Source: Escherichia phage ime. From it: a stretch of DNA of 64,000 bases. The stretch lies in sequence record MN850576.1; one strand, 5' to 3'. The position numbers and the translations under genes were made by a program. The notes beneath the pieces were generated by a model. It had not been told where the DNA came from. It searched no databases and saw nothing but the letters and a program-made list of their open reading frames with translations. Below are positions 1 to 64,000 of the stretch, in pieces. Positions within the stretch are counted from its first letter, which is position 1, and every line of letters begins with the position of its first letter.

Positions 1-237
1 ATTGATGGTATGTATTCAATCATTTGCGCTATCCGTGAACGCTTCGGCAACACAAAAACTATCTGGGTGTACACAGGGTATTTGTTTGAAGAAGTCCCCG
101 ATTACATTAAAGATAGTGTTGATTACATTATGGACGGTAAGTACGAAAAAGATAACCCCACCAAAAAACCCTTTAGAGGCAGTGATAACCAAAGAATGTT
201 TAAAAAGGTAGCAGATGGTTGGGTTCAGGTTGACTAA
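1..237 (+). CDS. nrdG: anaerobic ribonucleotide reductase activating protein NrdG, C-terminal fragment (5' end outside window)
   Basis: Frame open to window start; TIWVYTGY...FRGSDNQR tail resembles conserved NrdG C-terminus (E. coli DIWVWTGY...WRGSSNQ, from memory). Confidence 0.7.
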   Translation: MDGMYSIICAIRERFGNTKTIWVYTGYLFEEVPDYIKDSVDYIMDGKYEKDNPTKKPFRGSDNQRMFKKVADGWVQVD

Positions 238-240
238 TCG

Positions 241-270
241 TTGACAAAGCTTTGTTAAGTCGGTTATAAT
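241..270 (+). promoter_or_regulatory. sigma70-like promoter (TTGACA-18nt-TATAAT)
   Basis: TTGACA 241-246, TATAAT 265-270, followed by GAGGAGG RBS and ATG at 300. Confidence 0.5.
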
Positions 271-299
271 TGTCGTAATGAAAGCAGAGGAGGTGCCAA

Positions 300-413
300 A
301 TGGCTAAAAAAGCCTTGAAGAAGGCGTACAAGAAAGAGATTGCGCTTGAGCTTAAGAAAAAACACAAGCGTGAAAAGAAACATCATGAAGATGAAGAGGG
401 GGTGCAACAGTGA
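300..413 (+). CDS. small lysine-rich protein (37 aa), below ORF-track size cutoff
   Basis: ATG at 300 with GAGGAGG 8 nt upstream; stop TGA overlaps GTG start of next ORF. Confidence 0.4.
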   Translation: MAKKALKKAYKKEIALELKKKHKREKKHHEDEEGVQQ

Positions 414-760
414 CACAAGAACGTATCGATTTGGCTAATAAGTTTGTAGATCTCATTTTGCCACGGTTAGTTACTCAACATGCAGATGCTATTTCCACTA
501 ATCTTGATGGCTTACGCCTAATGCTGAATCGCACAGATGACCCTCGTATTCGGGCTGATTTAGAAGCCTCTGCCAACAAACTGGAAAAGTTCTTGCAAGT
601 AGACACGCAAGAAGCCTTGCACAAGATTATGGTGGAAGGTTTCTCTAAAGAATTTACCATTAAAGAGCTTAAGGAGCTGATCCACCAAGAAGAGATGAAT
701 ATTCGAGTTCAGGCTGTTGCAAGCAGCATGGAAGCGGCTATTGAAAAACTGTTGCAGTAA
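410..760 (+). CDS. hypothetical protein
   Basis: ORF track; GTG start overlapping upstream stop (GTGA). Confidence 0.5.
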   Translation: MTQERIDLANKFVDLILPRLVTQHADAISTNLDGLRLMLNRTDDPRIRADLEASANKLEKFLQVDTQEALHKIMVEGFSKEFTIKELKELIHQEEMNIRVQAVASSMEAAIEKLLQ

Positions 761-798
761 AAGTACTTGGCACATCTCAATCTGAAAGGAGTCCCAAC

Positions 799-1587
799 AT
801 GGGTCGAGCTAAAGAAACAAAACGCATGCGTGATGAAGCTAGAGAGGCTCGCAAATCTGATCGCCTGCGTAAGGCTGCTGAGAAATTTGCTGACGAAAGA
901 GAGCACACCGCTCCAGCTCTCCGACCAATGAATAAGAAGCAGCAAAAGTATCTTGATTATCTAGGGTCACGTAAGATTATTATTGTAAACGGTGTGTTTG
1001 GATCCGGTAAGACATTTATGGCATCTGCATATGCAGGTGATCTTCTGCGTAAGAACGAGATTGATAAGATCATTGTTGCACGTCCTTACGTCCAGACAGG
1101 AAAGACTTCAGGATTTAAACCCGGAAATGCAATGCAGAAACTGTGGCCCTATCTTCGAAGCATGATGGACACGATTTGTCGTCGTGTTGGCAAAGGTGCT
1201 TTTGCCGCAATGCTGGGAGACGGTCAGAACAGTCGTATCGAGATTTGTGAAGTTGAAAGCATTCGTGGTCGTAGTTTCGATGAGCGATGCTTTGTCCTGA
1301 TTGACGAGGCACAGCAAACTAACCCTGAAGAAATGTTGTCAATTATCACAAGGATCTCTGATCAAGCCACCCTTGTAATTATGGGTGATAATAGCCAACG
1401 TGACATCCCTGGTAAATCTGGCCTTGCATGGGTGACGGATTTCTTTACTCGTCATCCAGATCCTGAGGTTGGAATGATCAGCTTTGATAGTCCAGACGAT
1501 GTCGTTCGTTCCGGGTTGGGTCGTCAAATCGCACTCAATCTTATTGAGGATCGTGCAAATCATATTTGGACCCCTGTTTCCGAGTAA
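799..1587 (+). CDS. phoH: PhoH-like ATPase
   Basis: Walker A GVFGSGKT, Walker B VLIDEAQ; RBS AAAGGAG upstream of ATG. Confidence 0.8.
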   Translation: MGRAKETKRMRDEAREARKSDRLRKAAEKFADEREHTAPALRPMNKKQQKYLDYLGSRKIIIVNGVFGSGKTFMASAYAGDLLRKNEIDKIIVARPYVQTGKTSGFKPGNAMQKLWPYLRSMMDTICRRVGKGAFAAMLGDGQNSRIEICEVESIRGRSFDERCFVLIDEAQQTNPEEMLSIITRISDQATLVIMGDNSQRDIPGKSGLAWVTDFFTRHPDPEVGMISFDSPDDVVRSGLGRQIALNLIEDRANHIWTPVSE

Positions 1588-1631
1588 TACAGAAGGGTGG
1601 TTATTCCACCCTTAAATATCTAAAACAGTTG

Positions 1632-1660
1632 TTGACAAATAGGCAAGCTTTAGATATTAT
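1632..1660 (+). promoter_or_regulatory. sigma70-like promoter (TTGACA-17-TATTAT)
   Basis: TTGACA 1632-1637, TATTAT 1655-1660. Confidence 0.45.
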
Positions 1661-1688
1661 TATCGGACAAAACAAAGAGAAGGACAGT

Positions 1689-2000
1689 ATGGCTACAATA
1701 CAAGAGAAACTGAATAAAATATACTGCCTATTTGTCTATAACGGTGAGACAATTTTGGCAAATAAAGGATCCAAGAATGTGTGGACCAAGGACAGCGGTG
1801 GTAATATAATCAACTTAGCGTTGCTACGTGAGCGCCGACACAGATTCTTTATCGAGTCTCGAATTATTGAAAGCAGCACTTGCTACAGAACAGGCGATAA
1901 AGTAATTGTTGACAATGATACGTGGTATGTGGTAGATTGGCAATCATTGAGTTGTGATGCTTCTGACAATCGTAAGTACTCCATAGTGATTGCTAAATAA
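1689..2000 (+). CDS. hypothetical protein
   Basis: Internal ATG of track ORF 1566..2000 placed after promoter, with AGAAGGA RBS. Confidence 0.45.
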   Translation: MATIQEKLNKIYCLFVYNGETILANKGSKNVWTKDSGGNIINLALLRERRHRFFIESRIIESSTCYRTGDKVIVDNDTWYVVDWQSLSCDASDNRKYSIVIAK

Positions 2001-2060
2001 AGGTAAATGTGAATCAGGTTTAAATAAATAGCTTTCAACTTCCAATATTAAGGATTTCTC

Positions 2061-3110
2061 ATGAATTTAACACCTCGCAGCACCATGGTACACGGCATGA
2101 AAGAAAAACAGAACGGTTTCGAACCTATGAGTAATAAAATGTTTGGTATGCCGGGCGGTATCATGGAAACATACAGCTACCCAACACCTGTTGTTGACCA
2201 CGTTCTTTATATCGACGATTTGGAGGACCTGCAGGATCATATGTCTCGTCTGCAGACGATCCGTATGGCTCAGCCGGAAGAAAGCATTCGTGTGATCATC
2301 AATAGCCCTGGTGGTTGCGTGCACATTGCAATGGCCTATCTGCAGGCATTCCGCGAGTCTCAGGCAAGCGTTGTTGCACATGCTGAAGGGATGTGCTGCT
2401 CTGCTGGAACAATCTTATGGCTTGGTTGCAAAGAACGTACTGTGGCTCCGGACACAGAATTTATGTTCCACTACTATCAAGGTGGCACTTATGGTAACGG
2501 TGTTAACATGAATACTCAGGTCAGCTACTGGAAAAAACGTTTTGAACACCTGATCGAAAAATACTACGGTGGGGTGCTGACAGAAGATGAGATAGCATCC
2601 ATCACAGCTGGTGGCGAAGTGTGGTTGGACGGAGAAGAGTTGGCAGCACGCACTGGAGCTATTATTCTGGATGAAGGCAACATACAACGCATCCAGAACG
2701 GACAAAAACCGAAAAAGCTTCTGGCAAAAGGTGATGAAGAAGGCGTGTTAGGTGAAGCAGGTCTTCCGGAGATTCATCAGTGCACATCTTTAGATGAGTT
2801 AGTTCATGCTGTTGAATCTGCAAAAGCGGGTGGTTCGAAAGGTGATGTTCACACTGTGTTCCTGAATCTGCAGATGGAAAGTGGCGAGACCGTCCGAATT
2901 GCCCTGGGTGAGATTACTTCAGAAGATCTGCAGAGATTCTCTGTCGTTGAACTTCAGGATATTCTGTCTCAATTGAAGACTACTCTGAACGGCGGTGAAG
3001 AGGTTAAGGTGAAAGATAAGACTCGCAAGCGTCTTGTGGACAATATTATTAAAACAGCAAAAGAGCTCAATGAAAAAATCCTGGGTGCAGGAATTGTCGA
3101 AGAAGCTTAA
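2061..3110 (+). CDS. ClpP-family (S14) serine peptidase with C-terminal extension
   Basis: ClpP-like core INSPGG...AEGMCCSAG...FMFHY. Confidence 0.65.
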   Translation: MNLTPRSTMVHGMKEKQNGFEPMSNKMFGMPGGIMETYSYPTPVVDHVLYIDDLEDLQDHMSRLQTIRMAQPEESIRVIINSPGGCVHIAMAYLQAFRESQASVVAHAEGMCCSAGTILWLGCKERTVAPDTEFMFHYYQGGTYGNGVNMNTQVSYWKKRFEHLIEKYYGGVLTEDEIASITAGGEVWLDGEELAARTGAIILDEGNIQRIQNGQKPKKLLAKGDEEGVLGEAGLPEIHQCTSLDELVHAVESAKAGGSKGDVHTVFLNLQMESGETVRIALGEITSEDLQRFSVVELQDILSQLKTTLNGGEEVKVKDKTRKRLVDNIIKTAKELNEKILGAGIVEEA

Positions 3111-3123
3111 ACATTAATTCTAA

Positions 3124-3146
3124 AGCCCTCTTCGGAGGGCTTTTAT
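3124..3146 (+). terminator. rho-independent terminator
   Basis: AGCCCTC-TTCG-GAGGGCT stem-loop followed by TTTTAT. Confidence 0.6.
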
Positions 3147-3161
3147 GATCTGGAGATTTGC

Positions 3162-3695
3162 ATGACTTGTGCTAGAAAACCTGATGAACAACGTAACGCC
3201 TACGATGAGTATGTGACACCGGAGTGGTGTGCAGAAGGGCTGTATGACCTTATTCCGTTCCCAGAAGACTGGACCTACTTAGAGCCTTGCAGGAATAGTG
3301 CCTCAGGTGTGTTCTACTCCCGTATGCCGTTAGGATCTGCATGGGGAGAAATCCAAGAAGGTGTTGACTATCTGAATACAGAATACAACCATGTTGACTG
3401 TATTATCACCAACCCGCCGTACAGCCTGGCTCGTGAGTTTGTGGACAAGGCGTTGAAAGATGCCGACGTAGTTATTATGCTTTTGCGTCTTAATTTTCTG
3501 GAAAGCAAGGCCAGATTTGAATGGTGGCTTGATAATGCACCTACCACTGTGATCACAATATCTAAGCGTCCGTCATTCCAATCTAATGGTAGAACGGATG
3601 GGCAGGCATATGCATATTTTGTATGGGACAAGAAAAACCGTCTAGACTTGCCGCCATTTATGTGGTTGGCACCACCAGAGGCAGACTTGAAATGA
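3162..3695 (+). CDS. small DNA N6-adenine methyltransferase (phage Dam-like)
   Basis: NPPY catalytic motif (DCIITNPPYS); 177 aa; GGAG RBS. Confidence 0.6.
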   Translation: MTCARKPDEQRNAYDEYVTPEWCAEGLYDLIPFPEDWTYLEPCRNSASGVFYSRMPLGSAWGEIQEGVDYLNTEYNHVDCIITNPPYSLAREFVDKALKDADVVIMLLRLNFLESKARFEWWLDNAPTTVITISKRPSFQSNGRTDGQAYAYFVWDKKNRLDLPPFMWLAPPEADLK

Positions 3696-3976
3696 AAATG
3701 AGTGCTAAGGACAAGTTGCACCAGTTAGCGCTAAAACGTCCTGTAACGCTTCCTGACGAGCTTAACTCTATTTATGATGCGATTGTTGGGGAGATACAAA
3801 ATAAAGCGTTAGCAGGCTTTCTGGGATGTGGATTTTCGATAAATCTCCCATCACACCTCTCAGACTACTTCCCACACATTGTTGGGGATTTGAGGGCAGG
3901 AGGTCTGCAGGTGGATGTTGTTGGCATCTCTCCGGAGAAAAATAACACAGTTGCCTACTTGACAGTGACCTGGTAG
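3692..3976 (+). CDS. hypothetical protein
   Basis: Internal ATG of track ORF 3623..3976; overlaps upstream stop. Confidence 0.4.
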   Translation: MKMSAKDKLHQLALKRPVTLPDELNSIYDAIVGEIQNKALAGFLGCGFSINLPSHLSDYFPHIVGDLRAGGLQVDVVGISPEKNNTVAYLTVTW

Positions 3977-4011
3977 TAGTGTATTTTGTTTTCAACAAGA
4001 GGGGGCCATTT

Positions 4012-4251
4012 ATGTACAAGTCATTCTCAATCTACTCAAGACAGGCGAAACACTACACAGAGATCCTGATCACTCAGAAAAAGTCTGTAGAAGGTGAGTG
4101 GGAGTATCACCATAAAATGTTGCGTCCAGATTGGGTTTTTGATAGACTTATTGCTATGATCCCTCTTGGAGAAGTATACCCTCTGACAGGTCATAGGGAT
4201 GCTTGGGATTTAATTGATTACATAGATTCATTTAAGGAGCCTAGATTATGA
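4012..4251 (+). CDS. hypothetical protein
   Basis: Internal ATG of track ORF 3979..4251 with AGAGGGGG RBS. Confidence 0.4.
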   Translation: MYKSFSIYSRQAKHYTEILITQKKSVEGEWEYHHKMLRPDWVFDRLIAMIPLGEVYPLTGHRDAWDLIDYIDSFKEPRL

Positions 4252-4646
4252 AGATTGAGATTACTAAAGAAGGTAAGAAAGTGTCCGGCAACTATGCAAC
4301 AGTAATTCGGGATTTAATGTTTGAAGCCACCAAGATCGGTACATCTAAAGTTGGTCAAACTGTTAGTGTGAAAAGTAATATCGCCACAGGAGAGAAGGTA
4401 TTCATTGTGGTCAAAGGGCAGGATCCCGTGGAAGGAACAGTGGGCCGAGGTGGCTACCTGTGCATTTCTGAAGAGCCGCGTATGTTAGTGGCTGACGCTA
4501 CTATGGGTGGGAAACGTGTGTGCGAGGCGGATGAGGTAATGATTATCCAACCTGTTGATCCAGATGACCCAGCAACTTGGGTGGTAGGAAATGAAATCTT
4601 CTCTTTAGAAGAGTTATCCTTCCCAGCACCGCGCTCTGTTCAGTAA
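4248..4646 (+). CDS. hypothetical protein
   Basis: ORF track; TAAGGAG RBS; ATGA start/stop overlap. Confidence 0.5.
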   Translation: MKIEITKEGKKVSGNYATVIRDLMFEATKIGTSKVGQTVSVKSNIATGEKVFIVVKGQDPVEGTVGRGGYLCISEEPRMLVADATMGGKRVCEADEVMIIQPVDPDDPATWVVGNEIFSLEELSFPAPRSVQ

Positions 4647-4683
4647 TAATTTATCTTACCAGGGACGGTAGGTAGGAGGTAGC

Positions 4684-4917
4684 ATGAAAGTTAAATTTCT
4701 TACAGATTTAGGGTACCCTTCCTTGGTTGACTGTGTTGGTAAAATTGTGGAAGCAAAACGGCTATCTGCAAACGAGAATGTTGTCCTGGTTAAAGGGAAT
4801 GATTTACTAGCTGCAGGTGCAGAGTCTGGCAGGATCTCTCCTGATTATATGTATTACCTATCTTTAAGTAATCTGCCAGAGCGAGGCGGTAAAGGCCTTG
4901 AAGTTGTGGAGGAGTGA
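4684..4917 (+). CDS. small protein, paralog family A (MKVKxL ... KGxDLxxAGA ... EVVEE)
   Basis: TAGGAGG RBS; shared motifs with 8329, 8546, 10418, 10686 ORFs. Confidence 0.5.
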   Translation: MKVKFLTDLGYPSLVDCVGKIVEAKRLSANENVVLVKGNDLLAAGAESGRISPDYMYYLSLSNLPERGGKGLEVVEE

Positions 4918-4922
4918 CAGGT

Positions 4923-5447
4923 ATGCTTCTGATTAACTGGGAAGACCTCTATGGGGACAAAGACCCTGTTGCGTTTGTTGATCGTAGGTGGAGATATACT
5001 GAAGAACAACTGGCGGCAAAAAATTTAACTGCAAAACGCAGAAAGATCATCCAGTGCAAGTACAAATACGCACAGTTCGCTGCAAAAGTGTCTCCACAAA
5101 TCGAGAGCTTTGTGCTTAAATTGTATGACGAGTACCTCAAATTCAAATTGGATTTTGTGCAGGTGTACCGTGCACAGGTACGACCAGATACCAACATATG
5201 TAGATGGAAGGTTGTTTGTGAAGGTAAAGATTTGCCGCTCAGCTTGACAATTGAGTGGCGTTATGGGTATCATGAGTGTGGTCTGTATGATATTTGGGAT
5301 GTCATTGTAGATCCTGCTAAGCATCTGAACACAGAGGAGCTGGAATATATCAATAAGGTTATTCTCGATATGTTTTTCAGCTACACACATGAAAACTCTG
5401 AGAAAGAACGGGATAATTTTCTTGACACCCTCAGCGACCATTTGTAG
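4923..5447 (+). CDS. hypothetical protein
   Basis: ATG 4923 with GGAGGAG RBS (track ORF begins at GTG 4914). Confidence 0.55.
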   Translation: MLLINWEDLYGDKDPVAFVDRRWRYTEEQLAAKNLTAKRRKIIQCKYKYAQFAAKVSPQIESFVLKLYDEYLKFKLDFVQVYRAQVRPDTNICRWKVVCEGKDLPLSLTIEWRYGYHECGLYDIWDVIVDPAKHLNTEELEYINKVILDMFFSYTHENSEKERDNFLDTLSDHL

Positions 5448-5477
5448 TGTACAATTTAACCTACAAAGGGAGGACCA

Positions 5478-5705
5478 ATGAGTATAAATGTTGTGCTAAT
5501 AGCTTACCTGGTAATGTCCGTTATAACAGCGGTATTCTTGACAGGTGTATGCATCGTGTCCAGACGAAGGGTGAAGTTTGATGATTTTATCACCATCATC
5601 ACTGCTGCACCTTTTTGGCCTGTTGTTATCTTCATCGTAATAATGTGCCTAGTTGATTACTACAAGAATATCAGGAAGGAGAGTAGGGATGGAGACCGCA
5701 CCTAA
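5478..5705 (+). CDS. small membrane protein
   Basis: AAGGGAGG RBS; hydrophobic segments. Confidence 0.5.
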   Translation: MSINVVLIAYLVMSVITAVFLTGVCIVSRRRVKFDDFITIITAAPFWPVVIFIVIMCLVDYYKNIRKESRDGDRT

Positions 5706-5841
5706 AACTATCTATACTGTTCTTAAAGAGATTGCGTTCTACGCAGATCTTAGCCAGGCACCTTTATGGGAAAAGAGCATGTATTTAAAATGGTGCGTTA
5801 ATTTAGGGAGACCTTCCAGTGTTTCAAGCCATGTTTATTGA
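5689..5841 (+). CDS. hypothetical small protein
   Basis: Internal ATG of track ORF 5653..5841 with GGAAGGAG RBS. Confidence 0.3.
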   Translation: METAPKTIYTVLKEIAFYADLSQAPLWEKSMYLKWCVNLGRPSSVSSHVY

Positions 5842-5906
5842 GATGCTATCTGGGATATTGTTACTGGTAGCCATCTTAGGTGGTGCAGTTCTGATGTATA
5901 ACTATC

Positions 5907-6110
5907 TTGAAAAAGGAGACAGCAATGGCAAAAAATAAATCTTTAGAGCAGGCTGAAAACCTTCTCCACGAGCTGGTAAAGGAGTGGAAAGTTGAATACT
6001 CAGATTTTAATGCACGAGAGGGTGAAGATTATTGGCCTACGGAGCGCTCAGAGGGCGAATGGTATCAAGATTTCATAGAGTGGTTATATCAGACGTGCGA
6101 TGAGGGGTGA
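5907..6110 (+). CDS. hypothetical protein
   Basis: AAAAAGGAG RBS. Confidence 0.45.
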   Translation: MKKETAMAKNKSLEQAENLLHELVKEWKVEYSDFNAREGEDYWPTERSEGEWYQDFIEWLYQTCDEG

Positions 6111-6112
6111 CG

Positions 6113-6568
6113 ATGTTTGTTAAATATGTAAAAACGTGCCTCAACAATCTTGGTAGAGAGCATTGGTACACCTTGCTTGAAAAAGGAGAAATTTTAACAA
6201 AATCTGGAAAGATAACTTTAATACCCTTGGACGATAAAGACCCGTCACTACTTATCATAGATGATTACGTTACAGGTGTGTCGTACGAGGTCTCTGTGGA
6301 GAGGTTAATACGCAGATCTGGAGGTCCTTATGACCGAAGAGAGTATGTTTTCGATTCTATTACAGAGAAGGAAGATCCGTCTCTAATGTTTAGGATGGTA
6401 ATCAGGGATATGAAATCATCTATAAATAGGATCGTAAAGGACATTAAGGAACCTTTTAGAGTAAAAGTTAAGAAGTTTTTCGATTCTAAGATTAACATAC
6501 TCGCCGTTGCACTAGGTGTAGTTCAACTTCTGTTAATTTTGCACTATTTTGGACTACTATTTAAGTAG
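6113..6568 (+). CDS. hypothetical protein with C-terminal hydrophobic segment
   Basis: ATG 6113 after GAGGGGTG. Confidence 0.5.
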   Translation: MFVKYVKTCLNNLGREHWYTLLEKGEILTKSGKITLIPLDDKDPSLLIIDDYVTGVSYEVSVERLIRRSGGPYDRREYVFDSITEKEDPSLMFRMVIRDMKSSINRIVKDIKEPFRVKVKKFFDSKINILAVALGVVQLLLILHYFGLLFK

Positions 6569-6630
6569 TGGTTGAGATATGGCACAAAGGATGTGCCATA
6601 GTGAAATAAACTAAGAAAGAGGTAGAGAGA

Positions 6631-6978
6631 ATGCCAAAGATTAAAACGTTATTAATGTGGGTAGCTGTTTTAGCTTTTATAGGGTACTGGACTTGGGAAA
6701 CTGAATTAAAAGATATCGGATATACCAGTCTTGAGAGCAAGGCGTGCATTGGTATAACCGATGCATTCAGGCAAAATGCTATGGATCACGAATGTGTCGA
6801 TGCAGACATAGATGATAAACTGTCTAAGGACAAAGACTTCTACCACGGGTATGCTTTGCTTGACAGTGGGGACACTGTAGAGTTCTGGTCGTGGTTTCGT
6901 GAAGATGGAACAATAAAAACAGCAGTAAAAATCTCCAACAAAGAGTTAATGCTGTTGCAGCAGAAGGAGGTTCAATGA
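6631..6978 (+). CDS. hypothetical protein with N-terminal hydrophobic/signal segment
   Basis: AAGAAAGAGG RBS. Confidence 0.5.
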   Translation: MPKIKTLLMWVAVLAFIGYWTWETELKDIGYTSLESKACIGITDAFRQNAMDHECVDADIDDKLSKDKDFYHGYALLDSGDTVEFWSWFREDGTIKTAVKISNKELMLLQQKEVQ

Positions 6979-7262
6979 TCTGGATATCCTATGCGGATGG
7001 CACCATGCTGTATACTGCGGGTACCCGATACGAAGTTCAGGAGAACGATAAAAAATTTATCGTAAGAACATTTGACAAGGACGACAACCTTTTGCTAGAA
7101 TTGACTTACAAGGTTGGAGAGGTATCCAATATCCAATTGGATTGTGGTCATAAAGATAACCCACTCAAAAAACCTGGAATAGGCAAGGCTTCAGAAGAAC
7201 GTTTGTCTCGTATTGCAGAAAGCGTTTCTACACAAAAATCTAAGAAGGGGACTAGAAAATGA
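6975..7262 (+). CDS. hypothetical protein
   Basis: AGAAGGAGG RBS; ATGA overlap. Confidence 0.5.
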   Translation: MIWISYADGTMLYTAGTRYEVQENDKKFIVRTFDKDDNLLLELTYKVGEVSNIQLDCGHKDNPLKKPGIGKASEERLSRIAESVSTQKSKKGTRK

Positions 7263-7453
7263 AAAACTTACGTTTTAACACTTATTACTACAACACATTG
7301 AATGATTTGTATTATATTGTTCGAAGTAAAAGTCCTGAAACAGTCCTATTCTGCCGCGAACCTTTCAAAGGGGAGGAAGTAGAGTCTGAGATGAATGTTA
7401 GCCAGATCACCTCTTTGTTGCTCTCAGGTGCAATGGAAGAAGCAATATTCTAA
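7259..7453 (+). CDS. hypothetical protein
   Basis: ORF track; overlap coupling. Confidence 0.45.
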   Translation: MKNLRFNTYYYNTLNDLYYIVRSKSPETVLFCREPFKGEEVESEMNVSQITSLLLSGAMEEAIF

Positions 7454-7470
7454 ACCAGGCGGGGGGTTTT

Positions 7471-7656
7471 ATGAAGCACTATTGCCTGTCTGGTAGAATG
7501 GGTGCAGATTGTGATTGGGTTTTCTTAAAACTTGTCAGCATTCGAGAGTTCATCCCAGAGGAAGAGCAAGAAAGCGAGCTGATGTCATGGATCAACCATT
7601 ACGGTAACACTTTTCGGCATGTTAAGGTAGAAGAGTTGCCAAGCGAGGCTGATTGA
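7471..7656 (+). CDS. hypothetical protein
   Basis: ORF track; G-rich RBS. Confidence 0.45.
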   Translation: MKHYCLSGRMGADCDWVFLKLVSIREFIPEEEQESELMSWINHYGNTFRHVKVEELPSEAD

Positions 7657-7658
7657 CT

Positions 7659-7748
7659 ATGATTGCATCAATATTAACGTTTATGGGTGGCGTGGCATTC
7701 GGATTCATTGTTTGCCTGTTTATAGTGATTATGTCTATGCGAGGCTGA
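7659..7748 (+). CDS. small hydrophobic peptide (29 aa), below track cutoff
   Basis: ATG 2 nt after upstream stop; hand-translated MIASILTFMGGVAFGFIVCLFIVIMSMRG. Confidence 0.3.
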   Translation: MIASILTFMGGVAFGFIVCLFIVIMSMRG

Positions 7749-7751
7749 ATT

Positions 7752-8048
7752 ATGAAACTTTTTGAGTGGTTTAAAAAGTTTAAATATAAAGCTGTAGCCA
7801 TCGTGCCGTGGTCCATTCAGTGGGTTGATGAAGGTGGTCTACCGATACCTGGTGACAAAGATACTGGGTACTGGATTATGATGGAGAACGGGTTTGGAAA
7901 GCGAAAGTATACGTGCACAAACTCTACTCGATCTGCACTTAATAGAGTTCCTGGTTACAAACTTATGGTTGTGTGGAAAATGTCAGGCGTGCCTCCAGCC
8001 AATGCTCAATTTCTTACTGACAATCCGACCACGGTAGAGGGAGATTGA
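7752..8048 (+). CDS. hypothetical protein
   Basis: ORF track. Confidence 0.5.
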   Translation: MKLFEWFKKFKYKAVAIVPWSIQWVDEGGLPIPGDKDTGYWIMMENGFGKRKYTCTNSTRSALNRVPGYKLMVVWKMSGVPPANAQFLTDNPTTVEGD

Positions 8049-8050
8049 TA

Positions 8051-8332
8051 ATGAAAAAGATTAACAGTAGTGAAGTAGAGTTTAAACTTGTCGGAAAAGG
8101 CACTTACTGGGAAGTTCGTCAAAAGGTATATTTGTTCGGTATTATTCCCTACTGGTCTAAATTCTACTGGGGAGCTAACGAGTGGGGAAGATACGCCACC
8201 AAATCAATGGCACTTATTGGTATAGCAGAGTACATTGCAGCCCGAGATAGGGTTGGAACCACTTATTACTACACTGCTGACGATATTCGTAACAGTGTTT
8301 ACATCCCACAACCGCCTGAGGGAGACCGTTGA
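8051..8332 (+). CDS. hypothetical protein
   Basis: ATG 8051 (track ORF starts at TTG 8045). Confidence 0.5.
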   Translation: MKKINSSEVEFKLVGKGTYWEVRQKVYLFGIIPYWSKFYWGANEWGRYATKSMALIGIAEYIAARDRVGTTYYYTADDIRNSVYIPQPPEGDR

Positions 8333-8556
8333 TGAAAGTTAAAGTTTTAGATTCAAGCTTCTATATTGGTCAGGAGCCCTTAGTGGGGAAAGTGTTTACC
8401 GCTATCCCTAACGAAGATTATCCTGACCTTTTAAAAATAAAAGGTGCAGATCTTATTTCCGCTGGTGCATCTCAGGACTGCTTTGACAGCCAGTGGACCT
8501 ACAACTTTGCCCTTGGTGAGGATGTAGAGATAGTGGAGGACGAGAATGAAGGTTAA
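8329..8556 (+). CDS. small protein, paralog family A
   Basis: MMKVKVLD...KGADLISAGA motif. Confidence 0.5.
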   Translation: MMKVKVLDSSFYIGQEPLVGKVFTAIPNEDYPDLLKIKGADLISAGASQDCFDSQWTYNFALGEDVEIVEDENEG

Positions 8557-8800
8557 AATTCTTGATTCTAACGTCTACTTGGGACAATCCTTCCTGAAGG
8601 GAAAGGTCGTTCCTGCGGTATACTTTGAAGGGTTGCCGTGGGATGATCCTGTGCGGCAACATCGCAGTTATGTAGGCCACAACGTGGTGTTTATCTTGGG
8701 ATCAGACCTGATCGCTGCTGGTGCACCGGAATATTATTTCGGGGAAGAATCCTATTATGCCTTTGGGGCAGGGTCAGATGCAGAGATTGTAGAGCTGTGA
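8546..8800 (+). CDS. small protein, paralog family A
   Basis: MKVKILD...GSDLIAAGA...EIVEL. Confidence 0.5.
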   Translation: MKVKILDSNVYLGQSFLKGKVVPAVYFEGLPWDDPVRQHRSYVGHNVVFILGSDLIAAGAPEYYFGEESYYAFGAGSDAEIVEL

Positions 8801-8812
8801 TGGGTAACCGTT

Positions 8813-9211
8813 GTGAAAAATAAACTGTTCAAAGTTACAATGAAAATTCGCGGAGCTTGGAGCGTAAAGCAAGGGCGTATCCCAGAATTTGAGAAAGACT
8901 TCTACGTAGTCTCCACCTCGGAGGAGGCTGCATGCTGGCAGGCTGGCTATGCATATGCAAGAACCTGGTACGAAGGATACCAGACTGGTGGCTATGACGG
9001 AGAAATTATCAGCAAGGGTGTAGAAGAAATTAATGTGTTGACAAGTGAAAAAGTTTTTGTTATAGTGCATCCAGATTCCAGAGTGAAGCATTACTGGAAT
9101 GCCAGAACAAAAACTTGGACACCGTTTGCAGATTCTGCTACACCACTTTTAAACCAGAAAGCTCTTGACTCTGTCCCGAGCTATGGGGTTGTTGAAGAAA
9201 AGCTAAACTGA
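8813..9211 (+). CDS. hypothetical protein (paralog of 11018..11413)
   Basis: Shared FVxxHPxSxxxYW...WTP motif. Confidence 0.5.
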   Translation: MKNKLFKVTMKIRGAWSVKQGRIPEFEKDFYVVSTSEEAACWQAGYAYARTWYEGYQTGGYDGEIISKGVEEINVLTSEKVFVIVHPDSRVKHYWNARTKTWTPFADSATPLLNQKALDSVPSYGVVEEKLN

Positions 9212-9228
9212 AACGGTGAGGTACTAAC

Positions 9229-9519
9229 ATGATTGATTTAGTTCTAGACACTGATAACACCGGAGCGTTTAAAAAGGATGGTGTAACAAGCGTTGACCAA
9301 TCATTCCCTGCCAAGATTGACTCAAAATGGACCTACAAGTTTGATGGAGAGATCTTCGCAAATGATGAGAAGGTTGTAGATGCTGCAGCCATTTTGAACG
9401 CTCTAGGGTACGACCCTGTGAATTCTTTGATCAAGGATCCTGTTGAGTTTGCAGAGTATGTTCGAAAAATGGCAGATCTTGCTGTGGATATTTTAAAAAC
9501 TATCGACAACAATCTGTAA
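9229..9519 (+). CDS. hypothetical protein
   Basis: ORF track; GAGG RBS. Confidence 0.5.
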   Translation: MIDLVLDTDNTGAFKKDGVTSVDQSFPAKIDSKWTYKFDGEIFANDEKVVDAAAILNALGYDPVNSLIKDPVEFAEYVRKMADLAVDILKTIDNNL

Positions 9520-9525
9520 AAACTG

Positions 9526-9554
9526 TTGACACAACGCTTCAGATTTAGTATCAT
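9526..9554 (+). promoter_or_regulatory. sigma70-like promoter (TTGACA-17-TATCAT)
   Basis: TTGACA 9526-9531, TATCAT 9549-9554, upstream of HPF gene. Confidence 0.5.
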
Positions 9555-9601
9555 TGTTTTCAAAGAGGGTTTGGTTCCCTCTTCTTTAAAAGGAACACGT
9601 T

Positions 9602-9919
9602 ATGCAAATTGAAATCACTGGCAACGTAGAAATCACTGAAGGTATGGTGTCTTTCATTTCCCACAAAATGTCTAAGCTGGAGCGTTTGCATCCCTCTGCC
9701 AACTATGCACGTGTGAGTGTAAAAGTTGAAAATGATCACCAGGAAGTTATGGCGTTCATTTTTGACAATTCTGGAAAAGAAGTTATTGCCAAAGCTAAAG
9801 GCAGTGATGCTTACGAGGCAACTGACCGTATGGTAGATGTTGCAGCACGTCAACTGGCTAAATGCGGTGGAAAGAAAGGTAAGGGGAAAGGCAAAGTAAA
9901 GATTGACTTTGGAGAATGA
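9602..9919 (+). CDS. hpf: ribosome hibernation promoting factor / RaiA-family protein (short form)
   Basis: MQIEITGNVEITEGM...KLERL...ARQLAK closely parallels E. coli HPF MQLNITGNNVEITEAL...KLEQY...ARQLTK (recalled). Confidence 0.75.
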   Translation: MQIEITGNVEITEGMVSFISHKMSKLERLHPSANYARVSVKVENDHQEVMAFIFDNSGKEVIAKAKGSDAYEATDRMVDVAARQLAKCGGKKGKGKGKVKIDFGE

Positions 9920-9928
9920 GGTGCTACA

Positions 9929-10030
9929 ATGGGTGTGATCAAGAAATTAGTCCCAAATGTAGAGATTGCATGCTTTGAAATTATGTTTGCAATCGCAGTT
10001 GTAGTTAATGTGTTAGGTTACGGCTATTAA
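9929..10030 (+). CDS. small hydrophobic protein (33 aa), below track cutoff
   Basis: ATG 9929 with GGAGAATGAGGTG RBS; hand-translated. Confidence 0.3.
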   Translation: MGVIKKLVPNVEIACFEIMFAIAVVVNVLGYGY

Positions 10031-10056
10031 TATCAAATAATTGAGGAGACCTCTAA

Positions 10057-10326
10057 ATGAAAATTAAATTATTCAAAACTGAGCTGGCAGACAAAAACTG
10101 TGGACTGGTTGAAGGTATGATTGTCGAAGCACAACCAGTTGACTATATGAAGGTGGTTCGTGATGCCCTGGGTGAAGGTTTTGATCTGATGGAGCCAGCT
10201 CTGCGAGAAGATGTTATCGAGATGGCTAAAAAGCACACACCTGAAGGCATGGTGGTGTTTGTTGCACCGGGTAACGGAGAAGAGTTGATTGTAACTCCGG
10301 ATGTGTATGAGATTGTAGAGGAATAA
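10057..10326 (+). CDS. small acidic protein (family A-related, ...EIVEE)
   Basis: GAGGAGA RBS. Confidence 0.5.
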   Translation: MKIKLFKTELADKNCGLVEGMIVEAQPVDYMKVVRDALGEGFDLMEPALREDVIEMAKKHTPEGMVVFVAPGNGEELIVTPDVYEIVEE

Positions 10327-10417
10327 TCCTGCTTGGATTAGCATACTTCCTCGATAAGGAAGGTTTGTAATTATTTGTGGGAAAGGAATCCCAATCTCTT
10401 ACCAGAGGTGATACTAT

Positions 10418-10681
10418 ATGATTGTTTATTTTAAAACTTCAGGTGGATACCCTGATTCTCAAAGCTTGATCGGAAAAACGTGCACAGCATACTCACCTCT
10501 TGATGAGGAGGTAGGCGATATTCTACGAAATATGTATCGGATTGATCCTCAAGAAGCTTTTGATCAAAACCTTGTATTTGTCAAGGGCTCAGACATGAAG
10601 TCTTTGGGAGCATTCCCTGAAGCAGATGATGATGCCGTTTATTCGTTCATGACCCCTTTTGAAGCTATGGTTGTTGGGTGA
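10418..10681 (+). CDS. small protein, paralog family A
   Basis: LVFVKGSDMKSLGA motif. Confidence 0.5.
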   Translation: MIVYFKTSGGYPDSQSLIGKTCTAYSPLDEEVGDILRNMYRIDPQEAFDQNLVFVKGSDMKSLGAFPEADDDAVYSFMTPFEAMVVG

Positions 10682-10685
10682 TAAT

Positions 10686-11018
10686 ATGAAAGTACGCTTT
10701 ATTGGTGAAACAATTCCTGTGCATCTCCGGTCGCCTGAGGATTCTGCAGATCTTGCATCTCAAAAGGCGAGAGGTTATGATAAGAAAGTAACCTCAACTG
10801 ATGTAGTGCTTGAGGCTACTAGTCTACCTGACCCTGCTGCATTCTTTAATCATTATGGGTACTATTTCAGCAATCTGATGAATATCGGTGAGCTTGTGTT
10901 TATTAGTGGTGGAGAGATTGTTAGCAAGCTTGGCGGCGATCCGGATGTCTTTCATGAAACCTGTCCTTTTGCATTTGTGGTAGGTTCAGATGTGGAAGTT
11001 ATTGAGGAGGTGCGGTAA
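10686..11018 (+). CDS. small protein, paralog family A
   Basis: MKVRFIGE...VVGSDVEVIEE; ATG 10686. Confidence 0.5.
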   Translation: MKVRFIGETIPVHLRSPEDSADLASQKARGYDKKVTSTDVVLEATSLPDPAAFFNHYGYYFSNLMNIGELVFISGGEIVSKLGGDPDVFHETCPFAFVVGSDVEVIEEVR

Positions 11019-11413
11019 TGGTAAGCCTATACCGTGTTGAGTATAGCTCAGATACTGTATACAACGTAAGAAGCAAAGATCGCAGCGACAGAGTGCAAGA
11101 AATGTATGTTCTTGCCGACAGTCCGTTATCTGCAGCGTTCAAGGCAGGGGCTCTTGCATCTCGTTGGAAATTTGAAGGCGGATCTTTCTATGAAGAAACC
11201 CTTGAAGATTCTGTTGTTATTTCTTCTGTAGAGGTTTCAGATGACTACGAAGGGAAAAAGTTCGTAATGCGGCACCCACACAGCAACATTGCGTACTACT
11301 GGGATGTTCTGAACAACGAGTGGACCCCAGATCTTCAGAAGGCTACTGTGCTAACACCGTTTTTGGCAGATAAGTTCCCACCAGAAGGTAATTTATCCGC
11401 ACTGTTTCAGTAA
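11018..11413 (+). CDS. hypothetical protein (paralog of 8813..9211)
   Basis: Shared HPxSNIAYYWD...WTP motif. Confidence 0.5.
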   Translation: MVSLYRVEYSSDTVYNVRSKDRSDRVQEMYVLADSPLSAAFKAGALASRWKFEGGSFYEETLEDSVVISSVEVSDDYEGKKFVMRHPHSNIAYYWDVLNNEWTPDLQKATVLTPFLADKFPPEGNLSALFQ

Positions 11414-11492
11414 TTTTCTTGCACACAGGTGTTGACAACGCCAACCCTGTGTGAAATAATACCTTCATCTTAACAAGACAGGAGACCGATTG

Positions 11493-11750
11493 ATGAAGAT
11501 TAAATTGAAAAACCTTGAAACGGCAGAGATTCAGGACGGTGTTGATTTCCGTTCTAAAGATGGTGACATCTTAGAGGTAAATATTCCAACCTACGAGCTG
11601 ATTAAAGGTTTTGGCAACGTTCCGGAAGAGGATATTACAGAAATTCTTATGATGTTGATTCTTGACGGAACTGTGTTTGTAGGTGAAGGTGAGAACGCTA
11701 TTGCAATCCCAGGCCATTTTTATGAAGTAGTTGACGAAGAGGTGCTGTAA
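11493..11750 (+). CDS. small acidic protein (family A-related)
   Basis: ATG 11493 with AGGAGA RBS. Confidence 0.5.
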   Translation: MKIKLKNLETAEIQDGVDFRSKDGDILEVNIPTYELIKGFGNVPEEDITEILMMLILDGTVFVGEGENAIAIPGHFYEVVDEEVL

Positions 11751-12101
11751 ATGAAAGTAGAAATTACCGGTTTTGATGTGAATGTGGTTCCGGAAGATAT
11801 TTTAGCTAAACTTCCAGAAGGTTTTGGTAACGGCGTTGTGGTGGATGCTGTTCCTCCTACCAAAGACATTCTGCTGCAGTATGGTGTAGCAGAGGAAGAT
11901 GTCGATAAAGTTCTTACAATGATGGCAATCGATCGTGTTGTCGTTGTTAAAGGTCTCGATAATTTTGAGAGTGATCCCCTGATTATTCGTGGAGATGACT
12001 ACAAAATCATCGATAATGAAGGCCAAGAGTTCTATGAACCTTGTGCAGAAGATATTCTTAACTTATTACTGGAAGCAGGCACCGAAGAGGAGGACGAATA
12101 A
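11751..12101 (+). CDS. small highly acidic protein
   Basis: ORF track; abutting upstream stop. Confidence 0.5.
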   Translation: MKVEITGFDVNVVPEDILAKLPEGFGNGVVVDAVPPTKDILLQYGVAEEDVDKVLTMMAIDRVVVVKGLDNFESDPLIIRGDDYKIIDNEGQEFYEPCAEDILNLLLEAGTEEEDE

Positions 12102-12430
12102 TGAAGATTGACCCGTTACTGAAGGCTCGTGCAGAAAAAGCGTACACTATTAAGCTGACTAATCTGGTTCCTACTTGTCATCCGGATGTAGGTTGGCCCG
12201 AAGGTCTGGTAGAGGGAACTGTAACAGCTGCATACCTTCCTAACATCAAGTACCTTATGGAGATCTTAGAGATGGATGAGGAAACTGCAGAACAGTTCCA
12301 GTTAGATATGAAACAGAGTGGGACTCTGGTTATTCACGGGTGGTATAATACTAAAGATGCAGAAGACCCTCTGGTAACTTCTAATCTGGCATATGAAATC
12401 TTAGGGCCTTTGAACCTGGAGGAAGACTAA
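12101..12430 (+). CDS. small acidic protein
   Basis: ORF track; TAATG overlap. Confidence 0.5.
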   Translation: MKIDPLLKARAEKAYTIKLTNLVPTCHPDVGWPEGLVEGTVTAAYLPNIKYLMEILEMDEETAEQFQLDMKQSGTLVIHGWYNTKDAEDPLVTSNLAYEILGPLNLEED

Positions 12431-12717
12431 TGAAAGATCTGGTTAAGATTAAGATTAAAGATACCAATGGAGAACTCAGCCATTTTGGAATTAATGATGG
12501 TGACGAGCTGATCGCACACCTGCCTACTAAGGAGGTTGTAAGCAAAGCAGTTGCCGGAGAAGAAGCTGCAATGCAGGCTGCAGGTGTGGATGAAAACTAT
12601 GTAGCTATGTGCATGTGCCGAGATCAGGTTGTTCTGTATAAAGCGTATCGACCAAACGGAGCCACGGAGTGGCTTGTATTCCGACCCGAAGGATATGAAA
12701 TCTTAGAGGCACTATGA
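12430..12717 (+). CDS. hypothetical protein
   Basis: ORF track; TAATG overlap. Confidence 0.5.
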   Translation: MKDLVKIKIKDTNGELSHFGINDGDELIAHLPTKEVVSKAVAGEEAAMQAAGVDENYVAMCMCRDQVVLYKAYRPNGATEWLVFRPEGYEILEAL

Positions 12718-12806
12718 TAAATCTTGCCAAGGTTGCAACGGCACTGTTAATTATTTGCTGGTCTGTAACCTTAACACTGTGTCTTGTATTTCAGTGAGGT
12801 GCTTGT

Positions 12807-13070
12807 ATGAACATCCTGATGTGGGTTATAGCAGTGGCGTTTGTTGCATGTTTTTGCTGCTGGGTTGCGGTGAGGATTTCTGTAGCTACCCTTCGGAAGT
12901 TGGGGTTCTCAGAATGGGATATTAATATCCTTTCTTTTCGCAATGAAACAATCTCAGCCGCCCTGCTTTGTAAGAAATTCAAGTGGGAACCTTGTGAGGT
13001 CATGAGCTATCTAAGAACAGGCGATATCCCTGAAAGATTTAAAAAAGTTCTTGACGGCAAGGATAAATGA
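12807..13070 (+). CDS. small membrane protein
   Basis: ORF track; hydrophobic N-terminus. Confidence 0.45.
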   Translation: MNILMWVIAVAFVACFCCWVAVRISVATLRKLGFSEWDINILSFRNETISAALLCKKFKWEPCEVMSYLRTGDIPERFKKVLDGKDK

Positions 13071-13225
13071 CAGTATAGTGACTAACAAGAGGTGAGGAGT
13101 GACTGATTTTACTGAAGCTTTAATGATGGCCTTGTCTGTTTTAGCGCTATCGGTGTGTTTTGGGGCGTTATTCACATCTCTGGTTAAAGTTTTACATACA
13201 GTATTATTACCCAAGGAGCGCAGTA

Positions 13226-13477
13226 ATGACGAAGATTGACTTGAATGCTGGCGACCATGTTGTTGTCAAATGCATCGGAGATTATCTTGGATTCACAATC
13301 GGTAATACTTACGAGGCGGTAGTGGCGAAGGTTTATCATGATAAAGTCCTCAGTCTTGTATTTGACTGCGATGATGATGGAGATGACCGATACGTCTGTG
13401 AGGTGCTGGCACGAGACGACAGTGAAGACCAGAAATTCTTGGTTATTGAACTGAACGGTATTTTTGTAGAACGTTAA
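13226..13477 (+). CDS. hypothetical protein
   Basis: ATG 13226 with CAAGGAG RBS. Confidence 0.45.
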   Translation: MTKIDLNAGDHVVVKCIGDYLGFTIGNTYEAVVAKVYHDKVLSLVFDCDDDGDDRYVCEVLARDDSEDQKFLVIELNGIFVER

Positions 13478-13505
13478 TTTAAAACAACATAAGGGGACTC
13501 TTACT

Positions 13506-13811
13506 ATGGCTAAATCTAAAGTTGAACTGTTCACCTCTCTTCCTTCTGACACTGCAGAGCGTGATCGCCTTCGCAAGACAATCGAAGAACTGGTGGAACT
13601 CCAACTTCAGATTAAAGATCTGAAAGATGCCATTAAGGATATCATTCTCGTTGAGAAGCAGGATCACCTGTATTCTCCTAAATTCATCAAATCTCTGGTG
13701 GCTACCGAGTTCGATATTCGCTATGAGGCTGAAAAACGTCGAGCTAAAATCGAAGAAGAGGTTGAGCACATGTCCGAGGCAGACATTCTGTTCAAACGCT
13801 CTGTAGAATAA
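13506..13811 (+). CDS. hypothetical coiled-coil protein
   Basis: TAAGGGGA RBS. Confidence 0.5.
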   Translation: MAKSKVELFTSLPSDTAERDRLRKTIEELVELQLQIKDLKDAIKDIILVEKQDHLYSPKFIKSLVATEFDIRYEAEKRRAKIEEEVEHMSEADILFKRSVE

Positions 13812-13820
13812 TGACAAAAA

Positions 13821-13845
13821 GAGGGGCCCAAGCCCCTCTTTTTAC
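13821..13845 (+). terminator. rho-independent terminator
   Basis: GAGGGGC-CCAA-GCCCCTC followed by TTTTT. Confidence 0.6.
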
Positions 13846-13866
13846 TATCTATGAAGGAGATTTGAG

Positions 13867-14199
13867 ATGGGTATACCGATCACTGTAAAAGAATTGAATG
13901 AACGTGATGCAGGTGGTCTATGGCCTGCACGAAAAATACGCTGCATCCGTATGAAAGAGAACCTTGAGCATCTTGAGCAACAGAAACGGATTGAGGTTGG
14001 TGATATTTTCGAAGTATTTTATTCTGATCGCCGTAACTGGGAAACCATTCAACCTTCCGGTTTTGTTCTTGCTAAGCTTGACACTGGAGAAGTGATTGTT
14101 CCTGGGTTGGATATTGTCTTCGAAATTATCCAGGAGTGGGATCCGGACAAGATTAGATACGAAGAGCTATTCGGTGAAGGTATTATCAAACCTGTGTGA
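13867..14199 (+). CDS. hypothetical protein
   Basis: AAGGAGA RBS. Confidence 0.5.
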   Translation: MGIPITVKELNERDAGGLWPARKIRCIRMKENLEHLEQQKRIEVGDIFEVFYSDRRNWETIQPSGFVLAKLDTGEVIVPGLDIVFEIIQEWDPDKIRYEELFGEGIIKPV

Positions 14200-14207
14200 G
14201 GTGGATT

Positions 14208-14507
14208 ATGTCTACAAAGGCGGCTAAATACTCCTACATGCCATCAACCTCTGCAGAGGTAGACTTTAGTTTCGATGTGTTTCCACTGTTTGAGGTGGTT
14301 CTGGCATACCCAACAATACTATCTACTCCTGAATCACTTGTGCCTGTTAAGTTGCAGAACGCTATGCATTCCATGCACTACAACAACAAATGTAGGCACA
14401 GATGGTGTCAGGACGAGGAAAAAGATTTGGATAGTTTGAGAGATTTTGACAGTCACCTTTTGACACCTTTCAGCTACTCCAACCTTGATAAGCCCTCGTG
14501 GGTATAG
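14208..14507 (+). CDS. hypothetical protein
   Basis: ATG 14208 after GAGGTGG. Confidence 0.45.
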   Translation: MSTKAAKYSYMPSTSAEVDFSFDVFPLFEVVLAYPTILSTPESLVPVKLQNAMHSMHYNNKCRHRWCQDEEKDLDSLRDFDSHLLTPFSYSNLDKPSWV

Positions 14508-14531
14508 CAAAATATCAAATTTAAGACACCT

Positions 14532-14558
14532 AGGACGCTCTGTGGCGTCCTTTTCTTT
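14532..14558 (+). terminator. rho-independent terminator
   Basis: AGGACGC-TCTGTG-GCGTCCT followed by TTTCTTT. Confidence 0.6.
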
Positions 14559-14720
14559 ATCTGGTGCACGATTGCATACCTTGGGCAGTTAATCTCATTA
14601 CAGAGCGTTTAAGAGCTCCCTACAAACAACTCCATATTTCGAGCGTAGCGAGAACGCACGTCCGTTTTGACCCAAATCACCATACGCTCGGATTTTAACC
14701 AAACCCTCGCGGCGTTTCTG

Positions 14721-14749
14721 TTGACACATTACCGATCCAGTGATAGTAT
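14721..14749 (+). promoter_or_regulatory. sigma70-like promoter (TTGACA-17-TAGTAT)
   Basis: Consensus -35 and near-consensus -10. Confidence 0.5.
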
Positions 14750-14867
14750 CCACACATAGTTTGTAGAATATGGAGTACACAATGAGAACATTGTCCGAAG
14801 TTTTAGTGGTGATCCTGATGATCATTACGTCCATAGCGGCTGTTGCCGGAATACTCACGGGTGGAAC

Positions 14868-15080
14868 ATGATAAACACACATGCATCTGAAGAGACATCC
14901 AAAGGAGTGACTATATGTCCCTTGGCTGAGCCAGTGAAAGAGGAAAACTTAGATTCTGAAGATTCTCCATCTTCGCTCCAGGTAGATCCTGAGGCTGATG
15001 ACCTAACGTGGGAAGACATCGTAGATATCTGGTTCTCTATTATGCCTGAGCACGAAGAGTTCAGGGGTGGTAGACTATGA
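14868..15080 (+). CDS. small highly acidic protein
   Basis: ORF track; D/E-rich; start context weak. Confidence 0.35.
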   Translation: MINTHASEETSKGVTICPLAEPVKEENLDSEDSPSSLQVDPEADDLTWEDIVDIWFSIMPEHEEFRGGRL

Positions 15081-15201
15081 AGCACCGAGCCCACACAGGT
15101 TCCTCATGCTAAAGCATGGCCTGAAGAGGCAAACGTGCATAATTCCTGTGCATCGGAACGTATAAAACCCTGTTCACACTCTCATTTCCAGAGGAGATTT
15201 C

Positions 15202-15417
15202 ATGAAGATAGAAATATTTGGTGGAGCTGACAACACTCGTGGCCTGATTTACCTTGAATTCGATGAATCATACCTGCCAGAGGTGTTAAATATGGACTCT
15301 GTTGCTGATGCTTTGGGAGTAAGTCCTAAAGATCTCTACTCTGGTGCTGAGATTGATGGTTGGGAGGAGACCATGAACATTGATTTCAGTGAAGTAGGTG
15401 ATGAACCACTGGACTGA
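15202..15417 (+). CDS. small acidic protein (family A-related)
   Basis: GAGGAGA RBS. Confidence 0.5.
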   Translation: MKIEIFGGADNTRGLIYLEFDESYLPEVLNMDSVADALGVSPKDLYSGAEIDGWEETMNIDFSEVGDEPLD

Positions 15418-15546
15418 CACACAATTAGCTGCCAGGCTAAAGTGCTGGAAGCGCACCTATAACACATCTTTCAACTAAATTTCCTACCACCACAATCACT
15501 TACCTCCCACACATGACTGTTTGCTTGTTTAGTGAGCAGTCATGCC

Positions 15547-15574
15547 TTGACATTCTTGCCTATCCTGATAAAAT
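15547..15574 (+). promoter_or_regulatory. sigma70-like promoter reading into ORF-free region
   Basis: TTGACA 15547-15552, TAAAAT 15569-15574; no ORF of 60 aa or more for ~2 kb downstream. Confidence 0.4.
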
Positions 15575-16992
15575 TAAGTTCTTCTCTTTTCTTTTACCGA
15601 GTAATTCGGGTTTTCTGTTCTCTTCGGTTTGAAGGGGTATGGAGATACACCTGAGTGAACAGGGTGAACAACCGAACCATTGGCTATGGCATTAGCATGG
15701 CGAAGCGGACGGGTGACGAAAGAGGGGCCGGAGGACACCAGTCACTGCCATATGGTATATGGGTGATAACCTGAAGAGTCTGAATAAGTGTTTAAGTACC
15801 AGTCAGAGGAAAAGGTGAATGGTAGCCGAAGGGGGAGGGGGGTTTCTTGTATCTTTAATTTGTATATTATGTATACACTTGTAAACCAATCTCATCTGAA
15901 TCTGTTTACCACACAAAGCGGATAGAGACAAATATCACCTATTAAACTTGAATTATTTATAGAAAATACCACAACACCACTTAAGTCTTTGATTTTACAC
16001 ACAAATCCTACAGATATTCAACCTCCATATTTAACATACTTGTAACATATTCCATACTCTACCTGTCTGATCAATCTACCCAACCACATCCTTCATATTT
16101 TCCCTGTCTGTACCACCCCTGCCCCGCCGGGAGTCCCGTCATATCTGGCTTTCCAGTAAATAGCACACCCACAAATATCATTGCCTGAAGAGGGTTTCAT
16201 CCCATAATACATGCCTTACCTGAAGAGCGCTTCATACACCACGTAAATTTTTTAATTGACCTGCAATTTTCCCGTCATGACCCCCCCCCTGCCCCGCCGG
16301 AGAGGTTGGCTTTTCCCACACAGACCTGAAGAGTCAGCCAGAAATATCTGAACAGGTCCAGTTCTGCCTTGTCATGAGCCGTAGCGACTGGAGTGCTGCC
16401 AGGCGGACGGAATGGGAATACTTCTCATTCTTATAATAATTCTCAAATATCGAGGCAGTGAGGCAAATTAATAGGTGAGGCCGTTCACACAGTGGCACAA
16501 CATTTGCAATCTATTTTGTGAGGGTGAATGAGAATACCTATCATTGTGAGAACCTTTATCATTACGGGCAATTTAACATAATACCCATTATGCGCACCAC
16601 TGGCGATACATACAGGGATTGATACCATGAGTTACAGTTTACGCATATAACAATCATATTTCTTACTATTTGTGTGGGATATAGTTAGCAACCAATAGAT
16701 TAGATATTGACCTACAGACTTCCAACCGTCTAGACGTCTAAACGCCCACACACCAAGGGTTATACATACATTACTGAATGTAAACAGGGCCGCAAAAATG
16801 CTACCATACCAGTTTGTAAATTTTTCATGCAGCACTTGACAAAGAGGAGAAAAACTTGTCTGACATAATGTGACCTAACTGACACAACATGACACTTTTA
16901 CACACCTATTAGTTTACACACTGGATTGTTTACATTCCTGATTGTTCACATGCTAACCATTTACATGATTGACTGTTTACACACCGATAATC

Positions 16993-17244
16993 AGCCATGC
17001 CATTCGTTTGCATGACAATAATTATACATGACAATAATCGCACTGATTATAATTAGCATGACATAATATAAAAGCAGGGCAACTATTAGCAGATCTATAG
17101 TTGCCTTGCTTGTTATGTCATGATTAACTAAATACAAGGCAACTATGATCTGATTAATAGTTTGCAGACAAACTATCACGGGGGTGATGGTTACTGCTTT
17201 TATATTATGTCGCGACTCCGTCGCGCCATGCCATTCGTTTGCAT
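16993..17244. repeat. 20-bp direct repeats (GCCATGCCATTCGTTTGCAT) flanking nested inverted repeats; candidate ori/pac
   Basis: Direct repeats at ~16993-17012 and 17225-17244; inverted-repeat arms 17060-17077/17194-17211; palindrome GGCAACTAT-N10-ATAGTTGCC 17078-17105; ATAGTTTG-CAGA-CAAACTAT 17157-17176. Confidence 0.6.
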
Positions 17245-17859
17245 AGTTGCCTTATTGTTACAGATAAAATAATTGTATTGTTAATTATTTCTTATCTTTC
17301 TATTAGTCATCTAATGATTTCAGTTAATATAGTAACGTACAGTAAACATTAGACGACTAAAGATTTCTCTGCTTATGGTAACCTAACGTGACAATTCCAG
17401 ACTGTTTACGAAAAATGTTGACACCTGGGCCGATTTATGTTATGCAGTTTACACGAATAATTATTTTATGCAGGTATTGACTATTCCGTTATTCTATGGT
17501 TGGAATAAATGCTTAGCAGGCTATAGAATGGCGAGCGTACGTAAATTCTGAGATCTGGCGGCTATAGTTATACTCGATTTTTCACGTAGAAAACGCTTTT
17601 GTAGCTATGTAAGTGTATGACTTATAAAGATTTTTAGTTGTTGACAAGATATTGGAGATGTGCATCAGATTAAATTTTGTGCAATAGCTACATTACGTGC
17701 ACTTTTGGAAGAAAAAACGTGTAAAAATGGCCCTGCTACCACACAATGAAAGATTATGCAATAGTTATTTTATATGTATATTTGTACAGTGTGTGGGATT
17801 AATGGCTAGTCAATTATTCCACTTGCCAGGTAGGGCCGTTTATGGTAGGAGAAGAGCAG

Positions 17860-17888
17860 ACAAAAAGAAAGGGGCCTTTAAGCCCCTT
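17860..17888 (-). terminator. rho-independent terminator (minus strand)
   Basis: GGGGC stem-loop; on minus strand followed by TTCTTTTTGT. Confidence 0.55.
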
Positions 17889-17906
17889 GATAATTCAGTT
17901 AAGAAA

Positions 17907-18326
17907 TTATAATGATTCGTATATTTCAAAAATCCGATTTGCCAGGTCGTTACGGTAGCGGAATTTTTCATCACGCTTGATCATTAAATCCTTATAGCCG
18001 TACTCTTTAAGCACTTCATTAACTTTATGGCGGCATACCTGCATATTATCTTGAGCGTCACCAATAAACTTGTTGCTGTGGTGCATTGCTTTAATTTCTT
18101 CTTCCAGGACCAGGGCAACTACCCGGACCGGATCAAGCTGGTAGGCGGTAACATCCATGCGGCATTGTAGACGGCTTTTAACGTCTGCCACCGGATATAC
18201 TGCAACCTCTTCCCCGTCAACATTAACAATAACTAGTTTACCATCGATTTCGAATCCTTTCGCCGCCGGACCGTGACAAAAAGCGTTATCAAAGCTATAT
18301 GCCGGATTATCAGATTTAATGTTCAT
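17907..18326 (-). CDS. hypothetical protein
   Basis: ORF track. Confidence 0.5.
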   Translation of the reverse strand: MNIKSDNPAYSFDNAFCHGPAAKGFEIDGKLVIVNVDGEEVAVYPVADVKSRLQCRMDVTAYQLDPVRVVALVLEEEIKAMHHSNKFIGDAQDNMQVCRHKVNEVLKEYGYKDLMIKRDEKFRYRNDLANRIFEIYESL

Positions 18327-18433
18327 GGTGTTTTTACCTCTTAGTTAATTTTCTTACAACTTCCCTTCAAAAAGAATATAGCAAAACTGCCGATCCCTGT
18401 CAACCAAGGATAGCATAATTTTTATGTGATCAA

Positions 18434-18449
18434 GGGGCTTTATTGCCCC
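18434..18449 (-). promoter_or_regulatory. GC-rich intergenic hairpin (GGGGC-N6-GCCCC)
   Basis: Palindrome seen in sequence. Confidence 0.4.
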
Positions 18450-18469
18450 TGACCATGTAACTTGTTGTA

Positions 18470-18733
18470 TTATTTGTTGCTCATCCAGTTTTCCCAAGCT
18501 GCCTGATAATCTGCCTCACTACGGCGGATCTCTTCTTGTTCTTCACGCCGGATCTCTTCTTCCAGGTACCCCAGTATATCGGCTTTTTTGGTCTGGCGTA
18601 ACATCCAATCATCTTTTTTACGAGTAAAGATCTTATAAGCTTTCTCGCAAACCTCTTTTTTGCTACCTTTCTGGACTTCAAGAATTCTGTAGGCCATGTA
18701 CTGAACTAATTTAAGCTGATCCAGACGTTTCAT
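18470..18733 (-). CDS. hypothetical protein
   Basis: ORF track. Confidence 0.45.
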   Translation of the reverse strand: MKRLDQLKLVQYMAYRILEVQKGSKKEVCEKAYKIFTRKKDDWMLRQTKKADILGYLEEEIRREEQEEIRRSEADYQAAWENWMSNK

Positions 18734-18810
18734 GATGTTTCCTCTTTATGTGGTTCGTTTTGATTAGTTGATAATACAGCAGTTCGCAGATCAGTCTTTA
18801 GCAATTCATG

Positions 18811-19029
18811 CTATTTACTCACAACGGTGTCGAAAACAAATTTTTCTTTATTGTCTAAACTCACGTATCCGATTCGACCACGCAAGCCGCAAGTAGTGCC
18901 GTACTCGTAACCATTAAGGCCTTTAACCTTCCAATCCGTACCCATTAAAACCGCATTATATTCCTGACCAACTACAAAAGCGCCCCCAGTCGATTCAATG
19001 CAAACAACTTTAATTTTACGGGTTGTCAT
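18811..19029 (-). CDS. hypothetical protein
   Basis: ORF track. Confidence 0.45.
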   Translation of the reverse strand: MTTRKIKVVCIESTGGAFVVGQEYNAVLMGTDWKVKGLNGYEYGTTCGLRGRIGYVSLDNKEKFVFDTVVSK

Positions 19030-19089
19030 TTTCTTTCTCTCTTTGTGTGGTTCTGATTAGTGGACCTTTTGGCCCGTGTCATTATCTTA

Positions 19090-19362
19090 TTACTTGCGGC
19101 GGCAGAATTCAAGCGTTTTTAATTGATAATCTTCCTCAGCCTGGAGTACTACCGCCTCGATCATTTCGTTGGCATTGTTAAAGCCATAACCTTTAGCGAA
19201 CTCATCCGCGCCACCTTCGTGATCATGTTCTGCGTTCATCGCTTCCACAAAATGGAATTCCAAATTGTTGAGGTAGGGGCTTGATGTGCCGTCTTCTTTT
19301 TCGATGAGATCCCAAATAGCATTAAAACGTGATTCGACTTCTTGATTAATCCAGCTTGACAT
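19090..19362 (-). CDS. hypothetical acidic protein
   Basis: ORF track. Confidence 0.5.
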   Translation of the reverse strand: MSSWINQEVESRFNAIWDLIEKEDGTSSPYLNNLEFHFVEAMNAEHDHEGGADEFAKGYGFNNANEMIEAVVLQAEEDYQLKTLEFCRRK

Positions 19363-19391
19363 AGTGTTTTCCTCTCTCCTGGTTATTGTGT

Positions 19392-19405
19392 GGGCACTTT
19401 TGCCC
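19392..19405 (-). promoter_or_regulatory. GC-rich 5' UTR hairpin (GGGCA-CTTT-TGCCC)
   Basis: ~30 nt upstream of start at 19362. Confidence 0.4.
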
Positions 19406-19573
19406 CTTCAAGATAAATGTTACCCCACCCCATGGCAGATGTCAACGGTTTTTATAGTTCTTATATGACAGGCAGGCCCGGTGATTGTCTCCACCCGTCG
19501 CCAGGTGCCTGCCGTGAAACAAGTATAACAAAAAACAGGACCATTGCAAGCCCTGTTTTGTAGTTTATAAGGA

Positions 19574-19765
19574 TTATATTTTTTCGCCTATGTAGTCCGG
19601 TCGGTTTTTCTCTGTCATGCGCTTGAGCAATTCTTGCATGTTGCTTATGGCTTGCAGTGTATCCCCTTCCAGACTTGAATCAACATAATCAGGATCGTCT
19701 ATAACCTTTCTATGATTATGATAACGCAGTACCGCCAATACCTTTCTAACTTGTTCGATATTCAT
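19574..19765 (-). CDS. hypothetical protein
   Basis: ORF track. Confidence 0.4.
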   Translation of the reverse strand: MNIEQVRKVLAVLRYHNHRKVIDDPDYVDSSLEGDTLQAISNMQELLKRMTEKNRPDYIGEKI

Positions 19766-19777
19766 TTTTATCGCTCT

Positions 19778-19912
19778 TTAAAACAAGGTGCCAACCGTTC
19801 CCAATAGATCACTGACTACCAGGACAATACTGATCAGCACATACCTAACCATAAGGGGAAAGAGCGCCAGCGATCCAGCCACAATCCCCAAGGTGATGAT
19901 TATCTTTCTCAT
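19778..19912 (-). CDS. small hydrophobic protein (44 aa), below track cutoff
   Basis: ATG 2 nt after upstream stop; hand-translated, stop verified. Confidence 0.3.
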   Translation of the reverse strand: MRKIIITLGIVAGSLALFPLMVRYVLISIVLVVSDLLGTVGTLF

Positions 19913-19914
19913 GG

Positions 19915-20199
19915 TTAACGGTTTACGTAAGCTTTACCGTTTACGGTGATGGGCAGGTCTTCCAGGTCTGGATCTTCCTTAAGGTCGCGAGCAAGCTCAC
20001 CGCACCGGATACCCTCGAATCCGTAGTACTCTGTTGTGCCGTCATTAAAAGTTTTAGCGGCAAGGCATAAGCGATAAGTAACCCCGATTTGATTGACGGC
20101 ATGGATATCCGTTAGATTAACCTCTTTTGCCAGCTCTTTAGCCATTACAGGCGCATTAAGTCCAACAACCAGGGCAACTACTGCGATCATCTTTTTCAT
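19915..20199 (-). CDS. secreted/periplasmic small protein (signal peptide)
   Basis: MKKMIAVVALVVGLNAPVMA N-terminus. Confidence 0.5.
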   Translation of the reverse strand: MKKMIAVVALVVGLNAPVMAKELAKEVNLTDIHAVNQIGVTYRLCLAAKTFNDGTTEYYGFEGIRCGELARDLKEDPDLEDLPITVNGKAYVNR

Positions 20200-20290
20200 T
20201 GTGTCTAGCCTCTTTCTGCTACGTTTAAGGCGGCGGTAACCGCCTGTTTATGATTTATTGGTTAATTTTCAGGTATCGCTATAAATTAAA

Positions 20291-20515
20291 CTATGCTGTA
20301 CGCTCAACTATAACAACGGTTTGAGGGATCTCACCTTCTACCACTATCAAGGCCTTTTTCTGCGTGATGGATATCTTTACCCGTTGCAGCGTGGCGGTGA
20401 AGTCTTTCATTTCGTCACGTGGTGTTTTAGTGCAATGCCAGATCTCAGGCTTACCTATTTGCAAGCCGCGTAAAAATTCTGTTTTACCTGTCTTATTCGT
20501 GATCATTTGATTCAC
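20291..20515 (-). CDS. hypothetical protein
   Basis: ORF track. Confidence 0.45.
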   Translation of the reverse strand: MNQMITNKTGKTEFLRGLQIGKPEIWHCTKTPRDEMKDFTATLQRVKISITQKKALIVVEGEIPQTVVIVERTA

Positions 20516-20516
20516 C

Positions 20517-20720
20517 TTAACCGATACCGTGGGAAGATAGGATCATGTTAGCCATAGTTGCAACCACTCCAACCGATAATGCCAGGCCAACTACTACAAC
20601 CGTGAAAATTTTCTCTAACATGATTCTACCCTCATTAATGGGCGTTGCCTTATTGCCCCGCCCTACGAAATACAGTCTATCAAGTAATAAACTATTGTCA
20701 AGATTTATTTTACTTCCCAA
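20517..20720 (-). CDS. small membrane protein
   Basis: ORF track; hydrophobic C-terminus. Confidence 0.4.
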   Translation of the reverse strand: MGSKINLDNSLLLDRLYFVGRGNKATPINEGRIMLEKIFTVVVVGLALSVGVVATMANMILSSHGIG

Positions 20721-20842
20721 ACGGAAAATTCACTACCTGGCGGAATCATCTTTTTAATCTTGTTTGCTGCTGCTACCAGATCCACGGCTTGTACTGTAAT
20801 AATATAACCAATTGTCGAGGCTGTTGCGTTGAAAGTTTTCAT
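20705..20842 (-). CDS. small protein (45 aa), below track cutoff
   Basis: ATG with GAGGGTAA RBS; hand-translated, stop verified. Confidence 0.3.
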   Translation of the reverse strand: MKTFNATASTIGYIITVQAVDLVAAANKIKKMIPPGSEFSVWEVK

Positions 20843-20861
20843 TAAATTACCCTCATTAATG

Positions 20862-20878
20862 GCGGGAAGTATTCCCGC
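20862..20878 (-). promoter_or_regulatory. 5' UTR hairpin (GCGGGAA-GTA-TTCCCGC)
   Basis: Perfect palindrome between candidate promoter (~20891-20919) and start at 20842. Confidence 0.45.
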
Positions 20879-20924
20879 GCTATGTAGTACACTTTACCAG
20901 ATTGTTGACTGTTGTCAAACTATT

Positions 20925-21104
20925 TTAACGATAATCATCATATGCTTTATTGACCTGGCGAATATAACATTCAAAAGCTAAATCAATAGATTTATATTCA
21001 CGGATATATTCACCATAGGAAACCACATACATTTCTATAGCTTCCTCATATGCGAGGAGAATAGAATCTAAGCCTACGATCTCAGTCTTTGCAATAATAG
21101 CCAT
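20925..21104 (-). CDS. hypothetical small protein (59 aa)
   Basis: ATG with AAAGAGGATAAAAATC upstream; hand-translated, stop verified. Confidence 0.4.
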   Translation of the reverse strand: MAIIAKTEIVGLDSILLAYEEAIEMYVVSYGEYIREYKSIDLAFECYIRQVNKAYDDYR

Positions 21105-21129
21105 GATTTTTATCCTCTTTGTGGTTGGT

Positions 21130-21144
21130 GGGGCTTGTTGCCCC
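21130..21144 (-). promoter_or_regulatory. 5' UTR hairpin (GGGGC-TTGTT-GCCCC)
   Basis: ~25 nt upstream of start at 21104. Confidence 0.45.
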
Positions 21145-21179
21145 CTTTGATTTATATTCTACAGTCTTATAAGGTCATG

Positions 21180-21389
21180 TCAACTATTTTCAAAAAATTT
21201 TTCTGCTGTAATATTTTTCCCGGTAGGGTTCGCTACTTTCAAAATTTTATCATGCACTGGACGCCCAAAAGAATAATCGCCGTCAGGCTGTACTATTACA
21301 GCCGCATAGGGTACGCCTTTTTCGTTTTTGCTGACAAAATAGATCACGTTGCCATTAATAGCCTCGGCGCGTTTAATTTGTTCCATCAT
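21180..21389 (-). CDS. hypothetical protein
   Basis: ORF track; AAGAGAGG RBS. Confidence 0.45.
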   Translation of the reverse strand: MMEQIKRAEAINGNVIYFVSKNEKGVPYAAVIVQPDGDYSFGRPVHDKILKVANPTGKNITAEKFFENS

Positions 21390-21421
21390 GATGATTTGCC
21401 TCTCTTTATTTTCATAATTGG

Positions 21422-21438
21422 GGGGCCTTTTCGGCCCC
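21422..21438 (-). promoter_or_regulatory. 5' UTR hairpin (GGGGCC-TTTTC-GGCCCC), followed by GCCCCGCCAGGTT motif
   Basis: ~33 nt upstream of start at 21389. Confidence 0.45.
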
Positions 21439-21445
21439 GCCAGGT

Positions 21446-21730
21446 TTATTTATTGATAGCGTGCAGCGGGAAAGGTACGCCAGGTTGATAGATAACTTTT
21501 ACAACCTCATCAGAGCAAAAGAAATTACAAAATTCACCCTGGTAAGCCTCATCCTCTTTTAATTCTTCATCAACATACTGGAAAAAGTAGTCAATGCTTG
21601 GATAATCCTGACCGGGATTATATTCAACCATGGTTAATAACAATTCTTGATCATTCCGTATGATATGCATACCAGCTTTTAAGTATTTGGCTTCCATTTC
21701 TACTACATCGCCAACGGTAACAATAGCCAT
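21446..21730 (-). CDS. hypothetical protein
   Basis: ORF track. Confidence 0.5.
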   Translation of the reverse strand: MAIVTVGDVVEMEAKYLKAGMHIIRNDQELLLTMVEYNPGQDYPSIDYFFQYVDEELKEDEAYQGEFCNFFCSDEVVKVIYQPGVPFPLHAINK

Positions 21731-21939
21731 GGTTTTAACTCCTATCTATCCGGTTAATGATTGGAGGCCTCACCGCCCCCCCCCGACACCCTTTATTATC
21801 CATATTGTAGGACTTGATGCAAGTACTTCTTTAAAAATTTTTTAAGCGCCTTGGGGGCCGCTGTAACGCCAAAATAATAAAGGCTATGCAACCGCATAGC
21901 CTTTATGTGATTATATCGCTGCAGGCCCTGCCAGGGGCC

Positions 21940-22290
21940 TTATTTTGCATTCTTTCCTATATTGCCGCTACGGTACCAGCGTTTACGGTGAAAATGGTAA
22001 TAATCACCATCGGCATTAAACATCAGATGATTTTCAATAACCAGCTTACGAAGGTGGGCCGGATCTTGTTCCATTCTTGCCAGATTCTGGCGGCTGTTAC
22101 GTAAGCGGATAAATTCTATATTCAGGCCGTTGATTGCAGCATGGATGTCAAAGTAACCACCTTTGAGACGTTCACGCATGGCGTTAAGCTCAACACAATA
22201 TACAGATTTCTCACAAATCAAGGTATTAGCCAGGGCGCGGACCTGGGCAAGGGGGTTAAGCTCATTAAGGTAATATAGTTTTACTTTCAT
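21940..22290 (-). CDS. hypothetical protein
   Basis: ORF track. Confidence 0.5.
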   Translation of the reverse strand: MKVKLYYLNELNPLAQVRALANTLICEKSVYCVELNAMRERLKGGYFDIHAAINGLNIEFIRLRNSRQNLARMEQDPAHLRKLVIENHLMFNADGDYYHFHRKRWYRSGNIGKNAK

Positions 22291-22307
22291 AAAATCACCT
22301 GCTGAAA

Positions 22308-22628
22308 TTAGTTTGAGAAAACATCGTTCACAATAGCGATCACAATGCCGCCCACCTTGTCACGGTCAACAATGCACAAATCACCATAAATCATGTGGTA
22401 GTCTGGATGATCTTTGACGGAATAGTCGATAAGTGTTTTCTTGTCATCCAGCTTACTAACTTCCATTCTCATAACGATATGAGAATCATCAAAGGCATTA
22501 TTCCGAAAAGTCATAACCTGACCGCCAGGGCACCCGGTGATTTCCACCTCCACGCCGTCTACGATCTGACCATCAAAGAAATAAAGATTATTAGCCTGGA
22601 TAAACATGATCATTACTCCTTTTTGCAC
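22308..22628 (-). CDS. hypothetical protein
   Basis: ORF track; start may be an internal Met. Confidence 0.5.
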   Translation of the reverse strand: MQKGVMIMFIQANNLYFFDGQIVDGVEVEITGCPGGQVMTFRNNAFDDSHIVMRMEVSKLDDKKTLIDYSVKDHPDYHMIYGDLCIVDRDKVGGIVIAIVNDVFSN

Positions 22629-22651
22629 TGATTATTTTAACAGGGTTTAAA

Positions 22652-22696
22652 TTTACTTTATTGATGGCCCTGGAGTCAAGGCCATCTAAAAATAAA
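22652..22696 (-). promoter_or_regulatory. 45-bp repeat copy 1: candidate promoter with palindromic operator over -35
   Basis: Identical to 26367-26411; contains GATGGCC-N10-GGCCATC with TTGACT on the minus strand. Confidence 0.45.
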
Positions 22697-22698
22697 TT

Positions 22699-22899
22699 TT
22701 ACAGGCCTACAATCTCTTTAATTCGTTTTACTGCTGCCTCAGCGCCTTGAGGGTAAAAATTATGGTAACCAATCACGCGAGTGATACTAATCGCCGTTTG
22801 ATGATCTTCATAATCACCTTTAAAGATTTCTTGACCGTCAATCAGCACGGCAATTTTTTCTTCTTTTTTGAAGTTAATAACGCGGATATTGTTGCTCAT
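22699..22899 (-). CDS. hypothetical protein
   Basis: ORF track. Confidence 0.45.
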   Translation of the reverse strand: MSNNIRVINFKKEEKIAVLIDGQEIFKGDYEDHQTAISITRVIGYHNFYPQGAEAAVKRIKEIVGL

Positions 22900-22933
22900 T
22901 TTGTTTCTCCTTTTGGAACTTTGTCTATGCGGT

Positions 22934-22948
22934 GGGGAGTGTCTCCCC
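22934..22948 (-). promoter_or_regulatory. 5' UTR hairpin (GGGGAG-TGT-CTCCCC)
   Basis: ~35 nt upstream of start at 22899. Confidence 0.45.
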
Positions 22949-22995
22949 GTTGATTGTTATTATCCATATTCTGGATCGGATTGCAACACTCAGGG

Positions 22996-23036
22996 AGAAA
23001 AAAATTTGAAAAGTTAGGCCCCCATGATCGGGGGCC
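22996..23036 (-). terminator. rho-independent terminator (minus strand)
   Basis: GGCCCCC-N6-GGGGGCC hairpin followed on minus strand by TTTTTTTCTC. Confidence 0.5.
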
Positions 23037-23040
23037 GTTC

Positions 23041-23160
23041 TTAGTTACTTACAGCGATAAAGTACATCCCTACGCCTAGCAATATTTCAAGGGCGATAAT
23101 CTCAAGCCATACCATAACGCGGCGCACCTTATCGGTGCATGGCTTATCCTTGGTTGTCAT
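23041..23160 (-). CDS. small protein (39 aa) with hydrophobic C-terminus, below track cutoff
   Basis: ATG with GGAAAGGGGGAGACG RBS; hand-translated. Confidence 0.3.
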   Translation of the reverse strand: MTTKDKPCTDKVRRVMVWLEIIALEILLGVGMYFIAVSN

Positions 23161-23269
23161 CGTCTCCCCCTTTCCTTCTGGTAGTAGTGACGCGATCTAC
23201 AATGGCCCCCAGGAGTCCTATCACGACACACACCACAAGAAAAATTATCTCCGCTGTTGTTCGATCCAT
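23144..23269 (-). CDS. small membrane peptide
   Basis: Internal ATG of track ORF 23144..23329 with GAGGA RBS. Confidence 0.3.
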   Translation of the reverse strand: MDRTTAEIIFLVVCVVIGLLGAIVDRVTTTRRKGGDDDNQG

Positions 23270-23379
23270 TGTTATAAAATTCCTCAAGATCAGGCCTGAA
23301 AATAAAGCGTTCGTTATTGAATCCGTCACGCCAGGCGGCTGGCTTCAAATCTCCACTAAAGGGATTAATTAACGTGGCA

Positions 23380-23751
23380 TTATTTAAACGGTTGGCCCAC
23401 ATATTTTCTATTCCTCTCAAATAGGCGATCCGCCTCAGTTAAACAAATCTCATGGGCGTGATCTCTGGTTTTAGCTTCATCGAAAACCTGTTGTGCAAGG
23501 CTGCAACGTAGGGAGACTGGAAGATCACTATAATAGGCGTTGACAAACGTTTGAGCGTCGTACAGGTCTGAAAATACTTTACCCTTTCTATTATTCCCCT
23601 TGTCAACAATTGCAAGGATAACCAATACAATAGTTGCAACCACCCCCAGGAAAATAGATATAATAAACCATAAAAAGGCGGATCTTCCCATCTTGCCAGC
23701 GATCCAGGCGTTAAACAAGGCAACCAATACAGCCAAAATAATAAATTCCAT
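23380..23751 (-). CDS. membrane protein
   Basis: ATG 23751 with AAAAGAGG RBS; two predicted TM segments. Confidence 0.5.
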   Translation of the reverse strand: MEFIILAVLVALFNAWIAGKMGRSAFLWFIISIFLGVVATIVLVILAIVDKGNNRKGKVFSDLYDAQTFVNAYYSDLPVSLRCSLAQQVFDEAKTRDHAHEICLTEADRLFERNRKYVGQPFK

Positions 23752-23815
23752 TCTATGTACCTCTTTTACAGTTCTGATTAACAATAAGGCGGCAAATATG
23801 CCGCCTGCTACCTGA

Positions 23816-24196
23816 TTAAAAATTATCGCCGTAAATCTTTCCGCTTTCTACCCATACCACCACGCGAGGCATACTATCCCACACGTCTTGTTTTAGATTG
23901 AGCGCGTGCAATTCTTCGGTGGTGCTCATACCGGGCACGGGCTGATTGTATACTGCAAAACGACCGCCTGCATAATCATAGGCCAGGGTTAAATCACACT
24001 GGATCATCTTTTTGATCATGGCATTAAGCATGGCGTTAGCCGCATATTGATCACGTTTTAAAGGCAACTCTTTGATTAGTTTGCGATAGTTTTCGATATG
24101 GTCGCACACTGTTTCACGAGGAAGATCTTTCATATCTTCACGGAATGTAACCAGGTTAAACATAACGGTGTCAATAGCCTTGGTAGTGTTTTTCAT
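23816..24196 (-). CDS. hypothetical protein
   Basis: ORF track; AGAGGATAA RBS. Confidence 0.5.
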   Translation of the reverse strand: MKNTTKAIDTVMFNLVTFREDMKDLPRETVCDHIENYRKLIKELPLKRDQYAANAMLNAMIKKMIQCDLTLAYDYAGGRFAVYNQPVPGMSTTEELHALNLKQDVWDSMPRVVVWVESGKIYGDNF

Positions 24197-24221
24197 GATG
24201 TTATCCTCTTTGTTTTGTGTT

Positions 24222-24240
24222 GGGGCAAACGTCTTGCCCC
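24222..24240 (-). promoter_or_regulatory. 5' UTR hairpin (GGGGCAA-ACGTC-TTGCCCC)
   Basis: ~25 nt upstream of start at 24196. Confidence 0.45.
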
Positions 24241-24286
24241 CTTGAGTTTTAATATAGCAGGTTTTTAGGTTATTGCAACACTTTAT

Positions 24287-24910
24287 TTATGAAAAAGTCA
24301 TCTCACCATATTCATCGACATCAAACCGCCAATCATTGGCCTCGATAAGGCCGATCAGGTTTTCTGCGGTGAACTGTTCTAGATAGGCCTCCTCCAGGTC
24401 TACGTAAACCTTGCGGGATAGCTCCCGTACCGTCTCGGTGATCAGTTCTTCCAGGTCTTCCACTTTGTTTTCTTGTTTGGCGGTCAGATCTAGCCAAGTG
24501 GTATCAATGTACCCGCTTACAGTGTTTTCATGGCTGTAATGGCTGTACTTGTCGCGTTCAACACTGGCTGATAACTCGCCATCGTGCATTGTGCCGAACA
24601 AGTGACGAATTGATCGGAACTTGGTCAGGGCCTTTACTTTACGCAAAAATTTTTCTAAATCCACGTTTTCAGCACTGATTGACGCGCCGTCACCCTGGCA
24701 CCAAAAGCCTGACCAATGTACTTCGGTATCTTCAAGGCCATACTCTGGAAAAACATATTCTTTATAGTATTCAATTACACTTTCTGCAAAAAAGTTATCC
24801 CCGCTGTGTTCTTCTCTTTCGCGGACCATTTCAACGGCTTTTTCTTTTTGTTCGTCGGTCAGCACGTCGAAAGATAAATTGTAACCTGCGGTAATGTTAA
24901 CGGTGGTCAT
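24287..24910 (-). CDS. hypothetical protein (207 aa)
   Basis: ORF track; RBS AGGAGAAAA. Confidence 0.55.
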   Translation of the reverse strand: MTTVNITAGYNLSFDVLTDEQKEKAVEMVREREEHSGDNFFAESVIEYYKEYVFPEYGLEDTEVHWSGFWCQGDGASISAENVDLEKFLRKVKALTKFRSIRHLFGTMHDGELSASVERDKYSHYSHENTVSGYIDTTWLDLTAKQENKVEDLEELITETVRELSRKVYVDLEEAYLEQFTAENLIGLIEANDWRFDVDEYGEMTFS

Positions 24911-24938
24911 GATATTTTCTCCTATTTTCTTTGTTAGT

Positions 24939-24957
24939 GGCGGGAAGTTTTCCCGCC
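24939..24957 (-). promoter_or_regulatory. 5' UTR hairpin (GGCGGGAA-GTT-TTCCCGCC)
   Basis: Perfect 8-bp-arm palindrome between candidate promoter (-35 at 24990-24995) and start at 24910. Confidence 0.5.
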
Positions 24958-24984
24958 TGTGTGTTTAAGTATACTTATTGAGGC

Positions 24985-25245
24985 TTACTTGTCAACACTA
25001 TTTTTTAAATTATTGTGGCGCAAAATGTTTAAAATCTCCTCAACGTCATCAACACGGCGGCAATTTTTAAACGCTACCAATTGCCCCATGATTTTAATCA
25101 CTGGGCGGCCTTGCCAGTGCCCCTGAAGAAAGCGCGCCCTGACTTTATCGGTGGAACTATCACGCCACCAAATAGCCTTGTTGTTGCAGTAGTAAAAATT
25201 ATTCAGGATAACATCAACTTTATCAAAATTTTTTAATTTACGCAT
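24985..25245 (-). CDS. hypothetical protein
   Basis: ORF track. Confidence 0.45.
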   Translation of the reverse strand: MRKLKNFDKVDVILNNFYYCNNKAIWWRDSSTDKVRARFLQGHWQGRPVIKIMGQLVAFKNCRRVDDVEEILNILRHNNLKNSVDK

Positions 25246-25435
25246 GGCGTTTACTCCTTTCTCTCTTTGATGTGGTTAGTATAGCTAACCTGTTGACGAT
25301 GTCAATGATATTTTTAACGCCATGAAACGGCCCTGGGCGATGTTTTCAGGTTAAGGGGGGCGATTGCATAGGTGGGGGCCTTTTTGGCGCTTACAGGGCC
25401 AACCAGGGGCGCTATTCGTAGGATAGAAATAAAAA

Positions 25436-25455
25436 GCCCCGCACAATGGCGGGGC
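25436..25455 (-). terminator. rho-independent terminator (possibly bidirectional)
   Basis: GCCCCGC-ACAATG-GCGGGGC flanked by A-run and T-run. Confidence 0.5.
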
Positions 25456-25463
25456 GTTGGTTG

Positions 25464-25661
25464 TTATTTGTCTTTATGGCGGTATCGTTCTGCCTGTCGT
25501 TCACGTTCCAAAAGTAGGCCGGGCAATTTACGATCATAATGATTACGCCAGATCTTCCCAAACCTTTTTGGCTTATTCAGTTTATTGTTACGCTGGCGGC
25601 GTTCTGGCAGCTCTTCGGAATCATGAGGGCGCTTTACAATTTTCTCGAAATTAATTTTCAT
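25464..25661 (-). CDS. small highly basic protein
   Basis: ATG 25661 with AAGGGGGG RBS; K/R-rich. Confidence 0.45.
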   Translation of the reverse strand: MKINFEKIVKRPHDSEELPERRQRNNKLNKPKRFGKIWRNHYDRKLPGLLLERERQAERYRHKDK

Positions 25662-26004
25662 ATATTCCCCCCTTGCTAACTTCAATATTGGCCTGAATAG
25701 CCCGGATACGGCGCTTTATAACTTCCTGATCTGTGTGGTCGTATCCCCAAAAGTCTACAATTTTTGCGCCCCCCGCCTTCAGGCGGTATAGTGTTTCCTG
25801 CATTTTGTAAGCCGGGATCGGTCGCGGTGTTACTTGGTCACCTTCTTTATTTTTATACTTTATAATATAATCTTCGTTATCGTTGAATGCCCAAAATGGA
25901 TATTCTGCAAGGGCGGTACTTCCTCTTTCCTTTTTATCCTGGATCTTATTTACAATTAAAGCCGTAGCAATAGCGCCAATAATAAAACTTGCCCCGCTGA
26001 TCAT
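25651..26004 (-). CDS. membrane-anchored protein
   Basis: ORF track; N-terminal TM. Confidence 0.5.
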   Translation of the reverse strand: MISGASFIIGAIATALIVNKIQDKKERGSTALAEYPFWAFNDNEDYIIKYKNKEGDQVTPRPIPAYKMQETLYRLKAGGAKIVDFWGYDHTDQEVIKRRIRAIQANIEVSKGGIYEN

Positions 26005-26077
26005 GTACTTTCTCCTTTCATGGTGTTAATAAATTATCTTTATAGATGGCCCTGCAACCAGGACCACCGAAAAATAA

Positions 26078-26323
26078 CTATTTCACAATGCCTACAAAAC
26101 AGATCCCGCCTTCACCTATATAAGCAATATCGGTCACTTTATAACTTGTCAAGATCTGCTTATTTAGTTCATTAATAAAATCGGTCATTGCGTTGGTGTA
26201 GTTGTCTTCCGTGTCTAAGGCATAATCCCAGGTGTACACCTTTTTACGTCCGAAGCCTTTTACCATGATACGGGCGCTTTTGGTGTTGGTAGGGGCATAA
26301 TATTTGGTGATTAGTGCTGCCAT
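26078..26323 (-). CDS. hypothetical protein
   Basis: ORF track. Confidence 0.45.
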   Translation of the reverse strand: MAALITKYYAPTNTKSARIMVKGFGRKKVYTWDYALDTEDNYTNAMTDFINELNKQILTSYKVTDIAYIGEGGICFVGIVK

Positions 26324-26366
26324 GGTTTTAACTCCTATGCATTAGTTCAGTGTTAACAGTATAAAG

Positions 26367-26411
26367 TTTACTTTATTGATGGCCCTGGAGTCAAGGCCAT
26401 CTAAAAATAAA
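26367..26411 (-). promoter_or_regulatory. 45-bp repeat copy 2: candidate promoter with palindromic operator
   Basis: Identical to 22652-22696. Confidence 0.45.
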
Positions 26412-26412
26412 C

Positions 26413-26808
26413 TCAATAAGTTTTTAGTACTTTCCCGTCCAATCTGTCAAGCTGGATCTCGATAGCTGCAGAAAACCTATTGTAAACCACATCGCCCAGG
26501 GAGTCCAGCCAATCTATGACGTTATATACCTGCTCTTTATTCTTGCAAGTCCGGATCCGTTTCATTACGTAAGACGGATCAATATTAGCGCTCTCGTTGT
26601 TGTGGTCCTGCGCCTGGCCTGCTGCGCTAGTTATAGATTTTACAACCACCTGAAAGGGCTTTAAGGTGCCTTTTGCGTTCATCTCACGCGCTTTTGCGGC
26701 GCGGTTGTTATATGTTACACAACGGCGGCAAATGTTGACCAAATGCATATCAATAATTTTTTCATCGTTTGCCAGTTCGTTCATGATGCGGCGTACGTTC
26801 TTATTCAT
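26413..26808 (-). CDS. hypothetical protein
   Basis: ORF track. Confidence 0.5.
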   Translation of the reverse strand: MNKNVRRIMNELANDEKIIDMHLVNICRRCVTYNNRAAKAREMNAKGTLKPFQVVVKSITSAAGQAQDHNNESANIDPSYVMKRIRTCKNKEQVYNVIDWLDSLGDVVYNRFSAAIEIQLDRLDGKVLKTY

Positions 26809-26827
26809 GATCTTTTTCCTTTGTGCT

Positions 26828-26846
26828 GGCGGGAAACATTCCCGCC
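26828..26846 (-). promoter_or_regulatory. 5' UTR hairpin (GGCGGGAA-ACA-TTCCCGCC)
   Basis: Same arms as 24939-24957; ~20 nt upstream of start at 26808. Confidence 0.5.
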
Positions 26847-26890
26847 TTTTGTGTCTAGTTTACTTAAATTTTGCAGCGTGTCAATGATTT

Positions 26891-27289
26891 TTATTCGTGG
26901 GCGCATGTTACAATGTGTTTTTTATAGCCCAGGTGGTCAGCAAGTGCCGACAAAAACTCTTCTTCGTAGATCCAGCCGTCGGCAGTGATCCCCATAGCAT
27001 TTAATGCGCTCTCAAGTGCTGCGTTAGCTTTATCGTAACCGTGACCGCTCGCCTTGCCGCCAGTATAACCGTACTTATTGTTCTTGTTGTCGTGAATCCA
27101 AAACACGCAGTAGTGAGTGTTCCCGCTGGCGGCGGCATAATACCGGATCTCAGCTACTTCGTGCAAATTATTGTCATCGTCCAGGCCCACCAGATTATAA
27201 GCCTTGTAAAATCCACGATCACGGCGGCAGTTCTTGACATCAGAAAAAGAAAAGTCCGCATTATCAAAATTAAAGGTGGTGGTTTTCAT
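26891..27289 (-). CDS. hypothetical protein
   Basis: ORF track. Confidence 0.5.
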   Translation of the reverse strand: MKTTTFNFDNADFSFSDVKNCRRDRGFYKAYNLVGLDDDNNLHEVAEIRYYAAASGNTHYCVFWIHDNKNNKYGYTGGKASGHGYDKANAALESALNAMGITADGWIYEEEFLSALADHLGYKKHIVTCAHE

Positions 27290-27353
27290 GATTTTATCCT
27301 CTTAGTGTCTTTTGTGCTTTTAGTGTATTTGGTGTCGGACTATATGTCAATAC

Positions 27354-27551
27354 TTATTTTTTATTAAACCAGTGGTTGATCTGTCCTTTTGTCAGGGCGC
27401 AACGATTAAGCTGTTGCCGGGTATAGCTCTGACCGCGACGGAATTTATAAAGGCCTTGCCCGTTGTTGATGGTTACGTCCACCTGGCAAACCATTTGATC
27501 GGTGACCACCTGGCGAGTGTTGCGACGTACTTTGATCCCGTATGCGTTCAT
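27354..27551 (-). CDS. small basic protein
   Basis: ATG 27551 with AAAGAGGATAA RBS. Confidence 0.45.
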   Translation of the reverse strand: MNAYGIKVRRNTRQVVTDQMVCQVDVTINNGQGLYKFRRGQSYTRQQLNRCALTKGQINHWFNKK

Positions 27552-27647
27552 AAATTTATCCTCTTTACTGGTTAGTGCGGTGTTGTTCACCTTGTAGGGT
27601 AATAATACCATGATTAACCTTGTTGTCAACGATTATTTTAAATTATT

Positions 27648-27773
27648 TTTATGATAGAATCCACCTGCCGCCCCCGCCAGGTTAACCACCATTTTTTCGT
27701 ACTCTTCTTTATGTTCCCGCGCTTCTGTATCATTAATCACTACATTTCCCAGGTGAGTAGCATTACCTTTCAT
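27648..27773 (-). CDS. small protein (41 aa), below track cutoff
   Basis: ATG with GAAGAGGAGG RBS; hand-translated; overlaps GCCCCGCCAGG motif. Confidence 0.25.
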
Positions 27774-28030
27774 TTTTGTACCTCCTCTTCAATTGTTTAC
27801 CCTACAGCATGGGCCTACCAGGTTTGCAAGATTTCACCCTCTCCCACCTGGTCAGTTAGGTCCTGCCAGGCTGGCCCCGCCAGGTTGCAACGGTTAGCGC
27901 ATCAGGTTAGAAAAATTTTTTGAAAAGGTGTTGACAGCGGCCCCGCCAGGGGGCACAATATACCTATCGAAAGGACGGCAGGCACCGGTGACGGTGGAGA
28001 CAACCACCGGGGATGGGCGCTGCATAAAAT

Positions 28031-28053
28031 GAGAACGGTTATCATTATCATTT
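28031..28053. promoter_or_regulatory. Fur-box-like sequence A
   Basis: GAGAACGGTTATCATTATCATTT; about 15/19 match to GATAATGATAATCATTATC by eye. Confidence 0.3.
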
Positions 28054-28165
28054 AAAAATTTATGCAAAAAATCCTTGCCTTCTTTGTCCTGTGTGATACT
28101 ATAATAACAAGCCGGGGCAACAGGGGCCGGGAGACAATCACCGGGCCTGCCCGTTATTCTGCAAA

Positions 28166-28184
28166 CGAGAATGATTATCATTCA
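28166..28184. promoter_or_regulatory. Fur-box-like palindrome B
   Basis: GAGAATGATTATCATTC; core AATGATTATCATT versus consensus AATGATAATCATT. Confidence 0.35.
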
Positions 28185-28300
28185 AAATTCTAAATGAGAA
28201 CTCCTCGCATTTAATAAATTTAATTAGCATGCTAATTACCCTCCGTAACAATTTCCTATAAAACAGTATCCCATAAAATATTCCCATATAGAAATTTTAA

Positions 28301-28482
28301 AAATCCATTTCTGAAAACGAAAAATCGATTTCGTCCCCAAAAATTTCAGGTCGAGAGCTGGAACGATTTCCAGAAAATCCGATTCAGAAAACGAAAAACA
28401 GATCGAGTACTTGGAAATTTATCGAGAAAAATTTTCAGAAAATTCAATCTTTGAAACGAAAAACAGATCGAGTACTTGGAAA
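28301..28482. repeat. degenerate tandem iterons (~65-75 bp period), AT-rich
   Basis: GAAAACGAAAAACAGATCGAGTACTTGGAAA twice (28385/28451) plus variant at 28311; AAATCCATTT motif recurs to 28760. Confidence 0.5.
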
Positions 28483-28787
28483 GCTGTACCGCAACTTCAA
28501 GATAGTGGCTGGATTATTGCCATAAAAGGCCAAGGGCGAGTGGGAAAGTTCTGGTAGAAGGATGTGAGCATGTGTGGGAAAATCTATAATGGTGGCCTGG
28601 AATATGGTGCAAACGATAGGATGAGTTATTCAGCTTGTCGCGCCTACTCTGAAAAATCCATTTTAGTTTTCGATCCATTTTCTGATTTTCTAAGAATTTT
28701 AAAATATCCAGCCCGGTGAAATATCAAAAGGAGGAAATCCATTTTAGAAATCCCCCTTATACTTGATATGCCAGGAATTTTCAAGTA

Positions 28788-29117
28788 TCAGTTGTCTTTG
28801 TTTTTAGGTTTGTACATGCGCAGAGGTATGGTCTTTGTAACATTCCATTTCCTCAACCCTTCCCAGCTCCAGTTGTGGGCGTGGTATCCGGTTATGCATG
28901 CACTACTGGAGTGATCGTAAGCATAAGAGAACGCTAAGCGCACCAGGTGGGGCCAGTCCTTCCATGGTTGTGGACCGTAAGCTTTTCTCCAACACCGACA
29001 CAAACTAAATGTCTCAAGGATAGGAAGGATAACAAACCCATACACTGTCACCAAAATAGTCAGTGCAATGATTGTCAGGAACACATACCCTGCAGTTGAA
29101 ATGATGATCTCTGTCAT
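28788..29117 (-). CDS. membrane protein
   Basis: ORF track; hydrophobic N-terminal half. Confidence 0.45.
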   Translation of the reverse strand: MTEIIISTAGYVFLTIIALTILVTVYGFVILPILETFSLCRCWRKAYGPQPWKDWPHLVRLAFSYAYDHSSSACITGYHAHNWSWEGLRKWNVTKTIPLRMYKPKNKDN

Positions 29118-29317
29118 TTGTCGTCCCCTTTCTTACGGATATAGATGTGAGAACCTGCCTGTATATAAATTTCTCGACCATCTTCTGCGAAGATGTGGAA
29201 TACACGGTCACCTTCGTACTCAATACGAGATATCTTCATAATGGTCTTTCCACCTGGGATACGGATCTCGTCCCCCACAGCGATGTTCCATGCAGATTTA
29301 AGCTTAAACATCTGCAC
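29114..29317 (-). CDS. hypothetical protein
   Basis: ORF track. Confidence 0.45.
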   Translation of the reverse strand: MQMFKLKSAWNIAVGDEIRIPGGKTIMKISRIEYEGDRVFHIFAEDGREIYIQAGSHIYIRKKGDDK

Positions 29318-29549
29318 CCTCCTTTGGGAACTTGAACTCTGGCATAGCCATATACGCTACAACAGGGTTGTGATCAAAGTAGAACTGACCGTTAATTATC
29401 CCGGTTTTACTCACATAGTTACCAGATCCTGCAAGAACAACCTCGCAAGCTCCGAAATCTACATTGCCATCCTCATCAGCCATGGCTACGATATACTTTC
29501 CTAGAGGCATGTTTTTAACGCCGTCTACAAATGTCCACCCTTTGTTCAT
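29304..29549 (-). CDS. hypothetical protein
   Basis: ORF track. Confidence 0.45.
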   Translation of the reverse strand: MNKGWTFVDGVKNMPLGKYIVAMADEDGNVDFGACEVVLAGSGNYVSKTGIINGQFYFDHNPVVAYMAMPEFKFPKEGADV

Positions 29550-29569
29550 ACTTTATCTCCTGCACTTTT

Positions 29570-29902
29570 TTAAGGTAACCAGTAAACAATCTCGCCTTTC
29601 AGCTTCATGTCGTTTCCAACATAAATTTCCCAGCCATCCATCTTAGCAACTGTAGGCCCAAAGTCATCCGCACCCCTTACCTCTTTCCAGGCTCCGTAGT
29701 CAGGTTGCCAGATATAGAATCCACCTTCTTTGTCCCATGCTCCGTACACTACGTTTAACAGGTTTCCCATTGCAACAATGGTGGGCCGTGGGAATAATAC
29801 ATCTACAGATGCGCCACAATTTCGGGTATCTTTTAAGTTGCAATCCCAAAAGATGTCTGCCAGTGTGGCGGCGATAGCTTTACGTCTTTCCAATGTTACC
29901 AT
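29570..29902 (-). CDS. hypothetical protein
   Basis: ORF track. Confidence 0.5.
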   Translation of the reverse strand: MVTLERRKAIAATLADIFWDCNLKDTRNCGASVDVLFPRPTIVAMGNLLNVVYGAWDKEGGFYIWQPDYGAWKEVRGADDFGPTVAKMDGWEIYVGNDMKLKGEIVYWLP

Positions 29903-29912
29903 GGCACGATAC

Positions 29913-30104
29913 TCACTTGTTGTTAATAAGTTCTAAAACTTTCTGTCTTACTTTGTCAAGGTCTGTTGATTCAAAAACTGTGCGATATCCCCAACTTTGC
30001 CCATAGGAGTGACTGCAATCCCCGTAGCACCATTGCTCAATTTGATAGTATTCAAGGAACGGGTGCTGTCTAACTATGATACCATCCCGGTTAAAAATTA
30101 CCAT
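29913..30104 (-). CDS. hypothetical protein
   Basis: ORF track. Confidence 0.4.
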   Translation of the reverse strand: MVIFNRDGIIVRQHPFLEYYQIEQWCYGDCSHSYGQSWGYRTVFESTDLDKVRQKVLELINNK

Positions 30105-30167
30105 AATACATCGCTCTCTGTTAGTTTATGCGTATATTATACACTGCAGTTTTCAGATGTCAACCTC

Positions 30168-30419
30168 TTACAGATTGCTCCAGTACAATCGGCATTTACA
30201 TTTTTGGCAATGAGGTTCTTTTATGTAATAACCGTCAGTCTTTGGAACACTTTTTGGTGCAGTTTTAATATTGTACCTGGTAAAACATCGGAAGCAGGTT
30301 ACCTCTCCGATCTGTTGATCGTTAATCCACTCGCCAGAGTGAAGCTCTTTCTTGTTTCTCATAATTCTCTTCAAAATCCTCTGCAATCTTATACCAAAAT
30401 CTCCAGCCAGAAAGCACAC
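30168..30419 (-). CDS. Cys-rich zinc-ribbon-like small protein
   Basis: CFRCF...CQKCKC cysteine pairs. Confidence 0.45.
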   Translation of the reverse strand: MCFLAGDFGIRLQRILKRIMRNKKELHSGEWINDQQIGEVTCFRCFTRYNIKTAPKSVPKTDGYYIKEPHCQKCKCRLYWSNL

Positions 30420-30613
30420 GGGAACACTTTGAGGATTGAATCTTTACTTGGCTCGGAAGTTCTTTTTCCGTATGGTAGGTAGAAATACCCTCCTGCAGAT
30501 TCGAATATAGCTCCTTCGGTTGTATCTACCACAGCAAGAATTAAGATTTTAGTCTCCACAGTGCTCCCCTCTCTTAGTTGTTGTGGTGACTATACCATCT
30601 CAAAAACCAGCTG

Positions 30614-31111
30614 TCAACACTTTTTGTACTCCACCACGATAATATCCATATCAAAAGTGGCAAGGTTAATAACGTCCTCTACGTGCTCCCACTTCAAACC
30701 GCCTATGCCGCACCCGATCTTAGGGATGTAGAATGGTAAAGTCGATCCACTGAATACCTCATTGACTAGCTCAAAGCCTTTCAGGATTGAGAAATATTCA
30801 GCATTAGGTCCTGGGTAGAACTGAGTATACAGATTGATTCCGTAGACAATACCTCTCGGAGATAAGTGCTCCCATCGGGAGAACGCACCCAGTTTACTTA
30901 GGCAACCATGTCTGGTCTCTTTGTCAGCTGCCAATGCTTGAGGGAACTCACGGGTAATCTGTTTTGCTATCCCCTTGCCCATTGTGTGGAAGCAGTTACA
31001 ACCGTGGATCAGGTGACCAGCACCACTCTTAAAAAGGGAGATTAAATCTCCCTCTACAGTATCAATAATCACGGTATGCCAGCTCCTCTTCCACAATTTC
31101 AAAAAACTCAT
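30614..31111 (-). CDS. macro-domain protein (ADP-ribose binding/hydrolase family)
   Basis: HGCNCFHTMGKGIA and IPKIGCGIGG motifs; start set at internal Met, uncertain (track ORF extends to 31171). Confidence 0.55.
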   Translation of the reverse strand: MSFLKLWKRSWHTVIIDTVEGDLISLFKSGAGHLIHGCNCFHTMGKGIAKQITREFPQALAADKETRHGCLSKLGAFSRWEHLSPRGIVYGINLYTQFYPGPNAEYFSILKGFELVNEVFSGSTLPFYIPKIGCGIGGLKWEHVEDVINLATFDMDIIVVEYKKC

Positions 31112-31487
31112 CCCAACCTTGTGGCATATTTGAGTTGCCGAAGTGGCTTTCATAGTAAAGGTTCTCACCACTTGGGAGATAGAAATCTGTTACCTCGTAG
31201 AGTCCACAATCGTCGCACTCACCTTCTTCGAACTTGGCCTCAACCTTAATACCTAGGAAGGTGAAAAGTTTATGGATATCTTCAGTTTCGAACTCCCAGC
31301 AGATATTGTTTTCCGCATCGGTGTAGAACTGGATCAGCAGACCATTATCCAGTTTACCAAAATATTCTGTGAAGTAACTACCTTCCCAGAAATCTTTATG
31401 ACAAATAATATCCATGCGCTTGCCCATGATAAAGGTGTGGGCGTTTTGGGCATCGTCACGAATCAGTTTTGGCATTTCATAGATCAT
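31062..31487 (-). CDS. hypothetical protein
   Basis: ORF track. Confidence 0.5.
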   Translation of the reverse strand: MIYEMPKLIRDDAQNAHTFIMGKRMDIICHKDFWEGSYFTEYFGKLDNGLLIQFYTDAENNICWEFETEDIHKLFTFLGIKVEAKFEEGECDDCGLYEVTDFYLPSGENLYYESHFGNSNMPQGWDEFFEIVEEELAYRDY

Positions 31488-31555
31488 CTTAGTTCTCCGG
31501 GTTCAACAGGTGGTGGTGCTACAGGAAGATCATAAAACATAGCTATCACAGTCTC

Positions 31556-31753
31556 TTACACAGGAATTGCTTCAAACAGGCCGTTATCTATACCGTCCTT
31601 CAGATAGAGATTATATTCTATGTCGGTATCTGTATAAAGGGCAGCATCCAGCATTCTATCTGTGAGTCCATCCATTGGGTGGAGAAACCACCACCCACGC
31701 CAGTCAAAGTAACAGCCTGGTGCATCTTCTCTTACACGGATTCGATAAATCAT
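31556..31753 (-). CDS. hypothetical protein
   Basis: ORF track. Confidence 0.4.
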   Translation of the reverse strand: MIYRIRVREDAPGCYFDWRGWWFLHPMDGLTDRMLDAALYTDTDIEYNLYLKDGIDNGLFEAIPV

Positions 31754-31849
31754 GGGCAGTGGCCTCCTGTTAGTTATACATCCCAGTTTTCTTCGTTCAT
31801 CACGTCCTCCCGTTCTATGAAGTTATAATTGCACACCTTTCCACCTGTG

Positions 31850-32266
31850 TCAACAGAAAACTTCAACAAATTCTTCCACAGTTTTAATGTCGTGTGAAAA
31901 AGGTTTACGGCTATAACGGGCAATAGCACTATCAACCACCGCCCGGTACTCCAAATCTTCAGAATATTTCATGAAGCATTGCAGCGTCTCTGGGCAGATA
32001 GCTAAATAGCTCCACCACCCCTCTTCAGATTGGTAGTCGAATCCCATACTCTCCAACCATGAAGCATATACGCCTGCACCCTCAAGCCAGTGAGTATTTT
32101 CATCCAGAAACTTGTTAATAGACATGTGAGCTTCTAAGCATTTATCCAGCTCTTTTCCGTTAACCAGCCACGCACTGACCGTGGCGCATCCAAAGTCTAC
32201 AGATTGAGTTGACAGGTTGTATTGGTCATAGTTCTCAGGTTTAACAATGATATCTTCTAATGTCAT
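31850..32266 (-). CDS. hypothetical protein
   Basis: ORF track. Confidence 0.5.
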   Translation of the reverse strand: MTLEDIIVKPENYDQYNLSTQSVDFGCATVSAWLVNGKELDKCLEAHMSINKFLDENTHWLEGAGVYASWLESMGFDYQSEEGWWSYLAICPETLQCFMKYSEDLEYRAVVDSAIARYSRKPFSHDIKTVEEFVEVFC

Positions 32267-32328
32267 TTTTCAGATCTCCTTATACAAAAATGCCCCACCC
32301 TTTCGGGCAGGGCTATGTTAACTAGATG

Positions 32329-33555
32329 TTAGAATGGGATGTCATCATCAAAGGCGTACTGTGCTGGATTCTGATCCATCGGGTCATCTTCCTCGTCATT
32401 TACAGGAGGAGCGTCTACAGTATTTTGCTGTGAAGCAGCTTCCTGTTTGGCAGCTTGAGGTTCTTGATGGTCAGTGGACCCAGCACCGTTCTTGATCCAA
32501 TCGTACAACGGCTCAGCCAGATTAGTCAAGACATCTTTTGCTTCTGCAGTAATTGCCGCTGCAAAATCATCAACTTTCGTTTTCTTGTCAATACGGCGAC
32601 AAGCGTTCAACACCGCATTACCGACACTGGCACCTACTTCATCTTCAGTTCGGTTGGTGGCTTGAGCATACTCTTTCTTAAGCTCAATAGTGACTACGTG
32701 CAGTGTTTTAGCCACACCTAGTGGGTCGTCTACCTTAAACCCGCGATCCAGGATGATTTGCAACGCATTGATGCTATGTCCCGTCTCCACACCAATAGGG
32801 TCGTAAGAGGATTTACGCTTGCCACCAGAGCCTTGAGTGCCGTTCTCTGCCTTAGGTGGATAGGCTTTGAAACCACTGATAATGTTTCCGGTGTCTTTGT
32901 CAACAATGGCTGCAACACGACCACCTACCACCAGGTCTTTAAGCTGCTCATCAGTAACAACCATGGCACCTTCGCCAATCTTGTGGTCATTAACAGTAAC
33001 CACGTTGCCAACAATCTGAGTCACATCGCCATAGATGCGTAAAACGTCCTGATTGGCATTCTGCTGAGGTTTCTGCTTCTGGCCTTGTGATTGTGCACCT
33101 TGTTGCTGTTTTTGCTGCTGAGTCGCTGCTGGAGCCTCTCCTGCACCCAGCTTGACCATCTTAGCCAGTGAGCCTTTGTAATAGGTCTTACCGTTATGCT
33201 CGTTTGCCTTCAAAGGGATATTTACGATCCATCCCGGCGTTACGGTTTCCCACTTGTCATCAATCTTAACAGAGACAGAGTCTTGATGACCAGGTTTAAG
33301 CAGCTTATCACCCATACTGATCCAAACTTCTTCACCACCTTGAAGCAGGTTATCAGAGGAATCCAGTTCAGAAATCAGTAAAGAGATGGTGTGGCTGGAT
33401 TCAATTTTCTTACCTTGCCACACAGTGGTTTTAATACCTGTTGTAGGATCAGCACCTTTGATAGGTTTGATGCTGACACGTTTAATCATGCCGTGAGCCA
33501 GTAAAACAGTTTCACGCGGATTCATCGGGTTAGCGAATTGTTGAATAACGCTCAT
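32329..33555 (-). CDS. putative ssDNA-binding/replisome protein with host-SSB-like acidic C-terminal tail
   Basis: C-terminus ...AFDDDIPF matches the E. coli SSB tail; Q-rich linker. Confidence 0.55.
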   Translation of the reverse strand: MSVIQQFANPMNPRETVLLAHGMIKRVSIKPIKGADPTTGIKTTVWQGKKIESSHTISLLISELDSSDNLLQGGEEVWISMGDKLLKPGHQDSVSVKIDDKWETVTPGWIVNIPLKANEHNGKTYYKGSLAKMVKLGAGEAPAATQQQKQQQGAQSQGQKQKPQQNANQDVLRIYGDVTQIVGNVVTVNDHKIGEGAMVVTDEQLKDLVVGGRVAAIVDKDTGNIISGFKAYPPKAENGTQGSGGKRKSSYDPIGVETGHSINALQIILDRGFKVDDPLGVAKTLHVVTIELKKEYAQATNRTEDEVGASVGNAVLNACRRIDKKTKVDDFAAAITAEAKDVLTNLAEPLYDWIKNGAGSTDHQEPQAAKQEAASQQNTVDAPPVNDEEDDPMDQNPAQYAFDDDIPF

Positions 33556-33920
33556 TATTTGTCTCCTTGTTCTTCGTTAGTGTTTGCCGTGTGTGCAAAC
33601 CCTGCTTGAATTAATTTGTCCTGAACTTGAGCCAACAGGCCCATTGCAAAACTTGTGGTCCCAGAGAGGGCCATCAACATATCTCGTTGTTGAGCTACCC
33701 AACCTAAGGCATAGTCCAAACGACGATATTTTTCTTCTTCACGCAGAGCCTGAAATAATTGTTCAGCCTCCGGTTGTTGTGTGAGCTCCTGAAGTCTTCC
33801 CATGAAAGAAGAAAGCACTAGCAAAAGAGACACTTGATCTTTACTTAACCCTAAGAAAAATTCTTGAGGTTGTTCTTGCTCGTTCATCGCAACCGACGCT
33901 TGATCGTTCATTTGTTCCAT
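33555..33920 (-). CDS. hypothetical protein
   Basis: ORF track; ATGA overlap with downstream gene. Confidence 0.5.
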   Translation of the reverse strand: MEQMNDQASVAMNEQEQPQEFFLGLSKDQVSLLLVLSSFMGRLQELTQQPEAEQLFQALREEEKYRRLDYALGWVAQQRDMLMALSGTTSFAMGLLAQVQDKLIQAGFAHTANTNEEQGDK

Positions 33921-34003
33921 TATGGAATCTCCGATTTTATTTGAACAACATAGAAGGAGACACTATTTTAGCATCCCCTTCTGTAAATTACAATAGATAT
34001 TTG

Positions 34004-34249
34004 TTAGCCAATCACTTCAAAAGTTCCCCAATTCCCGTCCAGCAGGCAGGTGATCGGATCCCCATCGTCGTCAAAGATTTCAAAGTTTTCAGCATCCAGG
34101 ATGTGGCCCTCGAACACAATACTTTCGTCGCCACCACCAGAAATAACAGCGTATTCCTTACCTTGAGTCAAGTTTTGACACCCTTTGCCACCAAAACCTA
34201 CTTCAACACAACGTACTTTCTGTCCTGCGCGAGCAACTACTCCAGTCAT
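34004..34249 (-). CDS. hypothetical protein
   Basis: ORF track. Confidence 0.45.
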   Translation of the reverse strand: MTGVVARAGQKVRCVEVGFGGKGCQNLTQGKEYAVISGGGDESIVFEGHILDAENFEIFDDDGDPITCLLDGNWGTFEVIG

Positions 34250-34266
34250 CTTAAGGTCTCCTGATA

Positions 34267-34587
34267 TTAATCGTCAAGTTCAAAATAGATTTTAACAGCT
34301 TCATCAAAGATTGGAATCCCGATGTTGTTGATAAGCTGCCAAACTACCATATCTTTACCTGGGTCTGGGAGAATGTCAACCTTTCTCCATGCGCTGTATA
34401 TCCAGTTCGGACCACCTTCTGCACTAACTGGCAGATTTTCACCAGCCTCCTGCAGATACTTATACAGCAAAAGATATTCTGGATACTCTAGAACACTGTC
34501 CTCTGTAGTATATAGCAGTTCACGGTATACTTTTAAGAACCCTGCGGGGGTGATGTTTTCAGTCTTCATTTGCTGCTTCTCCTGCAT
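34267..34587 (-). CDS. hypothetical protein
   Basis: ORF track. Confidence 0.5.
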   Translation of the reverse strand: MQEKQQMKTENITPAGFLKVYRELLYTTEDSVLEYPEYLLLYKYLQEAGENLPVSAEGGPNWIYSAWRKVDILPDPGKDMVVWQLINNIGIPIFDEAVKIYFELDD

Positions 34588-34948
34588 TCATCAGATCTGC
34601 CATAGCGTCACCCACGAAGAGAACAACCACATCGTTGATCGCGTCAGCATCATCTTTGTTGACGTTGCTGAATTTAGGACACACAGCAATGATCATATAG
34701 ACACCGTTACCAACCTGGACTGTCCGTGTGGTGCACATCATGGCGGTATTTGTGCCTTCTTTGAAGGCGAAGCCTTGAAGACGCTCCTCTAAAGTGTTAC
34801 CGGTAGATTTCAGAAGCGCCAGCTCGTCCAAGGCATAGATGATATCTCCGGAAGTTAGTGTTGCCTTGCCATCAGACACCATAATCACTCCATCAGCACC
34901 GTCAAGCTTAGAGGCTTCAAAGATATCAATATCCCAAATATTTTTCAT
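34559..34948 (-). CDS. hypothetical protein
   Basis: ORF track. Confidence 0.5.
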   Translation of the reverse strand: MKNIWDIDIFEASKLDGADGVIMVSDGKATLTSGDIIYALDELALLKSTGNTLEERLQGFAFKEGTNTAMMCTTRTVQVGNGVYMIIAVCPKFSNVNKDDADAINDVVVLFVGDAMADLMNAGEAANED

Positions 34949-35220
34949 TACGCTTCCTCGTCGTCTAAGTAATCATCAAGAGAGGTGAAGATTTCACCGA
35001 AGTATTCTAAGATTTCTAGCTCACGTGTGGTGCAGCAAACATAATCGCCTTGGTCGTCCTTAATAGTGGCCTCTTTACCCAGAACATGCACTTCAAATTC
35101 ATCGTTCAGCAGGACGGCCCCTGTGTAAACTTTGTCAGCTGTGCAGTCCCGAAAAGCAGAGTCCTTTTCCAGATAGTCTGGCTTAACCTTGGCTTTAATT
35201 CGTTGATATTGTTTGGTCAT
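34948..35220 (-). CDS. small protein, paralog of 35284..35538 (AF[RK]DCT motif)
   Basis: ATG 35220 with AAAGGGGA RBS; start chosen by paralog alignment. Confidence 0.45.
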   Translation of the reverse strand: MTKQYQRIKAKVKPDYLEKDSAFRDCTADKVYTGAVLLNDEFEVHVLGKEATIKDDQGDYVCCTTRELEILEYFGEIFTSLDDYLDDEEA

Positions 35221-35251
35221 TGCTGTGGTCCCCTTTCGTTTTGATAGGGCC

Positions 35252-35280
35252 ATTATATTAGGCCCTATCACTGTTGTCAA
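35252..35280 (-). promoter_or_regulatory. sigma70-like promoter (minus strand; TTGACA-17-TATAAT)
   Basis: Plus-strand TGTCAA 35275-35280 and ATTATA 35252-35257; -10 sits in loop of TAGGGCC/GGCCCTA inverted repeat. Confidence 0.5.
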
Positions 35281-35283
35281 GTA

Positions 35284-35538
35284 TTAATGTTCAGGTTTTA
35301 CAAAAACTACTTCATTAACAGTGCACCAGACAGAGTCTCCTTCGTCATCTTTAAAGGTAAGGCACTGTGCTGAGTTTTCCAGCTCATCAATCTCTTCTTG
35401 TGATAAAGGGGCCCCTTCTTCCAGAAGGGCTTTTACCAGAGGGTTCTCACAAAACTCTGCTTCATAAATTGCACCGACTGTGCAATCTTTAAAAGCTCGG
35501 TCATTTGCAACGCATTCTGGCTTCAAAGTAATTTTCAT
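35284..35538 (-). CDS. small protein, paralog of 34948..35220
   Basis: AAGGAGA RBS. Confidence 0.5.
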   Translation of the reverse strand: MKITLKPECVANDRAFKDCTVGAIYEAEFCENPLVKALLEEGAPLSQEEIDELENSAQCLTFKDDEGDSVWCTVNEVVFVKPEH

Positions 35539-35614
35539 CTTGGCAGTCTCCTTAGTTATTTAAAAATCAACGCTCTGTTTGTGTGAAGCATCTTATATCT
35601 AATCTTACTTCTTG

Positions 35615-35986
35615 TCAATGGCTATTTTCAATCATCCACACAGGGTCGAGGTAAATTTGTTGACGTCTTGCCCAATGACAAACTTCATTGTACATCTGAA
35701 TCTCTTTGTCTGTCAATTCACGAATAGGCTCATCTATACCCTCATTTTTGTGGTAATCCCATTCTGCGTCTATCTCCCACAGCCATGACTTGTTGTCACC
35801 ACGCTTACGCACACAGAAGTCACCAGGGCGGCCTGCCAATGCATTTAAGAACTCGTTCTCCGCTCGCTCCTGGAGAATACTAAGGAGCAAAACGTTGGAA
35901 CATGACCGTAAAATATGCTTCAGCTCGCAGTCATCGATCTCAACTTCGATACGTTGTTTGACTGTGTGAGTACCTTTTACTAACAT
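35615..35986 (-). CDS. hypothetical protein
   Basis: ATG 35986 with GAGGAGG RBS. Confidence 0.5.
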   Translation of the reverse strand: MLVKGTHTVKQRIEVEIDDCELKHILRSCSNVLLLSILQERAENEFLNALAGRPGDFCVRKRGDNKSWLWEIDAEWDYHKNEGIDEPIRELTDKEIQMYNEVCHWARRQQIYLDPVWMIENSH

Positions 35987-35996
35987 TCTACCTCCT

Positions 35997-36191
35997 CTAT
36001 ACAAACTCTGCAAGGGTTGTGTCGCTCATTGCACTGTGATAAATAGAATACCCTAACCCGTTAGAGTGCAAAAACCATGGCGTGCCGAAATTATCTTTCA
36101 CGTAGACATCGCCGTTGCTTGTAAATGGCCAATATTCTTCACCAAGGGTGAAATACCTACTCATACCCTCAGCCAGATACTTTACTTTCAT
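35997..36191 (-). CDS. hypothetical protein
   Basis: ORF track. Confidence 0.4.
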   Translation of the reverse strand: MKVKYLAEGMSRYFTLGEEYWPFTSNGDVYVKDNFGTPWFLHSNGLGYSIYHSAMSDTTLAEFV

Positions 36192-36415
36192 AGGTCCTCT
36201 TCAACAGCTACAAACTTGGCAAGCAGGGTGGTTCCGTAGATATGATACTCACCGTTTGCCAGATGGGAGATAAACCAGGCAACCCCTTCCTCGTCTTTAA
36301 TCATTTTATTTGCACGAGCTTTATCGTAATAAACCTCGTAGGTCTTTCCTTCTTTAAAGAATGACAGGTCTGTCATCTTTTCTTCTACAAAGGTAGCTTT
36401 AACCAAAGTCGTCAT
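36188..36415 (-). CDS. hypothetical protein
   Basis: ORF track; ATGA overlap. Confidence 0.45.
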   Translation of the reverse strand: MTTLVKATFVEEKMTDLSFFKEGKTYEVYYDKARANKMIKDEEGVAWFISHLANGEYHIYGTTLLAKFVAVEEDL

Positions 36416-36696
36416 TGATCAGTCTCCTTCTTGTTAAGTCTGAATACTGCAATAATAGCATTCCCAAGGTGCAGTGTCAAATCATTTCCAAGATACCACA
36501 GCATCCCACGGTCATCTTTAATGAAAGGGTAACAATCTGGTGCCTTCCAGACATTGTACACTTTGCCAACCTGAAAGAAATCAGGCCCTGTCGGGATTTT
36601 GGTGCCAGGCCACACTTGAGATACCTGAACACACTCCACCTGCATAATAACAGGAATAGTCATGGATGTAAATGTTTTTGTTGGTTCTACTACCAT
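36412..36696 (-). CDS. hypothetical protein
   Basis: ATG 36696 with AAAGAGGAGA RBS (track ORF extends to 36786). Confidence 0.45.
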   Translation of the reverse strand: MVVEPTKTFTSMTIPVIMQVECVQVSQVWPGTKIPTGPDFFQVGKVYNVWKAPDCYPFIKDDRGMLWYLGNDLTLHLGNAIIAVFRLNKKETDQ

Positions 36697-36745
36697 AAAA
36701 GTCTCCTCTTTGCTCAACAACACTTCCATGTGTTGATAGTTTACA

Positions 36746-37099
36746 TTAGTGACAATCACCCCAATTACGACCACACAAGTATTCACCTGTGATCTGGAAC
36801 GGGACTCCCATCATTTTAGAAGCTTGCCAGAAGCAATGCACCACCATTTCACCCACAGGGCTCCAGATAAGTTCAAGCTTTCCGTCATCGTTCAGGATAG
36901 GATCGTACACCGTGTTTCCGTCTCTGTCAACCACTTCGTTTCCGTTTTCATCCTTGCGTGCCTTTTTGTACTTATGACCGTCAAACACATGAAGTTTGGC
37001 CTCCTGCTCTGCCTTAAATGCTTCCAATTCTTCAATTGTGTCGAAGGTGTACACAGTCTTATACTTAGGCGTGTCAGGGACCTGAAGTTGGTACTCATC
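36746..37099 (-). CDS. DNA polymerase (family A) C-terminal segment: putative exon 2 or C-terminal fragment
   Basis: Begins DEYQLQV directly after a TTG pseudo-start and ends ...NWGDCH like the conserved Pol A C-terminal His; no independent RBS. Confidence 0.55.
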   Translation of the reverse strand, partial: DEYQLQVPDTPKYKTVYTFDTIEELEAFKAEQEAKLHVFDGHKYKKARKDENGNEVVDRDGNTVYDPILNDDGKLELIWSPVGEMVVHCFWQASKMMGVPFQITGEYLCGRNWGDCH

Positions 37100-38001
37100 C
37101 AATAGTTCAGGTAGGTCGTTAAGCTACCCCGCACCATTACGTGCACAGCCATACGGTTTCCTGTATGGATCGGACTATCTCACTACCTTGTTACCAAGGC
37201 ACCTCTCATTTCGACCGCACTTGCTGGCCTACTCTACTCGCTTCTTCACACCAAACTATGTTGGAGCTATGCTTTCGATAGTCTCTGAACGTTACTACCA
37301 GGTGTAGTTTTTAGAGATATGTTTCCACTGTCTTCTTTGCTTTATGGCTCTGACCGTCTCATAAGGATACCCAAGATCCCTAATCTCACATTGTCGTAGA
37401 CCACTCTGCAACAGTTCACAAATCTCCATTACCTCATCCTCGGTCAGCACAGCGTTGGCATTATACTCACCGACTGGCCTTACTCTGAGCTCATTATCGT
37501 AGGCGTGTTTGATATTTTCACCGGGGGTAGTCCATTCCAGGTTCCAGTATGCATTGTTGTACTTATTTCCATCCTTATGGTTCACCCATGTGAGCTTTTC
37601 AGGATCAGGGTTCGGTACAAAGCATTCAGCAACCAAGTGGTGGACACCTTTTGTGCACTGCCTTCCATCGATGAGCATGGTTACGCAAAGGTAACCTCTA
37701 CCATTATCAAAACAAAACATTGTTGTATGATCACGTTTCGATAAAGGTATTGTTCCATCATCAAACACGATATACCCGTGATAATCAGCTGATCTAGCCA
37801 TTTTAACTACACCCCTTTAGTCTTCGCTGCGGATTAGCATATTGAGTTTTTACCATGTTTAGGTGTAAAAGTCAACTTAGCCTTCCCGTCAATTAAAGAG
37901 GTTTTCGACGTGCATCACTGCACGAAGCCACAATGTTATTTATGGTAATAAATAATACGACGAACACCTTCATCGTACCACCCACGCTTCACCATTTGGT
38001 G
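37100..38001 (-). mobile_element. ~900-bp insertion in DNA polymerase gene (putative group I intron carrying an HNH homing endonuclease gene)
   Basis: Interrupts Pol A at motif C (H|DE); stop-rich flanks of 134 and 193 nt around the HNH ORF; last nucleotide G before exon 2. Confidence 0.45.
37295..37801 (-). CDS. HNH homing endonuclease
   Basis: HHLVAECFVPNP...VNHKDGNKYNNAYWNLEWTTPGEN HNH signature. Confidence 0.75.
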   Translation of the reverse strand: MARSADYHGYIVFDDGTIPLSKRDHTTMFCFDNGRGYLCVTMLIDGRQCTKGVHHLVAECFVPNPDPEKLTWVNHKDGNKYNNAYWNLEWTTPGENIKHAYDNELRVRPVGEYNANAVLTEDEVMEICELLQSGLRQCEIRDLGYPYETVRAIKQRRQWKHISKNYTW

Positions 38002-40365
38002 GTGCATGAGTATCCCAACTAAGTCACACAACGATGCACCACCATTTTGTTGGTATGCATTAAGTAAAGAGTGTTTAGATCGGGTCCAGATAGCATGACC
38101 ATCAAAAGAGTAGATAAACTTCTTACCCGTTGCTTCCCAGAATTTCTCCAGATCCTCTTTACGCCCTTTAAGACCAGGGTTGGCATCCCAAAGCGCATCG
38201 ATTACCCTTTGCCCCAACTCTGGGGAGATATCCAGCATGTCTGCAACTTTATCTTTTTGTGCCCCATACATAACCCCGTACGTGATAGGTTTACCGTCGT
38301 TACGAGACACCTCTCTACCTGCTACTTTCGTATATGCCTCAGCATTGTTTTGGTGGGCATCCCCGTTACTTACAACATCGTAATACAGGCCGTTGTCGAA
38401 CTCAAAGGCACCCCAAGCCCCGATAAGCTGCTCTAAGTTGGACCCGTCAATACCGATCTCAAAGTATCCTGGAGGAACACCCCACAGACTGCGCATCTCT
38501 TTACCCATAACCACTTTAGGAGATGGTTTAGGCATGTTTGCACAAATACTGTGTTTCTGTCGGGAAGTGTTTGTTAATCCAGAGCTTTTAGCAGGAAGCT
38601 TATGGTCAATCTTCAAACGTGGGTGATTAAGAAGACCAGTATCAACCTTATCCTCCTTGATTGGATCAAGGACCGATCTGCGGTTTCGCAATGATAACCA
38701 CAAGACGATATCTTTAGCCATCTCTCCGTTCAATTTTTCAAGATTCGGACATAGGTGTCCAAACGTATCTTTCAGTTGCGGAGAAGTAATAAGTGCCCTG
38801 GCTTTTCTGCGTATTTTCCCGAACACTTCCTTTTTAATCCTTTCGGAGTTAGGAAAGCTTCGGAACTTGTGCACTGTTGTCTGAAACTTAGCATCAGTTT
38901 TGTTCCAGAAGTTGATAATTAGGTCACAATACTCTGACTCTAAAAGCTCGTCCATGTATGCATATACTCGTGCATCAACATCTGCATCAGGTAGAGCTTT
39001 CTTCTTGCTGTCCTTAGTTACATCCTTAGTTCTCCACATTGTCGGAAGCCAACCAGCACTGATCAGGTATCGCTTAATGTCGTCCTGGTTGCTGATTTTC
39101 ATAGGTATCTTGCAGTCAGGCATTCGCTTCTGCTGCAGATCACTTATTGCCTGATCCATCAGCTCTTTAGGTAAAGGTTGTGGTGTGGAGGTGCCCTTAA
39201 TATAACCTCTCAAGAAATCAGCCATCTTGTCGGGGTCTTTGCAGCCCATCTCTTCGCACCATTTTATCCCCATCTTGCTGACATCTCCTGTGGAGGTAAA
39301 TGCTCGCTTAGGCGGGGCTTTGAATTCTAAAGCGCTCATGTCTACAGGATAGCCAAGCTTATCTTTTAACCATTTCCAACCATTATTGGAGATTGTCCCA
39401 TCTTGGTTAAACGGCTTTTCAGGGAACTTGGGCCGCTGAGACATTGACAACTCTTTTAAAGGAAGTTGAGGTTCAACACGATCAGCGATCTCTTTCATCC
39501 ACGCATCGCAACGGTCACGTAAAGCAATAGCTCCATCTATGTCGAAGTATACACCCTGACGGGCCTGCAGCTCCATCAGGAAGTGCTGCAGCATGCCTCG
39601 ACGTAATGCGTTCTTCCAGGTGATCTTCTTGAACCCTTTCGGCTTCTCTTTGGCTGGATCGTACATAAAGTTCTGCATGTCAGATTTGCCGTAGAATACA
39701 CCTTTTGATTCCGCTACCAGCTCTTTCCAGAGCAGCTCCTGGATGATAACGTCCTCGAATACACGATCCACATACTTCCACAACGGAAGATCGCGCCAGT
39801 CATCAATTTGAACTTTCTGGTTACCAAGGGCGTAGCCCCATGCCATAAGGCCGTGAGGACCAACAGGCTGCATTTTCTTAGTAACCGGGTTGAATACAGA
39901 GTCCGGACAACCTTTTGGTAAAGGGCGATCAGGCCACAAGATTCTGCTCATCGCCAACGTATCAAACAGGTTAACCTGGTGGTCGTTGATAGTCCCCATG
40001 CATTTAGGATCACGGAACATATCAAAATGAATACCGGATAATCTTTCCATCAGCATAAAGTCATAACTGTAGCAGTTATGGCAGTTCAAAGCTGTTGGTG
40101 ACCAGTCGGAATTGCCTGTAAGCCAACCTTCCAACTCCGAAAAATCTGCTATGCGAACTTCAAAATCTTTATGAAGAGTTTTCTTTGCCAGAATAAAGTT
40201 CTTAGCCTTCTCTATATCCTCTTCGGAGTAGTGTGTGCGGTCATTTAGAGGAAGGAACAGCATAAAACGGTTCTTATTCAGCTCTTTAAACAGGCCGCAG
40301 TGATAATAAAGATCTGGATCTTCCAGCAAACCGGATGACTCAAAGTCGAACGACCACATGCTCAT
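38002..40365 (-). CDS. DNA polymerase, family A (exon 1: 3'-5' exonuclease domain and polymerase motifs A and B)
   Basis: Exo I FDFES; motif A IDGSNLEQL; motif B KPITYGVMYG; frame reads ...GILMH then runs on 21 codons into the insertion to stop at 37936; TAAGGAGA RBS. Confidence 0.8.
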
Positions 40366-40423
40366 ATACAGTTCTCCTTAAAGGGGAGGCGGTTGTACTA
40401 CCCCTCCCACTCTTTGTTAAACA

Positions 40424-42502
40424 TTAAAAAGGTGTTTCATCATCCTCAAAACCAGGGACCGGATCAGAGGATGGATCATCGTATTGGAGGTCTTCCTGCG
40501 TGTCAATAGGCTTGACAGTGGGTGTTACAACCTTATCAGCCACAACCTTGCCCATAGGTGTTTCTACAACTGCATGCTCCTGATCCTCAAACATAGCCTG
40601 AGGTCTCCAAACAACCTCCCCACCTTCTCCGTCTGTAAACATCTGCATTTCTTTGTCCCAGTACCAATTACTGGCATCATGGAACTTACCTGTATGCGGA
40701 TCCATAACTAAAGTGTCAGCAATACCTAAAGTTTTTGCTGGACGGTTTTTAAGACCTACCAGACGGACACGTCCACGAGAACGATCCACCATTTCTTCGG
40801 CCTCGACACCTATGACTACCCAACTCAACTGTTCAAGCCCAGCCGATCCTCGCAAATTCTCTTTTCGCACAGGATACCAGAAAGGTAATGGGTTACCATC
40901 CTTGTCCTTAGGGGGCACAATCTCTGTACGTTTGAGGTGAGCGATCACCAAGATAAACACGTTAAACTGCTTACAAAACGCAGCCAGTTGGGTCATAGCC
41001 ATGTCCAGTTCTTTTCGCTCATCCTTAACATTAAGCCCTGAAATTACCATGGACAGGTGATCCAGCACAATATAACGACAATGGTACAGGCAAACCATTT
41101 GCTTAAGCTTGGTAATCAACTCGTCCACTGGAATAGACCCGAAATGTTTGAACACTTTGATTTTTCCAGCTTTTGCCCATGATTGGTGAATCTCTGCGTG
41201 TTCTTGATCAGTTAAAAACTGGCTAGGATCTTCAACAAACTCTTTAACATCAAACCCTAACTGGTTTGCATACAAGGAGTTAATTGCTTCCTCTGGGTCC
41301 TCCTCAAGATGGATCATACATAGACGATCATCCTCTTCATAGTCATCAGCCTTCGGGCATGTTGGGTCCATTAGGTATCTTGCAATACAATGTTCCAGTT
41401 TTTTAGCTACGGTTGTTTTACCGCCACCTGATGGGCCTGTAAGCATTACAAGTGTCCCCTTGTGCAAGCCTTTTAACATTTTTTGCAGTTTTGGGAACTC
41501 TGCACTGATATCTACCCCGTTGGAAGTCTTTTTCCGCAAAGACTCGATAGAGAAGTCTTCTAAGTCCGACACAGCATCAGGCACGTATTTAACAGGATGC
41601 CGGAACATGTTGACAATATCTTCCAGCTTTTTAGCCTTCAGCATGTCACGGATATCTTTTACCCCGTCAGGGTCATTTACTTCACCAGGGTATTCTACGT
41701 GGTAAACGTTATCAGCCATCAAAAATGCTGCGATATTGTGCGTGGCCTCAACACCTTTAATGACGTGTTTTTGCTTCTCTACCTCGTTGGCTGCATCGTT
41801 ATCCATTGCCAGCACAACTGTTCCATAGCTACGGATAAACTTCTCATTGTTTGCAAAAGTATCTACTGCGTTTGCACATCCACAGTTAATTCCAACAAAA
41901 GGTAGGCAGGGTTTTCCTGCCAGATCACCACCGTTGATAACTGCATCGATCCCGTCCTGGACCTCTTTAGCCCACTGTTTCACCTTTGCCGGGGCTTTAG
42001 CATTGGTGAGAATCCCTTTTACTTGTATCTGATATGCAGCCTGCCATGCTGCAATAACATCGCCTTCCCCCTCACAAACGTTAATCTGCTTACGGTTGTT
42101 AGAAGATGCACACAGCTTTTGCCCAAACATTTGGGAGTTAGCCTTTACGATCCCAACCGTCGTAAAGTGCCCACGTTGCTCTTTGGGGATCGTCCAGTCA
42201 CGCTTTTTGAAACCGGACAGATTCCCGTAGCGGTCGTAATATGGGAAATATGTTGCAGTAACTGTCACACCGTCTTCTTGGGACAATGCTGATCGCACAC
42301 CAAAATATTGTGCAGCCATCAGACCGATATTTTGTTGTGGGACAGGGACAATTTTAGTATTTTCTAAAACAGTCTCTACAGTTTCAACTTCTTTTTCATC
42401 ACGATAGTCTCGTTTCACACTTCCCCCACTTTTATACTTAGTTGCTTTCGGGTTTGGCTCACCGAAACGGTTGTATGCAGATGCCATAAATTTACTTCCC
42501 AT
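40424..42502 (-). CDS. bifunctional primase-helicase (T7 gp4-like: TOPRIM primase plus DnaB-family helicase)
   Basis: TOPRIM-like CEGEGD/AMDNDAANE; Walker A GPSGGGKT; acidic C-terminus ...FEDDETPF. Confidence 0.85.
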   Translation of the reverse strand: MGSKFMASAYNRFGEPNPKATKYKSGGSVKRDYRDEKEVETVETVLENTKIVPVPQQNIGLMAAQYFGVRSALSQEDGVTVTATYFPYYDRYGNLSGFKKRDWTIPKEQRGHFTTVGIVKANSQMFGQKLCASSNNRKQINVCEGEGDVIAAWQAAYQIQVKGILTNAKAPAKVKQWAKEVQDGIDAVINGGDLAGKPCLPFVGINCGCANAVDTFANNEKFIRSYGTVVLAMDNDAANEVEKQKHVIKGVEATHNIAAFLMADNVYHVEYPGEVNDPDGVKDIRDMLKAKKLEDIVNMFRHPVKYVPDAVSDLEDFSIESLRKKTSNGVDISAEFPKLQKMLKGLHKGTLVMLTGPSGGGKTTVAKKLEHCIARYLMDPTCPKADDYEEDDRLCMIHLEEDPEEAINSLYANQLGFDVKEFVEDPSQFLTDQEHAEIHQSWAKAGKIKVFKHFGSIPVDELITKLKQMVCLYHCRYIVLDHLSMVISGLNVKDERKELDMAMTQLAAFCKQFNVFILVIAHLKRTEIVPPKDKDGNPLPFWYPVRKENLRGSAGLEQLSWVVIGVEAEEMVDRSRGRVRLVGLKNRPAKTLGIADTLVMDPHTGKFHDASNWYWDKEMQMFTDGEGGEVVWRPQAMFEDQEHAVVETPMGKVVADKVVTPTVKPIDTQEDLQYDDPSSDPVPGFEDDETPF

Positions 42503-43286
42503 TAATTCTGCTCCTTACTACAGGCTCGTTTGCTAAGAATACGGCTTTTGCCCAGCCACGTGGTGTGAGGCTTCGGATCATCTTCGTTCTTGCACTCTTC
42601 CCACCCAGCTTGGCGTGTTGCATGGAATACCCGCTAACCGCGTCAACTATTTGCGGGACAGGTTTTGTGGCCGGGATTATAAATCCATTACCTATCCAGC
42701 CGCAAGTTATTTTTGGATAGGCATCACGTGGAGCTATAAATTCAGGAAACCAGGGGTTTACATCATCCTCCGGTAAATACCCGCCATAGTCAGAAGGATG
42801 AAAACGGTAATCAGGTTTGCGCCACAGTGTGGACATAACACCAACAGGATTCTCTACATGCCACGGGCAATCGTAAATCTCTCCCAGCTCTTCCGCAACC
42901 CGAGCATCCTTTACAGCATTAATTTGGATCAAAGGATCCTTAGCCAGCTTTTTCTTAAAATGTGCAGCACCTGATACCGCTAAATGCGTGCACGGAGGAA
43001 ATGCAAGAATAAAGTCTGGAGCTGGATACATGCAAAAAGTTTCCTGAGGGAACCATGGGTCAATCCAATAATCCACATAGTGAATGTTAGGATGATCGGT
43101 TATCACCTCTGCATAACTGCCGTGGTCAGCACCTTCTGCATTAAAGCACAGGCACAGGTACCCAGCTTTTGCCCAGTCAATAACTGCACCACCAGACCCG
43201 TCAAATAGACTCCACACAACACCTTTGTGGTAGTGTTCTTTGTAGATGAATTTCAATTTGCTGTCTCCTAATGCAAAAAGCCCCAC
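42492..43286 (-). CDS. DNA cytosine-5 methyltransferase-like protein (atypical)
   Basis: Motif I LFDGSGG, motif IV AFPPCT (PCQ-like, Q to T), motif VI ENPVG; overlaps primase-helicase start by 11 nt. Confidence 0.55.
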   Translation of the reverse strand: MGLFALGDSKLKFIYKEHYHKGVVWSLFDGSGGAVIDWAKAGYLCLCFNAEGADHGSYAEVITDHPNIHYVDYWIDPWFPQETFCMYPAPDFILAFPPCTHLAVSGAAHFKKKLAKDPLIQINAVKDARVAEELGEIYDCPWHVENPVGVMSTLWRKPDYRFHPSDYGGYLPEDDVNPWFPEFIAPRDAYPKITCGWIGNGFIIPATKPVPQIVDAVSGYSMQHAKLGGKSARTKMIRSLTPRGWAKAVFLANEPVVRSRINGK

Positions 43287-43307
43287 CCTTTCGGGCAGGG
43301 CCTAGTG

Positions 43308-43790
43308 TTAAACCCGGATACCTATTGTATACTCGGTGGATACCAATGTCAAATCTAAATTTAAAATTTCTTGCATCTCATAATATGCGTCCAGGGTTAG
43401 ATACATTTCCCCATCCTTTTCTACATACTTGTCCAAGTGCTTGAGGCATTTCGGATAACTATCAAGTGCAGCTTTCAGGCACTCAAACTCTGTGCTGTTG
43501 ATGAATCCTTCCATCTTGGCTACCCGTTCTGGGGTAATGATAGCACTGTAGTGAGATTTAGCTTCCTGAATGCAATGGGTCCAAGCATCAACCTTCTCTT
43601 CGAAAAGTCCAAAGAACTTCTTTTTGGTGAGCTTCAGATTCTTTAAGTGCTTAAGCACTCGGTTGCCGATTACAGCCACATCACGAAACTTAAGGATCAC
43701 CTTGTCGATATCCTCGCGGCCTATTTTCACAAAGCAGGCTTCGCACATTTCAGGGGCTGCGTAACCTACTTTCCACATAAAATCTGACAT
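43308..43790 (-). CDS. hypothetical protein
   Basis: ORF track. Confidence 0.5.
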   Translation of the reverse strand: MSDFMWKVGYAAPEMCEACFVKIGREDIDKVILKFRDVAVIGNRVLKHLKNLKLTKKKFFGLFEEKVDAWTHCIQEAKSHYSAIITPERVAKMEGFINSTEFECLKAALDSYPKCLKHLDKYVEKDGEMYLTLDAYYEMQEILNLDLTLVSTEYTIGIRV

Positions 43791-43802
43791 ACCGCCTTCT
43801 CC

Positions 43803-44198
43803 TTATTCCTTAAAAGCTATGATATCATAGGAACTTGCAGATGATTCTGGTGAAGAATGACTCCAGTCCAGGTCATCAGAATAGTCAGCGTACTGTGCAC
43901 CACTACGTAGTTTATATTTTACCCACTTACCTGGTGCAGGGTTTTCACCACCTTCCCATACTTCCCAGCCTTCTGGCAGGCCGTCCTGGGGATAGTCATC
44001 CACCTCACTAATAATCTTAGGGTTTGGCACCAAGATCCCTGCAGGCTCTTCCTTCCGGATAAGTGTCCACACAACGTAGGTGTCTGAGCAGGCGCATGAT
44101 AGCAAAGTATATCCACTATTCAGAACTTCTGCAAGCTCTTTTTCAGCATCTTCCAATTTGGTTAAGTGGTATTGGATAATCTTCACACCTGTAATCAT
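43803..44198 (-). CDS. hypothetical protein
   Basis: ORF track. Confidence 0.5.
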   Translation of the reverse strand: MITGVKIIQYHLTKLEDAEKELAEVLNSGYTLLSCACSDTYVVWTLIRKEEPAGILVPNPKIISEVDDYPQDGLPEGWEVWEGGENPAPGKWVKYKLRSGAQYADYSDDLDWSHSSPESSASSYDIIAFKE

Positions 44199-44503
44199 CA
44201 GAAACCTCCCACTTCTTCAGCAAATGCAGCTGCTGTCGTCGCTGCATCCAGATAGGACTCTAGTTCACGGGCTGCACGTTTGTAAATTGAGTGGCGCATA
44301 TCGTTTGGCAGTTGGTGGAAGTCCACCTCTTCACCGTTGTGGTAAACATGCACATCGGTGATTTGTCTAAATCCGTAACAGTCAACATCAGAATCCCGGC
44401 ACTCCGGATCTGGCAACTGAACAACTGCCTGAGCTTCCACAGTAAACATATCGTCAAGTTCGAAATCGATTTCAAAAGTGTATGGTTTATAACGTTTCAT
44501 CAT
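44198..44503 (-). CDS. hypothetical protein
   Basis: ORF track. Confidence 0.5.
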   Translation of the reverse strand: MMKRYKPYTFEIDFELDDMFTVEAQAVVQLPDPECRDSDVDCYGFRQITDVHVYHNGEEVDFHQLPNDMRHSIYKRAARELESYLDAATTAAAFAEEVGGF

Positions 44504-44516
44504 TTGATTGTACTCT

Positions 44517-45842
44517 TTATTGATCAGAATTATCTTTCGTAATTAAGGTCTGGGTAAGTTTGTAATAGCGGAAGCCACCGCCACCTTGCCAGCTTGCAGA
44601 CTTAGAAATACCACCTTGATCTTCACCATCAATCACTTTTTGCAAGCGAGGGATAATATGGGTATGACAATGATCACCCAGTTCGATCAAGATCCAACGT
44701 CTTTTCATCTTGTGGGCTACAGCAGCAGTAGTTCCCGAACCGCCGAATGAATCCAATACCAAATCACCTTCTCGCGTACACATTTCGAGAATCCGCTTCA
44801 AAAGCGCTTCTGGTTTTTTTCCATTTTTGAAACTAACGCCGCCTTCATTTGCTATTCCATTCCAACTAATGTCTGTCCAAACATCAGTTATTAGTTCCGC
44901 AGGTTGCATCTCACCGTCAATTTCCAAAAGCCTGTTGGAGTAAAAGACCATTTGCCTACCATTTGCGATATAAAATCCTTCAACATCCTCATTCGGATGT
45001 GCATAAACCTTATCCCTATCTTTCTTTGACTTCTCGATAGTTTCTTTTCTCTTTATTTTAGCGCCACCACCAATTGCAACAGATTGAAATACACGTTCTG
45101 CATTATCAATTGCGAATTGTGCTAATTCATCATCGAATGTGTCAGGCAGTTTTTTCTTAGCTTCTTTTGCATCTTTATAGCCATTGGCCTTTGCAAACGC
45201 ATCGGCAATACCGCACCACGTCCAATTTTTATAATGGTCATCCGGGTTTAATAGGTATTTGTTATATCCTGTATCATACCCTTTAGGTATATAGATTTTG
45301 TTAAGCGGTTTCTGGGTGCGATCTTTTGCATATACAAGCAAAAAGTTTGCTGTGGAGAAAACTGTGGCTCCTGTTGCCTTAAATCCCGAAGGGGAATTTG
45401 TGGTCATCGATATGGTATTTAACTGATTTGCACGACCAAAAATCTCGTCCATCAAAACTTTTAAATACGCCATTTCGCAATCATCTAAGTGAACGAATAT
45501 TACCCCATCATCACTTAGAAGATTACGAATTATTTCTAACCTATCCCTCATTAAGCCCAGCCAAATGGAATGCTCAAGGCTATCATCGTAGTGCTCAAAA
45601 GCCCTTCCAGTATTGAATGGTGGGTCTATGTAAACACATTTCACTTTGCCTGCATACTCTTGCTCTAGCGCCTTCAATGCTAATAAGTTATCTCCAAAAA
45701 TCAGTTTATTATCAAAAATATCGTTTTCGGTCACTTTCTGGCTGTGGTAAGACTTGCTAGAATCTTCTAACAAAATGTGCGGCTCTAACTTTTTGCGCTC
45801 GTTTTTACCTATCCAGGTTAGTTCTAATTTGGTTTTACTCAT
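44517..45842 (-). CDS. DNA methyltransferase, beta-class (N6-adenine or N4-cytosine)
   Basis: Motif IV VYIDPPF N-terminal, motif I FGGSGTT C-terminal. Confidence 0.7.
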   Translation of the reverse strand: MSKTKLELTWIGKNERKKLEPHILLEDSSKSYHSQKVTENDIFDNKLIFGDNLLALKALEQEYAGKVKCVYIDPPFNTGRAFEHYDDSLEHSIWLGLMRDRLEIIRNLLSDDGVIFVHLDDCEMAYLKVLMDEIFGRANQLNTISMTTNSPSGFKATGATVFSTANFLLVYAKDRTQKPLNKIYIPKGYDTGYNKYLLNPDDHYKNWTWCGIADAFAKANGYKDAKEAKKKLPDTFDDELAQFAIDNAERVFQSVAIGGGAKIKRKETIEKSKKDRDKVYAHPNEDVEGFYIANGRQMVFYSNRLLEIDGEMQPAELITDVWTDISWNGIANEGGVSFKNGKKPEALLKRILEMCTREGDLVLDSFGGSGTTAAVAHKMKRRWILIELGDHCHTHIIPRLQKVIDGEDQGGISKSASWQGGGGFRYYKLTQTLITKDNSDQ

Positions 45843-45903
45843 CGTTTGGTGCTCTCCTTAGTTTTTGTGGGGAGGAGTGCCTCCCCTTTATACTCACATC
45901 TTA

Positions 45904-46245
45904 CTACTCAAGGTCTTCAGAGTCAAGCTCAAAAAGAATCAAACTGTGCATACCTGCAGAGAGATTAACACACCCTGCAACAATAAGGGTTTGATAGTAA
46001 GGTTCAGCACCCTCAATGTCTTCGTTAAAATCCACAACAAGGTAGTCACCTTTGTTAAAGGTGTATTTGTCCGATGTAAACGCAAAACCTGCCCAGTCCC
46101 CTACTGCAGGATCTTTATCAGTCACCTTTGTTAGCAGTAGATCTTTTTCACGAGATCTTTTAGTAAAATCGTGAATCACAACATCCTTCTCTTCAGGAGT
46201 CGGATTGCCACACACGTAGTTAACGATATTTCTCCACAAACTCAT
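45904..46245 (-). CDS. hypothetical protein
   Basis: ORF track; ATGA overlap. Confidence 0.5.
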   Translation of the reverse strand: MSLWRNIVNYVCGNPTPEEKDVVIHDFTKRSREKDLLLTKVTDKDPAVGDWAGFAFTSDKYTFNKGDYLVVDFNEDIEGAEPYYQTLIVAGCVNLSAGMHSLILFELDSEDLE

Positions 46246-47612
46246 ACGTCCCCCTCTTCTGCTCTGGTTTCAAAATCTTTCCTGACAATTTTGTCTAAGT
46301 CAGGGAATGTTGTATTGTAAAACTCTACTACTCGCGGGTCAACAATAATGTCAACTTCTCTTAGGGGACGCAACAAGTTTATTCCTTGTATTGTCTTAAC
46401 TCTACTCAAAGCGACATACGTCATCCCAGGAGAGAAAGCTCCGTTCTTTCCAAGGTCTAGGTTGTAACAATCTAGCGTAAGTCCTTGACTTTTATGAGAT
46501 GTTACGGCGTACCCAGATTTCAGAGGAAGTTGCTTGTATGACCCAATCACTACCCTCTCTATAAACTTCTCCATCTTCCTTTCTGCAATGTTGTATCTCT
46601 GAGAGGGCTTATACTCGTTATTCTCCCACAACCTCTGCTCTATGTCAACCTGTGTTCCATCTTCAAGCTCTACCACCACCGCCTTGTTCTTAAATTTAAC
46701 AATTGTGGCACGTGTTCCGTTAACATAATAAGGTACTTTGTGCGTCGGGTCAACATCGTTGGCGGTTATCATAACTTTCATGCCAATTTTCAACTTCATC
46801 TCCTGCTCAACTGGCAGGGTGGAGGGAAACTTACCCTTCATTTCACCAGTGTATACCTTCTCTGGGGCGTTGATGGCATCATAGAACCTTCTGTTTACTT
46901 CCTCTGCTTGTTTGTTGGTGGCGCAAATTGTGAGAGCATCTGTTGGTACACCACCTTTGTAACAGCGAGCATTAAGTTCTGCTACAACCTCTTTTATGCG
47001 ACGACCCTCACGAACACAGTTGAGCATTGTGGCAAATCGAATAGACTCCTGTCGGAACTGATCTATTAGGGCTATGTTGTGGAGGTCAAGCTCTTTCCAA
47101 GATTCGGTGTAGCAACACAGGTCCGTATGGTAGAAGTTGAAGTAGGCTTCCTTCTCCATAGAAGAGACAACAGGAGGTGCCTGGTAAAAATCGCCAAACA
47201 ATATGACCTGTATGCCTCCGAAAGGTTTGTCATTTTTTCGAAGGAAGCGGAGTTTCCTATCCATCTCTATAAACTTATCAGCACGGATCATAGAGATTTC
47301 ATCGATAATTAGGATGGTAAATGCCTTGCTTTTCAAAGGCTTTGCTGTTTTTGCCCTTATTGCGGTCCAGTCCGACTCCATGCTCACACCTGCTGCAAGA
47401 TCGAATGTTCGGTGTGCTGTTGCTCCATTAACGTTTAAAGCGGCTACCCCTGTCGGGGCAACCGTTATGCAAGAGTCTCCATACATTGACTGGATCATGT
47501 TGATGAGATACGTCTTCCCACAACCTGCAGGTCCTGAAACGAAGACATTCTCACCACTCATGATTGCAATGAGGGCAGCATCTGTGCCTACGTCATACTG
47601 CCCTTTTTCCAT
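46242..47612 (-). CDS. SF1 DNA helicase (Dda/RecD/Pif1-like)
   Basis: Walker A GPAGCGKT; Walker B IIDEISM; YVALSRV motif. Confidence 0.75.
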   Translation of the reverse strand: MEKGQYDVGTDAALIAIMSGENVFVSGPAGCGKTYLINMIQSMYGDSCITVAPTGVAALNVNGATAHRTFDLAAGVSMESDWTAIRAKTAKPLKSKAFTILIIDEISMIRADKFIEMDRKLRFLRKNDKPFGGIQVILFGDFYQAPPVVSSMEKEAYFNFYHTDLCCYTESWKELDLHNIALIDQFRQESIRFATMLNCVREGRRIKEVVAELNARCYKGGVPTDALTICATNKQAEEVNRRFYDAINAPEKVYTGEMKGKFPSTLPVEQEMKLKIGMKVMITANDVDPTHKVPYYVNGTRATIVKFKNKAVVVELEDGTQVDIEQRLWENNEYKPSQRYNIAERKMEKFIERVVIGSYKQLPLKSGYAVTSHKSQGLTLDCYNLDLGKNGAFSPGMTYVALSRVKTIQGINLLRPLREVDIIVDPRVVEFYNTTFPDLDKIVRKDFETRAEEGDV

Positions 47613-48817
47613 TACGCCTCCTCGTAGATAATGTCGATGATGTTACCATCACGGTCAACTACGTATTCAATCGGATCGCCATCTTTGCGTGATTCCGGTG
47701 CTGCTACGATTTCGTAGCGGCATGCACGGCACTTAGCACTGTTGTGTTGGTATGGCACACTAACCACATCCGCAGGGTCAACCATAACCATCATTATAGT
47801 GCCATAGCCCGCTGCATACTCTTTGCTGGCGCAGTGCAGGCCATAAGAACACGCAGCTTCCGGATCATCTTCTACAAAGTTACGAGGCATGGACACAAAA
47901 GCACCCTGGTATTGTGGAACTTTACCGCTGTGCCAATCCACCCACCTGCTCCCGTTAAACTGAACCCCCTTATAGCAAATGATTCGACCATCTTCTGCAA
48001 CCTGGATGTCATTAGCCTGCATGAAATCGTAGAGCATGTTCACAGATTTTGCAGACGGGTTGCGTAGCAGACGGACAAGGAATTTAACATATCGGTCGTC
48101 CAGTGTTCCATCTACATAATCTTCCTCAATTTTCTTTGCAATGGTGGATCGCATCTCTACACCGTAGTAGTAGAGCTTACCATCTTTCATGATCAGGTTG
48201 TCTGCAAGTGTGGTGAACTCATTCTTGCGTTCCAGCCAGACAAGGATTTCACCAATTGCCTCATCATATTCCTGAACAGAAATATGGTCGAAGACTTTCT
48301 GGTAAACTTCCTCACTTTCGCTGCGGCGAATTTCAAAAATGCCTTCGTTGCAGGTGATCTGGAGGAGTTCCCCGCAAATAACTACCAAAGGCTCGATGCT
48401 TCGAGACTGTTGCTGAGACACACTGCTCACCACTTCCAGCACCGGATCTTTGACTTCTACTAAAGGTTCTTCTGACTTGATTGCTACCCCAGTGACCCCC
48501 GCACCGTGAACAACACACAGTGGGTATACCACGCCCCAACGTTTAACGGAACCTTCACCTGAATCTAAGATCATGGCGTACTTACCGTTGTCTTCCAGTC
48601 CGTAGCGGAATAAACGGGCCTCTTCGCGGGTTTCAAAATCCTCACGGGTATAGCAGACACTGTCTCGGTCAGGATCAAACAGCTCTGGGGCACCTACTGC
48701 CAGTGTCCATGTTGTAGTACCTTTCTCAATAGCACATGTGAAACCCTTCTTCTCAAGTTCTGCACGGCGGTCGCGTGCTTCTTTACGAGTTTTGAAATGT
48801 TCGTAGATGAAAATCAT
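47612..48817 (-). CDS. rIIB-like protein (tentative)
   Basis: Immediately downstream of GHKL rIIA-like gene; C-terminal motifs recalled as rIIB-like. Confidence 0.4.
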   Translation of the reverse strand: MIFIYEHFKTRKEARDRRAELEKKGFTCAIEKGTTTWTLAVGAPELFDPDRDSVCYTREDFETREEARLFRYGLEDNGKYAMILDSGEGSVKRWGVVYPLCVVHGAGVTGVAIKSEEPLVEVKDPVLEVVSSVSQQQSRSIEPLVVICGELLQITCNEGIFEIRRSESEEVYQKVFDHISVQEYDEAIGEILVWLERKNEFTTLADNLIMKDGKLYYYGVEMRSTIAKKIEEDYVDGTLDDRYVKFLVRLLRNPSAKSVNMLYDFMQANDIQVAEDGRIICYKGVQFNGSRWVDWHSGKVPQYQGAFVSMPRNFVEDDPEAACSYGLHCASKEYAAGYGTIMMVMVDPADVVSVPYQHNSAKCRACRYEIVAAPESRKDGDPIEYVVDRDGNIIDIIYEEA

Positions 48818-48827
48818 AGCTGTCTCC

Positions 48828-50810
48828 TTATTTGGTGTTATTCTTTGCGTCGATCAGTTCACGGTATTCAATCATAGCAGGAGTGTCCCAATATTTCAAG
48901 CCCACATGCTTCAAAAGTGGATATTTCTTTTCCAATCTTGCAATATAGGCCTTCCCGCACTTGACTCGGTTGGCGATTAAGATTTTGGCACGATGATTTA
49001 GCTCACTGTGCTTCCACGCGGTGTTACCTTCCCACTTGTGGAAATGTGGCCGATAATTTCCAAAATCTTGCATGGGGATAATTTTCCCTAATTGTCTATA
49101 CAGGCTGTCATATGAAGTTTCATTTGCTGCGCGAGTCAGTAAGAATTTCCAGGCGTCCTCTTTCAACAAATGTTCCACATTTTTCTCTGTAACATACTGG
49201 CAATCAGGATCAGTCCAAAGCAGACGAGATTCTGATACCAGGTACAGATCTTCCCCTTCAGGAATCTGGAGTGCCGCACGCACACGGTCATAATTTTGCT
49301 GGTAGATGTTACTTAGCTGTCCCAGCCAACAACTTCCACGTTGGATATCACCCTCATAAGGAATGCAGTGCTTAATCTTCTTGAACTCTGCCTTAGTAAT
49401 ACGTTCACGACGGAAGTAACCATCCTTCTCAAGCTTTTTAACCCAATAACCTGGCTCGTAATGAGTTTTTGTTTCACCTTTCTTCGCAGGTCGGCGAGGG
49501 AGCTCTGATAACAATTTGACAGTATCTGCAAAGAACGGATGGTGTGCCGCCTCTTTAAACTCTTTCACCAGATCCGTGTTCCGGCAATAGAAAACGTTGC
49601 GTCCGGTGATTTCGCTTAAGTAGTTACACTTATTTCGGTTATATTTACCATCTCCGTCGTTAAATACAAGGTATACACCTCGTAAGAACTCCGACTTTCC
49701 GTAACGAGCATAGCCTATGCGGTCTTTATTTAAGCCGCCAGCGAAAATTTCACAATCGCCTAAGTCGCCAAGCCCTGTTTCTTCCCAACGGTTCCACATA
49801 AAGTTTTTGCCGAAGATGTGTCCGAACACTCCACTATTCTTCATCATTTCACGTGCTTCTGCGGAGGTTTTTGCCGTCTCCAGTTCTGCAATAACTTCTG
49901 CCCCGCGAAGACGTATACCTTCTTTGACAAAGGCCTCCAGGCGATCCTGGAATCCACCGTCGTCATGGCCCTCTATGGTCCATTCACGCCCAGGGTTAAT
50001 ATTGCAATCCCCAATAGGAATTTCCACGCAGATTGCAGGGTAATCGGTCAATGTCTCCAGGAACTTGGAGCGGTAAGGTTGGTGACCCATCACAACACGG
50101 CTCTCATCAGAACTGGTATAACCTTTCAGGATGGTCATTTTCCAGCCATCCTTCTCGTAATGATACTGTGCCTCAACCTTGTCACCTTCTAACATCTTAC
50201 TGGTCATAGGATCGGTGACGATGAACGGAAACTTCGCATAGCGTAAGCACGATGCAATAGCAGTGCGATATTTCAGGACATGCTCTTTCTTAACATGGAA
50301 CTGAACTTTTACCCCGTTGTGCTCTTCAGTCTTCCGCTCACGGATCTTGGTAACGTTTGGGATACCCTGATCCAAGAACAATAGATATGTGCTTTCAACA
50401 CCATTGTGCACACTGATAACATCGAAAGTGTCCACCATACTGAACGGAGCCTTTGAACCAACACCTTTATTACCTACCAGAGCGTTGCTGTTGCGCTTGG
50501 TTGACTCCCCGAGATTCATGAAAGTGTTGCGGACCATCTCTTCTGACATGCCCAATCCAACGTCCTGCACAAAGAAGTATGGTTCAAGGTCTGTAGGAGA
50601 GTGAATGATGATCGGTACATCACCCCGTCCAGACTCAACATGGGAGTCCACAGCATTGAAGATTGGTTCACGGCAGCTTGCCAGCACCTTATCTTCGTAA
50701 ATCCCTTTAATGATTAGCCCAAAAGTCTCTTTGTTCAGAGAAATTGAGCCCCTGGTGACCTCCATATTTCCGGTCAGCACTGCTTTAGTTTCATTACTGT
50801 TTACAATCAT
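48828..50810 (-). CDS. rIIA-like protein with N-terminal GHKL (histidine-kinase-like) ATPase domain
   Basis: N-box FNAVDSHVE, D-box QDVGLGMS, G-box GNKGVGSKAPFS; AAGGAGCG RBS. Confidence 0.6.
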   Translation of the reverse strand: MIVNSNETKAVLTGNMEVTRGSISLNKETFGLIIKGIYEDKVLASCREPIFNAVDSHVESGRGDVPIIIHSPTDLEPYFFVQDVGLGMSEEMVRNTFMNLGESTKRNSNALVGNKGVGSKAPFSMVDTFDVISVHNGVESTYLLFLDQGIPNVTKIRERKTEEHNGVKVQFHVKKEHVLKYRTAIASCLRYAKFPFIVTDPMTSKMLEGDKVEAQYHYEKDGWKMTILKGYTSSDESRVVMGHQPYRSKFLETLTDYPAICVEIPIGDCNINPGREWTIEGHDDGGFQDRLEAFVKEGIRLRGAEVIAELETAKTSAEAREMMKNSGVFGHIFGKNFMWNRWEETGLGDLGDCEIFAGGLNKDRIGYARYGKSEFLRGVYLVFNDGDGKYNRNKCNYLSEITGRNVFYCRNTDLVKEFKEAAHHPFFADTVKLLSELPRRPAKKGETKTHYEPGYWVKKLEKDGYFRRERITKAEFKKIKHCIPYEGDIQRGSCWLGQLSNIYQQNYDRVRAALQIPEGEDLYLVSESRLLWTDPDCQYVTEKNVEHLLKEDAWKFLLTRAANETSYDSLYRQLGKIIPMQDFGNYRPHFHKWEGNTAWKHSELNHRAKILIANRVKCGKAYIARLEKKYPLLKHVGLKYWDTPAMIEYRELIDAKNNTK

Positions 50811-51307
50811 TTATTGCGCTCCTTGTAGTAGATATGGCTCCCGAATTGAGCTGTCCTCTGCATCTTTTTTGCCCATTTCGGTCGTACTTTGGTTGTATGG
50901 TAGTGTGTTGCTCCACCTGTTATGTCCATAGCCATGTATGCAACATGGTTGTTATTATAGACCTTTAGAAGCATCTTTGCAAGACTTTTAGCGTGATCCC
51001 ATGAATCTTTTTCTGTCACCTTAAAAGTTTTGCCGTGGTTTGTCCACGAAAACTGGTTAGGTTGGTAGACAATCTTTCTTATAGTGTCTGGGTATTTAGG
51101 GTGGGATTTCCTGTTTAGTGTGGCAAACCCAGATGCCAGCATACCCATCGTGCCATCTCCTCTAGCTTCCCTGTAGATATTGCATGCCAGAATGTTTTCC
51201 TTAGTATCTGATGGCTTGCAAGTATGATATACTTTTTGTTTTTGTGCTGCAACAACAGGCAGCGATAAAAGTGCGCTCAAAATAATAGCAAAGATCTTAA
51301 TTTTCAC
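50807..51307 (-). CDS. SleB-type cell wall hydrolase with signal peptide
   Basis: NIYREARGDG...YQPNQFSWT motif; hydrophobic N-terminus; GTG start with GGAG RBS. Confidence 0.7.
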   Translation of the reverse strand: MKIKIFAIILSALLSLPVVAAQKQKVYHTCKPSDTKENILACNIYREARGDGTMGMLASGFATLNRKSHPKYPDTIRKIVYQPNQFSWTNHGKTFKVTEKDSWDHAKSLAKMLLKVYNNNHVAYMAMDITGGATHYHTTKVRPKWAKKMQRTAQFGSHIYYKERNK

Positions 51308-51319
51308 AATGACTCCAAA

Positions 51320-51343
51320 TAGAAAATCCCCGCCGAAGCGGGG
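51320..51343 (-). terminator. rho-independent terminator (minus strand)
   Basis: CCCCGC-CGAA-GCGGGG hairpin followed on minus strand by ATTTTCTATTT. Confidence 0.5.
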
Positions 51344-51356
51344 GAGGTCTTAGAAA

Positions 51357-51737
51357 TTAATCGTAGTGTGCCAAAATCTCTCCATCGTTGCAAGTTCCCT
51401 CTACAAAGTTATGAAGATTCATGCACTCATCTTGATAGAAGAATTTACCGCTTTTCAGCCGTAGGCCAAACAACTCCGCATCTCCACGATGGCAAGCCTC
51501 TACAAGTTCATAGATTTCATACGGCAACTCTCCGTCGTCATGGAAGAATCCAGCCTTATCGTTGACATAAATGAAGAAATAATCACTGCTATCGCAAGCG
51601 TCCAATATTTTAAACCAGACTTCATCTACATCTTTTTCTCGGATATCGATCACGCAAGTGGAGCTGCATTCGTACTCCTTCTCCGGCTCCTCGGTCAATA
51701 CCACCAGGTAGTTTCCCCGCTTACCTACTTTAGCCAT
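51357..51737 (-). CDS. hypothetical protein
   Basis: ATG 51737 with AAGGGGGG RBS. Confidence 0.5.
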   Translation of the reverse strand: MAKVGKRGNYLVVLTEEPEKEYECSSTCVIDIREKDVDEVWFKILDACDSSDYFFIYVNDKAGFFHDDGELPYEIYELVEACHRGDAELFGLRLKSGKFFYQDECMNLHNFVEGTCNDGEILAHYD

Positions 51738-51747
51738 ACAACCCCCC

Positions 51748-52932
51748 TTAAGCTTTAGCCAAAATGGCGCTAAACTCTTCACCAAACTCTTTTACAATCT
51801 TCATCAGGTTTGGGTATGCTTTGATCAGCTGAGCAACAATCTTGTCACGCCCTTTACCGATAAGCAAGGCATTTCCTAAGGCATTAGGTTTCATCATCGC
51901 CATAAAGACTGAGAATACAAAATCTCGGTTCTCGTCCTTGAAGTTTTCCCAAAGGAAATCGAGGAAGTTTGCCACGCAGCTGACAAGATCTTCGTCTGAG
52001 ATACTTGCATTTTCCATCATATTGCGAATAGCGATACAACCTTCAGATCCAAGAATCCACAAAATGTCTGGCTGCTTAGGACCTACGTATTCTTTGCAGC
52101 CACCTGCCATAATCCGACCGATTTCCGGTAAATTACGTTTCTTGGTGTGGTAAGTCCAGATCTCTACCGCTGCAGTGTGACCAATAGCACCTTGTAGAAG
52201 AACACGGGCCATAGCGTCAGAAATAATACCGCTGTCAAAATCGTGCAAGATGTCAGATGCAGCAACCCAAGATCGTGGTGTGGCAAAAGATGGACAATTA
52301 ATCTCAGCCATAGCCTCATAATTATCAATAGCTGATGGAACTCTTTTCAGATACCCAATTACAGAGGAGTGAACCCCGTTGAGGAATGCGTAGTCCTCAA
52401 TAAACACCTCTGCATTGCTTGTAACCTCTACAATGATAAAACGGTTAGCCAGAGGGGCTTCGAGCGCCGAAAGAACCGCACCATCTGTAGAACGGTTACC
52501 CGCAGCCACAAAAACAGAACCCTTAGGGAATGCATAGGTGCCGCACTTGTGGTCAAGCATAATTTGCATTGCAACCTTTTGCAGGTAGTTATCTGCATGA
52601 GTGAGCTCATCCAGAAAGATAATTCCGCTCCAGTCAGGATCCGCAGGCCAAAATTCTGGAATTGCAAACACTGTACGTGTAGTTCCATCCGCTTCTACAG
52701 GGATAGGTAGCCCAGATAAGTCGGCAGGATCTTTATCTGACAGTCGCACGTCAACAAGGTTGTCATCTCGCTCACCGAACATATTATCAGCGATCTGCTT
52801 CATCACCTGGCTTTTACCCACACCCATTGGTCCCAAAATTAGGACAGATCGGCTATGACGTTGGGCAAACTGAATAATAGCTGGCAACTCACGGACAGTG
52901 ATTTGACCACTTTCGAATACGTTTCTTGACAT
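51748..52932 (-). CDS. AAA+ ATPase, MoxR-like
   Basis: Walker A GPMGVGKS, Walker B IIFLDEL. Confidence 0.7.
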   Translation of the reverse strand: MSRNVFESGQITVRELPAIIQFAQRHSRSVLILGPMGVGKSQVMKQIADNMFGERDDNLVDVRLSDKDPADLSGLPIPVEADGTTRTVFAIPEFWPADPDWSGIIFLDELTHADNYLQKVAMQIMLDHKCGTYAFPKGSVFVAAGNRSTDGAVLSALEAPLANRFIIVEVTSNAEVFIEDYAFLNGVHSSVIGYLKRVPSAIDNYEAMAEINCPSFATPRSWVAASDILHDFDSGIISDAMARVLLQGAIGHTAAVEIWTYHTKKRNLPEIGRIMAGGCKEYVGPKQPDILWILGSEGCIAIRNMMENASISDEDLVSCVANFLDFLWENFKDENRDFVFSVFMAMMKPNALGNALLIGKGRDKIVAQLIKAYPNLMKIVKEFGEEFSAILAKA

Positions 52933-53201
52933 TAGTAAAAGTCCTCTACTTGTGTGTAAGTGTTTTCAAAGTTTTCCAAAACAGATATCACATCGAATCT
53001 GTCAATATCATACGTGACTCTCCAGTTGTACGCAACCCTTTCTGCTGTTGCCTCTTCTGGCGCTAGTCGTCTGCTGGCATAAAAGAGTGTTGGAGTACAC
53101 TTTCTTGCTTGCCCTCTAACTTTCCCATAATAATATCTGTGAATATCTTTGTCAAAATTTAACTCTTTTTCTGCACGAAGTTCATATTGCTGGTATAACA
53201 T
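52932..53201 (-). CDS. hypothetical protein
   Basis: ORF track. Confidence 0.45.
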   Translation of the reverse strand: MLYQQYELRAEKELNFDKDIHRYYYGKVRGQARKCTPTLFYASRRLAPEEATAERVAYNWRVTYDIDRFDVISVLENFENTYTQVEDFY

Positions 53202-53245
53202 CTCTACTACTCCTTAAGCAGCATCCTTGCCGCCATTCCTGCCCA

Positions 53246-53626
53246 CTAAAATGCAGTCCGAATCCAGACAAGGTTCTTATCTGCCCAATCATAGAGGCAA
53301 GTCATTGCACTATTGAATTGCTCACACGGAGGATAATCTTCTTCCATCTGGCGCATAGCAGAGCCTTGTGGGTAAAGCTCCCGTGCTGCAAACCACGCGT
53401 CGTAGTCATCAACGGTGTCGAAGTAGTATACAACATCCTCTAACTCAGGATCGAACTTTGAACTATCAGGATCCAGTTGTTCAGGGAACTTGGAGCGTAA
53501 CTTGCCAGCCACAATACTTGCCAACTCGCTAACATGCTTATTGTCCCACTCCACTAGCTTCCCGTCTTCAGTGATGCGTCCTAACCACTGATCATGAAGG
53601 TCAACTGTTGTCTTCCACTGAGCCAT
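53246..53626 (-). CDS. hypothetical protein
   Basis: ORF track. Confidence 0.5.
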   Translation of the reverse strand: MAQWKTTVDLHDQWLGRITEDGKLVEWDNKHVSELASIVAGKLRSKFPEQLDPDSSKFDPELEDVVYYFDTVDDYDAWFAARELYPQGSAMRQMEEDYPPCEQFNSAMTCLYDWADKNLVWIRTAF

Positions 53627-53628
53627 TA

Positions 53629-53889
53629 TCAGTCCACCTCTTCTTCTCGTTGTAGTTCAAGATACCCGTAGGTCTGGACATCTTGAAGGGTGTGGAACTC
53701 CCCCCCCTCTGCCGCTAAGGCACGAACAACTTGGCACAAAACCTTATGAGGAACTTCATCCAAACCTAGATTCAGTGCAGGAAACACCTTATCTAAGTCA
53801 ACAAAATAAACGAACTGTAGCTCACCAGCTTCAAAAGGTGTATCTTCAATAAACATCTTCTCGGCATTAGTCAAGATCTGCACTTTCAT
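53629..53889 (-). CDS. hypothetical protein
   Basis: ORF track. Confidence 0.45.
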   Translation of the reverse strand: MKVQILTNAEKMFIEDTPFEAGELQFVYFVDLDKVFPALNLGLDEVPHKVLCQVVRALAAEGGEFHTLQDVQTYGYLELQREEEVD

Positions 53890-54245
53890 TATTCTACCTC
53901 CTCTTCTTTTTCTTCGGCATTAGTTTCATGGCTACCCCACTCGGGAGTTTCCACCTCGATAGTAAACTCACGCACTACACGGTAATTGCCCATGAAGCGC
54001 TCTACTTCGTCAAGGCTTATGGAGAGGCCATTGGCAACCAGGTCTGCAGCACCCTCTTCTACCAGGTAGTCCAGATTGGCTTCCAGAGCCTCAGGTTCAA
54101 ACCCTGTCAATGCAATCAGATAACCTTCCCCTTCATCAGGGAGGACAATACAGCCCAATTGATTTTCTTTAAAAAGGCAGTGACCATCATTATTGATTGG
54201 GTGTTCATTGCAGTAAATAGCTGCACGATAAGTAACTTTAGACAT
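53889..54245 (-). CDS. hypothetical acidic protein starting MSKVTYRA
   Basis: ATG 54245 with TAAGGAGA RBS; first 8 codons lie in the 29-bp inverted repeat. Confidence 0.5.
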   Translation of the reverse strand: MSKVTYRAAIYCNEHPINNDGHCLFKENQLGCIVLPDEGEGYLIALTGFEPEALEANLDYLVEEGAADLVANGLSISLDEVERFMGNYRVVREFTIEVETPEWGSHETNAEEKEEEVE

Positions 54246-54250
54246 CGGTA
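54222..54250. repeat. 29-bp inverted repeat, copy A
   Basis: Reverse complement identical to 56085-56113 (TACCGATGTCTAAAGTTACTTATCGTGCA). Confidence 0.7.
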
Positions 54251-54258
54251 AGGTCTCC

Positions 54259-54537
54259 TTAGGCAATTGTCGTTTTACATTCTTGAAATTTTAACACAAG
54301 ACGGTGATTGTGTCTAGTGTCTAAAAAGATTTTTTCAACCATCAGGCACACGGTATAACCGTCAATCTTGTTGACAACAAAATCTCCAGGATGAGGGAGG
54401 ATGTCTCCCGGATTGGGGAAACATAGTCCACTCAGAAAGGCATCGTCAGTGGTGGACTTAATAGATTTCCACACACTGTCTGCCTGAACATGTTCACCGA
54501 CGTAATATACATTACCACATGCCTTCATCATAGTCAA
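54259..54537 (-). CDS. hypothetical protein
   Basis: ORF track. Confidence 0.45.
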   Translation of the reverse strand: MTMMKACGNVYYVGEHVQADSVWKSIKSTTDDAFLSGLCFPNPGDILPHPGDFVVNKIDGYTVCLMVEKIFLDTRHNHRLVLKFQECKTTIA

Positions 54538-55433
54538 ACCCTCGCATAAATTAAACTTGTATCAGTATACTTCTTTAATGGGTAAATATCCTGTCCATAG
54601 ATGCAATCATTAAACACCTCATCTACCCAAAGGCTACACTTATATCCCATCATTTCTAAAACACCCATCTCTTCTTCGGTAAACTTATCACCGCTCTTGC
54701 AAGATGTCAATACCTCATTCTGAACTCTTGCTACCTCGAAGCGGTTATTGGCAATATCGCTATTGGCGATCAAATACTCACCTAGAGGGTGTGCGGCATT
54801 AAAGATGCACAGTGGACGGCTGACGTAATAGTCTCCAGGTGTATAAAAATTGTTGAGGTCTTTCACTAGAACATTCTTATCAGTCACTTCATTTATAACA
54901 TCATGCATATCGCACATCTTTATATGTTTGAGGATTCCATCCCCCATCACAAAATAAAAACTTGCTGAGACACTTTCGGCATAGATCTTACTAGATCCGT
55001 TGTAGTTGTATTTTACTCGGATGCTAACGGGGGTTTTTCCTGTCGCGTTAGCCATCATCCAAAGAAATGGCAGCTCATACTTCTCCTCTGAGGAAACAAA
55101 AGGTGAGGTAGCCAGAGATCGAAAACCTCCAGAGAAGTTGAAAGTTACAGAACCGCTCCGGCGGTATGATACCGCGTATTCTACTTTTATATCGACATAC
55201 CCATTGGAATAGGTGTGTCCTTCATTATCTAAATATGTCCACTTATCAGACCCAGATACCAATCTACGCTCAATAACCTTCATCACTATAGGAATTAATG
55301 GGTTGGTACAAACCGCTTTTGAAGTAGCTTTATCATCTAAAGCCTCGTAAATTGCAGAAAGGATGTCCCCAGCTGAAAGATTGGTTGTTATGTCCTGTTT
55401 CCACCGCGTACTAAAACTGTTAAGATTTGCCAT
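54534..55433 (-). CDS. hypothetical protein (299 aa)
   Basis: ORF track; first gene of leftward block. Confidence 0.55.
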   Translation of the reverse strand: MANLNSFSTRWKQDITTNLSAGDILSAIYEALDDKATSKAVCTNPLIPIVMKVIERRLVSGSDKWTYLDNEGHTYSNGYVDIKVEYAVSYRRSGSVTFNFSGGFRSLATSPFVSSEEKYELPFLWMMANATGKTPVSIRVKYNYNGSSKIYAESVSASFYFVMGDGILKHIKMCDMHDVINEVTDKNVLVKDLNNFYTPGDYYVSRPLCIFNAAHPLGEYLIANSDIANNRFEVARVQNEVLTSCKSGDKFTEEEMGVLEMMGYKCSLWVDEVFNDCIYGQDIYPLKKYTDTSLIYARV

Positions 55434-55515
55434 AAGTAAGTGCTCCTATGTTAGTTTTCTTTCGAATGGGTGCACTATATTGTGGAGTTAGAGTAAAGTC
55501 AACACGTTTTTGATG

Positions 55516-55544
55516 TTGACATCTGTTGAGACAATTGATACGAT
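55516..55544 (+). promoter_or_regulatory. sigma70-like promoter (TTGACA-17-TACGAT)
   Basis: Divergent from leftward block. Confidence 0.5.
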
Positions 55545-55575
55545 TTCTTCACTTACAGAGCACGAGAGACGACTC

Positions 55576-56553
55576 ATGAATCTTGAAAAATATTATACAC
55601 CAGAAGAGTTAGAGCGCTTGCTCAAAAAATATAGACGCAAACAGAATAACGCACGGAAACGAGATATAGAGTTCGACCTGTCATGGGAAGAATACCTCCT
55701 ATTTGGTAAAAAACTTTTAGGAGATGGAGTATGCGACTATACCCTTATACCTTTTGACATGCACACAGATGAAAACGGGCTGGGGAATCCTTTCTACCCA
55801 TCTCTGGAGCGGATAGATGATGAAGGTCCTTATGCGGTTGATAACTGTTGTGTGGTGGGATTGAGATGCAACTCTCTAAAGGACTGTCTGGTAGATAAAA
55901 AGACTGCAGTCTTGATTAAAGACGAAACTGATCGAAAAATTGTCCAGCAGATGATGCTCCACCTGAGCGAAGAGCGTATGGAGAAATTGAAAGGTGATTA
56001 TACTTTTGAAGATTTCATCTTGCAATATGGAACGGAAGAGGATAAACTAGCACTCTTTGACGAAGAAGAGGAGGAAGATATGCTACCGATGTCTAAAGTT
56101 ACTTATCGTGCACCCAAGAAGCACATTTCCGACATTGTAAACGAGCCTATCACAGAAGAGATTGAAGAAATGACGCAACAGGTGCATGAAGAGGAAAAAG
56201 AGACTCAGGAGGTCGAAGAGGAGCTTACAGAAGAGGTTCCTGCACTACCTGATGATGTTGAGATTGCCAAAGCTTACACTTTCTATTGTCAAACGTTCTA
56301 CGATGTAGGTATGAAAGTTGATCTGTCGTTCAGCCAATTTAAGAGTTCGTATATTCGCAAATGCTGTGCTTTAACTGGTGAACGTCTTGGAGCTGGACTT
56401 AAACCCCTGTTGGTGACCGACTGGAATAAAGGTTTCACTAAAGGAAACTTTATGGTAGTATCTCCAATTATGGAGAAAGCTATGACAGATCTTATGAAGA
56501 CCACCCGCATGACAATGACCGAGTTGGCAGGTATTTTCAAACACGTTAAATAA
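55576..56553 (+). CDS. hypothetical protein (325 aa) with possible internal start at 56091
   Basis: ATG 55576 downstream of promoter; in-frame internal GAGGAGG RBS plus ATG at 56091 inside 29-bp repeat. Confidence 0.5.
   Translation: MNLEKYYTPEELERLLKKYRRKQNNARKRDIEFDLSWEEYLLFGKKLLGDGVCDYTLIPFDMHTDENGLGNPFYPSLERIDDEGPYAVDNCCVVGLRCNSLKDCLVDKKTAVLIKDETDRKIVQQMMLHLSEERMEKLKGDYTFEDFILQYGTEEDKLALFDEEEEEDMLPMSKVTYRAPKKHISDIVNEPITEEIEEMTQQVHEEEKETQEVEEELTEEVPALPDDVEIAKAYTFYCQTFYDVGMKVDLSFSQFKSSYIRKCCALTGERLGAGLKPLLVTDWNKGFTKGNFMVVSPIMEKAMTDLMKTTRMTMTELAGIFKHVK
56085..56113. repeat. 29-bp inverted repeat, copy B
   Basis: Identical to reverse complement of 54222-54250. Confidence 0.7.
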
Positions 56554-56565
56554 TGACAGGGGCCA

Positions 56566-58047
56566 ATGGCCCCTTCTGGAGTTTTAATGGATAGTAGAAG
56601 TTCAGAAATCATTGCCTCGCAGAAAGATGATGCCCTGAGAATGTTGCAGGCTGCACGTATGTATCTCCTTGAAAAGCTGCCGTTTTATGGCACACTACTG
56701 TCAGGGTTGCAGTTCGTAGAAAACCACACATGGTGCTCCACCATGGCAACCGACCATAAACGCATCTATTACAGTCCTGAGTTCATTATGGGATTGGCTG
56801 ATGAACGCAAGGCTATTCTTAAGGCTTCTCTAACTGACGAGCAGTTTGAGATGGCTGAAGTTTTCTATTCCCCAAAATCTGTGAAAGAGGTGGCCTTCCT
56901 TCTGTCACATGAGGTGGGGCATATTATCTGTGATCACCTAGTCCGTGGTAAAAGCTTTGAGCCGGAACTGTTCAATATTGCTTGTGATCACGTTATCAAC
57001 ACAGGCCTTGTGGTTGACTTTAGCAAACCTCCTTGTGTTTTCTTCCCGAAGGGGAAAAGCACTACGTTCATGAAAGGTAAGCCTTTTGGCTTCTTAGCCA
57101 GCTGCTACTGCGACATGAAGTTTCATGGATGGATTGCTGAGAACGTTTATGCAGTTCTTGATAAGCAAAGAGATCAGAATAACGGTAAAAGTAAGAACGG
57201 TAAAGGTGAGAACTCTCAAAGTGATAAGCGACAAACCGATGATCACATGAGTGGGAACGGTGGCACCAGTGATAATCTTGGAAAGGCTATGAGGTATGAT
57301 CAGCCACAACCTGTAATCAGCCAATCTGATAAAGATCAGGCCATGCAGGACTCTGGTGATATGCTGGAGGCAGCAATGCAAGCGTCCGGAGGCCGTTGCC
57401 CTGAGGCGGTGCGTGAGTTTGTCAAGAACAGAGGTAAGCCTGTAATCAACTATATAGACATCATTAAGCAACGTATGTTGTCTAAAAGAAAGGCCGAACT
57501 GACCTACAGAAAACCTGGTCGCCGATCTGGGTCTTTGACCAGCACAATGCGAAAAGTTGGGGCTATAAACAAGAACCAGCACGTTATTGTTCCTGGTCGT
57601 AATCCGGAAAACACTATAGATATTGTGGTGGCTTTAGACGTTTCTGGCTCGATCTCTCAAAGAACTTTAAAGAAAATGTTCAATGAAATCACCGGATTGT
57701 GCAATCTGTATAAAGAGTTTAAGGTTACAATGTTCTGTTGGTCAACTGAGGTTGGAGAGGTTAAAGTATACACTCGCGGCAACATAGACGAGATGGTCAA
57801 CTATGAGGTCCACTCAACATGGGGCACAACAGCTGCTTGCGTGTTCGAGTATCTGGATGCCAACATACCTAATGCAAAAGATGTCATCGTCCTGACCGAC
57901 CTATACTTTGAGCATAACTTTGAACAAAAGGTTGTTGACAACAAGTGGAAAAAGTACGATACTCTATGGGTCCTCACTGAGGGGTATAATAAAAATTATA
58001 TCCCGAGCTTTGGGAAAACTGTGGAATTAATCGAGTACGCTAAGTAA
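56566..58047 (+). CDS. VWA-domain protein with N-terminal HExxH metallopeptidase-like domain
   Basis: HEVGH; MIDAS-like DVSGS; alternative start ATG 56587. Confidence 0.7.
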   Translation: MAPSGVLMDSRSSEIIASQKDDALRMLQAARMYLLEKLPFYGTLLSGLQFVENHTWCSTMATDHKRIYYSPEFIMGLADERKAILKASLTDEQFEMAEVFYSPKSVKEVAFLLSHEVGHIICDHLVRGKSFEPELFNIACDHVINTGLVVDFSKPPCVFFPKGKSTTFMKGKPFGFLASCYCDMKFHGWIAENVYAVLDKQRDQNNGKSKNGKGENSQSDKRQTDDHMSGNGGTSDNLGKAMRYDQPQPVISQSDKDQAMQDSGDMLEAAMQASGGRCPEAVREFVKNRGKPVINYIDIIKQRMLSKRKAELTYRKPGRRSGSLTSTMRKVGAINKNQHVIVPGRNPENTIDIVVALDVSGSISQRTLKKMFNEITGLCNLYKEFKVTMFCWSTEVGEVKVYTRGNIDEMVNYEVHSTWGTTAACVFEYLDANIPNAKDVIVLTDLYFEHNFEQKVVDNKWKKYDTLWVLTEGYNKNYIPSFGKTVELIEYAK

Positions 58048-58062
58048 GAGAGGAGGTTATTT

Positions 58063-58326
58063 ATGGCAACAGAGTTAAAATTTGCATCAAACCGTAAAAC
58101 TAAGAAGTATCTGTCCTCAGTAGCTCCAGGCACTGTGGTGATGTTTGTTGATGAACTTGGGGATGTGAATACAGCACTTGTTGTAAAATCACATCCTGCA
58201 AACATATATGTTGGGGTATTTGACCTGTTCAGAAAGGTGTTTGTAGAACTGCCTCACAGTTTGGTTGTTACAGAAATGGATGCCTGCATAGAAATTCTTG
58301 GCGAAGTTATGGTGGAGGAACAATAA
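58063..58326 (+). CDS. small protein, tandem paralog 1 of 4
   Basis: GAGAGGAGG RBS. Confidence 0.5.
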   Translation: MATELKFASNRKTKKYLSSVAPGTVVMFVDELGDVNTALVVKSHPANIYVGVFDLFRKVFVELPHSLVVTEMDACIEILGEVMVEEQ

Positions 58327-58589
58327 TGGCTACCAGCATTGTATTCAATTCTAAGGTGAAGAACAAAAAGCGTGCAGACAGTTTTCCGTGTGGGACCGTG
58401 GTAAGTTGCGACGGAGACGGCATTCAAAACATAGTTATGATTGTCAAAACAGGAGAACATTGTGTGTGGGGGTTCGATTTAGAAAATAATGAGTTGTACG
58501 ATCTGCCGCCAAACATGAAAGTTACAGAGCTTGACACCAAAATTACCATCCTTGGAGAGACAAGCTATTCAAAAGAAGGAGGAGAATAA
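58326..58589 (+). CDS. small protein, tandem paralog 2 of 4
   Basis: TAATG overlap. Confidence 0.5.
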   Translation: MATSIVFNSKVKNKKRADSFPCGTVVSCDGDGIQNIVMIVKTGEHCVWGFDLENNELYDLPPNMKVTELDTKITILGETSYSKEGGE

Positions 58590-58852
58590 TGACCACAAAA
58601 ATCACTATCGCAGAACCGAAAGCTAACACTCAGCCTATCGAAAAGTTTAAGTGCGGTGAGGTGGTAACATTCACACCAGATAATGAAGATGCTAAGATTT
58701 TCGCAATGGTCACAGCTGAGTGGATGTGTGACAACACCACACAGGTTCTGCGTTTTGACACCTATCTTACCGATGAAATCAGGAACGACAAGATTGTGAC
58801 TGGTGTGGATACTGAGATTGTTTTCTACAAGAGCTTTTTAGAGGGTTTCTGA
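58589..58852 (+). CDS. small protein, tandem paralog 3 of 4
   Basis: TAATG overlap. Confidence 0.5.
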   Translation: MTTKITIAEPKANTQPIEKFKCGEVVTFTPDNEDAKIFAMVTAEWMCDNTTQVLRFDTYLTDEIRNDKIVTGVDTEIVFYKSFLEGF

Positions 58853-58853
58853 T

Positions 58854-59087
58854 ATGGCAAAAATTAGAAAATTATCTAGCAATCAGGTTGTGAAAGACTT
58901 CGAATCTGGAGAGATTCTTTATGTTCGTGATGCAGATGACGAAGGTGAAGATCTCGTTATGTTGGTGGGGCACGCTGAGGACGGATGCATCCAAGCTGTT
59001 TTTCTTGAAACAGCTATGGTGCACTGGATAGAGCTGGACCTGAAAGCACGAAAACCTAAAGCAGAAATCCTGATTTACGAAGATTAA
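58854..59087 (+). CDS. small protein, tandem paralog 4 of 4
   Basis: ORF track. Confidence 0.5.
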   Translation: MAKIRKLSSNQVVKDFESGEILYVRDADDEGEDLVMLVGHAEDGCIQAVFLETAMVHWIELDLKARKPKAEILIYED

Positions 59088-59103
59088 CAAAAAGGAGATA
59101 GCC

Positions 59104-59553
59104 GTGTTGAGCAAACGTGAATGCGACAGCATTAGCCTGAATTCTTATAAGAAACAATGGTTTGGGGTGGAAGTTTGCCGACTGCGGCTAGGCTCCTACC
59201 TGAACTTCGTTTATTATGAGAGTGACAGTCGTATCGTTTCTTATGAAGTGTTCTACACTAAGAACACATTCGAACTGCGCCGTAAAGTAGATGGCGGGAG
59301 AACTACCACCCAGAATAATTGGGAAACTATTCTGCCTCCAGATGTTATAGGAAGTCCCCTGAATGTATCTGAAGATGAAAATCTTATGGTTCATGCTATG
59401 ATGGGACTTGACAGCTTAGAGCTGGCAATCTATGATATGTCCATCGAAGCAGTTAAGCTGGACTACATCGAAAACACTTTAGAGGAAGGTATCAAGAAGT
59501 TTCTCAGTGAGAAATTAAAAGACCACTTTCATAAGGAGCTATATCTGTTATGA
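59104..59553 (+). CDS. hypothetical protein
   Basis: GTG start with AAAAAGGAGA RBS. Confidence 0.5.
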   Translation: MLSKRECDSISLNSYKKQWFGVEVCRLRLGSYLNFVYYESDSRIVSYEVFYTKNTFELRRKVDGGRTTTQNNWETILPPDVIGSPLNVSEDENLMVHAMMGLDSLELAIYDMSIEAVKLDYIENTLEEGIKKFLSEKLKDHFHKELYLL

Positions 59554-59795
59554 AGACCCGTAAAGAACGTAACAAAATTTTACCTGGAGCTCTCGAACAC
59601 CTGATGAAGTGCAGATCTATTTGGCACTCTGCCAAGGAAGGGCAGAAGGTGGTTGTGGTTAGTGACAATACCAACCCGTTTGGAGATTATACCACCATGA
59701 TGGCTCCATATGTCCGTGATGGCGTTGTAGAAGTGGTCCCTTACAACGGTTTGCATGAACGGCACTTTGAAAGCACTTTGCTAGTGGAGCTATAG
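59550..59795 (+). CDS. hypothetical protein
   Basis: ORF track; ATGA overlap. Confidence 0.45.
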   Translation: MKTRKERNKILPGALEHLMKCRSIWHSAKEGQKVVVVSDNTNPFGDYTTMMAPYVRDGVVEVVPYNGLHERHFESTLLVEL

Positions 59796-59797
59796 TC

Positions 59798-60364
59798 ATG
59801 GCGGTCAATGTGGCTTACAACACAGGAAAGCTTGACAGAGACATTGGGTGTCTTGTCCTTTCAGATACAGAAGAGTATTGGGGTTATGGGTTGCTGTCAG
59901 ACCCACACCCGAGCAACCTTGTATCAACAGTGCTATACCGCTACGACCCTGTGCCAACGGTACACGACAGAGACATTCACGACCTTCGGATCAAGTGTCT
60001 GGAAGATCTGCTGAACAATGGTTGCAACGATCTGCGGGTAGCCAAGGAGAAGCTTACAAACATTCACAAAGAGGAAGTGATGAGTACCCTCAGTAAAAGA
60101 TCAGTGCACAAAAAGATGATGCTGAACTTTGCAATGGGTATCTACATGGATGGGTATAAGGGAGGGGATCCGATCCTCAAGCTTCGCTGCCCGACACTGT
60201 GGGAAAGAGTGGTTGACAGTAAGGACGGTACTGCCCTGCTCGAACTCCACACTGCAGGTTGGATTTGGCGGTATGTAGACGGATACCCTCTGTGGGCATG
60301 TGGACCTGGGGAATTTGTTGACAGACCTAGCGCGGTGGTGGACTTACTATTGCAGTTTGAATAA
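59798..60364 (+). CDS. hypothetical protein
   Basis: ORF track. Confidence 0.5.
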   Translation: MAVNVAYNTGKLDRDIGCLVLSDTEEYWGYGLLSDPHPSNLVSTVLYRYDPVPTVHDRDIHDLRIKCLEDLLNNGCNDLRVAKEKLTNIHKEEVMSTLSKRSVHKKMMLNFAMGIYMDGYKGGDPILKLRCPTLWERVVDSKDGTALLELHTAGWIWRYVDGYPLWACGPGEFVDRPSAVVDLLLQFE

Positions 60365-60421
60365 AAAGGTGAGTTATAAGGTATTCATACACCTACCAAC
60401 AATACAACAGGAGAGACTAAG

Positions 60422-60697
60422 ATGACGAAAGAAGAGGCCGACGTATTAGATTTTGCACTAGAGGCTACGCAGGAGGCTTTGGTGTTAGCTTGGAAAATGA
60501 ACCAGCGTGCTGCAGAATGCAACCGCCGCATCAATGAGATCTTGGGCATGTCTATGTATGATTTCACCATGCATGCCGGAGAGATTCCTGAATTAACTGC
60601 CGAGATGAATGATCTTGACGATAAAATTAATATCATTCTGAAGACAGCAGAAACAACTCACCAAACCGCCCGTAAATTTATCAACGAGAAGGTGTGA
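60422..60697 (+). CDS. hypothetical protein
   Basis: ORF track; GGAGAGA RBS. Confidence 0.45.
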   Translation: MTKEEADVLDFALEATQEALVLAWKMNQRAAECNRRINEILGMSMYDFTMHAGEIPELTAEMNDLDDKINIILKTAETTHQTARKFINEKV

Positions 60698-61164
60698 ATA
60701 TGGACTACAGCTACTGCGGGGAAGAAGTCCCTTTTAATTACAGCAATCTTACCACGAGCAATCCATATGAGACTCGCCACGGCACGCACATCATTGCCAT
60801 CGACTTTGATGGAACGTTTAATGCGAGCCCTTTCATCTTCTCCAGCCTGATCAGGGATCTGAAGAAGGAGGGGTGGACAGTCTACCTTGTGACTTTCCGA
60901 TTCATTACTCAAGACAATGTAGACATTGAGTATTGGCGCAAGGAGCTCGATGTTGGTGTGTTCTACACAGGTGGTGTTCAGAAGGCAGCCTACCTGGCGC
61001 AGTTTGATATCTACCCAGATATCTGGATTGATGATTCTCCGGCATGTATTCCGGCTAAGAATCAGTTAGAGTTTGCAATGAAGGAGATTGAGTATAAGTC
61101 TGAGGCTAAGCGGAACGGATGGCCCTTTATTATTGAAGATTACCCAGATCCTGAACCGGAGTAA
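60694..61164 (+). CDS. HAD-superfamily hydrolase-like protein
   Basis: HAD motif I IAIDFDGTF. Confidence 0.55.
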   Translation: MNMDYSYCGEEVPFNYSNLTTSNPYETRHGTHIIAIDFDGTFNASPFIFSSLIRDLKKEGWTVYLVTFRFITQDNVDIEYWRKELDVGVFYTGGVQKAAYLAQFDIYPDIWIDDSPACIPAKNQLEFAMKEIEYKSEAKRNGWPFIIEDYPDPEPE

Positions 61165-61169
61165 GAGCC

Positions 61170-61340
61170 ATGAGGCGAAGATATCATTACCTGATGTGGA
61201 AGTTATATCAAAATGCTGCCAAAGCCTATCATATCATGTTTGGCAATGACGATCACTACATCATGTTACATCTCACCGCTATTGAGCATCACAATGAGTG
61301 GATTCATGCAATCGTGGCAGGTGATAAAGACTTTAAGTAA
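61170..61340 (+). CDS. small protein (56 aa), below track cutoff
   Basis: ATG with GGAG 8 nt upstream; hand-translated. Confidence 0.35.
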   Translation: MRRRYHYLMWKLYQNAAKAYHIMFGNDDHYIMLHLTAIEHHNEWIHAIVAGDKDFK

Positions 61341-61390
61341 AGTATACCTCAAAAACGTATAGTGCGGCTTTCTAGACGGAGACTGATTAA

Positions 61391-61771
61391 ATGTGCAAGT
61401 GTAAATCCTATAATTGGAAAGTGAAAGGTGCCAAGCATCCAAATGTTATCGTTGATGTGCCTAAAAATCTTCGTGACGGCAAAAAACGTGTGTGCCTTGA
61501 TAAGTGTATGGCTAAGCCTATCATGAGTTTGTGGGCAGCAGGTTTGAAAACGCTAAACTGCTGCTGTGGTCATAACAAAGATATTCCAAGCATCATTATC
61601 CCAGAAGATGCAGATCCTAAAGCTTATGCCAAAATACTGACCCGCTATCCCAGCACCTTCCTGATCGGAAAATGGTGTCACGATGAACTCCAATGGTGGA
61701 TAGCCTATGGTAGTATAGGCACTACTTTTGGCTTCCCAGCTTTGTCAGAGCGCTATGTCAAAGTGCCATAA
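61391..61771 (+). CDS. Cys-rich hypothetical protein
   Basis: ORF track. Confidence 0.5.
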   Translation: MCKCKSYNWKVKGAKHPNVIVDVPKNLRDGKKRVCLDKCMAKPIMSLWAAGLKTLNCCCGHNKDIPSIIIPEDADPKAYAKILTRYPSTFLIGKWCHDELQWWIAYGSIGTTFGFPALSERYVKVP

Positions 61772-61875
61772 TAGAATTTAAGGCCTCAAACGAGGCCTGT
61801 GCCTTCATAAATTTCTCCACCCTGTGCGATTGCCTTCCTGAATAAAATACCCTCTCAGATCTCTTAAAATTAAGC

Positions 61876-61904
61876 TTGACACCACCACCAGATCTATATA
61901 TAAT
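61876..61904 (+). promoter_or_regulatory. sigma70-like promoter (TTGACA-17-TATAAT)
   Basis: Consensus hexamers. Confidence 0.55.
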
Positions 61905-61932
61905 TCTCACCAACCAAACAGAGGAGATCGTC

Positions 61933-62340
61933 ATGGATAATCTTGCAGATGTAAATGTCGAAATTGTTAAACTAAAGTTCTTGGGCTTTCGAGACCCTTA
62001 TTCTTTAACAGCCATACTAATGGATACTCACTTCACACCAGGTAAAGAGTACACTGCCTTCCGTTATATTTGCGGAGATCACGAATCAGCTTACAGTGTG
62101 AATACAAACCTCGGCGAGGGATATTTCATCAGAGATATCACAGATCACTTGTGGGGTATGTGGGAGTTGGTGGAGGAAGAGAATAAATCCCTTCCTAAAG
62201 AGATTTGGGTGCACACCTTCCACACAGGTAAGTTTGGAGGTACGGAACATAAGTCTATCCACTATGATGAAGAAAGTGCCATCAAACAACAAGCTGTGCT
62301 TGGTGGATCTATAGAAAAATTTGTTAAATGCGAGGACTGA
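61933..62340 (+). CDS. hypothetical protein
   Basis: ATG 61933 with AGAGGAGA RBS. Confidence 0.5.
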   Translation: MDNLADVNVEIVKLKFLGFRDPYSLTAILMDTHFTPGKEYTAFRYICGDHESAYSVNTNLGEGYFIRDITDHLWGMWELVEEENKSLPKEIWVHTFHTGKFGGTEHKSIHYDEESAIKQQAVLGGSIEKFVKCED

Positions 62341-62343
62341 GAA

Positions 62344-62544
62344 ATGGCTGATTTTTGTAAAGATTGCTCTGAAGAGTTGTTTGGCTTTGACTGCAAAGAT
62401 TTGGAAGGTCTGATCACTGAGGATCAGTGGAAGGAAGGCTATGCAGCACCTGTTATTTGTGAAGGTTGTGGCTATACCTATGTTGACCATAAAGGTAAGC
62501 GCGTCAAGCCGTCTGAAGATGGGGCATGTTGGGAGTATTACTAA
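62344..62544 (+). CDS. Cys-rich zinc-ribbon-like small protein
   Basis: CKDC...CEGCG cysteine pairs. Confidence 0.45.
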   Translation: MADFCKDCSEELFGFDCKDLEGLITEDQWKEGYAAPVICEGCGYTYVDHKGKRVKPSEDGACWEYY

Positions 62545-62548
62545 CTAT

Positions 62549-62580
62549 AAAAAGAAAGGGGCCGTTTGGCCCCTTTTTAT
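62549..62580. terminator. bidirectional rho-independent terminator
   Basis: GGGGCC-GTTT-GGCCCC flanked by A-run and T-run, between convergent genes. Confidence 0.6.
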
Positions 62581-62591
62581 TTACCACCTTG

Positions 62592-64000
62592 TTAACGAGA
62601 AAAGGTTGCGTAGGCTTCTAGACGATACTGCTGGTCACCAGGGAACATAACACCTATAGAGGCTGTCCCTAGAATCCTGCCTTCCTTTCCAGACTCCATT
62701 CTGAACCCTACCCATCCTGAACTCCTTGCAGCCTCGATGTTGTCGCTATACCCGAAAGTGGCAAGATCGTCAACACCAGCCCCAAACAGCAACTGAAGCT
62801 GACTTCTCGGAAGCCCTATAATTTCAGGAATATACGCACCAAAGTACACCATCTGCCCTACCTTAGGACCGCTGCCGTACTCCATCGGTTTGCTTGTAGA
62901 GAAAGTCTTCATACCAGAAGTACCTGCCGGATTAGGGTATGCCCCGTTTGTTGCTGTACCTATCCACATTCTCCACTGTGGTGCCATCTGTTTGACAGTA
63001 AAAGATGTTGAAGACGTTTTGCGCCCTGCATCATCTGTAACTACAAACTTTATGGTGACATTCCCAGTAGCTTTAAATGTTACCAGTCCTGTGGTGGCAT
63101 CCACTGTTGCAATGTTGGTATTACTACTTTCCCAAGTCTTTCTAATCCCGGATACGTTGGAAGGGGTAATAGAAGGTTCCTGCATCTGCAGTTTACCACC
63201 CACAATCCCTATGCCGTTGCCCGGATTATACAGCACACCAACCTCGTCTATAATGTTCCCTGCTTTGAGACTATACTTCCTTGAGAAGTTGTAGGTTCCG
63301 TTATAAGTGTGTGTCCCTGAGAAGGTGACATCTGCCTTCCCGTAAGAGATGCAAACCAAAGCATACTTCCTGTCAGGCAACGTTTCTCCAGTCTCTGGGT
63401 GAGTTTTACCTACCTGGAACACACTCGGGTCAGTAGAGTCGTGACTATCACTAACGGAGCTTGGACCGCCCATCAACTGTGACAAACAATTCCTTACCCA
63501 TGTCCAGTTATTATCGCTGGAGAAGTCCACAGTCAAATCAAACACAACCCACTCATTTGGCTTCCACACAGGTGTTGTAATGGACTTGCCTACACCACCT
63601 CCTTGGAGTGTTGCCGACTGTTCGGTGATCAGGGCCGTATAGGCCAGAGTTCCTAAACTCAGAGTCTGGCTTGCTGTCCTCACTACCTTAGAATCAGCAT
63701 CTGTGAAGTTGTTGATGATTTGGAATGTGCCATAAGTGTTTTTACAGGTAATTCTGGCGTTCAGCGTGTCAATCTTCCTCACATCTGCCATAGCAGTGTT
63801 AGACACAGAGAAGTCAGAAGCTTTAGCTGAGTTTGCCGCAACAGCAGGATCAACGTTAAGAGTTGCGTTGAACTGACAGGCAGGGGTAACCAGCAGCTTG
63901 TTATCACCTATTTGCTTCCATGAAATACTTTGGACAGGTAGATTCCATTTAATACCTGAGAAAACTTTAGCAACCCTTGGCCCCAAAGCTCCAGTCCTGT
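62592..64000 (-). CDS. virion structural protein with bacterial Ig-like (Big_2-type) domain; 5' end outside window
   Basis: TNIATVDATTGLVTFKATGNVTIKFVVTDDAG Ig-like segment; frame open to window end. Confidence 0.6.
   Translation of the reverse strand, partial: RTGALGPRVAKVFSGIKWNLPVQSISWKQIGDNKLLVTPACQFNATLNVDPAVAANSAKASDFSVSNTAMADVRKIDTLNARITCKNTYGTFQIINNFTDADSKVVRTASQTLSLGTLAYTALITEQSATLQGGGVGKSITTPVWKPNEWVVFDLTVDFSSDNNWTWVRNCLSQLMGGPSSVSDSHDSTDPSVFQVGKTHPETGETLPDRKYALVCISYGKADVTFSGTHTYNGTYNFSRKYSLKAGNIIDEVGVLYNPGNGIGIVGGKLQMQEPSITPSNVSGIRKTWESSNTNIATVDATTGLVTFKATGNVTIKFVVTDDAGRKTSSTSFTVKQMAPQWRMWIGTATNGAYPNPAGTSGMKTFSTSKPMEYGSGPKVGQMVYFGAYIPEIIGLPRSQLQLLFGAGVDDLATFGYSDNIEAARSSGWVGFRMESGKEGRILGTASIGVMFPGDQQYRLEAYATFSR

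Follow-up and report, generated by a model that had tools for sequence, protein, structure and literature searches.

The cluster of direct repeats and nested palindromes described here lies beside the terminal repeat of a Vequintavirus (rV5-like coliphage), and we tentatively propose that it acts as a DNA-level protein-binding site for the maturation and packaging of the genome ends. The window, i.e. the whole stretch of 64 000 nucleotides that was analysed (Escherichia phage ime, MN850576.1), contains the terminal repeat once, followed on its right by a module (16861–17262) in which the cluster occupies the segment 133–384 bp from the repeat. The initial annotation had placed the cluster in a gene-free gap between convergent gene blocks; the gap is indeed devoid of genes, the blocks on either side converge, and it is in fact the concatemer junction. 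Of the three readings offered at that time, namely, a replication origin, a packaging site or an inserted element, the packaging site gains strong positional support from the adjoining terminal repeat, whereas the inserted element can be rejected.

The genome ends were mapped in relatives that are 94–95% identical over the stretch, rather than in the phage of the window itself. In both HdK5 and EdH4 the first 459 bp are the same as the last 459 bp and map to 16402–16860, and Korf et al. reported terminal redundancies of 458 bp with abrupt read ends. Furthermore, records MT884009.2 and MT884011.2 begin at the same base as the left end of the repeat, the Gotham record carries an annotated 459-bp repeat_region at its end, and a tandem duplication in CM1 breaks at 16402. 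The end coordinates are backed by the records of three groups and by the CM1 duplication, which comes from the record of a fourth. Several papers describe the genus as circularly permuted, which is explained at least in part by transposase-based libraries that hide ends. In the rV5 genome map (PMC3606486) this region is an unexplained ‘non-coding’ box. The elements of the junction are as follows, in order of position:

16355–16401: indel-hypervariable DNA immediately to the left of the terminal repeat, with a conserved GGAGYGCTGCCA at its end
16402–16860: direct terminal repeat, 459 bp, present here as a single copy, as it would be in a concatemer or in an assembly that has collapsed; virion DNA begins on the left with GGCGGACGGAATGGG and finishes on the right with ...GAGAAAAACTTGTC
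16861–16896: array 1, TGACAYAAYR-type units with a period of 10–11 bp, starting at the first base past the terminal repeat
16897–16988: array 2, about six units of ~16 bp, (A)CTGTTTACR type
16994–17013, plus strand: left 20-bp direct repeat GCCATGCCATTCGTTTGCAT
17011–17056: variable spacer, with CATGACAATAAT present twice here; median identity 48%
17057–17262: near-invariant core, 206 bp, defined by conservation
17060–17077, plus strand: left 18-nt inverted-repeat arm, GACATAATATAAAAGCAG, which makes up the outer stem of the large palindrome
17072–17111: hairpin 1, 15-bp stem with loop TAGCAGATCT, containing boxes A and B
17076–17086 and 17097–17107: boxes A and B, respectively, both in the stem of hairpin 1
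17136–17146, plus strand: box C, AAGGCAACTAT, which pairs with box B in the large palindrome
17158–17177: hairpin ATAGTTTG-CAGA-CAAACTAT
17171–17192, plus strand: hairpin AACTATCAC-GGGG-GTGATGGTT followed by ACTGCTTTTATATT, a weak terminator-like site
17194–17211, minus strand: right arm of the 18-nt inverted repeat
17211–17225: GC hairpin CGCGAC-TCC-GTCGCG, which abuts the right 20-mer and shows no variation in the alignment
17225–17244, plus strand: right 20-bp direct repeat
17243–17253, minus strand: box D, ATAGTTGCCTT, which overlaps the end of the right 20-mer and is kept in FV3
17253–17340: AT-rich, easily melted tract; median identity 88%, below that of the core

The core lies ~200 bp inside the left physical end, and the boxes are 215–390 bp from the nearer cut. 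The terminal repeat itself is well conserved (median identity to relatives 95%), and the switch from conserved to indel-hypervariable DNA is abrupt at both of its borders. On the right, array 1 differs in copy number among phages and is not alignable between most relatives, and array 2 ranges from no copies (V18) to about 11 (typing phage 5). This variable DNA at both borders points to processing at the ends. A search for a motif common to the two borders that could mark the cut sites found none.

All elements named in the initial annotation could be verified. The two 20-mers are identical (100%), with a start-to-start distance of 231 bp and 211 bp in between, and the arms of the 18-nt inverted repeat are fully complementary (100%). 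The GGCAACTAT unit is repeated as reported, in four copies (17078 and 17138 on the plus strand, 17097 and 17243 on the minus strand), the hairpin with the CAGA loop is found at its reported place, and six upstream GTTTACA-type units recur with a period of ~16 bp throughout 16897–16988. The palindrome with 9-bp arms reported at 17078–17105 exists as GGCAACTAT-N10-ATAGTTGCC, but AGATCT, on which it was said to be centred, lies within the 10-nt loop and is not the exact centre; its arms reach 15 nt (17072–17086 versus 17097–17111, 93%). Three features had not been described: the large nested palindrome at 17056–17211, the (CA)TGACA motif family and the genome end 133 bp upstream.

The repeat lengths were compared with those in 1000 dinucleotide-preserving shuffles of 16500–17800. 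Direct repeats in the shuffles were at most 15 nt long (mean of the longest 10.3) and inverted repeats at most 17 nt (mean of the longest 10.2), with 0/1000 reaching 20 and 18 nt, respectively, and a chance origin of the repeat lengths is excluded. Short motifs are concentrated in the same place: GGCAACTAT occurs four times in the 402 bp of the module and once across the other 61.5 kb (0.007 expected), and CATGACA five and four times, respectively (0.026 expected). Four (A)AGGCAACTAT boxes, in both orientations, fall inside 178 bp, in addition to the TGACA-type and ~16-bp arrays. Moreover, 17056–17211 folds into a single nested palindrome of ~155 bp, in which the 11-bp AAGGCAACTAT occurs three times; the copies contribute to two inverted pairs that resemble operators and are spaced by 60 bp, the second pair consisting of box C and an imperfect box, ATAGTTTGC (17158–17166). 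Folding of the core is far stronger than expected for DNA (z = -9.65) and for RNA of the two strands (z = -8.3 and -8.7). The 60 bp that start at 17253 are the least stable in the 64 kb (GC 18%, -62.1 kcal/mol; mean over the window -80.0 kcal/mol, sd 4.4). From left to right, the layout is arrays, 20-mer, spacer, ~155-bp palindrome, second 20-mer with box D and easily melted DNA.

Poor conservation among relatives, which the initial annotation had named as evidence against a function, is not observed; the core is the best-conserved DNA of the gap. At least 80% of it is covered in 117 of 119 records, and identity is at least 99% in 77 and 95–99% in 32 of the 119. Its median identity is 98.5%, compared to 88–93% in the flanks, 90–95% in adjacent non-coding DNA and about 95% in the neighbouring genes, and the DNA between it and the terminal repeat is a hypervariable short-repeat array. 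The left 20-mer is found in 14 of the 16 relatives examined; V18 has the right copy only and FV3 a single 20-mer, and the left copy carries a C-to-A variant in isim, A147, EPFV3 and FV3. In most relatives the spacer (17011–17056) consists instead of three GC-rich hairpins ending in TTTCTAT. Substitutions in the alignment of relatives fall mostly in loops and spacers, and a 33-bp insertion, corresponding to ~three helical turns, is tolerated between the operator-like pairs in rV5, typing phage 5 and A147. The stem of the hairpin at 17158–17177 carries an uncompensated T-to-A change in four of the 16 phages, and the stem changes of V18 are likewise uncompensated; in naswa the sole stem mismatch, a G-U wobble on the plus strand, is changed to a G-C pair.

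FV3, a propagated phage, lacks exactly the DNA between the 20-mers (17014–17224). Its sequence is that of its nearest relatives, EPFV3 and isim, minus the inter-20-mer DNA, and the variant of the left copy is kept; the remaining 20-mer is the right copy or a recombinant of both. FV3 was considered as an ancestral empty site and rejected, since EPFV3/isim-type DNA minus the interval represents a derived deletion. As FV3 illustrates, a palindrome bracketed by 20-bp direct repeats is easily lost, so its retention elsewhere implies selection. The module would improve fitness but, since FV3 is without it, is probably not strictly essential. Three explanations of FV3 are conceivable: an artefactual record, sufficiency of the remaining 20-mer together with box D and the arrays, or a core that is only an accessory. 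A search of 5,426 E. coli genomes found neither the core nor the 20-mer, and the genome_contigs collection gave no exact match to the 20-mer; the sole match was a marginal one, to 40 bp of the terminal-repeat interior, beside a filamentous prophage. Mimicry of the module by satellites or by the host was rejected, as the core and the 20-mer have no copies in the collections searched.

Under the packaging reading, the module would act as DNA, a protein-binding platform for end maturation. We infer that the boxes are bound by a protein of the phage, for which the small terminase subunit or an accessory factor of end processing would be the most plausible candidates, that the palindrome and its AT-rich flank would permit bending or hairpin extrusion, and that the resulting complex would position the large terminase for cuts at the borders of the terminal repeat. 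A snap-back primer might come from the module, whereby the single repeat of the concatemer would be duplicated to give the two copies of each packaged genome. This reading is supported by the location of the module within a few hundred bp of the mapped ends (16402/16860), as a terminase recognition site requires; the recognition sites characterized so far, e.g. lambda cosB, lie a few hundred bp from the cut. The short repeated elements also form a pattern suited to an oligomeric small terminase, a likeness of pattern only. The large terminase of the phage (TerL) matches Terminase_6N and Terminase_6C, i.e. the T4 type, and its nuclease domain is 37% identical to that of ICP1 TerL. Several points weigh against the packaging reading, among them the lack of any similarity in sequence or motifs to ICP1, the description of the genus as circularly permuted and the mapping of the ends in relatives. 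An essential recognition site should not be deletable, yet FV3 lacks everything between the 20-mers; this objection would lapse if that record is an artefact or if the remaining 20-mer and box D are enough. The true recognition site could, by analogy with ICP1, sit inside 16402–16860 and not in the core. Finally, boxes beside an AT-rich tract suit a replication origin equally well.

Similar arrangements are found at the ends of several other phages. Lambda cosB, which works as DNA, has its gpNu1 sites (R3-I1-R2-R1) beside cosN, and resembles the module in having boxes in both orientations within ~200 bp, on one side of the terminase cut at the left end, with bendable AT-rich DNA near. By contrast, the ends here are 459-bp direct repeats and not 12-nt cohesive ends, no IHF consensus is present, the boxes are in a large palindrome bracketed by 20-mers, 215–390 bp from the cut, and TerL is of the T4 type (Terminase_6); in addition, the core is missing in FV3 and the binding boxes are putative. 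The T7/T3 junction likewise has a short direct repeat that is present once per concatemer and needs duplication, with arrays of short repeats outside both borders and hairpin-forming DNA adjoining; the T7 arrays, SRL and SRR, are said to have been described by Dunn and Studier in 1983. Here, however, the terminase belongs to another family, the phage is a myovirus of about 137 kb, and the palindrome is larger and contains repeated boxes. The genome parts that were examined showed no phage RNA polymerase, nor were promoters for one found at the junction, and the authors of the rV5 genome report sigma-70-type promoters. A hairpin intermediate in the duplication of the T7 terminal repeat is mentioned, by way of citation, in PMC4281155; this hairpin and the repeat and palindrome clusters of T5 described below serve as precedents for the packaging reading.

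Homologous proteins are also shared with ICP1, namely TerL (37%, nuclease domain) and the primase-helicase (48%). Its termini, between gp1 and gp2, fall in an ORF-less stretch of at least 1.3 kb, to which both the packaging signal and the start of late replication have been assigned, and its PhageTerm cut sites are 460 bp apart, which matches the 459-bp repeat here. Nevertheless, the flanking genes diverge in ICP1 and converge here, and ICP1 is described as headful, with a 14-bp signal between the cut sites, whereas the present module lies beyond them. A comparison with the ICP1 terminus region found no sequence, motif or comparable palindrome in common.

A late or secondary replication origin, with the four boxes as iterons and the AT-rich tract (17253–17340) as unwinding element, is the main rival reading, though the less likely one. 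As in iteron origins such as lambda ori and those of iteron plasmids, four boxes, some of them in inverted pairs, lie beside a very AT-rich tract: their number within 178 bp, in both orientations, exceeds the at least three repeats taken as the mark of an iteron array, and the least stable 60 bp of the 64 kb follow directly after box D, in agreement with the AT-rich character of origins. The palindrome could then be a nick or hairpin site for a switch to rolling-circle replication, and, as has been suggested for ICP1, the origin and the onset of packaging may be physically linked; in ICP1 the late rolling-circle start adjoins the termini. T4 and T7 have several origins and tolerate the loss of one, and the viability of FV3 fits such a tolerated loss. 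However, no initiator gene is adjacent, the neighbours being tiny ORFs that match only PHROG families of unknown function. The early theta origin of ICP1 is far from its termini, and its ‘rolling-circle’ coverage pattern could reflect packaging. Cumulative GC skew peaks here and reaches its lowest value near 55 kb, which counts against an origin; the rV5 authors noted that skew tracks the direction of transcription, and we set it aside as uninformative because transcription direction dominates it. The same 9-mer also surrounds an AT-rich stretch beside a VapE-like primase-helicase gene, a typical iteron-origin layout, in L029, an unrelated viral contig. Yet L029 has no protein in common with Vequintavirus and the search was conditioned on the motif, so that the match is most simply a coincidence and was treated as such; the other seven matches in IMG/VR, each to a single palindrome, are about the number expected by chance.

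A further reading, itself unlikely, takes the ~155-bp palindrome for a snap-back or cruciform structure by which late replication is coupled to packaging in phages that combine a T4-type terminase with a short direct terminal repeat. After a nick within the palindrome or next to it, the 3' end would fold back on itself and serve as primer for synthesis across the arrays and the one copy of the repeat; the repeat would be duplicated, both neighbouring genomes would become packageable, and the protein bound to the boxes would load the terminase. If true, this would represent a T7-style solution to the terminal-repeat problem in unrelated large myoviruses (rV5-like and perhaps ICP1-like), which are widely thought of as packaging permuted genomes by the headful. 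The strong selection on a module that can nevertheless be deleted would be accounted for as well, since in its absence maturation would be limited to every second genome.

The palindrome could also be taken for a bidirectional terminator or insulator that stops convergent read-through before it enters the terminal repeat, and parts of it do have this form. Hairpin 1 and its T-tract would end leftward transcripts, and the hairpin at 17171–17192 with the same 18-nt tail would end rightward ones. On the minus strand, hairpin 1 is a predicted intrinsic terminator with a 15-bp stem followed by TTTTATATTAT, its U-rich tail being the left arm (17060–17077), and the Murica and Alma records list it as a terminator; a scan finds a terminator-like site at 17171–17192 on the plus strand. 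The 18-nt arms are exactly the T-rich tails of these two opposed hairpins, and most relatives have an additional GC hairpin followed by TTTCTAT just upstream. Furthermore, the rV5 authors did not find the bidirectional terminators that they had expected between genes 163 and 164. We nonetheless regard this explanation as quite improbable. A strong terminator at 17869–17888 lies past the last minus-strand gene and a terminator-like site at 15597–15609 past the last plus-strand gene, so that little transcription should reach the core. Termination also leaves unexplained the four copies of the 11-mer, the 20-bp repeats, the fact that loops and spacers are conserved too, and a location ~200 bp from the end. 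The gap holds no more terminator-like sites (3) than shuffles would lead one to expect (2.5); promoter-like sites number 17 (11.4 ± 3.3 expected), none of them convincingly placed for a core transcript. A literature search for transcriptome data on the genus gave none usable.

Control of DNA ejection or early handling, in which host or phage proteins would bind the repeats and palindromes near the entering end as at the injection-stop region of T5, is very unlikely. Repeat Region 3 of T5 is a comparably complex, non-coding cluster of direct repeats, inverted repeats and palindromes, including DnaA boxes, where the terminal repeat meets the rest of the genome on its inner side, and its conservation greatly exceeds that of the neighbouring DNA (10.1101/866236). 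In T5, however, the repeat is about 10 kb long and carries the pre-early genes, which makes an ejection stop sensible, whereas here no genes lie between the end and the module and a two-step transfer would express nothing. Likewise, the paired DnaA boxes of T5 have no conserved counterpart: a single exact box, TTTTACACA, is present at 16896, most relatives are without any, and the DnaA boxes of array 2 were rejected as a functional feature. The IHF consensus was not found in the arrays or the core.

A structured non-coding RNA of ~150–200 nt transcribed from the core is highly improbable, despite the very strong RNA folding on both strands, the terminator-like 3' ends and the fact that the only stem mismatch is a G-U on the plus strand that naswa makes G-C. 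DNA folding is equally strong, as for any palindrome, and a convincing promoter is absent on either side. Moreover, the stem changes in the four phages and in V18 are uncompensated, with too little variation in the core for a covariation test, and Rfam 15 (E up to 1) gave no match over 15000–18500, where no tRNA or tmRNA was found either. It is scarcely credible that the cluster records the insertion of a small mobile element that had the 18-nt inverted repeats as its ends and duplicated its target site to give the 20-mers, and this reading was rejected: the inverted repeats are indeed bracketed by direct repeats and FV3 has a single 20-mer with nothing between, but the 20-mers do not abut the inverted repeats (gaps of 46 bp on the left, 13–138 bp in relatives, and 13 bp on the right), the FV3 state is a derived deletion and not an empty site, and the sequence occurs once per phage genome and, in the collections searched, nowhere outside the genus, with no associated transposase.

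The rV5-like phages are of practical importance: few phages are isolated from E. coli more often, therapy cocktails routinely contain them and the BASEL reference collection includes them. Most of the more than 100 deposited genomes of the genus are opened at arbitrary points, and recognition of the ‘non-coding box’ as the concatemer junction would allow their rational orientation and annotation. A near-invariant module next to a 459-bp repeat is also a candidate packaging signal for transducing particles, cosmid-like vectors and engineered phages, and, being small and deletable, offers a means of asking how a repeat present once per concatemer becomes two per virion. The comparison further suggests that the ‘pac’ region of ICP1, where PhageTerm places the cut sites 460 bp from each other, may likewise represent a short terminal repeat of this type. 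A short terminal repeat, of 328 bp, has been reported for Schickermooser, which belongs to a sister genus.

The phage is an rV5-like coliphage of the genus Vequintavirus, and positions 16840-17300 are 100% identical to rV5_ev146 and MaxBurger. The repeat and palindrome cluster at 16993-17244 (hereafter, the module) lies in a gene-free stretch of ~2.5 kb (about 15420-17906) flanked by convergent blocks, which was shown without explanation as a grey "non-coding" box in the rV5 paper (PMC3606486, 2013). A terminal repeat has already been published for the genus, in a single sentence (Korf et al. 2019). In HdK5 and EdH4, the records with ends from that study, the first and last 459 bp are the same, and each copy maps to 16402-16860. 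Two records from another laboratory, MT884009.2 and MT884011.2, start at the same nucleotide and carry the repeat sequence at two places each, and the Gotham record, from a third group, terminates in an annotated 459-bp repeat_region. Furthermore, CM1 (MK962749) contains a perfect 523-bp tandem duplication (1063-2108), the unit of which begins at the equivalent of 16402 and is made up of the terminal repeat and 64 bp of the adjoining array 1; this is probably the product of two ends joined during assembly. Since repeat records from several groups agree, the gap corresponds to the concatemer junction of a direct-terminal-repeat phage. The left virion end is thus predicted at 16402 and the right at 16860, as mapped in relatives that are 94-95% identical here and have borders identical to those in the window, and the module starts 133 bp rightward of the terminal repeat, just inside the left end. 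The genus is described as circularly permuted in several papers, at least in part owing to transposase-based libraries, which hide ends; most of its GenBank records open at positions other than the physical ends. Another perfect duplication, of 546 bp, is found in I29 (ON286975; 141-686 and 735-1280, equivalent to window ~16053-16618), but it is out of register with the terminal-repeat borders and is either real or an assembly artefact. Within the terminal repeat, 40 bp (16564-16603) give a marginal match (90%, E = 5e-4) to unannotated DNA bordering a filamentous (Zot/pII/secretin) prophage, seen in 35 E. coli genomes (9001-9040 in UTI89, L023), which may be due to chance.

All features listed in the initial annotation were found where it had placed them. 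They are given here with the four GGCAACTAT boxes:

16897-16988: GTTTACA-type units of ~16 bp, six copies, upstream
16994-17013 and 17225-17244: 20-mer GCCATGCCATTCGTTTGCAT, two copies
17060-17077 and 17194-17211: 18-nt inverted pair, perfect
17072-17086 and 17097-17111: palindrome GGCAACTAT-N10-ATAGTTGCC, with arms reaching 15 nt (hairpin 1)
17158-17177: hairpin ATAGTTTG-CAGA-CAAACTAT
17076-17086, 17097-17107, 17136-17146 and 17243-17253 (minus): boxes A, B, C and D

In 1000 dinucleotide-preserving shuffles of 16500-17800, the longest direct repeat was 15 nt and the longest inverted repeat 17 nt. Motif counts gave four GGCAACTAT boxes within 402 bp versus one in the other 61.5 kb, and three copies of the 11-mer AAGGCAACTAT at the module versus none elsewhere; CATGACA, absent from the initial list, occurs five times at the module and four times elsewhere. 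The box arrangement comprises one lone box and two inverted pairs that resemble operators and lie 60 bp apart. Upon folding, 17056-17211 forms a single large nested palindrome, in which the 18-nt arms pair together, box A and the loop pair with ~17147-17166, and box B pairs with box C (z-scores of -9.65 for DNA, -8.3 for plus-strand RNA and -8.7 for minus-strand RNA). The least stable 60 bp of the whole 64 kb (GC 18%, 4 sd off the mean) starts at 17253, directly after box D.

The anatomy of the region was drawn from comparison with 16 to 20 relatives. The interior of the terminal repeat has a median identity of 95%, and its last ~45 bp are nearly invariant, with one variable position. The first base after it is the start of array 1, consisting of TGACAYAAYR units with a period of 10-11 bp and a copy number that varies between phages. 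Array 2, composed of ~16-bp ACTGTTTACR units, ranges from 0 copies (V18) to about 11 (typing phage 5), and neither array is alignable between most relatives. The spacer after the left 20-mer is also variable; in most relatives it holds three GC-rich hairpins, CTGGCTATGCCAG, GGTGACCTTTGGTCACC and CACCCCTTCGGGTG, followed by TTTCTAT, and according to the alignment these hairpins are missing from 17014-17056 of the window. The left border of the terminal repeat resembles the right one, being conserved inside and indel-hypervariable just outside. Immediately to its left (16355-16401) lies a 0-80-bp indel block of GACCTACAGGAGYGCT-like units, and further left (15770-16335) are four copies of CCTGAAGAG and two of CTGCCCCGCCGG, annotated as repeat_region in some records.

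The comparison for presence or absence among relatives, put forward in the initial annotation, found the core of the module (17057-17262) in 117 of 119 records, at an identity of at least 99% in 77 and of 95-99% in 32. The neighbouring 638 bp of the same gap are 90-95% identical in 101 of the 119, and the adjacent gene is about 95% identical. The few substitutions in the core fall mostly in hairpin loops and spacers, although four phages have an uncompensated change in the ATAGTTTG stem, and rV5-type phages accommodate 33 extra bp following hairpin 1, between the two operator-like palindromes. Palindromes bracketed by direct repeats are intrinsically prone to deletion, and near-universal retention at 98.5-100% identity therefore argues for strong selection. 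FV3 has a single 20-mer fused directly to box D. Its closest relatives, EPFV3 and isim, carry the full module and share with FV3 a C-to-A variant of the left 20-mer; moreover, the FV3-EPFV3 alignment holds until the left 20-mer ends and resumes where the right one starts. Either FV3 has therefore lost the intervening DNA secondarily, through recombination or slippage involving the two direct repeats, or its record contains a sequencing artefact; an ancestral empty site is ruled out. Nevertheless, the existence of FV3 argues against the module being absolutely essential.

Lying beside a physical end, exceptionally conserved, enriched in boxes, palindromic and adjoined by an easily melted tract, the core would, on what we consider the likeliest reading, act as DNA, as a putative protein-binding platform for genome-end maturation. 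Paired operator-like inverted boxes accompanied by a lone box are typical of sites for oligomeric DNA-binding proteins; judging by position, the obvious candidate for such a protein would be the small terminase subunit or an accessory factor. Each concatemer junction contains one terminal repeat, and therefore cutting at both borders and duplication are required. A large palindrome 200 bp from the terminal repeat would be well placed for a hairpin role in this duplication, and PMC4281155 reports a hairpin intermediate for that of T7. The terminase is of T4 type (Terminase_6N and 6C), and its nuclease domain shares 37% identity with the corresponding domain of Vibrio phage ICP1. The ICP1 genome has its termini within a 1.3-kb region devoid of ORFs, where PhageTerm cut sites fall at 431 and 891 (460 bp apart); a packaging signal maps to this region and the late rolling-circle start maps beside it. 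The ICP1 'pac' region may be a short direct terminal repeat like 16402-16860 rather than a headful pac site. We take the system to be homologous and to have the same end structure, but no sequence or motif is common to ICP1 and the module. The main objections to a role in end maturation are that FV3 is viable and that the ICP1 signal lies between the cut sites, not beyond them. In HdK5, the large-terminase gene is in pieces (10433-13842; Terminase_6N at 13414-13842, Terminase_6C at 10433-11218), parted by genes for an HNH endonuclease and endonuclease VII, which suggests homing-endonuclease or intron-type interruptions.

Functionally, the module resembles lambda cosB, the T7/T3 concatemer junction, T5 Repeat Region 3 and iteron origins, showing some of the defining features of each, with certain others absent, and we would assign it to none of these classes. 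It is best described as a cis-acting element next to a genome end, distinguished by a ~155-bp box-bearing palindrome with 20-bp direct repeats around it, followed by an unwinding-prone tract; a limited literature search found no description of it. The structure is real, strongly selected and of a familiar class of element, whereas its function we infer. It revises where the physical ends lie in a widely used phage genus and provides a compact, testable element with which to study how the terminal repeat is duplicated.

Two of the initial readings, packaging site and replication origin, thus stay plausible. That the module is a late or secondary origin seems rather unlikely, although the boxes adjoin the weakest duplex in the window, a classic layout, redundant origins can be lost, and the late origin of ICP1 adjoins its termini; no initiator is identifiable and GC skew gives no support. 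The primase-helicase (40424-42502, minus strand) is 48% identical to that of ICP1. Six GGCAACTAT boxes and TTGGCAACC variants also surround an extreme AT stretch in contig IMGVR_UViG_3300037721_000035 (4766-5230), with the cluster flanked by a VapE-like primase-helicase gene on one side and, on the other, by a small ORF that precedes a SNF2-helicase gene. This cluster looks like an iteron origin, but the contig has no protein in common with Vequintavirus and, because the search was conditioned on that 9-mer, we regard the likeness as coincidence. A bidirectional terminator or insulator, which may coexist with another function, is improbable: each of the 18-nt arms forms the T-rich tail of one of two opposed hairpins, and hairpin 1 has been annotated as a terminator by others, but the last genes on both sides already have terminators, and the boxes and 20-mers would be left unexplained. 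We give little credence to an ejection-control site of the T5 stop type; the conserved repeats and palindromes clustered at the inner edge of the T5 terminal repeat are strikingly similar (10.1101/866236), yet the module has no genes ahead of it, and DnaA boxes are not conserved. A structured RNA is equally doubtful, given no Rfam match, no convincing promoter and DNA folding that is just as strong. The third initial reading, the footprint of a small mobile element, is rejected as barely conceivable: the inverted repeats are not directly flanked by the 20-mers, the distance on the left side varies, each genome has a single copy, and FV3, not being an ancestral empty site, no longer provides the main support for this reading. 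A search of 5,426 E. coli genomes found nothing similar to the core or 20-mer, and the genome_contigs collection contained no exact match to the 20-mer.

Beside the gap, an ORF of 139 aa (17907-18326, minus strand) is missing from FV3, nimi, HdK5 and EdH4, a presence/absence polymorphism adjoining the junction; its sole match is a PHROG family of unknown function. Finally, ~18-20 'Campylobacter phage' records in the phage collection are Vequintavirus by sequence and probably represent contaminants or mislabelled entries; for A147, the header flags the record as UNVERIFIED and gives Vequintavirus in the taxonomy line.

Follow-up and report, generated by a model that had tools for sequence, protein, structure and literature searches.

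Why are so many small genes of one coliphage preceded by a GC-rich palindrome? A preliminary description of the DNA studied here, a window of 64,000 nucleotides from Escherichia phage ime (MN850576.1), had listed nine such palindromes ahead of leftward genes and had suggested that they may be 5' stabilisers, RNase III sites, or hairpin-type promoters. The window derives from a Vequintavirus (an rV5-like coliphage) and is 93-98% identical to MaxBurger and EdH4. All nine palindromes are present, and seven of them form a single class; of the other two, that at 18434 is a copy of a terminator hairpin and that at 21422 has no promoter. Their portrayal as perfect palindromes of the listed sequences needs correction at 20862 (7 bp, the outer G.G remaining unpaired) and at 19392 (5 bp).

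A promoter-hairpin module in the early region

About ten small genes of the early region each possess a strong host-type promoter, a GC-rich 5' hairpin, an unstructured leader, and a ribosome site. On the minus strand, the layout reads TTGACA-N16/17-TAnnnT, 8-12 nt, a GC hairpin of 5-9 bp, an A/C-rich leader, the SD sequence, and ATG (Table 1). Seven cassettes (19392, 20862, 21130, 22934, 24222, 24939, and 26828) bear out the earlier observation that several hairpins lie just downstream of sigma70-like promoters: their -10 element ends 10-12 nt before the stem, with 19-34 nt between the stem and the ATG. We recognized further cassettes beyond its nine sites at 20640, at 19062, at 45869, which falls outside the range that it covered, and, on the plus strand, at 9563. 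Over all cassettes, the distance from -10 to stem is 8-12 nt and that from stem to ATG is 18-34 nt. The loops comprise 3-7 nt (14 nt in c20640), and the leaders consist of 71-80% A+C. The promoters (TTGACA/TTGCAA-N16-17-TAnnnT) match the consensus at 9-11 of 12 positions and have A/T-rich stretches upstream, e.g., AAAAATAGTG and ATAAAAATCA. Since the stem stands at a fixed 8-12 nt after the -10 element, it is predicted to begin near +4 of the transcript made from that cassette, assuming that the conserved YA 7-8 nt past -10 is the start site.

Nine of the 11 cassettes are found within 19-27 kb, among genes of 34-207 aa; the genes of this region matched only PHROGs of unknown function, and no Pfam matches were obtained where they were scanned. 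A search for composites of a promoter (at least 9/12), a hairpin, and SD-ATG returned 11 in the window, two of which (23806 and 13818) are weak-promoter matches on U-tract terminators, versus 0.13 on average (at most 2) in 60 shuffles that preserved dinucleotides; chance is thereby excluded. The promoters themselves are already listed in the rV5 paper, together with U-tract terminators and with none of the cassette hairpins.

Table 1. Cassettes, related hairpins, and terminators in the window (P numbers: promoters of rV5)
Feature	Span (strand)	Promoter	Hairpin	Start codon, gene
c26828	26806..26884 (-)	-35 TTGACA 26884-26879; -10 TAAACT 26862-26857; P194	26846-26828, GGCGGGAA-tgt-TTCCCGCC, then leader with SD	ATG 26808, 131 aa
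c24939	24908..24995 (-)	-35 24995-24990; -10 TATACT 24973-24968; P185	24957-24939, GGCGGGAA-aac-TTCCCGCC	ATG 24910, 207 aa
c24222	24194..24278 (-)	-35 TTGCAA 24278-24273; -10 TATATT 24256-24251	24240-24222, GGGGCAA(G)-..-(T)TTGCCCC	ATG 24196, 126 aa
c22934	22897..22986 (-)	-35 TTGCAA 22986-22981; TG-extended -10 GATAAT 22964-22959	22948-22934, GGGGAG-aca-CTCCCC	ATG 22899, 66 aa
c21130	21102..21183 (-)	-35 21183-21178; -10 TAGAAT 21161-21156; P174	21144-21130, GGGGC-aacaa-GCCCC	ATG 21104, 59 aa
c20862	20840..20918 (-)	-35 20918-20913; -10 TAAAGT 20896-20891	20878-20862, GCGGGAA-tac-TTCCCGC	ATG 20842, 45 aa
c20640	20619..20701 (-)	-35 20701-20696; -10 TAGACT 20679-20674	20663-20640, GGGCG..(14-nt loop)..CGCCC	ATG 20621, 34 aa
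c19392	19360..19445 (-)	-35 19445-19440; -10 TAACAT 19422-19417; P168	19405-19392, GGGCA-aaag-TGCCC	ATG 19362, 90 aa
c19062	19027..19112 (-)	-35 TTGAAT 19112-19107; -10 TAAGAT 19089-19084	19075-19062, GGGCC-aaaa-GGTCC, G.U pair	ATG 19029, 72 aa
c45869	45840..45926 (-)	-35 TTGACT; -10 TAAGAT 45903-45898	45886-45869, GGGGAGG-cact-CCTCCCC	ATG 45842, 441 aa
c9563	9526..9604 (+)	TTGACA-N17-TATCAT, 8 nt to hairpin; P144	9563-9583, AAGAGGG-tttggtt-CCCTCTT	ATG 9602
Site 18434	18433..18450 (-)	upstream of P164	copy of t164 terminator hairpin	
Site 21422	21422..21438 (-)		intercistronic, GGGGCC-gaaaa-GGCCCC, without U-tract	
Terminator t164	17869..17888 (-)		U-tract TCTTTTTGTC	
Further U-tract terminators	21877-21906, 23017-23036, 23787-23806, 25436-25455 (-)			
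Second cassette type	26353..26411 (-)	-35 inside loop	TTTTTAGATGGCC-TTGACTCCAG-GGCCATCAATAAAGTAAA, 7 bp	
Second cassette type, other copies	22637-22695; diverged 26045-26068			

The hairpin at 18433-18450 lies 107 nt from ATG 18326, outside the 15-35 nt given in the preliminary description. The TTGACA at 18403 is downstream of this hairpin, which therefore does not belong to a 5' UTR; with the copy at 17869-17888, it brackets a gene cassette (17907-18326). The 21422 hairpin is separated by 7 nt from the preceding stop codon (gene 21446-21730) and by 32 nt from ATG 21389. We found no recognisable promoter for it, and the hairpin at 20228 is likewise promoter-less. The hairpin is an optional part of the promoter module; the leaders of the strong promoters at 18375, 25278, and 27322, and of all those at 30-37 kb, are unstructured.

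Folding and conservation of the hairpins

The predicted cassette transcripts fold into one 5' hairpin of -8 to -18 kcal/mol (z -1.7 to -3.8), with an MFE of -18.3 kcal/mol at the predicted 5' end of c20640 and with c9563 as the exception (-0.2); the leaders of hairpin-less promoters gave about 0 to -3 kcal/mol. The SD sequence is unpaired in most cassettes and paired in the MFE structures of c20862, c20640, c22934, and c19392.

The sequence of the stem differs between cassettes and its position is kept, both among paralogs and from genus to genus. Among 13 hand-registered cassettes, 26 cells had changed on both sides versus 7.8 in shuffles, and a covariance model yielded 85 matches in 11 sources that were 84.6% paired, versus 40-58% with the partners slid; since these alignments were built or fitted around the hairpins, the counts describe the stems without proving selection. 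The top score of the model (44.5 bits) fell to c9563, and there were no matches in 59.5 kb of unrelated phage DNA. The same architecture with other stems occurs in TH18, in JEP1-specific genes, and in PVP-SE1. No Rfam family matched the cassette hairpins.

In the orthologs from ten relatives, variable columns amount to 0/48 in the -35 element, 3/48 in the -10 element, 12/104 in the stem, 9/28 in the loop, 24/130 in the spacer, and 25/98 in the tail. The stem is thus less variable than the loop (P=0.017), but its advantage in conservation over spacer, discriminator, and tail is modest (P ~0.05-0.08). The hairpin of c26828 is invariant in 7 genomes, and the orthologs of c22934 keep the GGGG/CCCC core with altered inner pairs and loop. 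The c24222 ortholog in MaxBurger forms a 9-bp stem that includes a G.U pair. At c24939, orthologs exhibit a loop inversion (AAC to GTT in MaxBurger), a U.G pair, and mismatches; mismatched stems are present in the natural isolates MiataMamis and L006 at c24939 and rV5_ev168 at c21130.

Indel junctions and the PeSL cassettes of T4-like phages

Four indels relative to EdH4, rV5_ev168, and the IMG/VR contig L006 have their junctions inside repeated cassette parts, one crossover being placed inside the hairpin pair 17869/18433 and three in the leader or the second element type. EdH4 and L006 carry a single chimeric hairpin in place of this pair. The leader of c20862, CCATTAATGAGGGTA, has a second copy in c20640 and is the site of an indel junction in L006, and EdH4 possesses two copies of the second type around the 26353-26411 locus, flanking two extra genes. 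The 72-aa gene of c19062 is absent from EdH4 and rV5_ev168.

These junctions make the cassettes analogues of the PeSL (promoter-early stem-loop) cassettes of the T4-like phages RB49/phi1, PST, and nt-1 (Arbiol et al., 2010, PMC2839356; Comeau et al., 2014, PMC4122927). Both consist of an A/T-rich stretch, a consensus sigma70 early promoter, a G-run/C-run stem-loop, SD, and ATG; both are clustered in (hyperplastic) regions of small ORFans; and in both, the indel junctions of close relatives fall inside repeated cassettes, including the stem-loop and the -10-to-SD part. The present phage, however, belongs to the Vequintavirinae, an unrelated lineage, and its main class carries the hairpin 8-12 nt past -10, inside the transcript, whereas the stem-loop of RB49 is commonest between -35 and -10 or overlapping -10, other positions occurring as well (PMC2839356). 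Only the second element (22663, 26045, and 26378), whose hairpin encloses the -35 sequence, resembles the RB49 geometry. Moreover, the stem sequences of the rV5-like cassettes differ between copies. Terminator activity and encapsidated mini-circles have been reported for PeSLs; the rV5-like hairpins lack a U-tract. By this comparison, the rV5-like cassettes are the PeSL counterpart in the unrelated rV5 lineage, with the hairpin in a different position.

Possible roles of the hairpin

We tentatively regard the repeats as modular early-gene expression cassettes that combine a 5'-proximal RNA hairpin block with recombination homology. The near-consensus sigma70 promoter would be read by the unmodified host RNA polymerase, and the hairpin would act in the sense RNA by base-pairing the 5' end region. 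With start sites taken from prediction, its likeliest role would be 5'-proximal mRNA protection or insulation; the geometry fits the 5' stabiliser named in the preliminary description. Such stabilising stem-loops are represented by those of ompA and papA, and the T7 gene 10 leader is another 5'-terminal example. They share with the cassettes a short GC-rich hairpin a few nucleotides from the (here predicted) 5' end, with an open ribosome site downstream of it, and the E. coli host, in which 5' secondary structure protects mRNA because RppH and RNase E require single-stranded 5' ends (PMC3997798). Pairing of the 5' end may accordingly impede RppH and, on these short, very early mRNAs, the scanning mode of RNase E attack that depends on the 5' end, and in read-through transcripts, the hairpin may keep upstream RNA off the open ribosome site. 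Unlike the known stabilisers, the present hairpin belongs to a shuffled module that recurs on about ten tandem genes. Promoter geometry (start 7-8 nt after -10) predicts an unpaired 5' overhang of 2-5 nt, which is at the limit of protection and may still leave access for RppH or RNase E. In the literature searched, we found no TSS or half-life measurements for the rV5-like phage group. Counted against a protective role are several equally strong promoters without a hairpin, the two promoter-less hairpins, the mismatched stems in some isolates, the modest lead of the stems in conservation, and a sense-antisense asymmetry in stability that is weak (P=0.027 by Wilcoxon test, the data not being independent; a symmetric search gave 5 versus 2).

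It is unlikely that the hairpins are attenuators or terminators that cut transcription from upstream cassettes, leaving each gene mainly to its own promoter. They do share a GC-rich stem of 5-9 bp, a short loop, and an intergenic location with intrinsic (Rho-independent) terminators, and the annotators of EdH4 and Alma labelled three of them 'putative terminators', among them that of c21130 in EdH4. Nearly every promoter of the region has a hairpin directly after or before it (in front of P164 it is the 18433 copy, in front of P186 the 25436 terminator), and one PeSL stem-loop lowered lacZ as much as rrnB T1 (Arbiol et al., PMC2839356). However, the 10 nt after the stem contain 0-3 U on the sense strand of the cassettes (mean 1.4), as opposed to 5-8 in the five terminators of the region (t164, t177, t181, t184, and that at 25436), and ARNold made no call at these hairpins in rV5. 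Standing after rather than before the promoter, the hairpin would stop the cassette's own transcripts equally, and termination of upstream transcripts does not require tight -10 spacing. The missing U-tract and the position fixed at 8-12 nt after -10 thus sustain the earlier statement that these are not coding-strand terminators.

We consider it improbable that palindromes and repeats operate only at the DNA level, as substrates or by-products of recombination (cruciform, short-homology crossover) that moves ORFan cassettes. The crossovers in repeated cassette parts, the precedent of PeSL mini-circles (PMC2839356), and the inverted c24939 loop in MaxBurger, as expected of a DNA palindrome, speak for this explanation. 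Against it, three of the four junctions lie outside these hairpins, differing stems reduce homology among cassettes, the position relative to -10 is fixed, and the G.U-paired hairpins (c19062, c24222, TH18, and PVP-SE1) are not DNA palindromes.

The G.U pairs, which turn into A.C mismatches in antisense RNA, also weigh against the highly improbable view that the hairpins stop rightward transcription and shield the early region from convergent read-through. The plus strand after the stems is indeed T-rich (mean 4.7 per 10 nt; 6-7 in five cassettes), and a scan of it lists 21130, 22934 (as 22930), 24222, 24939, and 26828 as terminator-like; yet in several cassettes the count is only 2-4 T, the T-rich runs reflect the initial transcribed region, which is A/C-rich at the hairpin-less P186 and P195 too, and there is no rightward promoter or gene within 18-37 kb.

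RNase III requires roughly two helical turns of double strand, and N4-type hairpin promoters present a conserved hairpin with a 3-nt loop to a virion RNA polymerase. Protein-binding sites of these kinds, or boxB/nut-like antitermination sites and phage-repressor operators, are extremely improbable: three copies of GGCGGGAA-N3-TTCCCGCC at about +4 to +22 have an operator-like placement and the 21422 hairpin has a GAAAA loop like that of lambda boxB, but stems and loops differ between cassettes, the loops vary in length and among orthologs, no boxA-like conserved flank or Rfam match supports lambdoid nut sites, 5-9 bp fall far short of an RNase III substrate, and a hairpin promoter is unnecessary where a near-consensus sigma70 promoter, listed in the rV5 paper, precedes each hairpin.

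In the modular cassettes that we favour, the DNA itself would contribute a second function. In the compared genomes, the breakpoints at which relatives gained or lost genes are the repeated parts of the module. The promoter, hairpin, and leader sequences common to the cassettes would supply the homology by which ORFans are gained, lost, or replaced, a role already proposed for the PeSLs of T4-like phages (PMC2839356).

Phage identity and gene setting

The window belongs to a Vequintavirus, an rV5-like coliphage. Bases 18000-27500 are matched by 252 phage records, 58 of which span at least 80% of the query with 90-98% identity (e.g., MaxBurger, EdH4, and Alma); phage JLBYU08 is 100% identical to the window over a 901-bp piece. 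The coliphage region is also matched by ~22 GenBank records that carry the name 'Campylobacter phage' (host C. jejuni); the two of these among the matches listed (C2 being one) show ~93% identity across more than 90% of the query, which suggests mislabelled or contaminant genomes in public databases.

The genes are oriented rightward to ~15.4 kb and, after an ORF-poor stretch, leftward from 17.9 to 55.4 kb. The interval 18434-26846, for which a preliminary description had reported GC-rich palindromes, is surrounded by small leftward genes (34-207 aa) and corresponds to the part of the rV5 genome map that is early and rich in ORFans. None of the eight downstream small proteins scanned against Pfam gave a match, and all five scanned against PHROGs matched families of unknown function only. 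The ORF-poor stretch (15400-17900), where the two gene blocks converge, lies where the rV5 map has a box marked 'non-coding', carries several repeats (Table), and may be an origin or packaging region. No tRNA genes were found in the whole window. In an Rfam scan of 15-38 kb, the hairpins were covered by no family; the sole match was a sub-threshold one to a group I intron (37150-37951, minus strand; full model, 31.9 bits, E = 9.6e-5). This segment directly follows an ORF of 809 aa that partially matches family-A DNA polymerase, contains a 168-aa ORF (37295-37801) with a weak HNH_3 match, and is probably part of an intron-split DNA polymerase gene with a homing endonuclease.

Anatomy of the promoter-hairpin cassettes

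All nine palindromes of the preliminary description are present. Seven of them share one layout on the minus strand: the promoter consists of TTGACA or TTGCAA and a TAnnnT -10, set 16-17 nt apart; a GC stem (5-8 bp, loop of 3-5 nt) is positioned 10-12 nt after the -10; and a leader of 19-34 nt with AGGAG or GAGG leads to the ATG. The other two depart from this layout. The palindrome at 18434 is separated from the ATG at 18326 by 107 nt, beyond the 15-35 nt given in the preliminary description, and is located upstream of the TTGACA at 18403; that at 21422 lies 3' of the stop codon of gene 21446-21730 and is without a promoter. We refer to each cassette by its hairpin coordinate (e.g., c9563).

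The cassette is a real, non-random, and conserved feature. The window contains 11 composites of promoter, hairpin, and SD-ATG, whereas 60 shuffles that preserve dinucleotide composition averaged 0.13 and never exceeded 2; two of the 11 (23806 and 13818) are weak-promoter matches at real U-tract terminators. The hairpin is optional, as promoters at 18375, 25278, and 27322 and at 30-37 kb have unstructured leaders. An A/C-rich leader motif, approximately (A)CCACA(C/T)AAAGAGGA..A(A)TCATG, lies ahead of many early genes, among them those with hairpin-less promoters.

Coordinates of cassettes, repeated elements, and indel junctions
Feature	Position	Strand	Remark
Cassettes of the common layout	19392, 20862, 21130, 22934, 24222, 24939, 26828	-	
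Additional cassette	20640	-	Not in the preliminary description
Additional cassette	19062	-	Stem includes a G.U pair
Additional cassette	45869	-	Precedes a 441-aa gene
Additional cassette	9563	+	
Leader motif, examples	21105-21129, 24197-24221, 18734-18760, 25246-25277, 27290-27321		
Second element, copies	22663-22686, 26045-26068, 26378-26401	-	3 versus 0 expected
Junction J1	17907-18326		Gene and its promoter, between similar hairpins 17869-17888 and 18433-18450; one chimeric hairpin in EdH4 and IMG/VR contig L006
Junction J2	18811-19029		Gene; repeated leader ACTAATCA.AAC..CCACA.AAAGAG on both flanks
Junction J3			Two extra EdH4 genes, bounded by two copies of the second element TTTTTAGATGGCC-TTGACTCCAG-GGCCATCAATAAAGTAAA
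Junction J4	20705-20842		45-aa gene, absent in L006; junction in common leader CCATTAATGAGGGTA
TTTACA-type repeats	16897-16981		16-nt spacing
Direct repeat	16994 and 17225		Exact, 20 nt
Inverted repeat	17060-17077 with 17194-17211		Perfect, 18 nt

The view that the hairpins are not terminators on the coding strand is supported: the 10 nt 3' of the stem contain 0-3 U (mean 1.4) in the cassettes versus 5-8 in the region's five true terminators. The leader 3' of the stem consists of 71-80% A+C in most cassettes. The stem is predicted to start at about +3 to +6, provided that the conserved pyrimidine-A located 7-8 nt past the -10 is where transcription begins. The predicted transcripts fold into one hairpin at the 5' end, with energies of -8 to -18 kcal/mol and z of -1.7 to -3.8, with the exception of that of c9563 (-0.2 kcal/mol). 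The ribosome site is open in most of these folds and paired in the MFE structures of c20862, c20640, c22934, and c19392.

The promoters and true terminators of the region are already known, as annotated: Table S4 of the rV5 paper lists promoters P164, P168, P174, P185, P186, P194, and P195 and the U-tract terminators t164, t177, t181, and t184, with no entries for promoter-proximal hairpins. In the EdH4 record, three of the hairpins in the preliminary description are annotated as 'putative transcriptional terminator'. Our literature search found neither a paper on the promoter-hairpin composite in rV5-like phages nor transcription-start mapping for them. For this lineage, neither the composite nor its tie to gene shuffling appears to have been described, but the composite closely parallels a known kind of element.

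Gene-indel junctions and stem variation

In four indels between the window and its relatives, the junctions fall within repeated cassette parts (Table). The hairpin pair at J1 accounts for the palindrome at 18434. At J2, EdH4 and rV5_ev168 have the 19062 hairpin fused directly to the leader of the following gene, and at J3 the window has a single chimeric copy of the second element (26353-26411). This element, on the minus strand, comprises a 7-bp hairpin (GATGGCC...GGCCATC) with a -35-like TTGACT in its 10-nt loop, followed by TAAAGT or TAAATT; it precedes genes 22308-22613, 25651-26004, and 26078-26323. The A/C-rich leader motif is the recombination homology at one junction.

Junctions inside repeated cassettes have likewise been reported for the promoter-early stem-loop (PeSL) cassettes of RB49 and phi1, in which consensus early promoters with stem-loops border ORFans in hyperplastic regions and crossovers occur in the loop or from the -10 to the SD or ATG (PMC2839356); PeSL variants are found in PST and nt-1 (PMC4122927). 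Unlike PeSLs, which belong to T4-like phages, the cassettes described here occur in Vequintavirinae, and their main hairpin lies inside the transcript, whereas that of PeSLs mostly lies within or over the promoter. The second element, the only type here that encloses the -35, resembles RB49-type PeSLs in geometry more closely than the main class does.

Stem sequences vary by cassette (GGCGGGAA, GGGGAG, GGGGC, GGGGCAA, GGGCC, GGGGAGG, and AAGAGGG). Since a plain MAFFT alignment (A1) left the stems out of register, an N-padded alignment of 13 cassettes (A2) was registered by hand, so that its pair counts (both-side pair changes in 26 cells versus 7.8 in shuffles) arise by construction. A covariance model from A2 gave 85 matches in the window and ten related loci, 84.6% paired versus 40-58% with partners slid; in 59.5 kb of DNA from unrelated phages it gave none. 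The covariation counts describe the stems and are no proof of selection, as the hairpin guided how the alignments were built or fitted. Loci L003, L004, and L007-L017 entered the analysis only through the covariance-model search; an IMG/VR search with a 207-aa protein yielded two close relatives only, and six distant loci without cassette matches. Independent support comes from recurrence of the layout with other stems in TH18, a distant subfamily member, before JEP1-only genes, and in the Salmonella phage PVP-SE1 (e.g., TTGACA-N17-AATAAT, 10 nt, GGCCGGGAG-cgg-TTCCCGGTC).

With as many as ten genomes compared for each orthologous cassette, variable columns amounted to 0/48 in the -35, 3/48 in the -10, 12/104 in the stem, 12/82 in the discriminator, 24/130 in the spacer, 25/98 in the tail, and 9/28 in the loop. 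Stems are less variable than loops (P = 0.017) and only marginally less variable than other non-hexamer positions (P ~0.05-0.08). The hairpins are not indispensable, since stem-disrupting substitutions occur naturally in otherwise conserved cassettes of rV5_ev168 (L002, 11379-11450), MiataMamis (L003, 7546-7617), and L006 (1650-1721); mismatches include GGAGC...GCCCC in a 21130 ortholog and C.A or G.A in a 24939 ortholog. In MaxBurger (L014, 7251-7322), the ortholog of 24939-24957 has its 3-nt loop inverted from AAC to GTT between the same GGCGGGAA/TTCCCGCC arms, the signature of a DNA palindrome flip.

Possible roles of the cassettes

We tentatively favor a reading in which the hairpin would serve in the sense RNA as a protective or insulating 5'-proximal structure, and the repeated cassette parts provide homology in the DNA for swapping ORFans. 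The former part draws on the hairpin geometry and on the known need of RppH and RNase E for single-stranded 5' ends (PMC3997798); the indel junctions demonstrate the latter. It is unlikely that the hairpin attenuates transcription from upstream; one PeSL stem-loop was a terminator in a reporter (PMC2839356), and the cassettes described here differ from PeSLs in being without a U-tract. A palindrome acting purely at the DNA level is less probable still. A strand-asymmetry test for function in the sense RNA (sense G.U pairs versus antisense-type A.C mismatches) leaned to the sense strand, but weakly, and is no more than suggestive. An antisense terminator, which the T-rich opposite-strand flank (mean 4.7 T per 10 nt) might bring to mind, is very improbable, this richness mirroring the A/C-rich initial transcribed region common to hairpin-less promoters. 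A protein-binding site, an RNase III site, or a hairpin promoter, even taken jointly, is scarcely credible; the latter two, raised in the preliminary description, founder on stems of 5-9 bp, too short for RNase III, and on the sigma70 promoter that precedes the hairpins and loops that vary among orthologs. Nut/boxB and operator readings were rejected, as stems and loops differ between cassettes and there is no conserved boxA-like flank.

A further proposal, which we consider distinctly doubtful, treats the hairpins as an mRNA self/non-self mark. An Srd-like phage protein would speed 5'-end-dependent decay of host transcripts, the phage would protect its earliest ORFan transcripts through the 5'-proximal hairpin of a portable promoter-hairpin-RBS module, and the modules would move ready-to-express accessory genes among rV5-like phages as integron-like recombination sites. 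Stimulation of RNase E on host mRNA has been reported for T4 Srd, and gp11 is, according to the rV5 paper, a probable T4 Srd homolog, also given as a probable Srd/anti-sigma homolog. Its positional counterpart in the window (55576-56553, plus strand) lies just past a divergent promoter pair (55474 and 55544). The full ORF gave no match in a Pfam scan, and its C-terminal 157 aa (ORF 56080-56553) match a PHROG annotated as HNH endonuclease. The link of an Srd homolog to the hairpins is speculative.

If the favored reading of 5' protection combined with DNA homology is true, PeSL-type cassettes would not be peculiar to T4-like phages; large virulent phages would have arrived convergently at this way of expressing and exchanging accessory early genes. 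At the transcript level, the hairpin would then function in 5' protection or insulation and not as the terminator that it has so far been assumed to be, and database 'terminator' labels on cassette hairpins would need correction. The cassettes, which are carried by several phages of the BASEL collection (e.g., MaxBurger) that are easy to test, would also constitute a library of compact natural parts (promoter, 5' hairpin, and RBS) active in E. coli.

Follow-up and report, generated by a model that had tools for sequence, protein, structure and literature searches.

A repeated intercistronic hairpin with promoter-like hexamers in the early region of a Vequintavirus may be a PeSL-like composite module

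Introduction

The T4-type phages RB49/phi1, PST, and nt-1 carry promoter-early stem-loop (PeSL) cassettes (Arbiol et al., 2010, PMC2839356; Comeau et al., 2014, PMC4122927), for which promoter and terminator activity and mini-circles have been shown experimentally. Lambdoid morons are promoter-gene-terminator units, whose insertion is thought to be illegitimate and which lack conserved flanks (PMC2839356). Substrates of E. coli RNase III (Pertzev and Nicholson, 2006, PMC1540722), among them the sites of the T7 early region (R1.1 and others), span about two helical turns broken by an asymmetric internal loop, which confines cleavage to one strand so that a protective 3' hairpin remains.

Here we describe a repeat located between small, minus-strand early genes of a Vequintavirus (rV5-like coliphage) in a 64,000-nt stretch of Escherichia phage ime (MN850576.1), hereafter called the window. 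We lean, by a modest degree, toward the interpretation that this repeat is a composite intercistronic early-region module that combines a hairpin, a promoter, and recombination homology, and for which the PeSL promoter/stem-loop cassette of the T4-type phages is the nearest known counterpart.

Results

Two exact copies and one diverged copy follow stop codons of small early genes

The 45-mer TTTACTTTATTGATGGCCCTGGAGTCAAGGCCATCTAAAAATAAA occurs exactly at 22652-22696 (copy A) and 26367-26411 (copy C/B) on the plus strand, as the original prediction from the sequence had reported, and 100 dinucleotide-preserving shuffles yielded zero matches with up to 3 mismatches allowed. The two copies are alike over 48 nt with one mismatch (22649-22696 compared to 26364-26411). 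Both of the copies counted in that prediction are therefore real, but a diverged third copy (D) at 26034-26077, with 77% identity, had been overlooked. Copy A sits between the 66-aa and 99-aa genes, copy C/B between the 131-aa and 81-aa genes, and copy D between the 81-aa and 117-aa genes (Table 1). The element begins 2 nt (copy A) or 1 nt (copy C/B) past the stop codon of the upstream gene, and 44 nt or 43 nt, respectively, separate its end from the next start codon; hence, the predicted placement directly after a stop codon held, and the distance to the start codon fell at the low end of the proposed 40-70 nt. The transcription unit that contains copies C/B and D opens with a canonical strong sigma70 promoter and closes with a canonical intrinsic terminator. 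Two genes lie between copy D and this terminator, neither with its own promoter, and a promoter scan found none for the 117-aa gene.

Table 1. Positions of the repeat copies, neighboring genes, and transcription signals in the window
Feature	Position	Strand	Evidence or remark
Copy A, full sense-strand hairpin	22649..22699	-	exact 45-mer match; fold; covariance model R1 81.5 bits
Copy C/B, same hairpin, recombinant junction	26364..26414	-	exact 45-mer; fold; R1 86.1 bits
Copy D, diverged family member	26032..26079	-	77% identity; fold; R1 60.1 bits; cross-genome covariation
Candidate -35 TTGACT in hairpin loop, copy A	22674..22679	-	promoter scan 9/12; TTGAC invariance
Candidate -10 TAAATT, copy A, 18-bp spacer	22650-22655	-	promoter scan
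Candidate -35 TTGACT, copy C/B	26389..26394	-	promoter scan 9/12
Candidate -10 TAAACT, copy C/B, 18-bp spacer	26365-26370	-	promoter scan
Gene upstream of copy A, 66 aa	22699..22899	-	rV5 gp174-like
Gene downstream of copy A, 99 aa (ATG at 22607)	22308..22607	-	phrog_7366
Gene upstream of copy C/B, 131 aa	26413..26808	-	rV5 gp189-like, phrog_13245
Gene between copies C/B and D, 81 aa	26078..26323	-	rV5 gp186-like, phrog_3199
Gene downstream of copy D, 117 aa	25651..26004	-	rV5 gp185-like
Canonical strong sigma70 promoter TTGACA-N16-TAAACT	26857..26884	-	opens unit with copies C/B and D
Leader hairpin after promoter at 26884	26828-26846
Canonical intrinsic terminator GCCCCGC...GCGGGGC, then TTTTTATTT	25436..25455	-	closes unit with copies C/B and D

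The sense-strand hairpin is conserved as RNA

The original prediction read the minus strand of the repeat as a TTGACT hexamer within a GATGGCC/GGCCATC inverted repeat with 7-bp arms. This reading is correct, but the arms are in fact part of a longer bipartite helix of 21 bp, which takes in the AT-rich flanks and is formed by the sense (minus) strand RNA of every window copy. In copy A, an 11-bp AU-rich lower helix is joined through a 2x3-nt internal loop to a 10-bp GC-rich upper helix capped by the loop ACUC. Predicted minus-strand folds reached -23.6 kcal/mol (z -5.8) for copy A, -26.5 kcal/mol (z -5.9) for copy C/B, and -24.4 kcal/mol (z -5.3) for copy D, compared to -10.8 to -17.2 kcal/mol (z -1.2 to -3.9) for the plus-strand folds of the three copies (copy A, -16.0, z -2.1; copy D, -10.8, z -1.2). 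The same minus-strand bias was seen in 47 unique variants from about 24 genomes. Strand-asymmetric pairing had not been part of the original prediction, and neither had the location of copy C/B on an indel junction, described below. Rfam contained no family for the hairpin element.

Pairing was kept in 97.2% of 945 pair cells in 45 variants, compared to 35-55% when the partner was slid. The upper helix was 100% paired, with four varying pairs that all changed to G·U or C-G, and two-sided compensatory changes were found at four lower-helix pairs. The covariation score of 0.193, compared to 0.114, was reached by 0 of 500 shuffles; the sequences counted are related to one another and also served to derive the structure. 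There were 118 G·U cells (9 columns) versus 7 A·C cells (2 columns), which implies that selection acts on the transcript and not on a DNA palindrome. Stem changes A21G, C25U (twice), U27C, and C34U all keep sense-strand RNA pairing, and 4 of the 5 break the DNA palindrome. Copy D retains the helix architecture through G·U and compensatory changes, even though its DNA palindrome is degraded and its loop has lost the -35 (no TTGAC). At site A, diversity was 0.008 at paired positions, 0.13 at unpaired positions, and 0.05-0.10 in the flanks. From these substitution patterns, we conclude that purifying selection acts on the hairpin as RNA. Its role as RNA may be in processing and stability or in attenuation.

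Promoter-like hexamers overlap the hairpin

The hexamers scored 9/12 as a promoter with a suboptimal 18-bp spacer, compared to 10-11/12 for genuine early promoters nearby, and the scan returned 37 hits at the element's score versus 24.5 expected in shuffled sequence. Nevertheless, TTGAC is unchanged in 34 canonical variants, including A30 and C31 of the loop, whereas the following two loop bases are hypervariable; the EdH4 copies read TTGACA. The strong promoter at 26884 likewise has AAGTAAACT as its -10 context, and (ATA)AAGTAAACT is common to it and the EC.P2 promoter. Moreover, the element's TAAATT in KKE7M stands in register for the -10 TAAACT of the single promoter of muut, with the same leader hairpin downstream of the aligned -10 boxes in both. 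Because TAAAYT aligns in this way with a real -10, we consider it plausible that the element is a promoter. Pairing alone could explain the conservation of the -10 candidate and of T56, since both fall within the lower helix, and the copy D hairpin without a -35 implies that a promoter is dispensable for the conserved function of the family.

Elsewhere in the window, an unrelated hairpin at 19559-19522 also has a -35 in its loop, showing this architecture to be native to the phage.

Recombination between copies is associated with loss of a two-gene cassette

In EdH4, the closest relative, two direct copies flank a 621-bp two-gene cassette that is missing in the window. Copy C/B has the left flank of EdH4 copy 5376 and the right flank of EdH4 copy 5997. 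Judged by these flanks, copy C/B is the fusion of two direct copies after loss of the cassette. The window is at a distance of 0.33% from cassette-bearing EdH4. Five genomes without the cassette represent four flank haplotypes that are scattered on the flank tree, a distribution indicating that this loss has recurred across three or more flank backgrounds; recurrence could partly reflect transfer of the deletion allele. Identical copies within a genome were found in 13 of 37 cases, compared to 7.6 expected (P about 0.016). KKE7M, which belongs to another subfamily, has in common with these phages a 474-bp block (93.5% identity) that stops at the element; this self-contained unit consists of promoter P192, a single small gene, and the hairpin. 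The suggestion in the original prediction that the repeat is a recombination substrate was supported by the fused junction at copy C/B and by the repeated loss in several lineages.

Discussion

The element resembles PeSLs in several respects. It is intergenic and begins at the upstream stop codon in AT-rich surroundings; it combines sigma70-like -35 and -10 hexamers with a stem-loop that overlaps the -35, as in one of the five PeSL subclasses; and it is followed by the Shine-Dalgarno sequence and start codon of the next gene in a region of small ORFans. As for PeSLs, a precise indel of one cassette occurs between copies in close relatives with the crossover inside the repeat, and the repeat forms the boundary of a block common to a different phage lineage. 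By contrast, the element is found in Vequintavirus instead of T4-type phages and has no sequence similarity to PeSLs. It is present in three to four almost identical copies per genome, whereas the PeSLs of RB49/phi1 number in the dozens and are degenerate, and its 21-bp bipartite helix has an internal loop, no U-tract, and no G4...C4 motif. PeSL activities rest on experiments and those of the Vequintavirus element on sequence, and the RNA-level selection detected by covariation is a further difference.

REP and other intercistronic stem-loops stabilize upstream mRNA segments in bacterial operons. Like REP, the element forms a stable hairpin immediately 3' of a cistron within an operon and occurs more than once in the genome, where its copies can recombine with one another; unlike REP, it is phage-borne, has no copies in bacterial genomes, and contains promoter-like hexamers. 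The self-contained block shared with KKE7M recalls the lambdoid morons, except that here the homology is supplied by the flanking regulatory sequences themselves.

Among other interpretations, a possible but clearly less favored one is that the repeat works purely as an intercistronic RNA hairpin, in which RNase III cleavage in the internal loop or a block to 3' exonucleases would produce separately stable messages, as at the R sites of the T7 early region, with the promoter resemblance incidental and recombination a by-product of repetition. Sense-strand covariation and the G·U asymmetry are consistent with this idea, as are the absence of a U-tract, the location of copies inside operons with canonical bounding signals, the modest promoter score, and the retention in copy D of the hairpin and not of the -35. 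The helix of 21 bp, or about two turns, the asymmetric internal loop, and a U-A/U·G step beside the terminal loop, comparable to the canonical distal box, have been described for substrates of E. coli RNase III (PMC1540722), and the T7 sites are likewise intercistronic hairpins in a polycistronic phage early mRNA. However, the element has no sequence relationship to those sites, and in this comparison, which is a prediction of cleavage only, the spacing from distal to proximal box is off by one in the better register. In the two registers tried, a G-C pair falls at proximal-box position 2 or position 4, reported to be binding or catalytic antideterminants (PMC1540722), and RNase III reactivity is therefore uncertain. 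Nor does an RNA role account for loop bases A30 and C31, which are fixed next to two hypervariable bases, or for the register of TAAAYT with a real -10.

It is improbable that the element is an intrinsic rho-independent terminator, despite its stable GC-rich hairpin directly after a stop codon and the annotation of phage Murica, which labels the same 45 nt as such (copies A and D). Stem-loops of T4-type PeSLs did lower read-through in reporter assays (PMC2839356). Yet no U-run follows the upper helix (AAUAAAGUAAA) or the full helix of the element, and the terminator scan passed over it while calling genuine terminators, such as that at 25455-25436 with its TTTTTATTT tail. Efficient termination at copy D would also silence the two promoterless genes that follow. 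The lack of a U-tract and these promoterless genes thus disfavor strong termination in the manner of PeSLs.

We regard as very unlikely the original proposal of a palindromic operator, read here to mean that a dimeric phage or host protein on GATGGCC-N10-GGCCATC would occlude the -35 and co-regulate the downstream genes. A perfect 7-bp inverted repeat does bracket the -35-like hexamer, conservation across genomes is very strong and at sites A to C exceeds what structure alone needs, and the 3' arm CAGGGCCATC.ATAAAG is invariant, copy D included. But the stem changes preserve pairing only in the sense RNA, through G·U, and most of them disrupt the palindrome. In addition, the half-sites of copy D match at only 5 of 7-8 positions, yet conservation extends to this copy, with covariation in its lower AU helix, and the helix runs 11 bp past the palindrome, where compensatory changes would be superfluous for an operator. 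The argument that identity of the two copies implies co-regulation also fails, since both carry the commonest allele of the repeat family, and their perfect identity therefore needs no co-regulation.

A selfish or mobile repeat (MITE- or REP-like, or a homing-endonuclease target) spreading by its own mechanism is hardly credible, for although the element is repeated, palindromic, intergenic, indel-associated, and present in one phage of another subfamily, its three to four near-identical copies per genome occupy orthologous sites in a single orientation, searches of 185,579 species genomes and 5,426 E. coli genomes gave no copy, neither target-site duplications nor genes for an associated nuclease or transposase were seen, and the neighboring proteins are small and without assigned function.

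In the composite module that we favor, read-through from upstream promoters produces the bipartite hairpin directly 3' of the upstream stop codon, and the same DNA has TTGACN within the loop and, 18 bp further downstream, TAAAYT, both in the sequence setting and register of the real sigma70 promoters of this phage group. For the upstream message, the hairpin is probably a 3'-end marker that acts as an exonuclease barrier, as a site of RNase III-type processing, or as a weak attenuator; an efficient terminator is less likely because there is no U-tract and the copies lie inside operons. As direct repeats, the copies also serve as portable homology: recombination between two of them removed the two-gene cassette here and independently in other genomes, and a promoter-gene-element block bounded on one side by the element was transferred to another subfamily's phage. 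Transcription of the next gene is probably re-initiated at the embedded promoter, and each small gene would therefore be an insulated, exchangeable unit.

Copies, setting and distribution of the repeat

The window contains two exact copies of the 45-mer TTTACTTTATTGATGGCCCTGGAGTCAAGGCCATCTAAAAATAAA, as originally noted (copies A and C/B; see table), and none of 100 dinucleotide-preserving shuffles contained a match, even at three mismatches. Similarity between the two copies extends to 48 nt with one mismatch, and a third copy (D) shows 77% identity. A covariance model of the hairpin described below (R1) found these three minus-strand copies and no others in the 64-kb window (86.1 bits for C/B, 81.5 for A, and 60.1 for D), and its plus-strand matches were palindromic echoes with about half the score. 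A marginal R1 match, which lies near a pair of exact 20-nt repeats, is probably an unrelated hairpin.

Positions of the repeat element and of other features of the region
Feature	Genome	Position	Strand	Description
Copy A	window	22652-22696	minus	exact 45-mer
Copy C/B	window	26367-26411	minus	exact 45-mer, fused junction
Copy D	window	26031-26078	minus	diverged copy
Marginal R1 match	window	17081-17158	minus	15.9 bits, E about 1
20-nt repeats	window	16994 and 17225		exact
Canonical promoter	window	26884		start of unit containing copies C/B and D
Terminator	window	25455-25436		GCCCCGC...GCGGGGC, then TTTTTATTT
Second composite family	window	26828-26884 and 24939-24995	minus	leader hairpin GGCGGGAA(tgt/aac)TTCCCGCC
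Overlapping terminator/promoter	window	19522-19559	minus	11-bp hairpin, AAAACAGGGCU..GGUCCUGUUUU
Terminator/promoter/leader-hairpin unit	window	22940-23036	minus	second hairpin GGGGAGACACTCCCC
Family D1	window	28287-28482		motifs GAAAACGAAAAA and CAGATCGAGTACTTGGAAA
Family D18	window	21726-21745 and 26319-26338		minus strand reads ATAGGAGTTAAAACCATGGC
Copies flanking the cassette	EdH4	5376 and 5997		left and right flanks, respectively, of copy C/B
Site-C copy	Gotham	9497-9540		lacks GGGCC
Segments missing from rV5_ev146	rV5	3894-9400 and 10841-11352		about 5.5 and 0.5 kb; sites A and C included, respectively
Unannotated ORF	KKE7M	about 6978-7204	minus	about 75 aa

Identity of the window across this region is 98.9% with Escherichia phage EdH4 and 92-96% with about 120 other Vequintavirus (rV5-like) genomes. 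All genes around the element are on the minus strand, its sense strand, and encode small proteins of unknown function; the neighboring proteins and those of the cassette described below gave no above-threshold Pfam match and matched only PHROGs of unknown function. The element starts 0-2 nt past a stop codon with the 5' part TTTATTTTTA, and 29-44 nt separate its end from the next SD and start codon (ATG). Two further repeat families occur in the region. D1 lies in a stretch that seems to be non-coding and has three imperfect direct repeats, each about 57 nt long, at intervals of 65-74 nt. D18 is an exact 20-nt repeat found at two distinct small genes separated by 4.6 kb, and in each it spans the SD and start codon.

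GenBank annotations of the same 45 nt conflict, being a promoter (predicted by PhagePromoter) in phage Gotham and a terminator in Murica. The element is not listed in the rV5 genome paper, because the promoter table there demanded 10/12 matches and a 15-17-bp spacer, and a literature search returned no prior description of the repeat and no Vequintavirus transcriptome. Five bases in the 3' arm of the upper helix are absent from the Gotham site-C copy, through either decay of the copy or faulty assembly.

A BLAST search of GenBank places the element about three times per genome across 120 records, of which KKE7M (Stephanstirmvirinae) is the sole non-Vequintavirus. A metagenome scan located it on rV5-like contigs of about 137 kb only, contributing four contigs, and a pattern scan of IMG/VR returned 52 loci, almost all of them chance matches to the 15-base pattern, with two useful rV5-like contigs. 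No copy was found in 185,579 species-representative genomes (GTDB) or in 5,426 complete E. coli genomes, and when 19-30 kb was searched against Rfam (E up to 1), the element had no family and two chance matches lay elsewhere. Seventeen Campylobacter jejuni phage records (MG0656xx, "Campylobacter phage", UNVERIFIED) match the E. coli rV5-like region at 92-100% identity; probably their host labels are wrong or the stocks were contaminated.

The element very probably forms a hairpin in sense-strand RNA

Minus-strand RNA folds into one architecture in all three window copies, which comprises two helices, the lower AU-rich with 11 bp and the upper GC-rich with 10 bp, a 2x3-nt internal loop between them, and a 4-nt loop. 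Folding energies of the three copies were -23.6, -26.5, and -24.4 kcal/mol on the sense strand (z of -5.8, -5.9, and -5.3) compared to -16.0, -17.2, and -10.8 kcal/mol on the plus strand (z of -2.1, -3.9, and -1.2). We then gathered all element copies present in rV5-like genomes and metagenomic contigs, about 24 in total. All 47 unique 66-mers share the fold on the sense strand (-20.7 to -30.1 kcal/mol), which was always more stable than the complement (-6.2 to -20.3 kcal/mol).

Covariation was counted in an ungapped alignment of 45 variants. Standard pairs filled 97.2% of 945 pair cells, compared to 35-55% after a shift of the 3' partner by 1-3 columns. The upper helix is paired in 45/45 sequences, where four varying pairs change to G·U or C-G only, and two-sided changes occur at four lower-helix pairs (9-55, 10-54, 12-52, and 13-51), such as U-A to C-G, or A-U through G·U to G-C. 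The position of the internal loop (UA/AAU) is maintained, with free variation of its bases. None of 500 shuffles (mean score 0.114) reached the observed covariation score of 0.193. All of this evidence is to be read in light of the kinship of the variants and of the derivation of the structure from those same sequences. At site A, nucleotide diversity was 0.008 at paired and 0.13 at unpaired positions, compared to 0.053 in the upstream and 0.097 in the downstream flank (250 nt each); the corresponding values at site D were 0.064, 0.11, 0.065, and 0.094. Thus, paired positions at site D evolve at the flank rate, yet their changes retain pairing.

Stem substitutions are transitions on one side, which preserve G·U pairing in the sense RNA and disrupt DNA symmetry: G·U fills 118 cells in nine columns, whereas A·C, which corresponds to G·U on the opposite strand, fills seven cells in two outer columns. 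This asymmetry bears on the earlier proposal that the inverted repeat is a palindromic operator bound by a protein. Symmetry at the DNA level is not maintained, and the operator reading is unsupported, because a dimer-bound DNA palindrome would not give different frequencies of G·U and A·C. The evidence is robust where it rests on the two-sided changes and on the strand asymmetry, and we conclude that the element is very probably a sense-strand RNA hairpin. The gp186-like protein provided no intermediate relatives with which to extend the covariation test, because this family drops from >90% identity in Vequintavirus to <60% in unrelated siphoviruses and Pseudomonas phages.

Repeat copies and cassette loss

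The suggestion that the repeat is a recombination substrate is supported by comparison with relatives. In EdH4 and Alma, copies B and C form a 46-bp exact direct repeat with a spacing of 621 bp, and the interval carries a cassette of one 113-aa and one 39-aa gene. Copy C/B of the window has the two outer flanks of these EdH4 copies, so that the window differs from EdH4 by exactly one repeat plus the spacer, and the cassette genes were not found elsewhere in the window. The fused copy is present in five genomes (the window, magaca, ECP26, phiWec189, and one IMG/VR contig) in four immediate-flank haplotypes, each like a different cassette-bearing lineage. Cassette-less genomes are scattered in a tree of the flanks, in which the window lies 0.33% from EdH4, and phiWec189 clusters with cassette-bearing rV5, UADI, and navn. 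Moreover, phiWec189 switches from rV5-like to UADI-like sequence within about 100 nt of the element. On the simplest reading of these sequences, the cassette would have been lost at least three times independently.

The loop alleles TCC, TTC, and ACC are present at all sites, and the commonest allele is carried by both perfect window copies. Copies were identical in 13 of 37 within-genome pairs, compared to 7.6 ± 2.1 by permutation (P about 0.016), an excess that suggests some exchange between copies. KKE7M and EdH4 have in common a 474-bp block (93.5% identity) that consists of a promoter (P192 in the rV5 annotation), the 113-aa gene, and the element, and that ends exactly at the element. Our confidence that the repeats mediated cassette loss is high. 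As a separate case, rV5_ev146, which lacks two segments of rV5, was considered as an element-mediated deletion and ruled out. Its junction overlaps of 10-15 bp sit away from the element, so that short homologies outside the element also give rise to deletions here.

Probable role of the hairpin

The hairpin probably has a role at the RNA level, as an RNase III processing site, an exonuclease barrier, or a weak attenuator. RNase III substrates in E. coli are intercistronic helices of about two turns with an internal loop, owing to which only one strand is cut and a 3' hairpin remains as protection (Pertzev and Nicholson, PMC1540722). The element matches in form a processing site of the T7 R1.1 type: its helices of 10 and 11 bp are predicted to stack coaxially across the 2x3-nt internal loop, the position-conserved UA/AAU supplies that loop, and U28-A35 and U27·G36 adjoin the terminal loop and resemble the distal box UA/UG (PMC1540722). 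However, the upper helix alone has 10 bp, one below 11, and G-C at position 2 or 4 of the proximal box is reported as inhibitory (PMC1540722). If two middle-box pairs are assumed, G23-C40 falls at position 2; with three, the proximal box is GC/UA/AU as preferred, but G20-C43 falls at position 4, so that neither register tried for the proximal and distal boxes agrees with every published rule. An exonuclease barrier or a weak attenuator, formed by the uncut hairpin, is an equally good fit.

Efficient termination, by contrast, is unlikely to judge from the sequence. An intrinsic terminator has a GC hairpin followed directly by a U-run, whereas AAUAAAGUAAA follows this hairpin, and a terminator scan called genuine sites in the same region, including the one at the end of the unit in which copies C/B and D lie, and did not call the element. 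Efficient termination is further disfavored by this position inside an operon and by the two genes that follow copy D without a promoter of their own.

The element as a candidate promoter

Promoter-like boxes on the sense strand consist of TTGAC(T/A/G) in the loop and upper stem, N18, and TAAA(C/T)T, with scores of 9/12 for the window and 10/12 for EdH4, whose copies read TTGACA. TTGAC is constant in 34/34 canonical variants, and the next two loop bases are hypervariable. Phages of another subfamily place the candidate -10 in register with a real one. In muut (Justusliebigvirus), a single ordinary promoter (TTGACA-N16-TAAACT) is followed by ATATTCATTAA and then by a leader hairpin; in its relative KKE7M, a gene cassette is inserted within the muut-type promoter, and the right junction is an rV5-type element with its TAAATT exactly at the position of the muut TAAACT. 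A third relative, EC.P2, has a different cassette in the same promoter slot, and its right-hand promoter (TTGCAA-N16-TAAACT) has ATAAAGTAAACT in common with the element. The strong window promoter at 26884 has AAGTAAACT.

Other observations argue against a promoter. Many 9/12 matches are expected by chance (37 found compared to 24.5 in shuffles), scores of 10-11/12 are reached by nine canonical early promoters in the vicinity (TTGACA-N16/17-TAnAcT), and copy D keeps the hairpin and lacks a -35. In addition, conservation of the candidate -10 can be explained by pairing alone, because it sits within the lower helix. Of the original promoter reading, the constant TTGAC and the register of TAAAYT hold up, and the weak score and copy D tell against it; since the evidence points both ways, we grade a promoter function as plausible only.

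A different, unrelated hairpin in the window also combines terminator and promoter features. Its loop holds the -35 TTGCAA, a U-run and an extended -10 (TGtTATACT) come next, and it is likewise strand-asymmetric (-14.7 compared to -8.6 kcal/mol). A hairpin with a -35 in its loop therefore belongs to the phage's own regulatory repertoire.

Comparison with PeSL cassettes

By analogy, promoter-early stem-loop (PeSL) cassettes of T4-type phages are the closest described system, and the element may be filed under that kind. A PeSL begins in AT-rich sequence at the stop codon of the gene before it, carries sigma70 boxes and a stem-loop, whose position defines five subclasses (overlap with the -35 is one), and ends with an SD and a start codon; PeSLs sit among ORFans, mediate indels between close relatives, occur as many degenerate consensus copies per genome, and are excised as mini-circles in infection (PMC2839356, PMC4122927). 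Similarly, the element is intergenic, with a stop codon before its AT-rich 5' part and an SD and ATG after it. It has a stable, covariation-backed stem-loop (-21 to -30 kcal/mol and z of about -5 to -6 across the set) at the candidate promoter, with the putative -35 in the loop and upper stem, and it lies in a hyperplastic region of small ORFans, with a precise 621-bp indel relative to EdH4 and the crossover in the repeat.

Most PeSL features thus recur in the element, but not all. The counterparts of the sigma70 boxes, TTGAC(T/A/G)-N18-TAAA(C/T)T, reach 9/12 to 10/12 and have no -35 in copy D, and the long hairpin has no U-tract and is not called by the scan. A PeSL stem-loop acts as a terminator or attenuator, and the position of the element within an operon speaks against strong termination. 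In contrast to the many degenerate PeSLs, the element has few, near-identical copies (three R1 matches in 64 kb), and its phage is a Vequintavirus rather than T4-type. Promoter and terminator activity and mini-circles of the element would be putative. On balance, we lean toward the full composite, PeSL-like reading.

Other promoter/stem-loop composites of unrelated sequence are present near the element. Members of a second family have a strong promoter (TTGACA-N16-TAAACT or TATACT), a near-identical leader hairpin 10 nt on, and then an SD and ATG; the hairpin of the first member is annotated "terminator" in EdH4, though a promoter precedes it and the gene of that promoter follows. This layout recurs in KKE7M, muut, and EC.P2, and a 400-bp "intergenic" gap of KKE7M holds an unannotated ORF with its own promoter and leader hairpin, the positional counterpart of an annotated muut gene. 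Another unit of the window combines a GC hairpin with a T-rich tail, TTGCAA-N16-GATAAT, and a second hairpin that precedes the SD of a 66-aa gene.

Implications

A speculative and rather improbable extension is that the hairpin is a recognition site. A dedicated phage or host factor would bind the constant 3' half (CAGGGCCAUC.AUAAAG) and the constant loop bases AC, process early transcripts, and promote the exchange of promoter-gene-hairpin cassettes, which would be excised and inserted as circles, in an integron-like manner, across Vequintavirinae and Stephanstirmvirinae.

If the composite reading is correct, the conflicting "promoter" and "terminator" labels on the same 45 nt would be accounted for, the PeSL idea of "modular shuffling" would extend past T4-type phages, and the comparative evidence of selection on the stem-loop as sense-strand RNA would supply what PeSL work has lacked. 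For rV5-like phages, which find wide use as candidates for therapy and biocontrol, the sites at which production stocks are prone to deletion would become predictable, and the module would be a compact, testable unit for phage engineering. The variable early region of rV5-like phages would then be assembled from insulated promoter/hairpin/gene units, whose repeated boundaries would be the driver of recurrent loss and exchange of genes, including exchange with phi92-like phages from a different subfamily.
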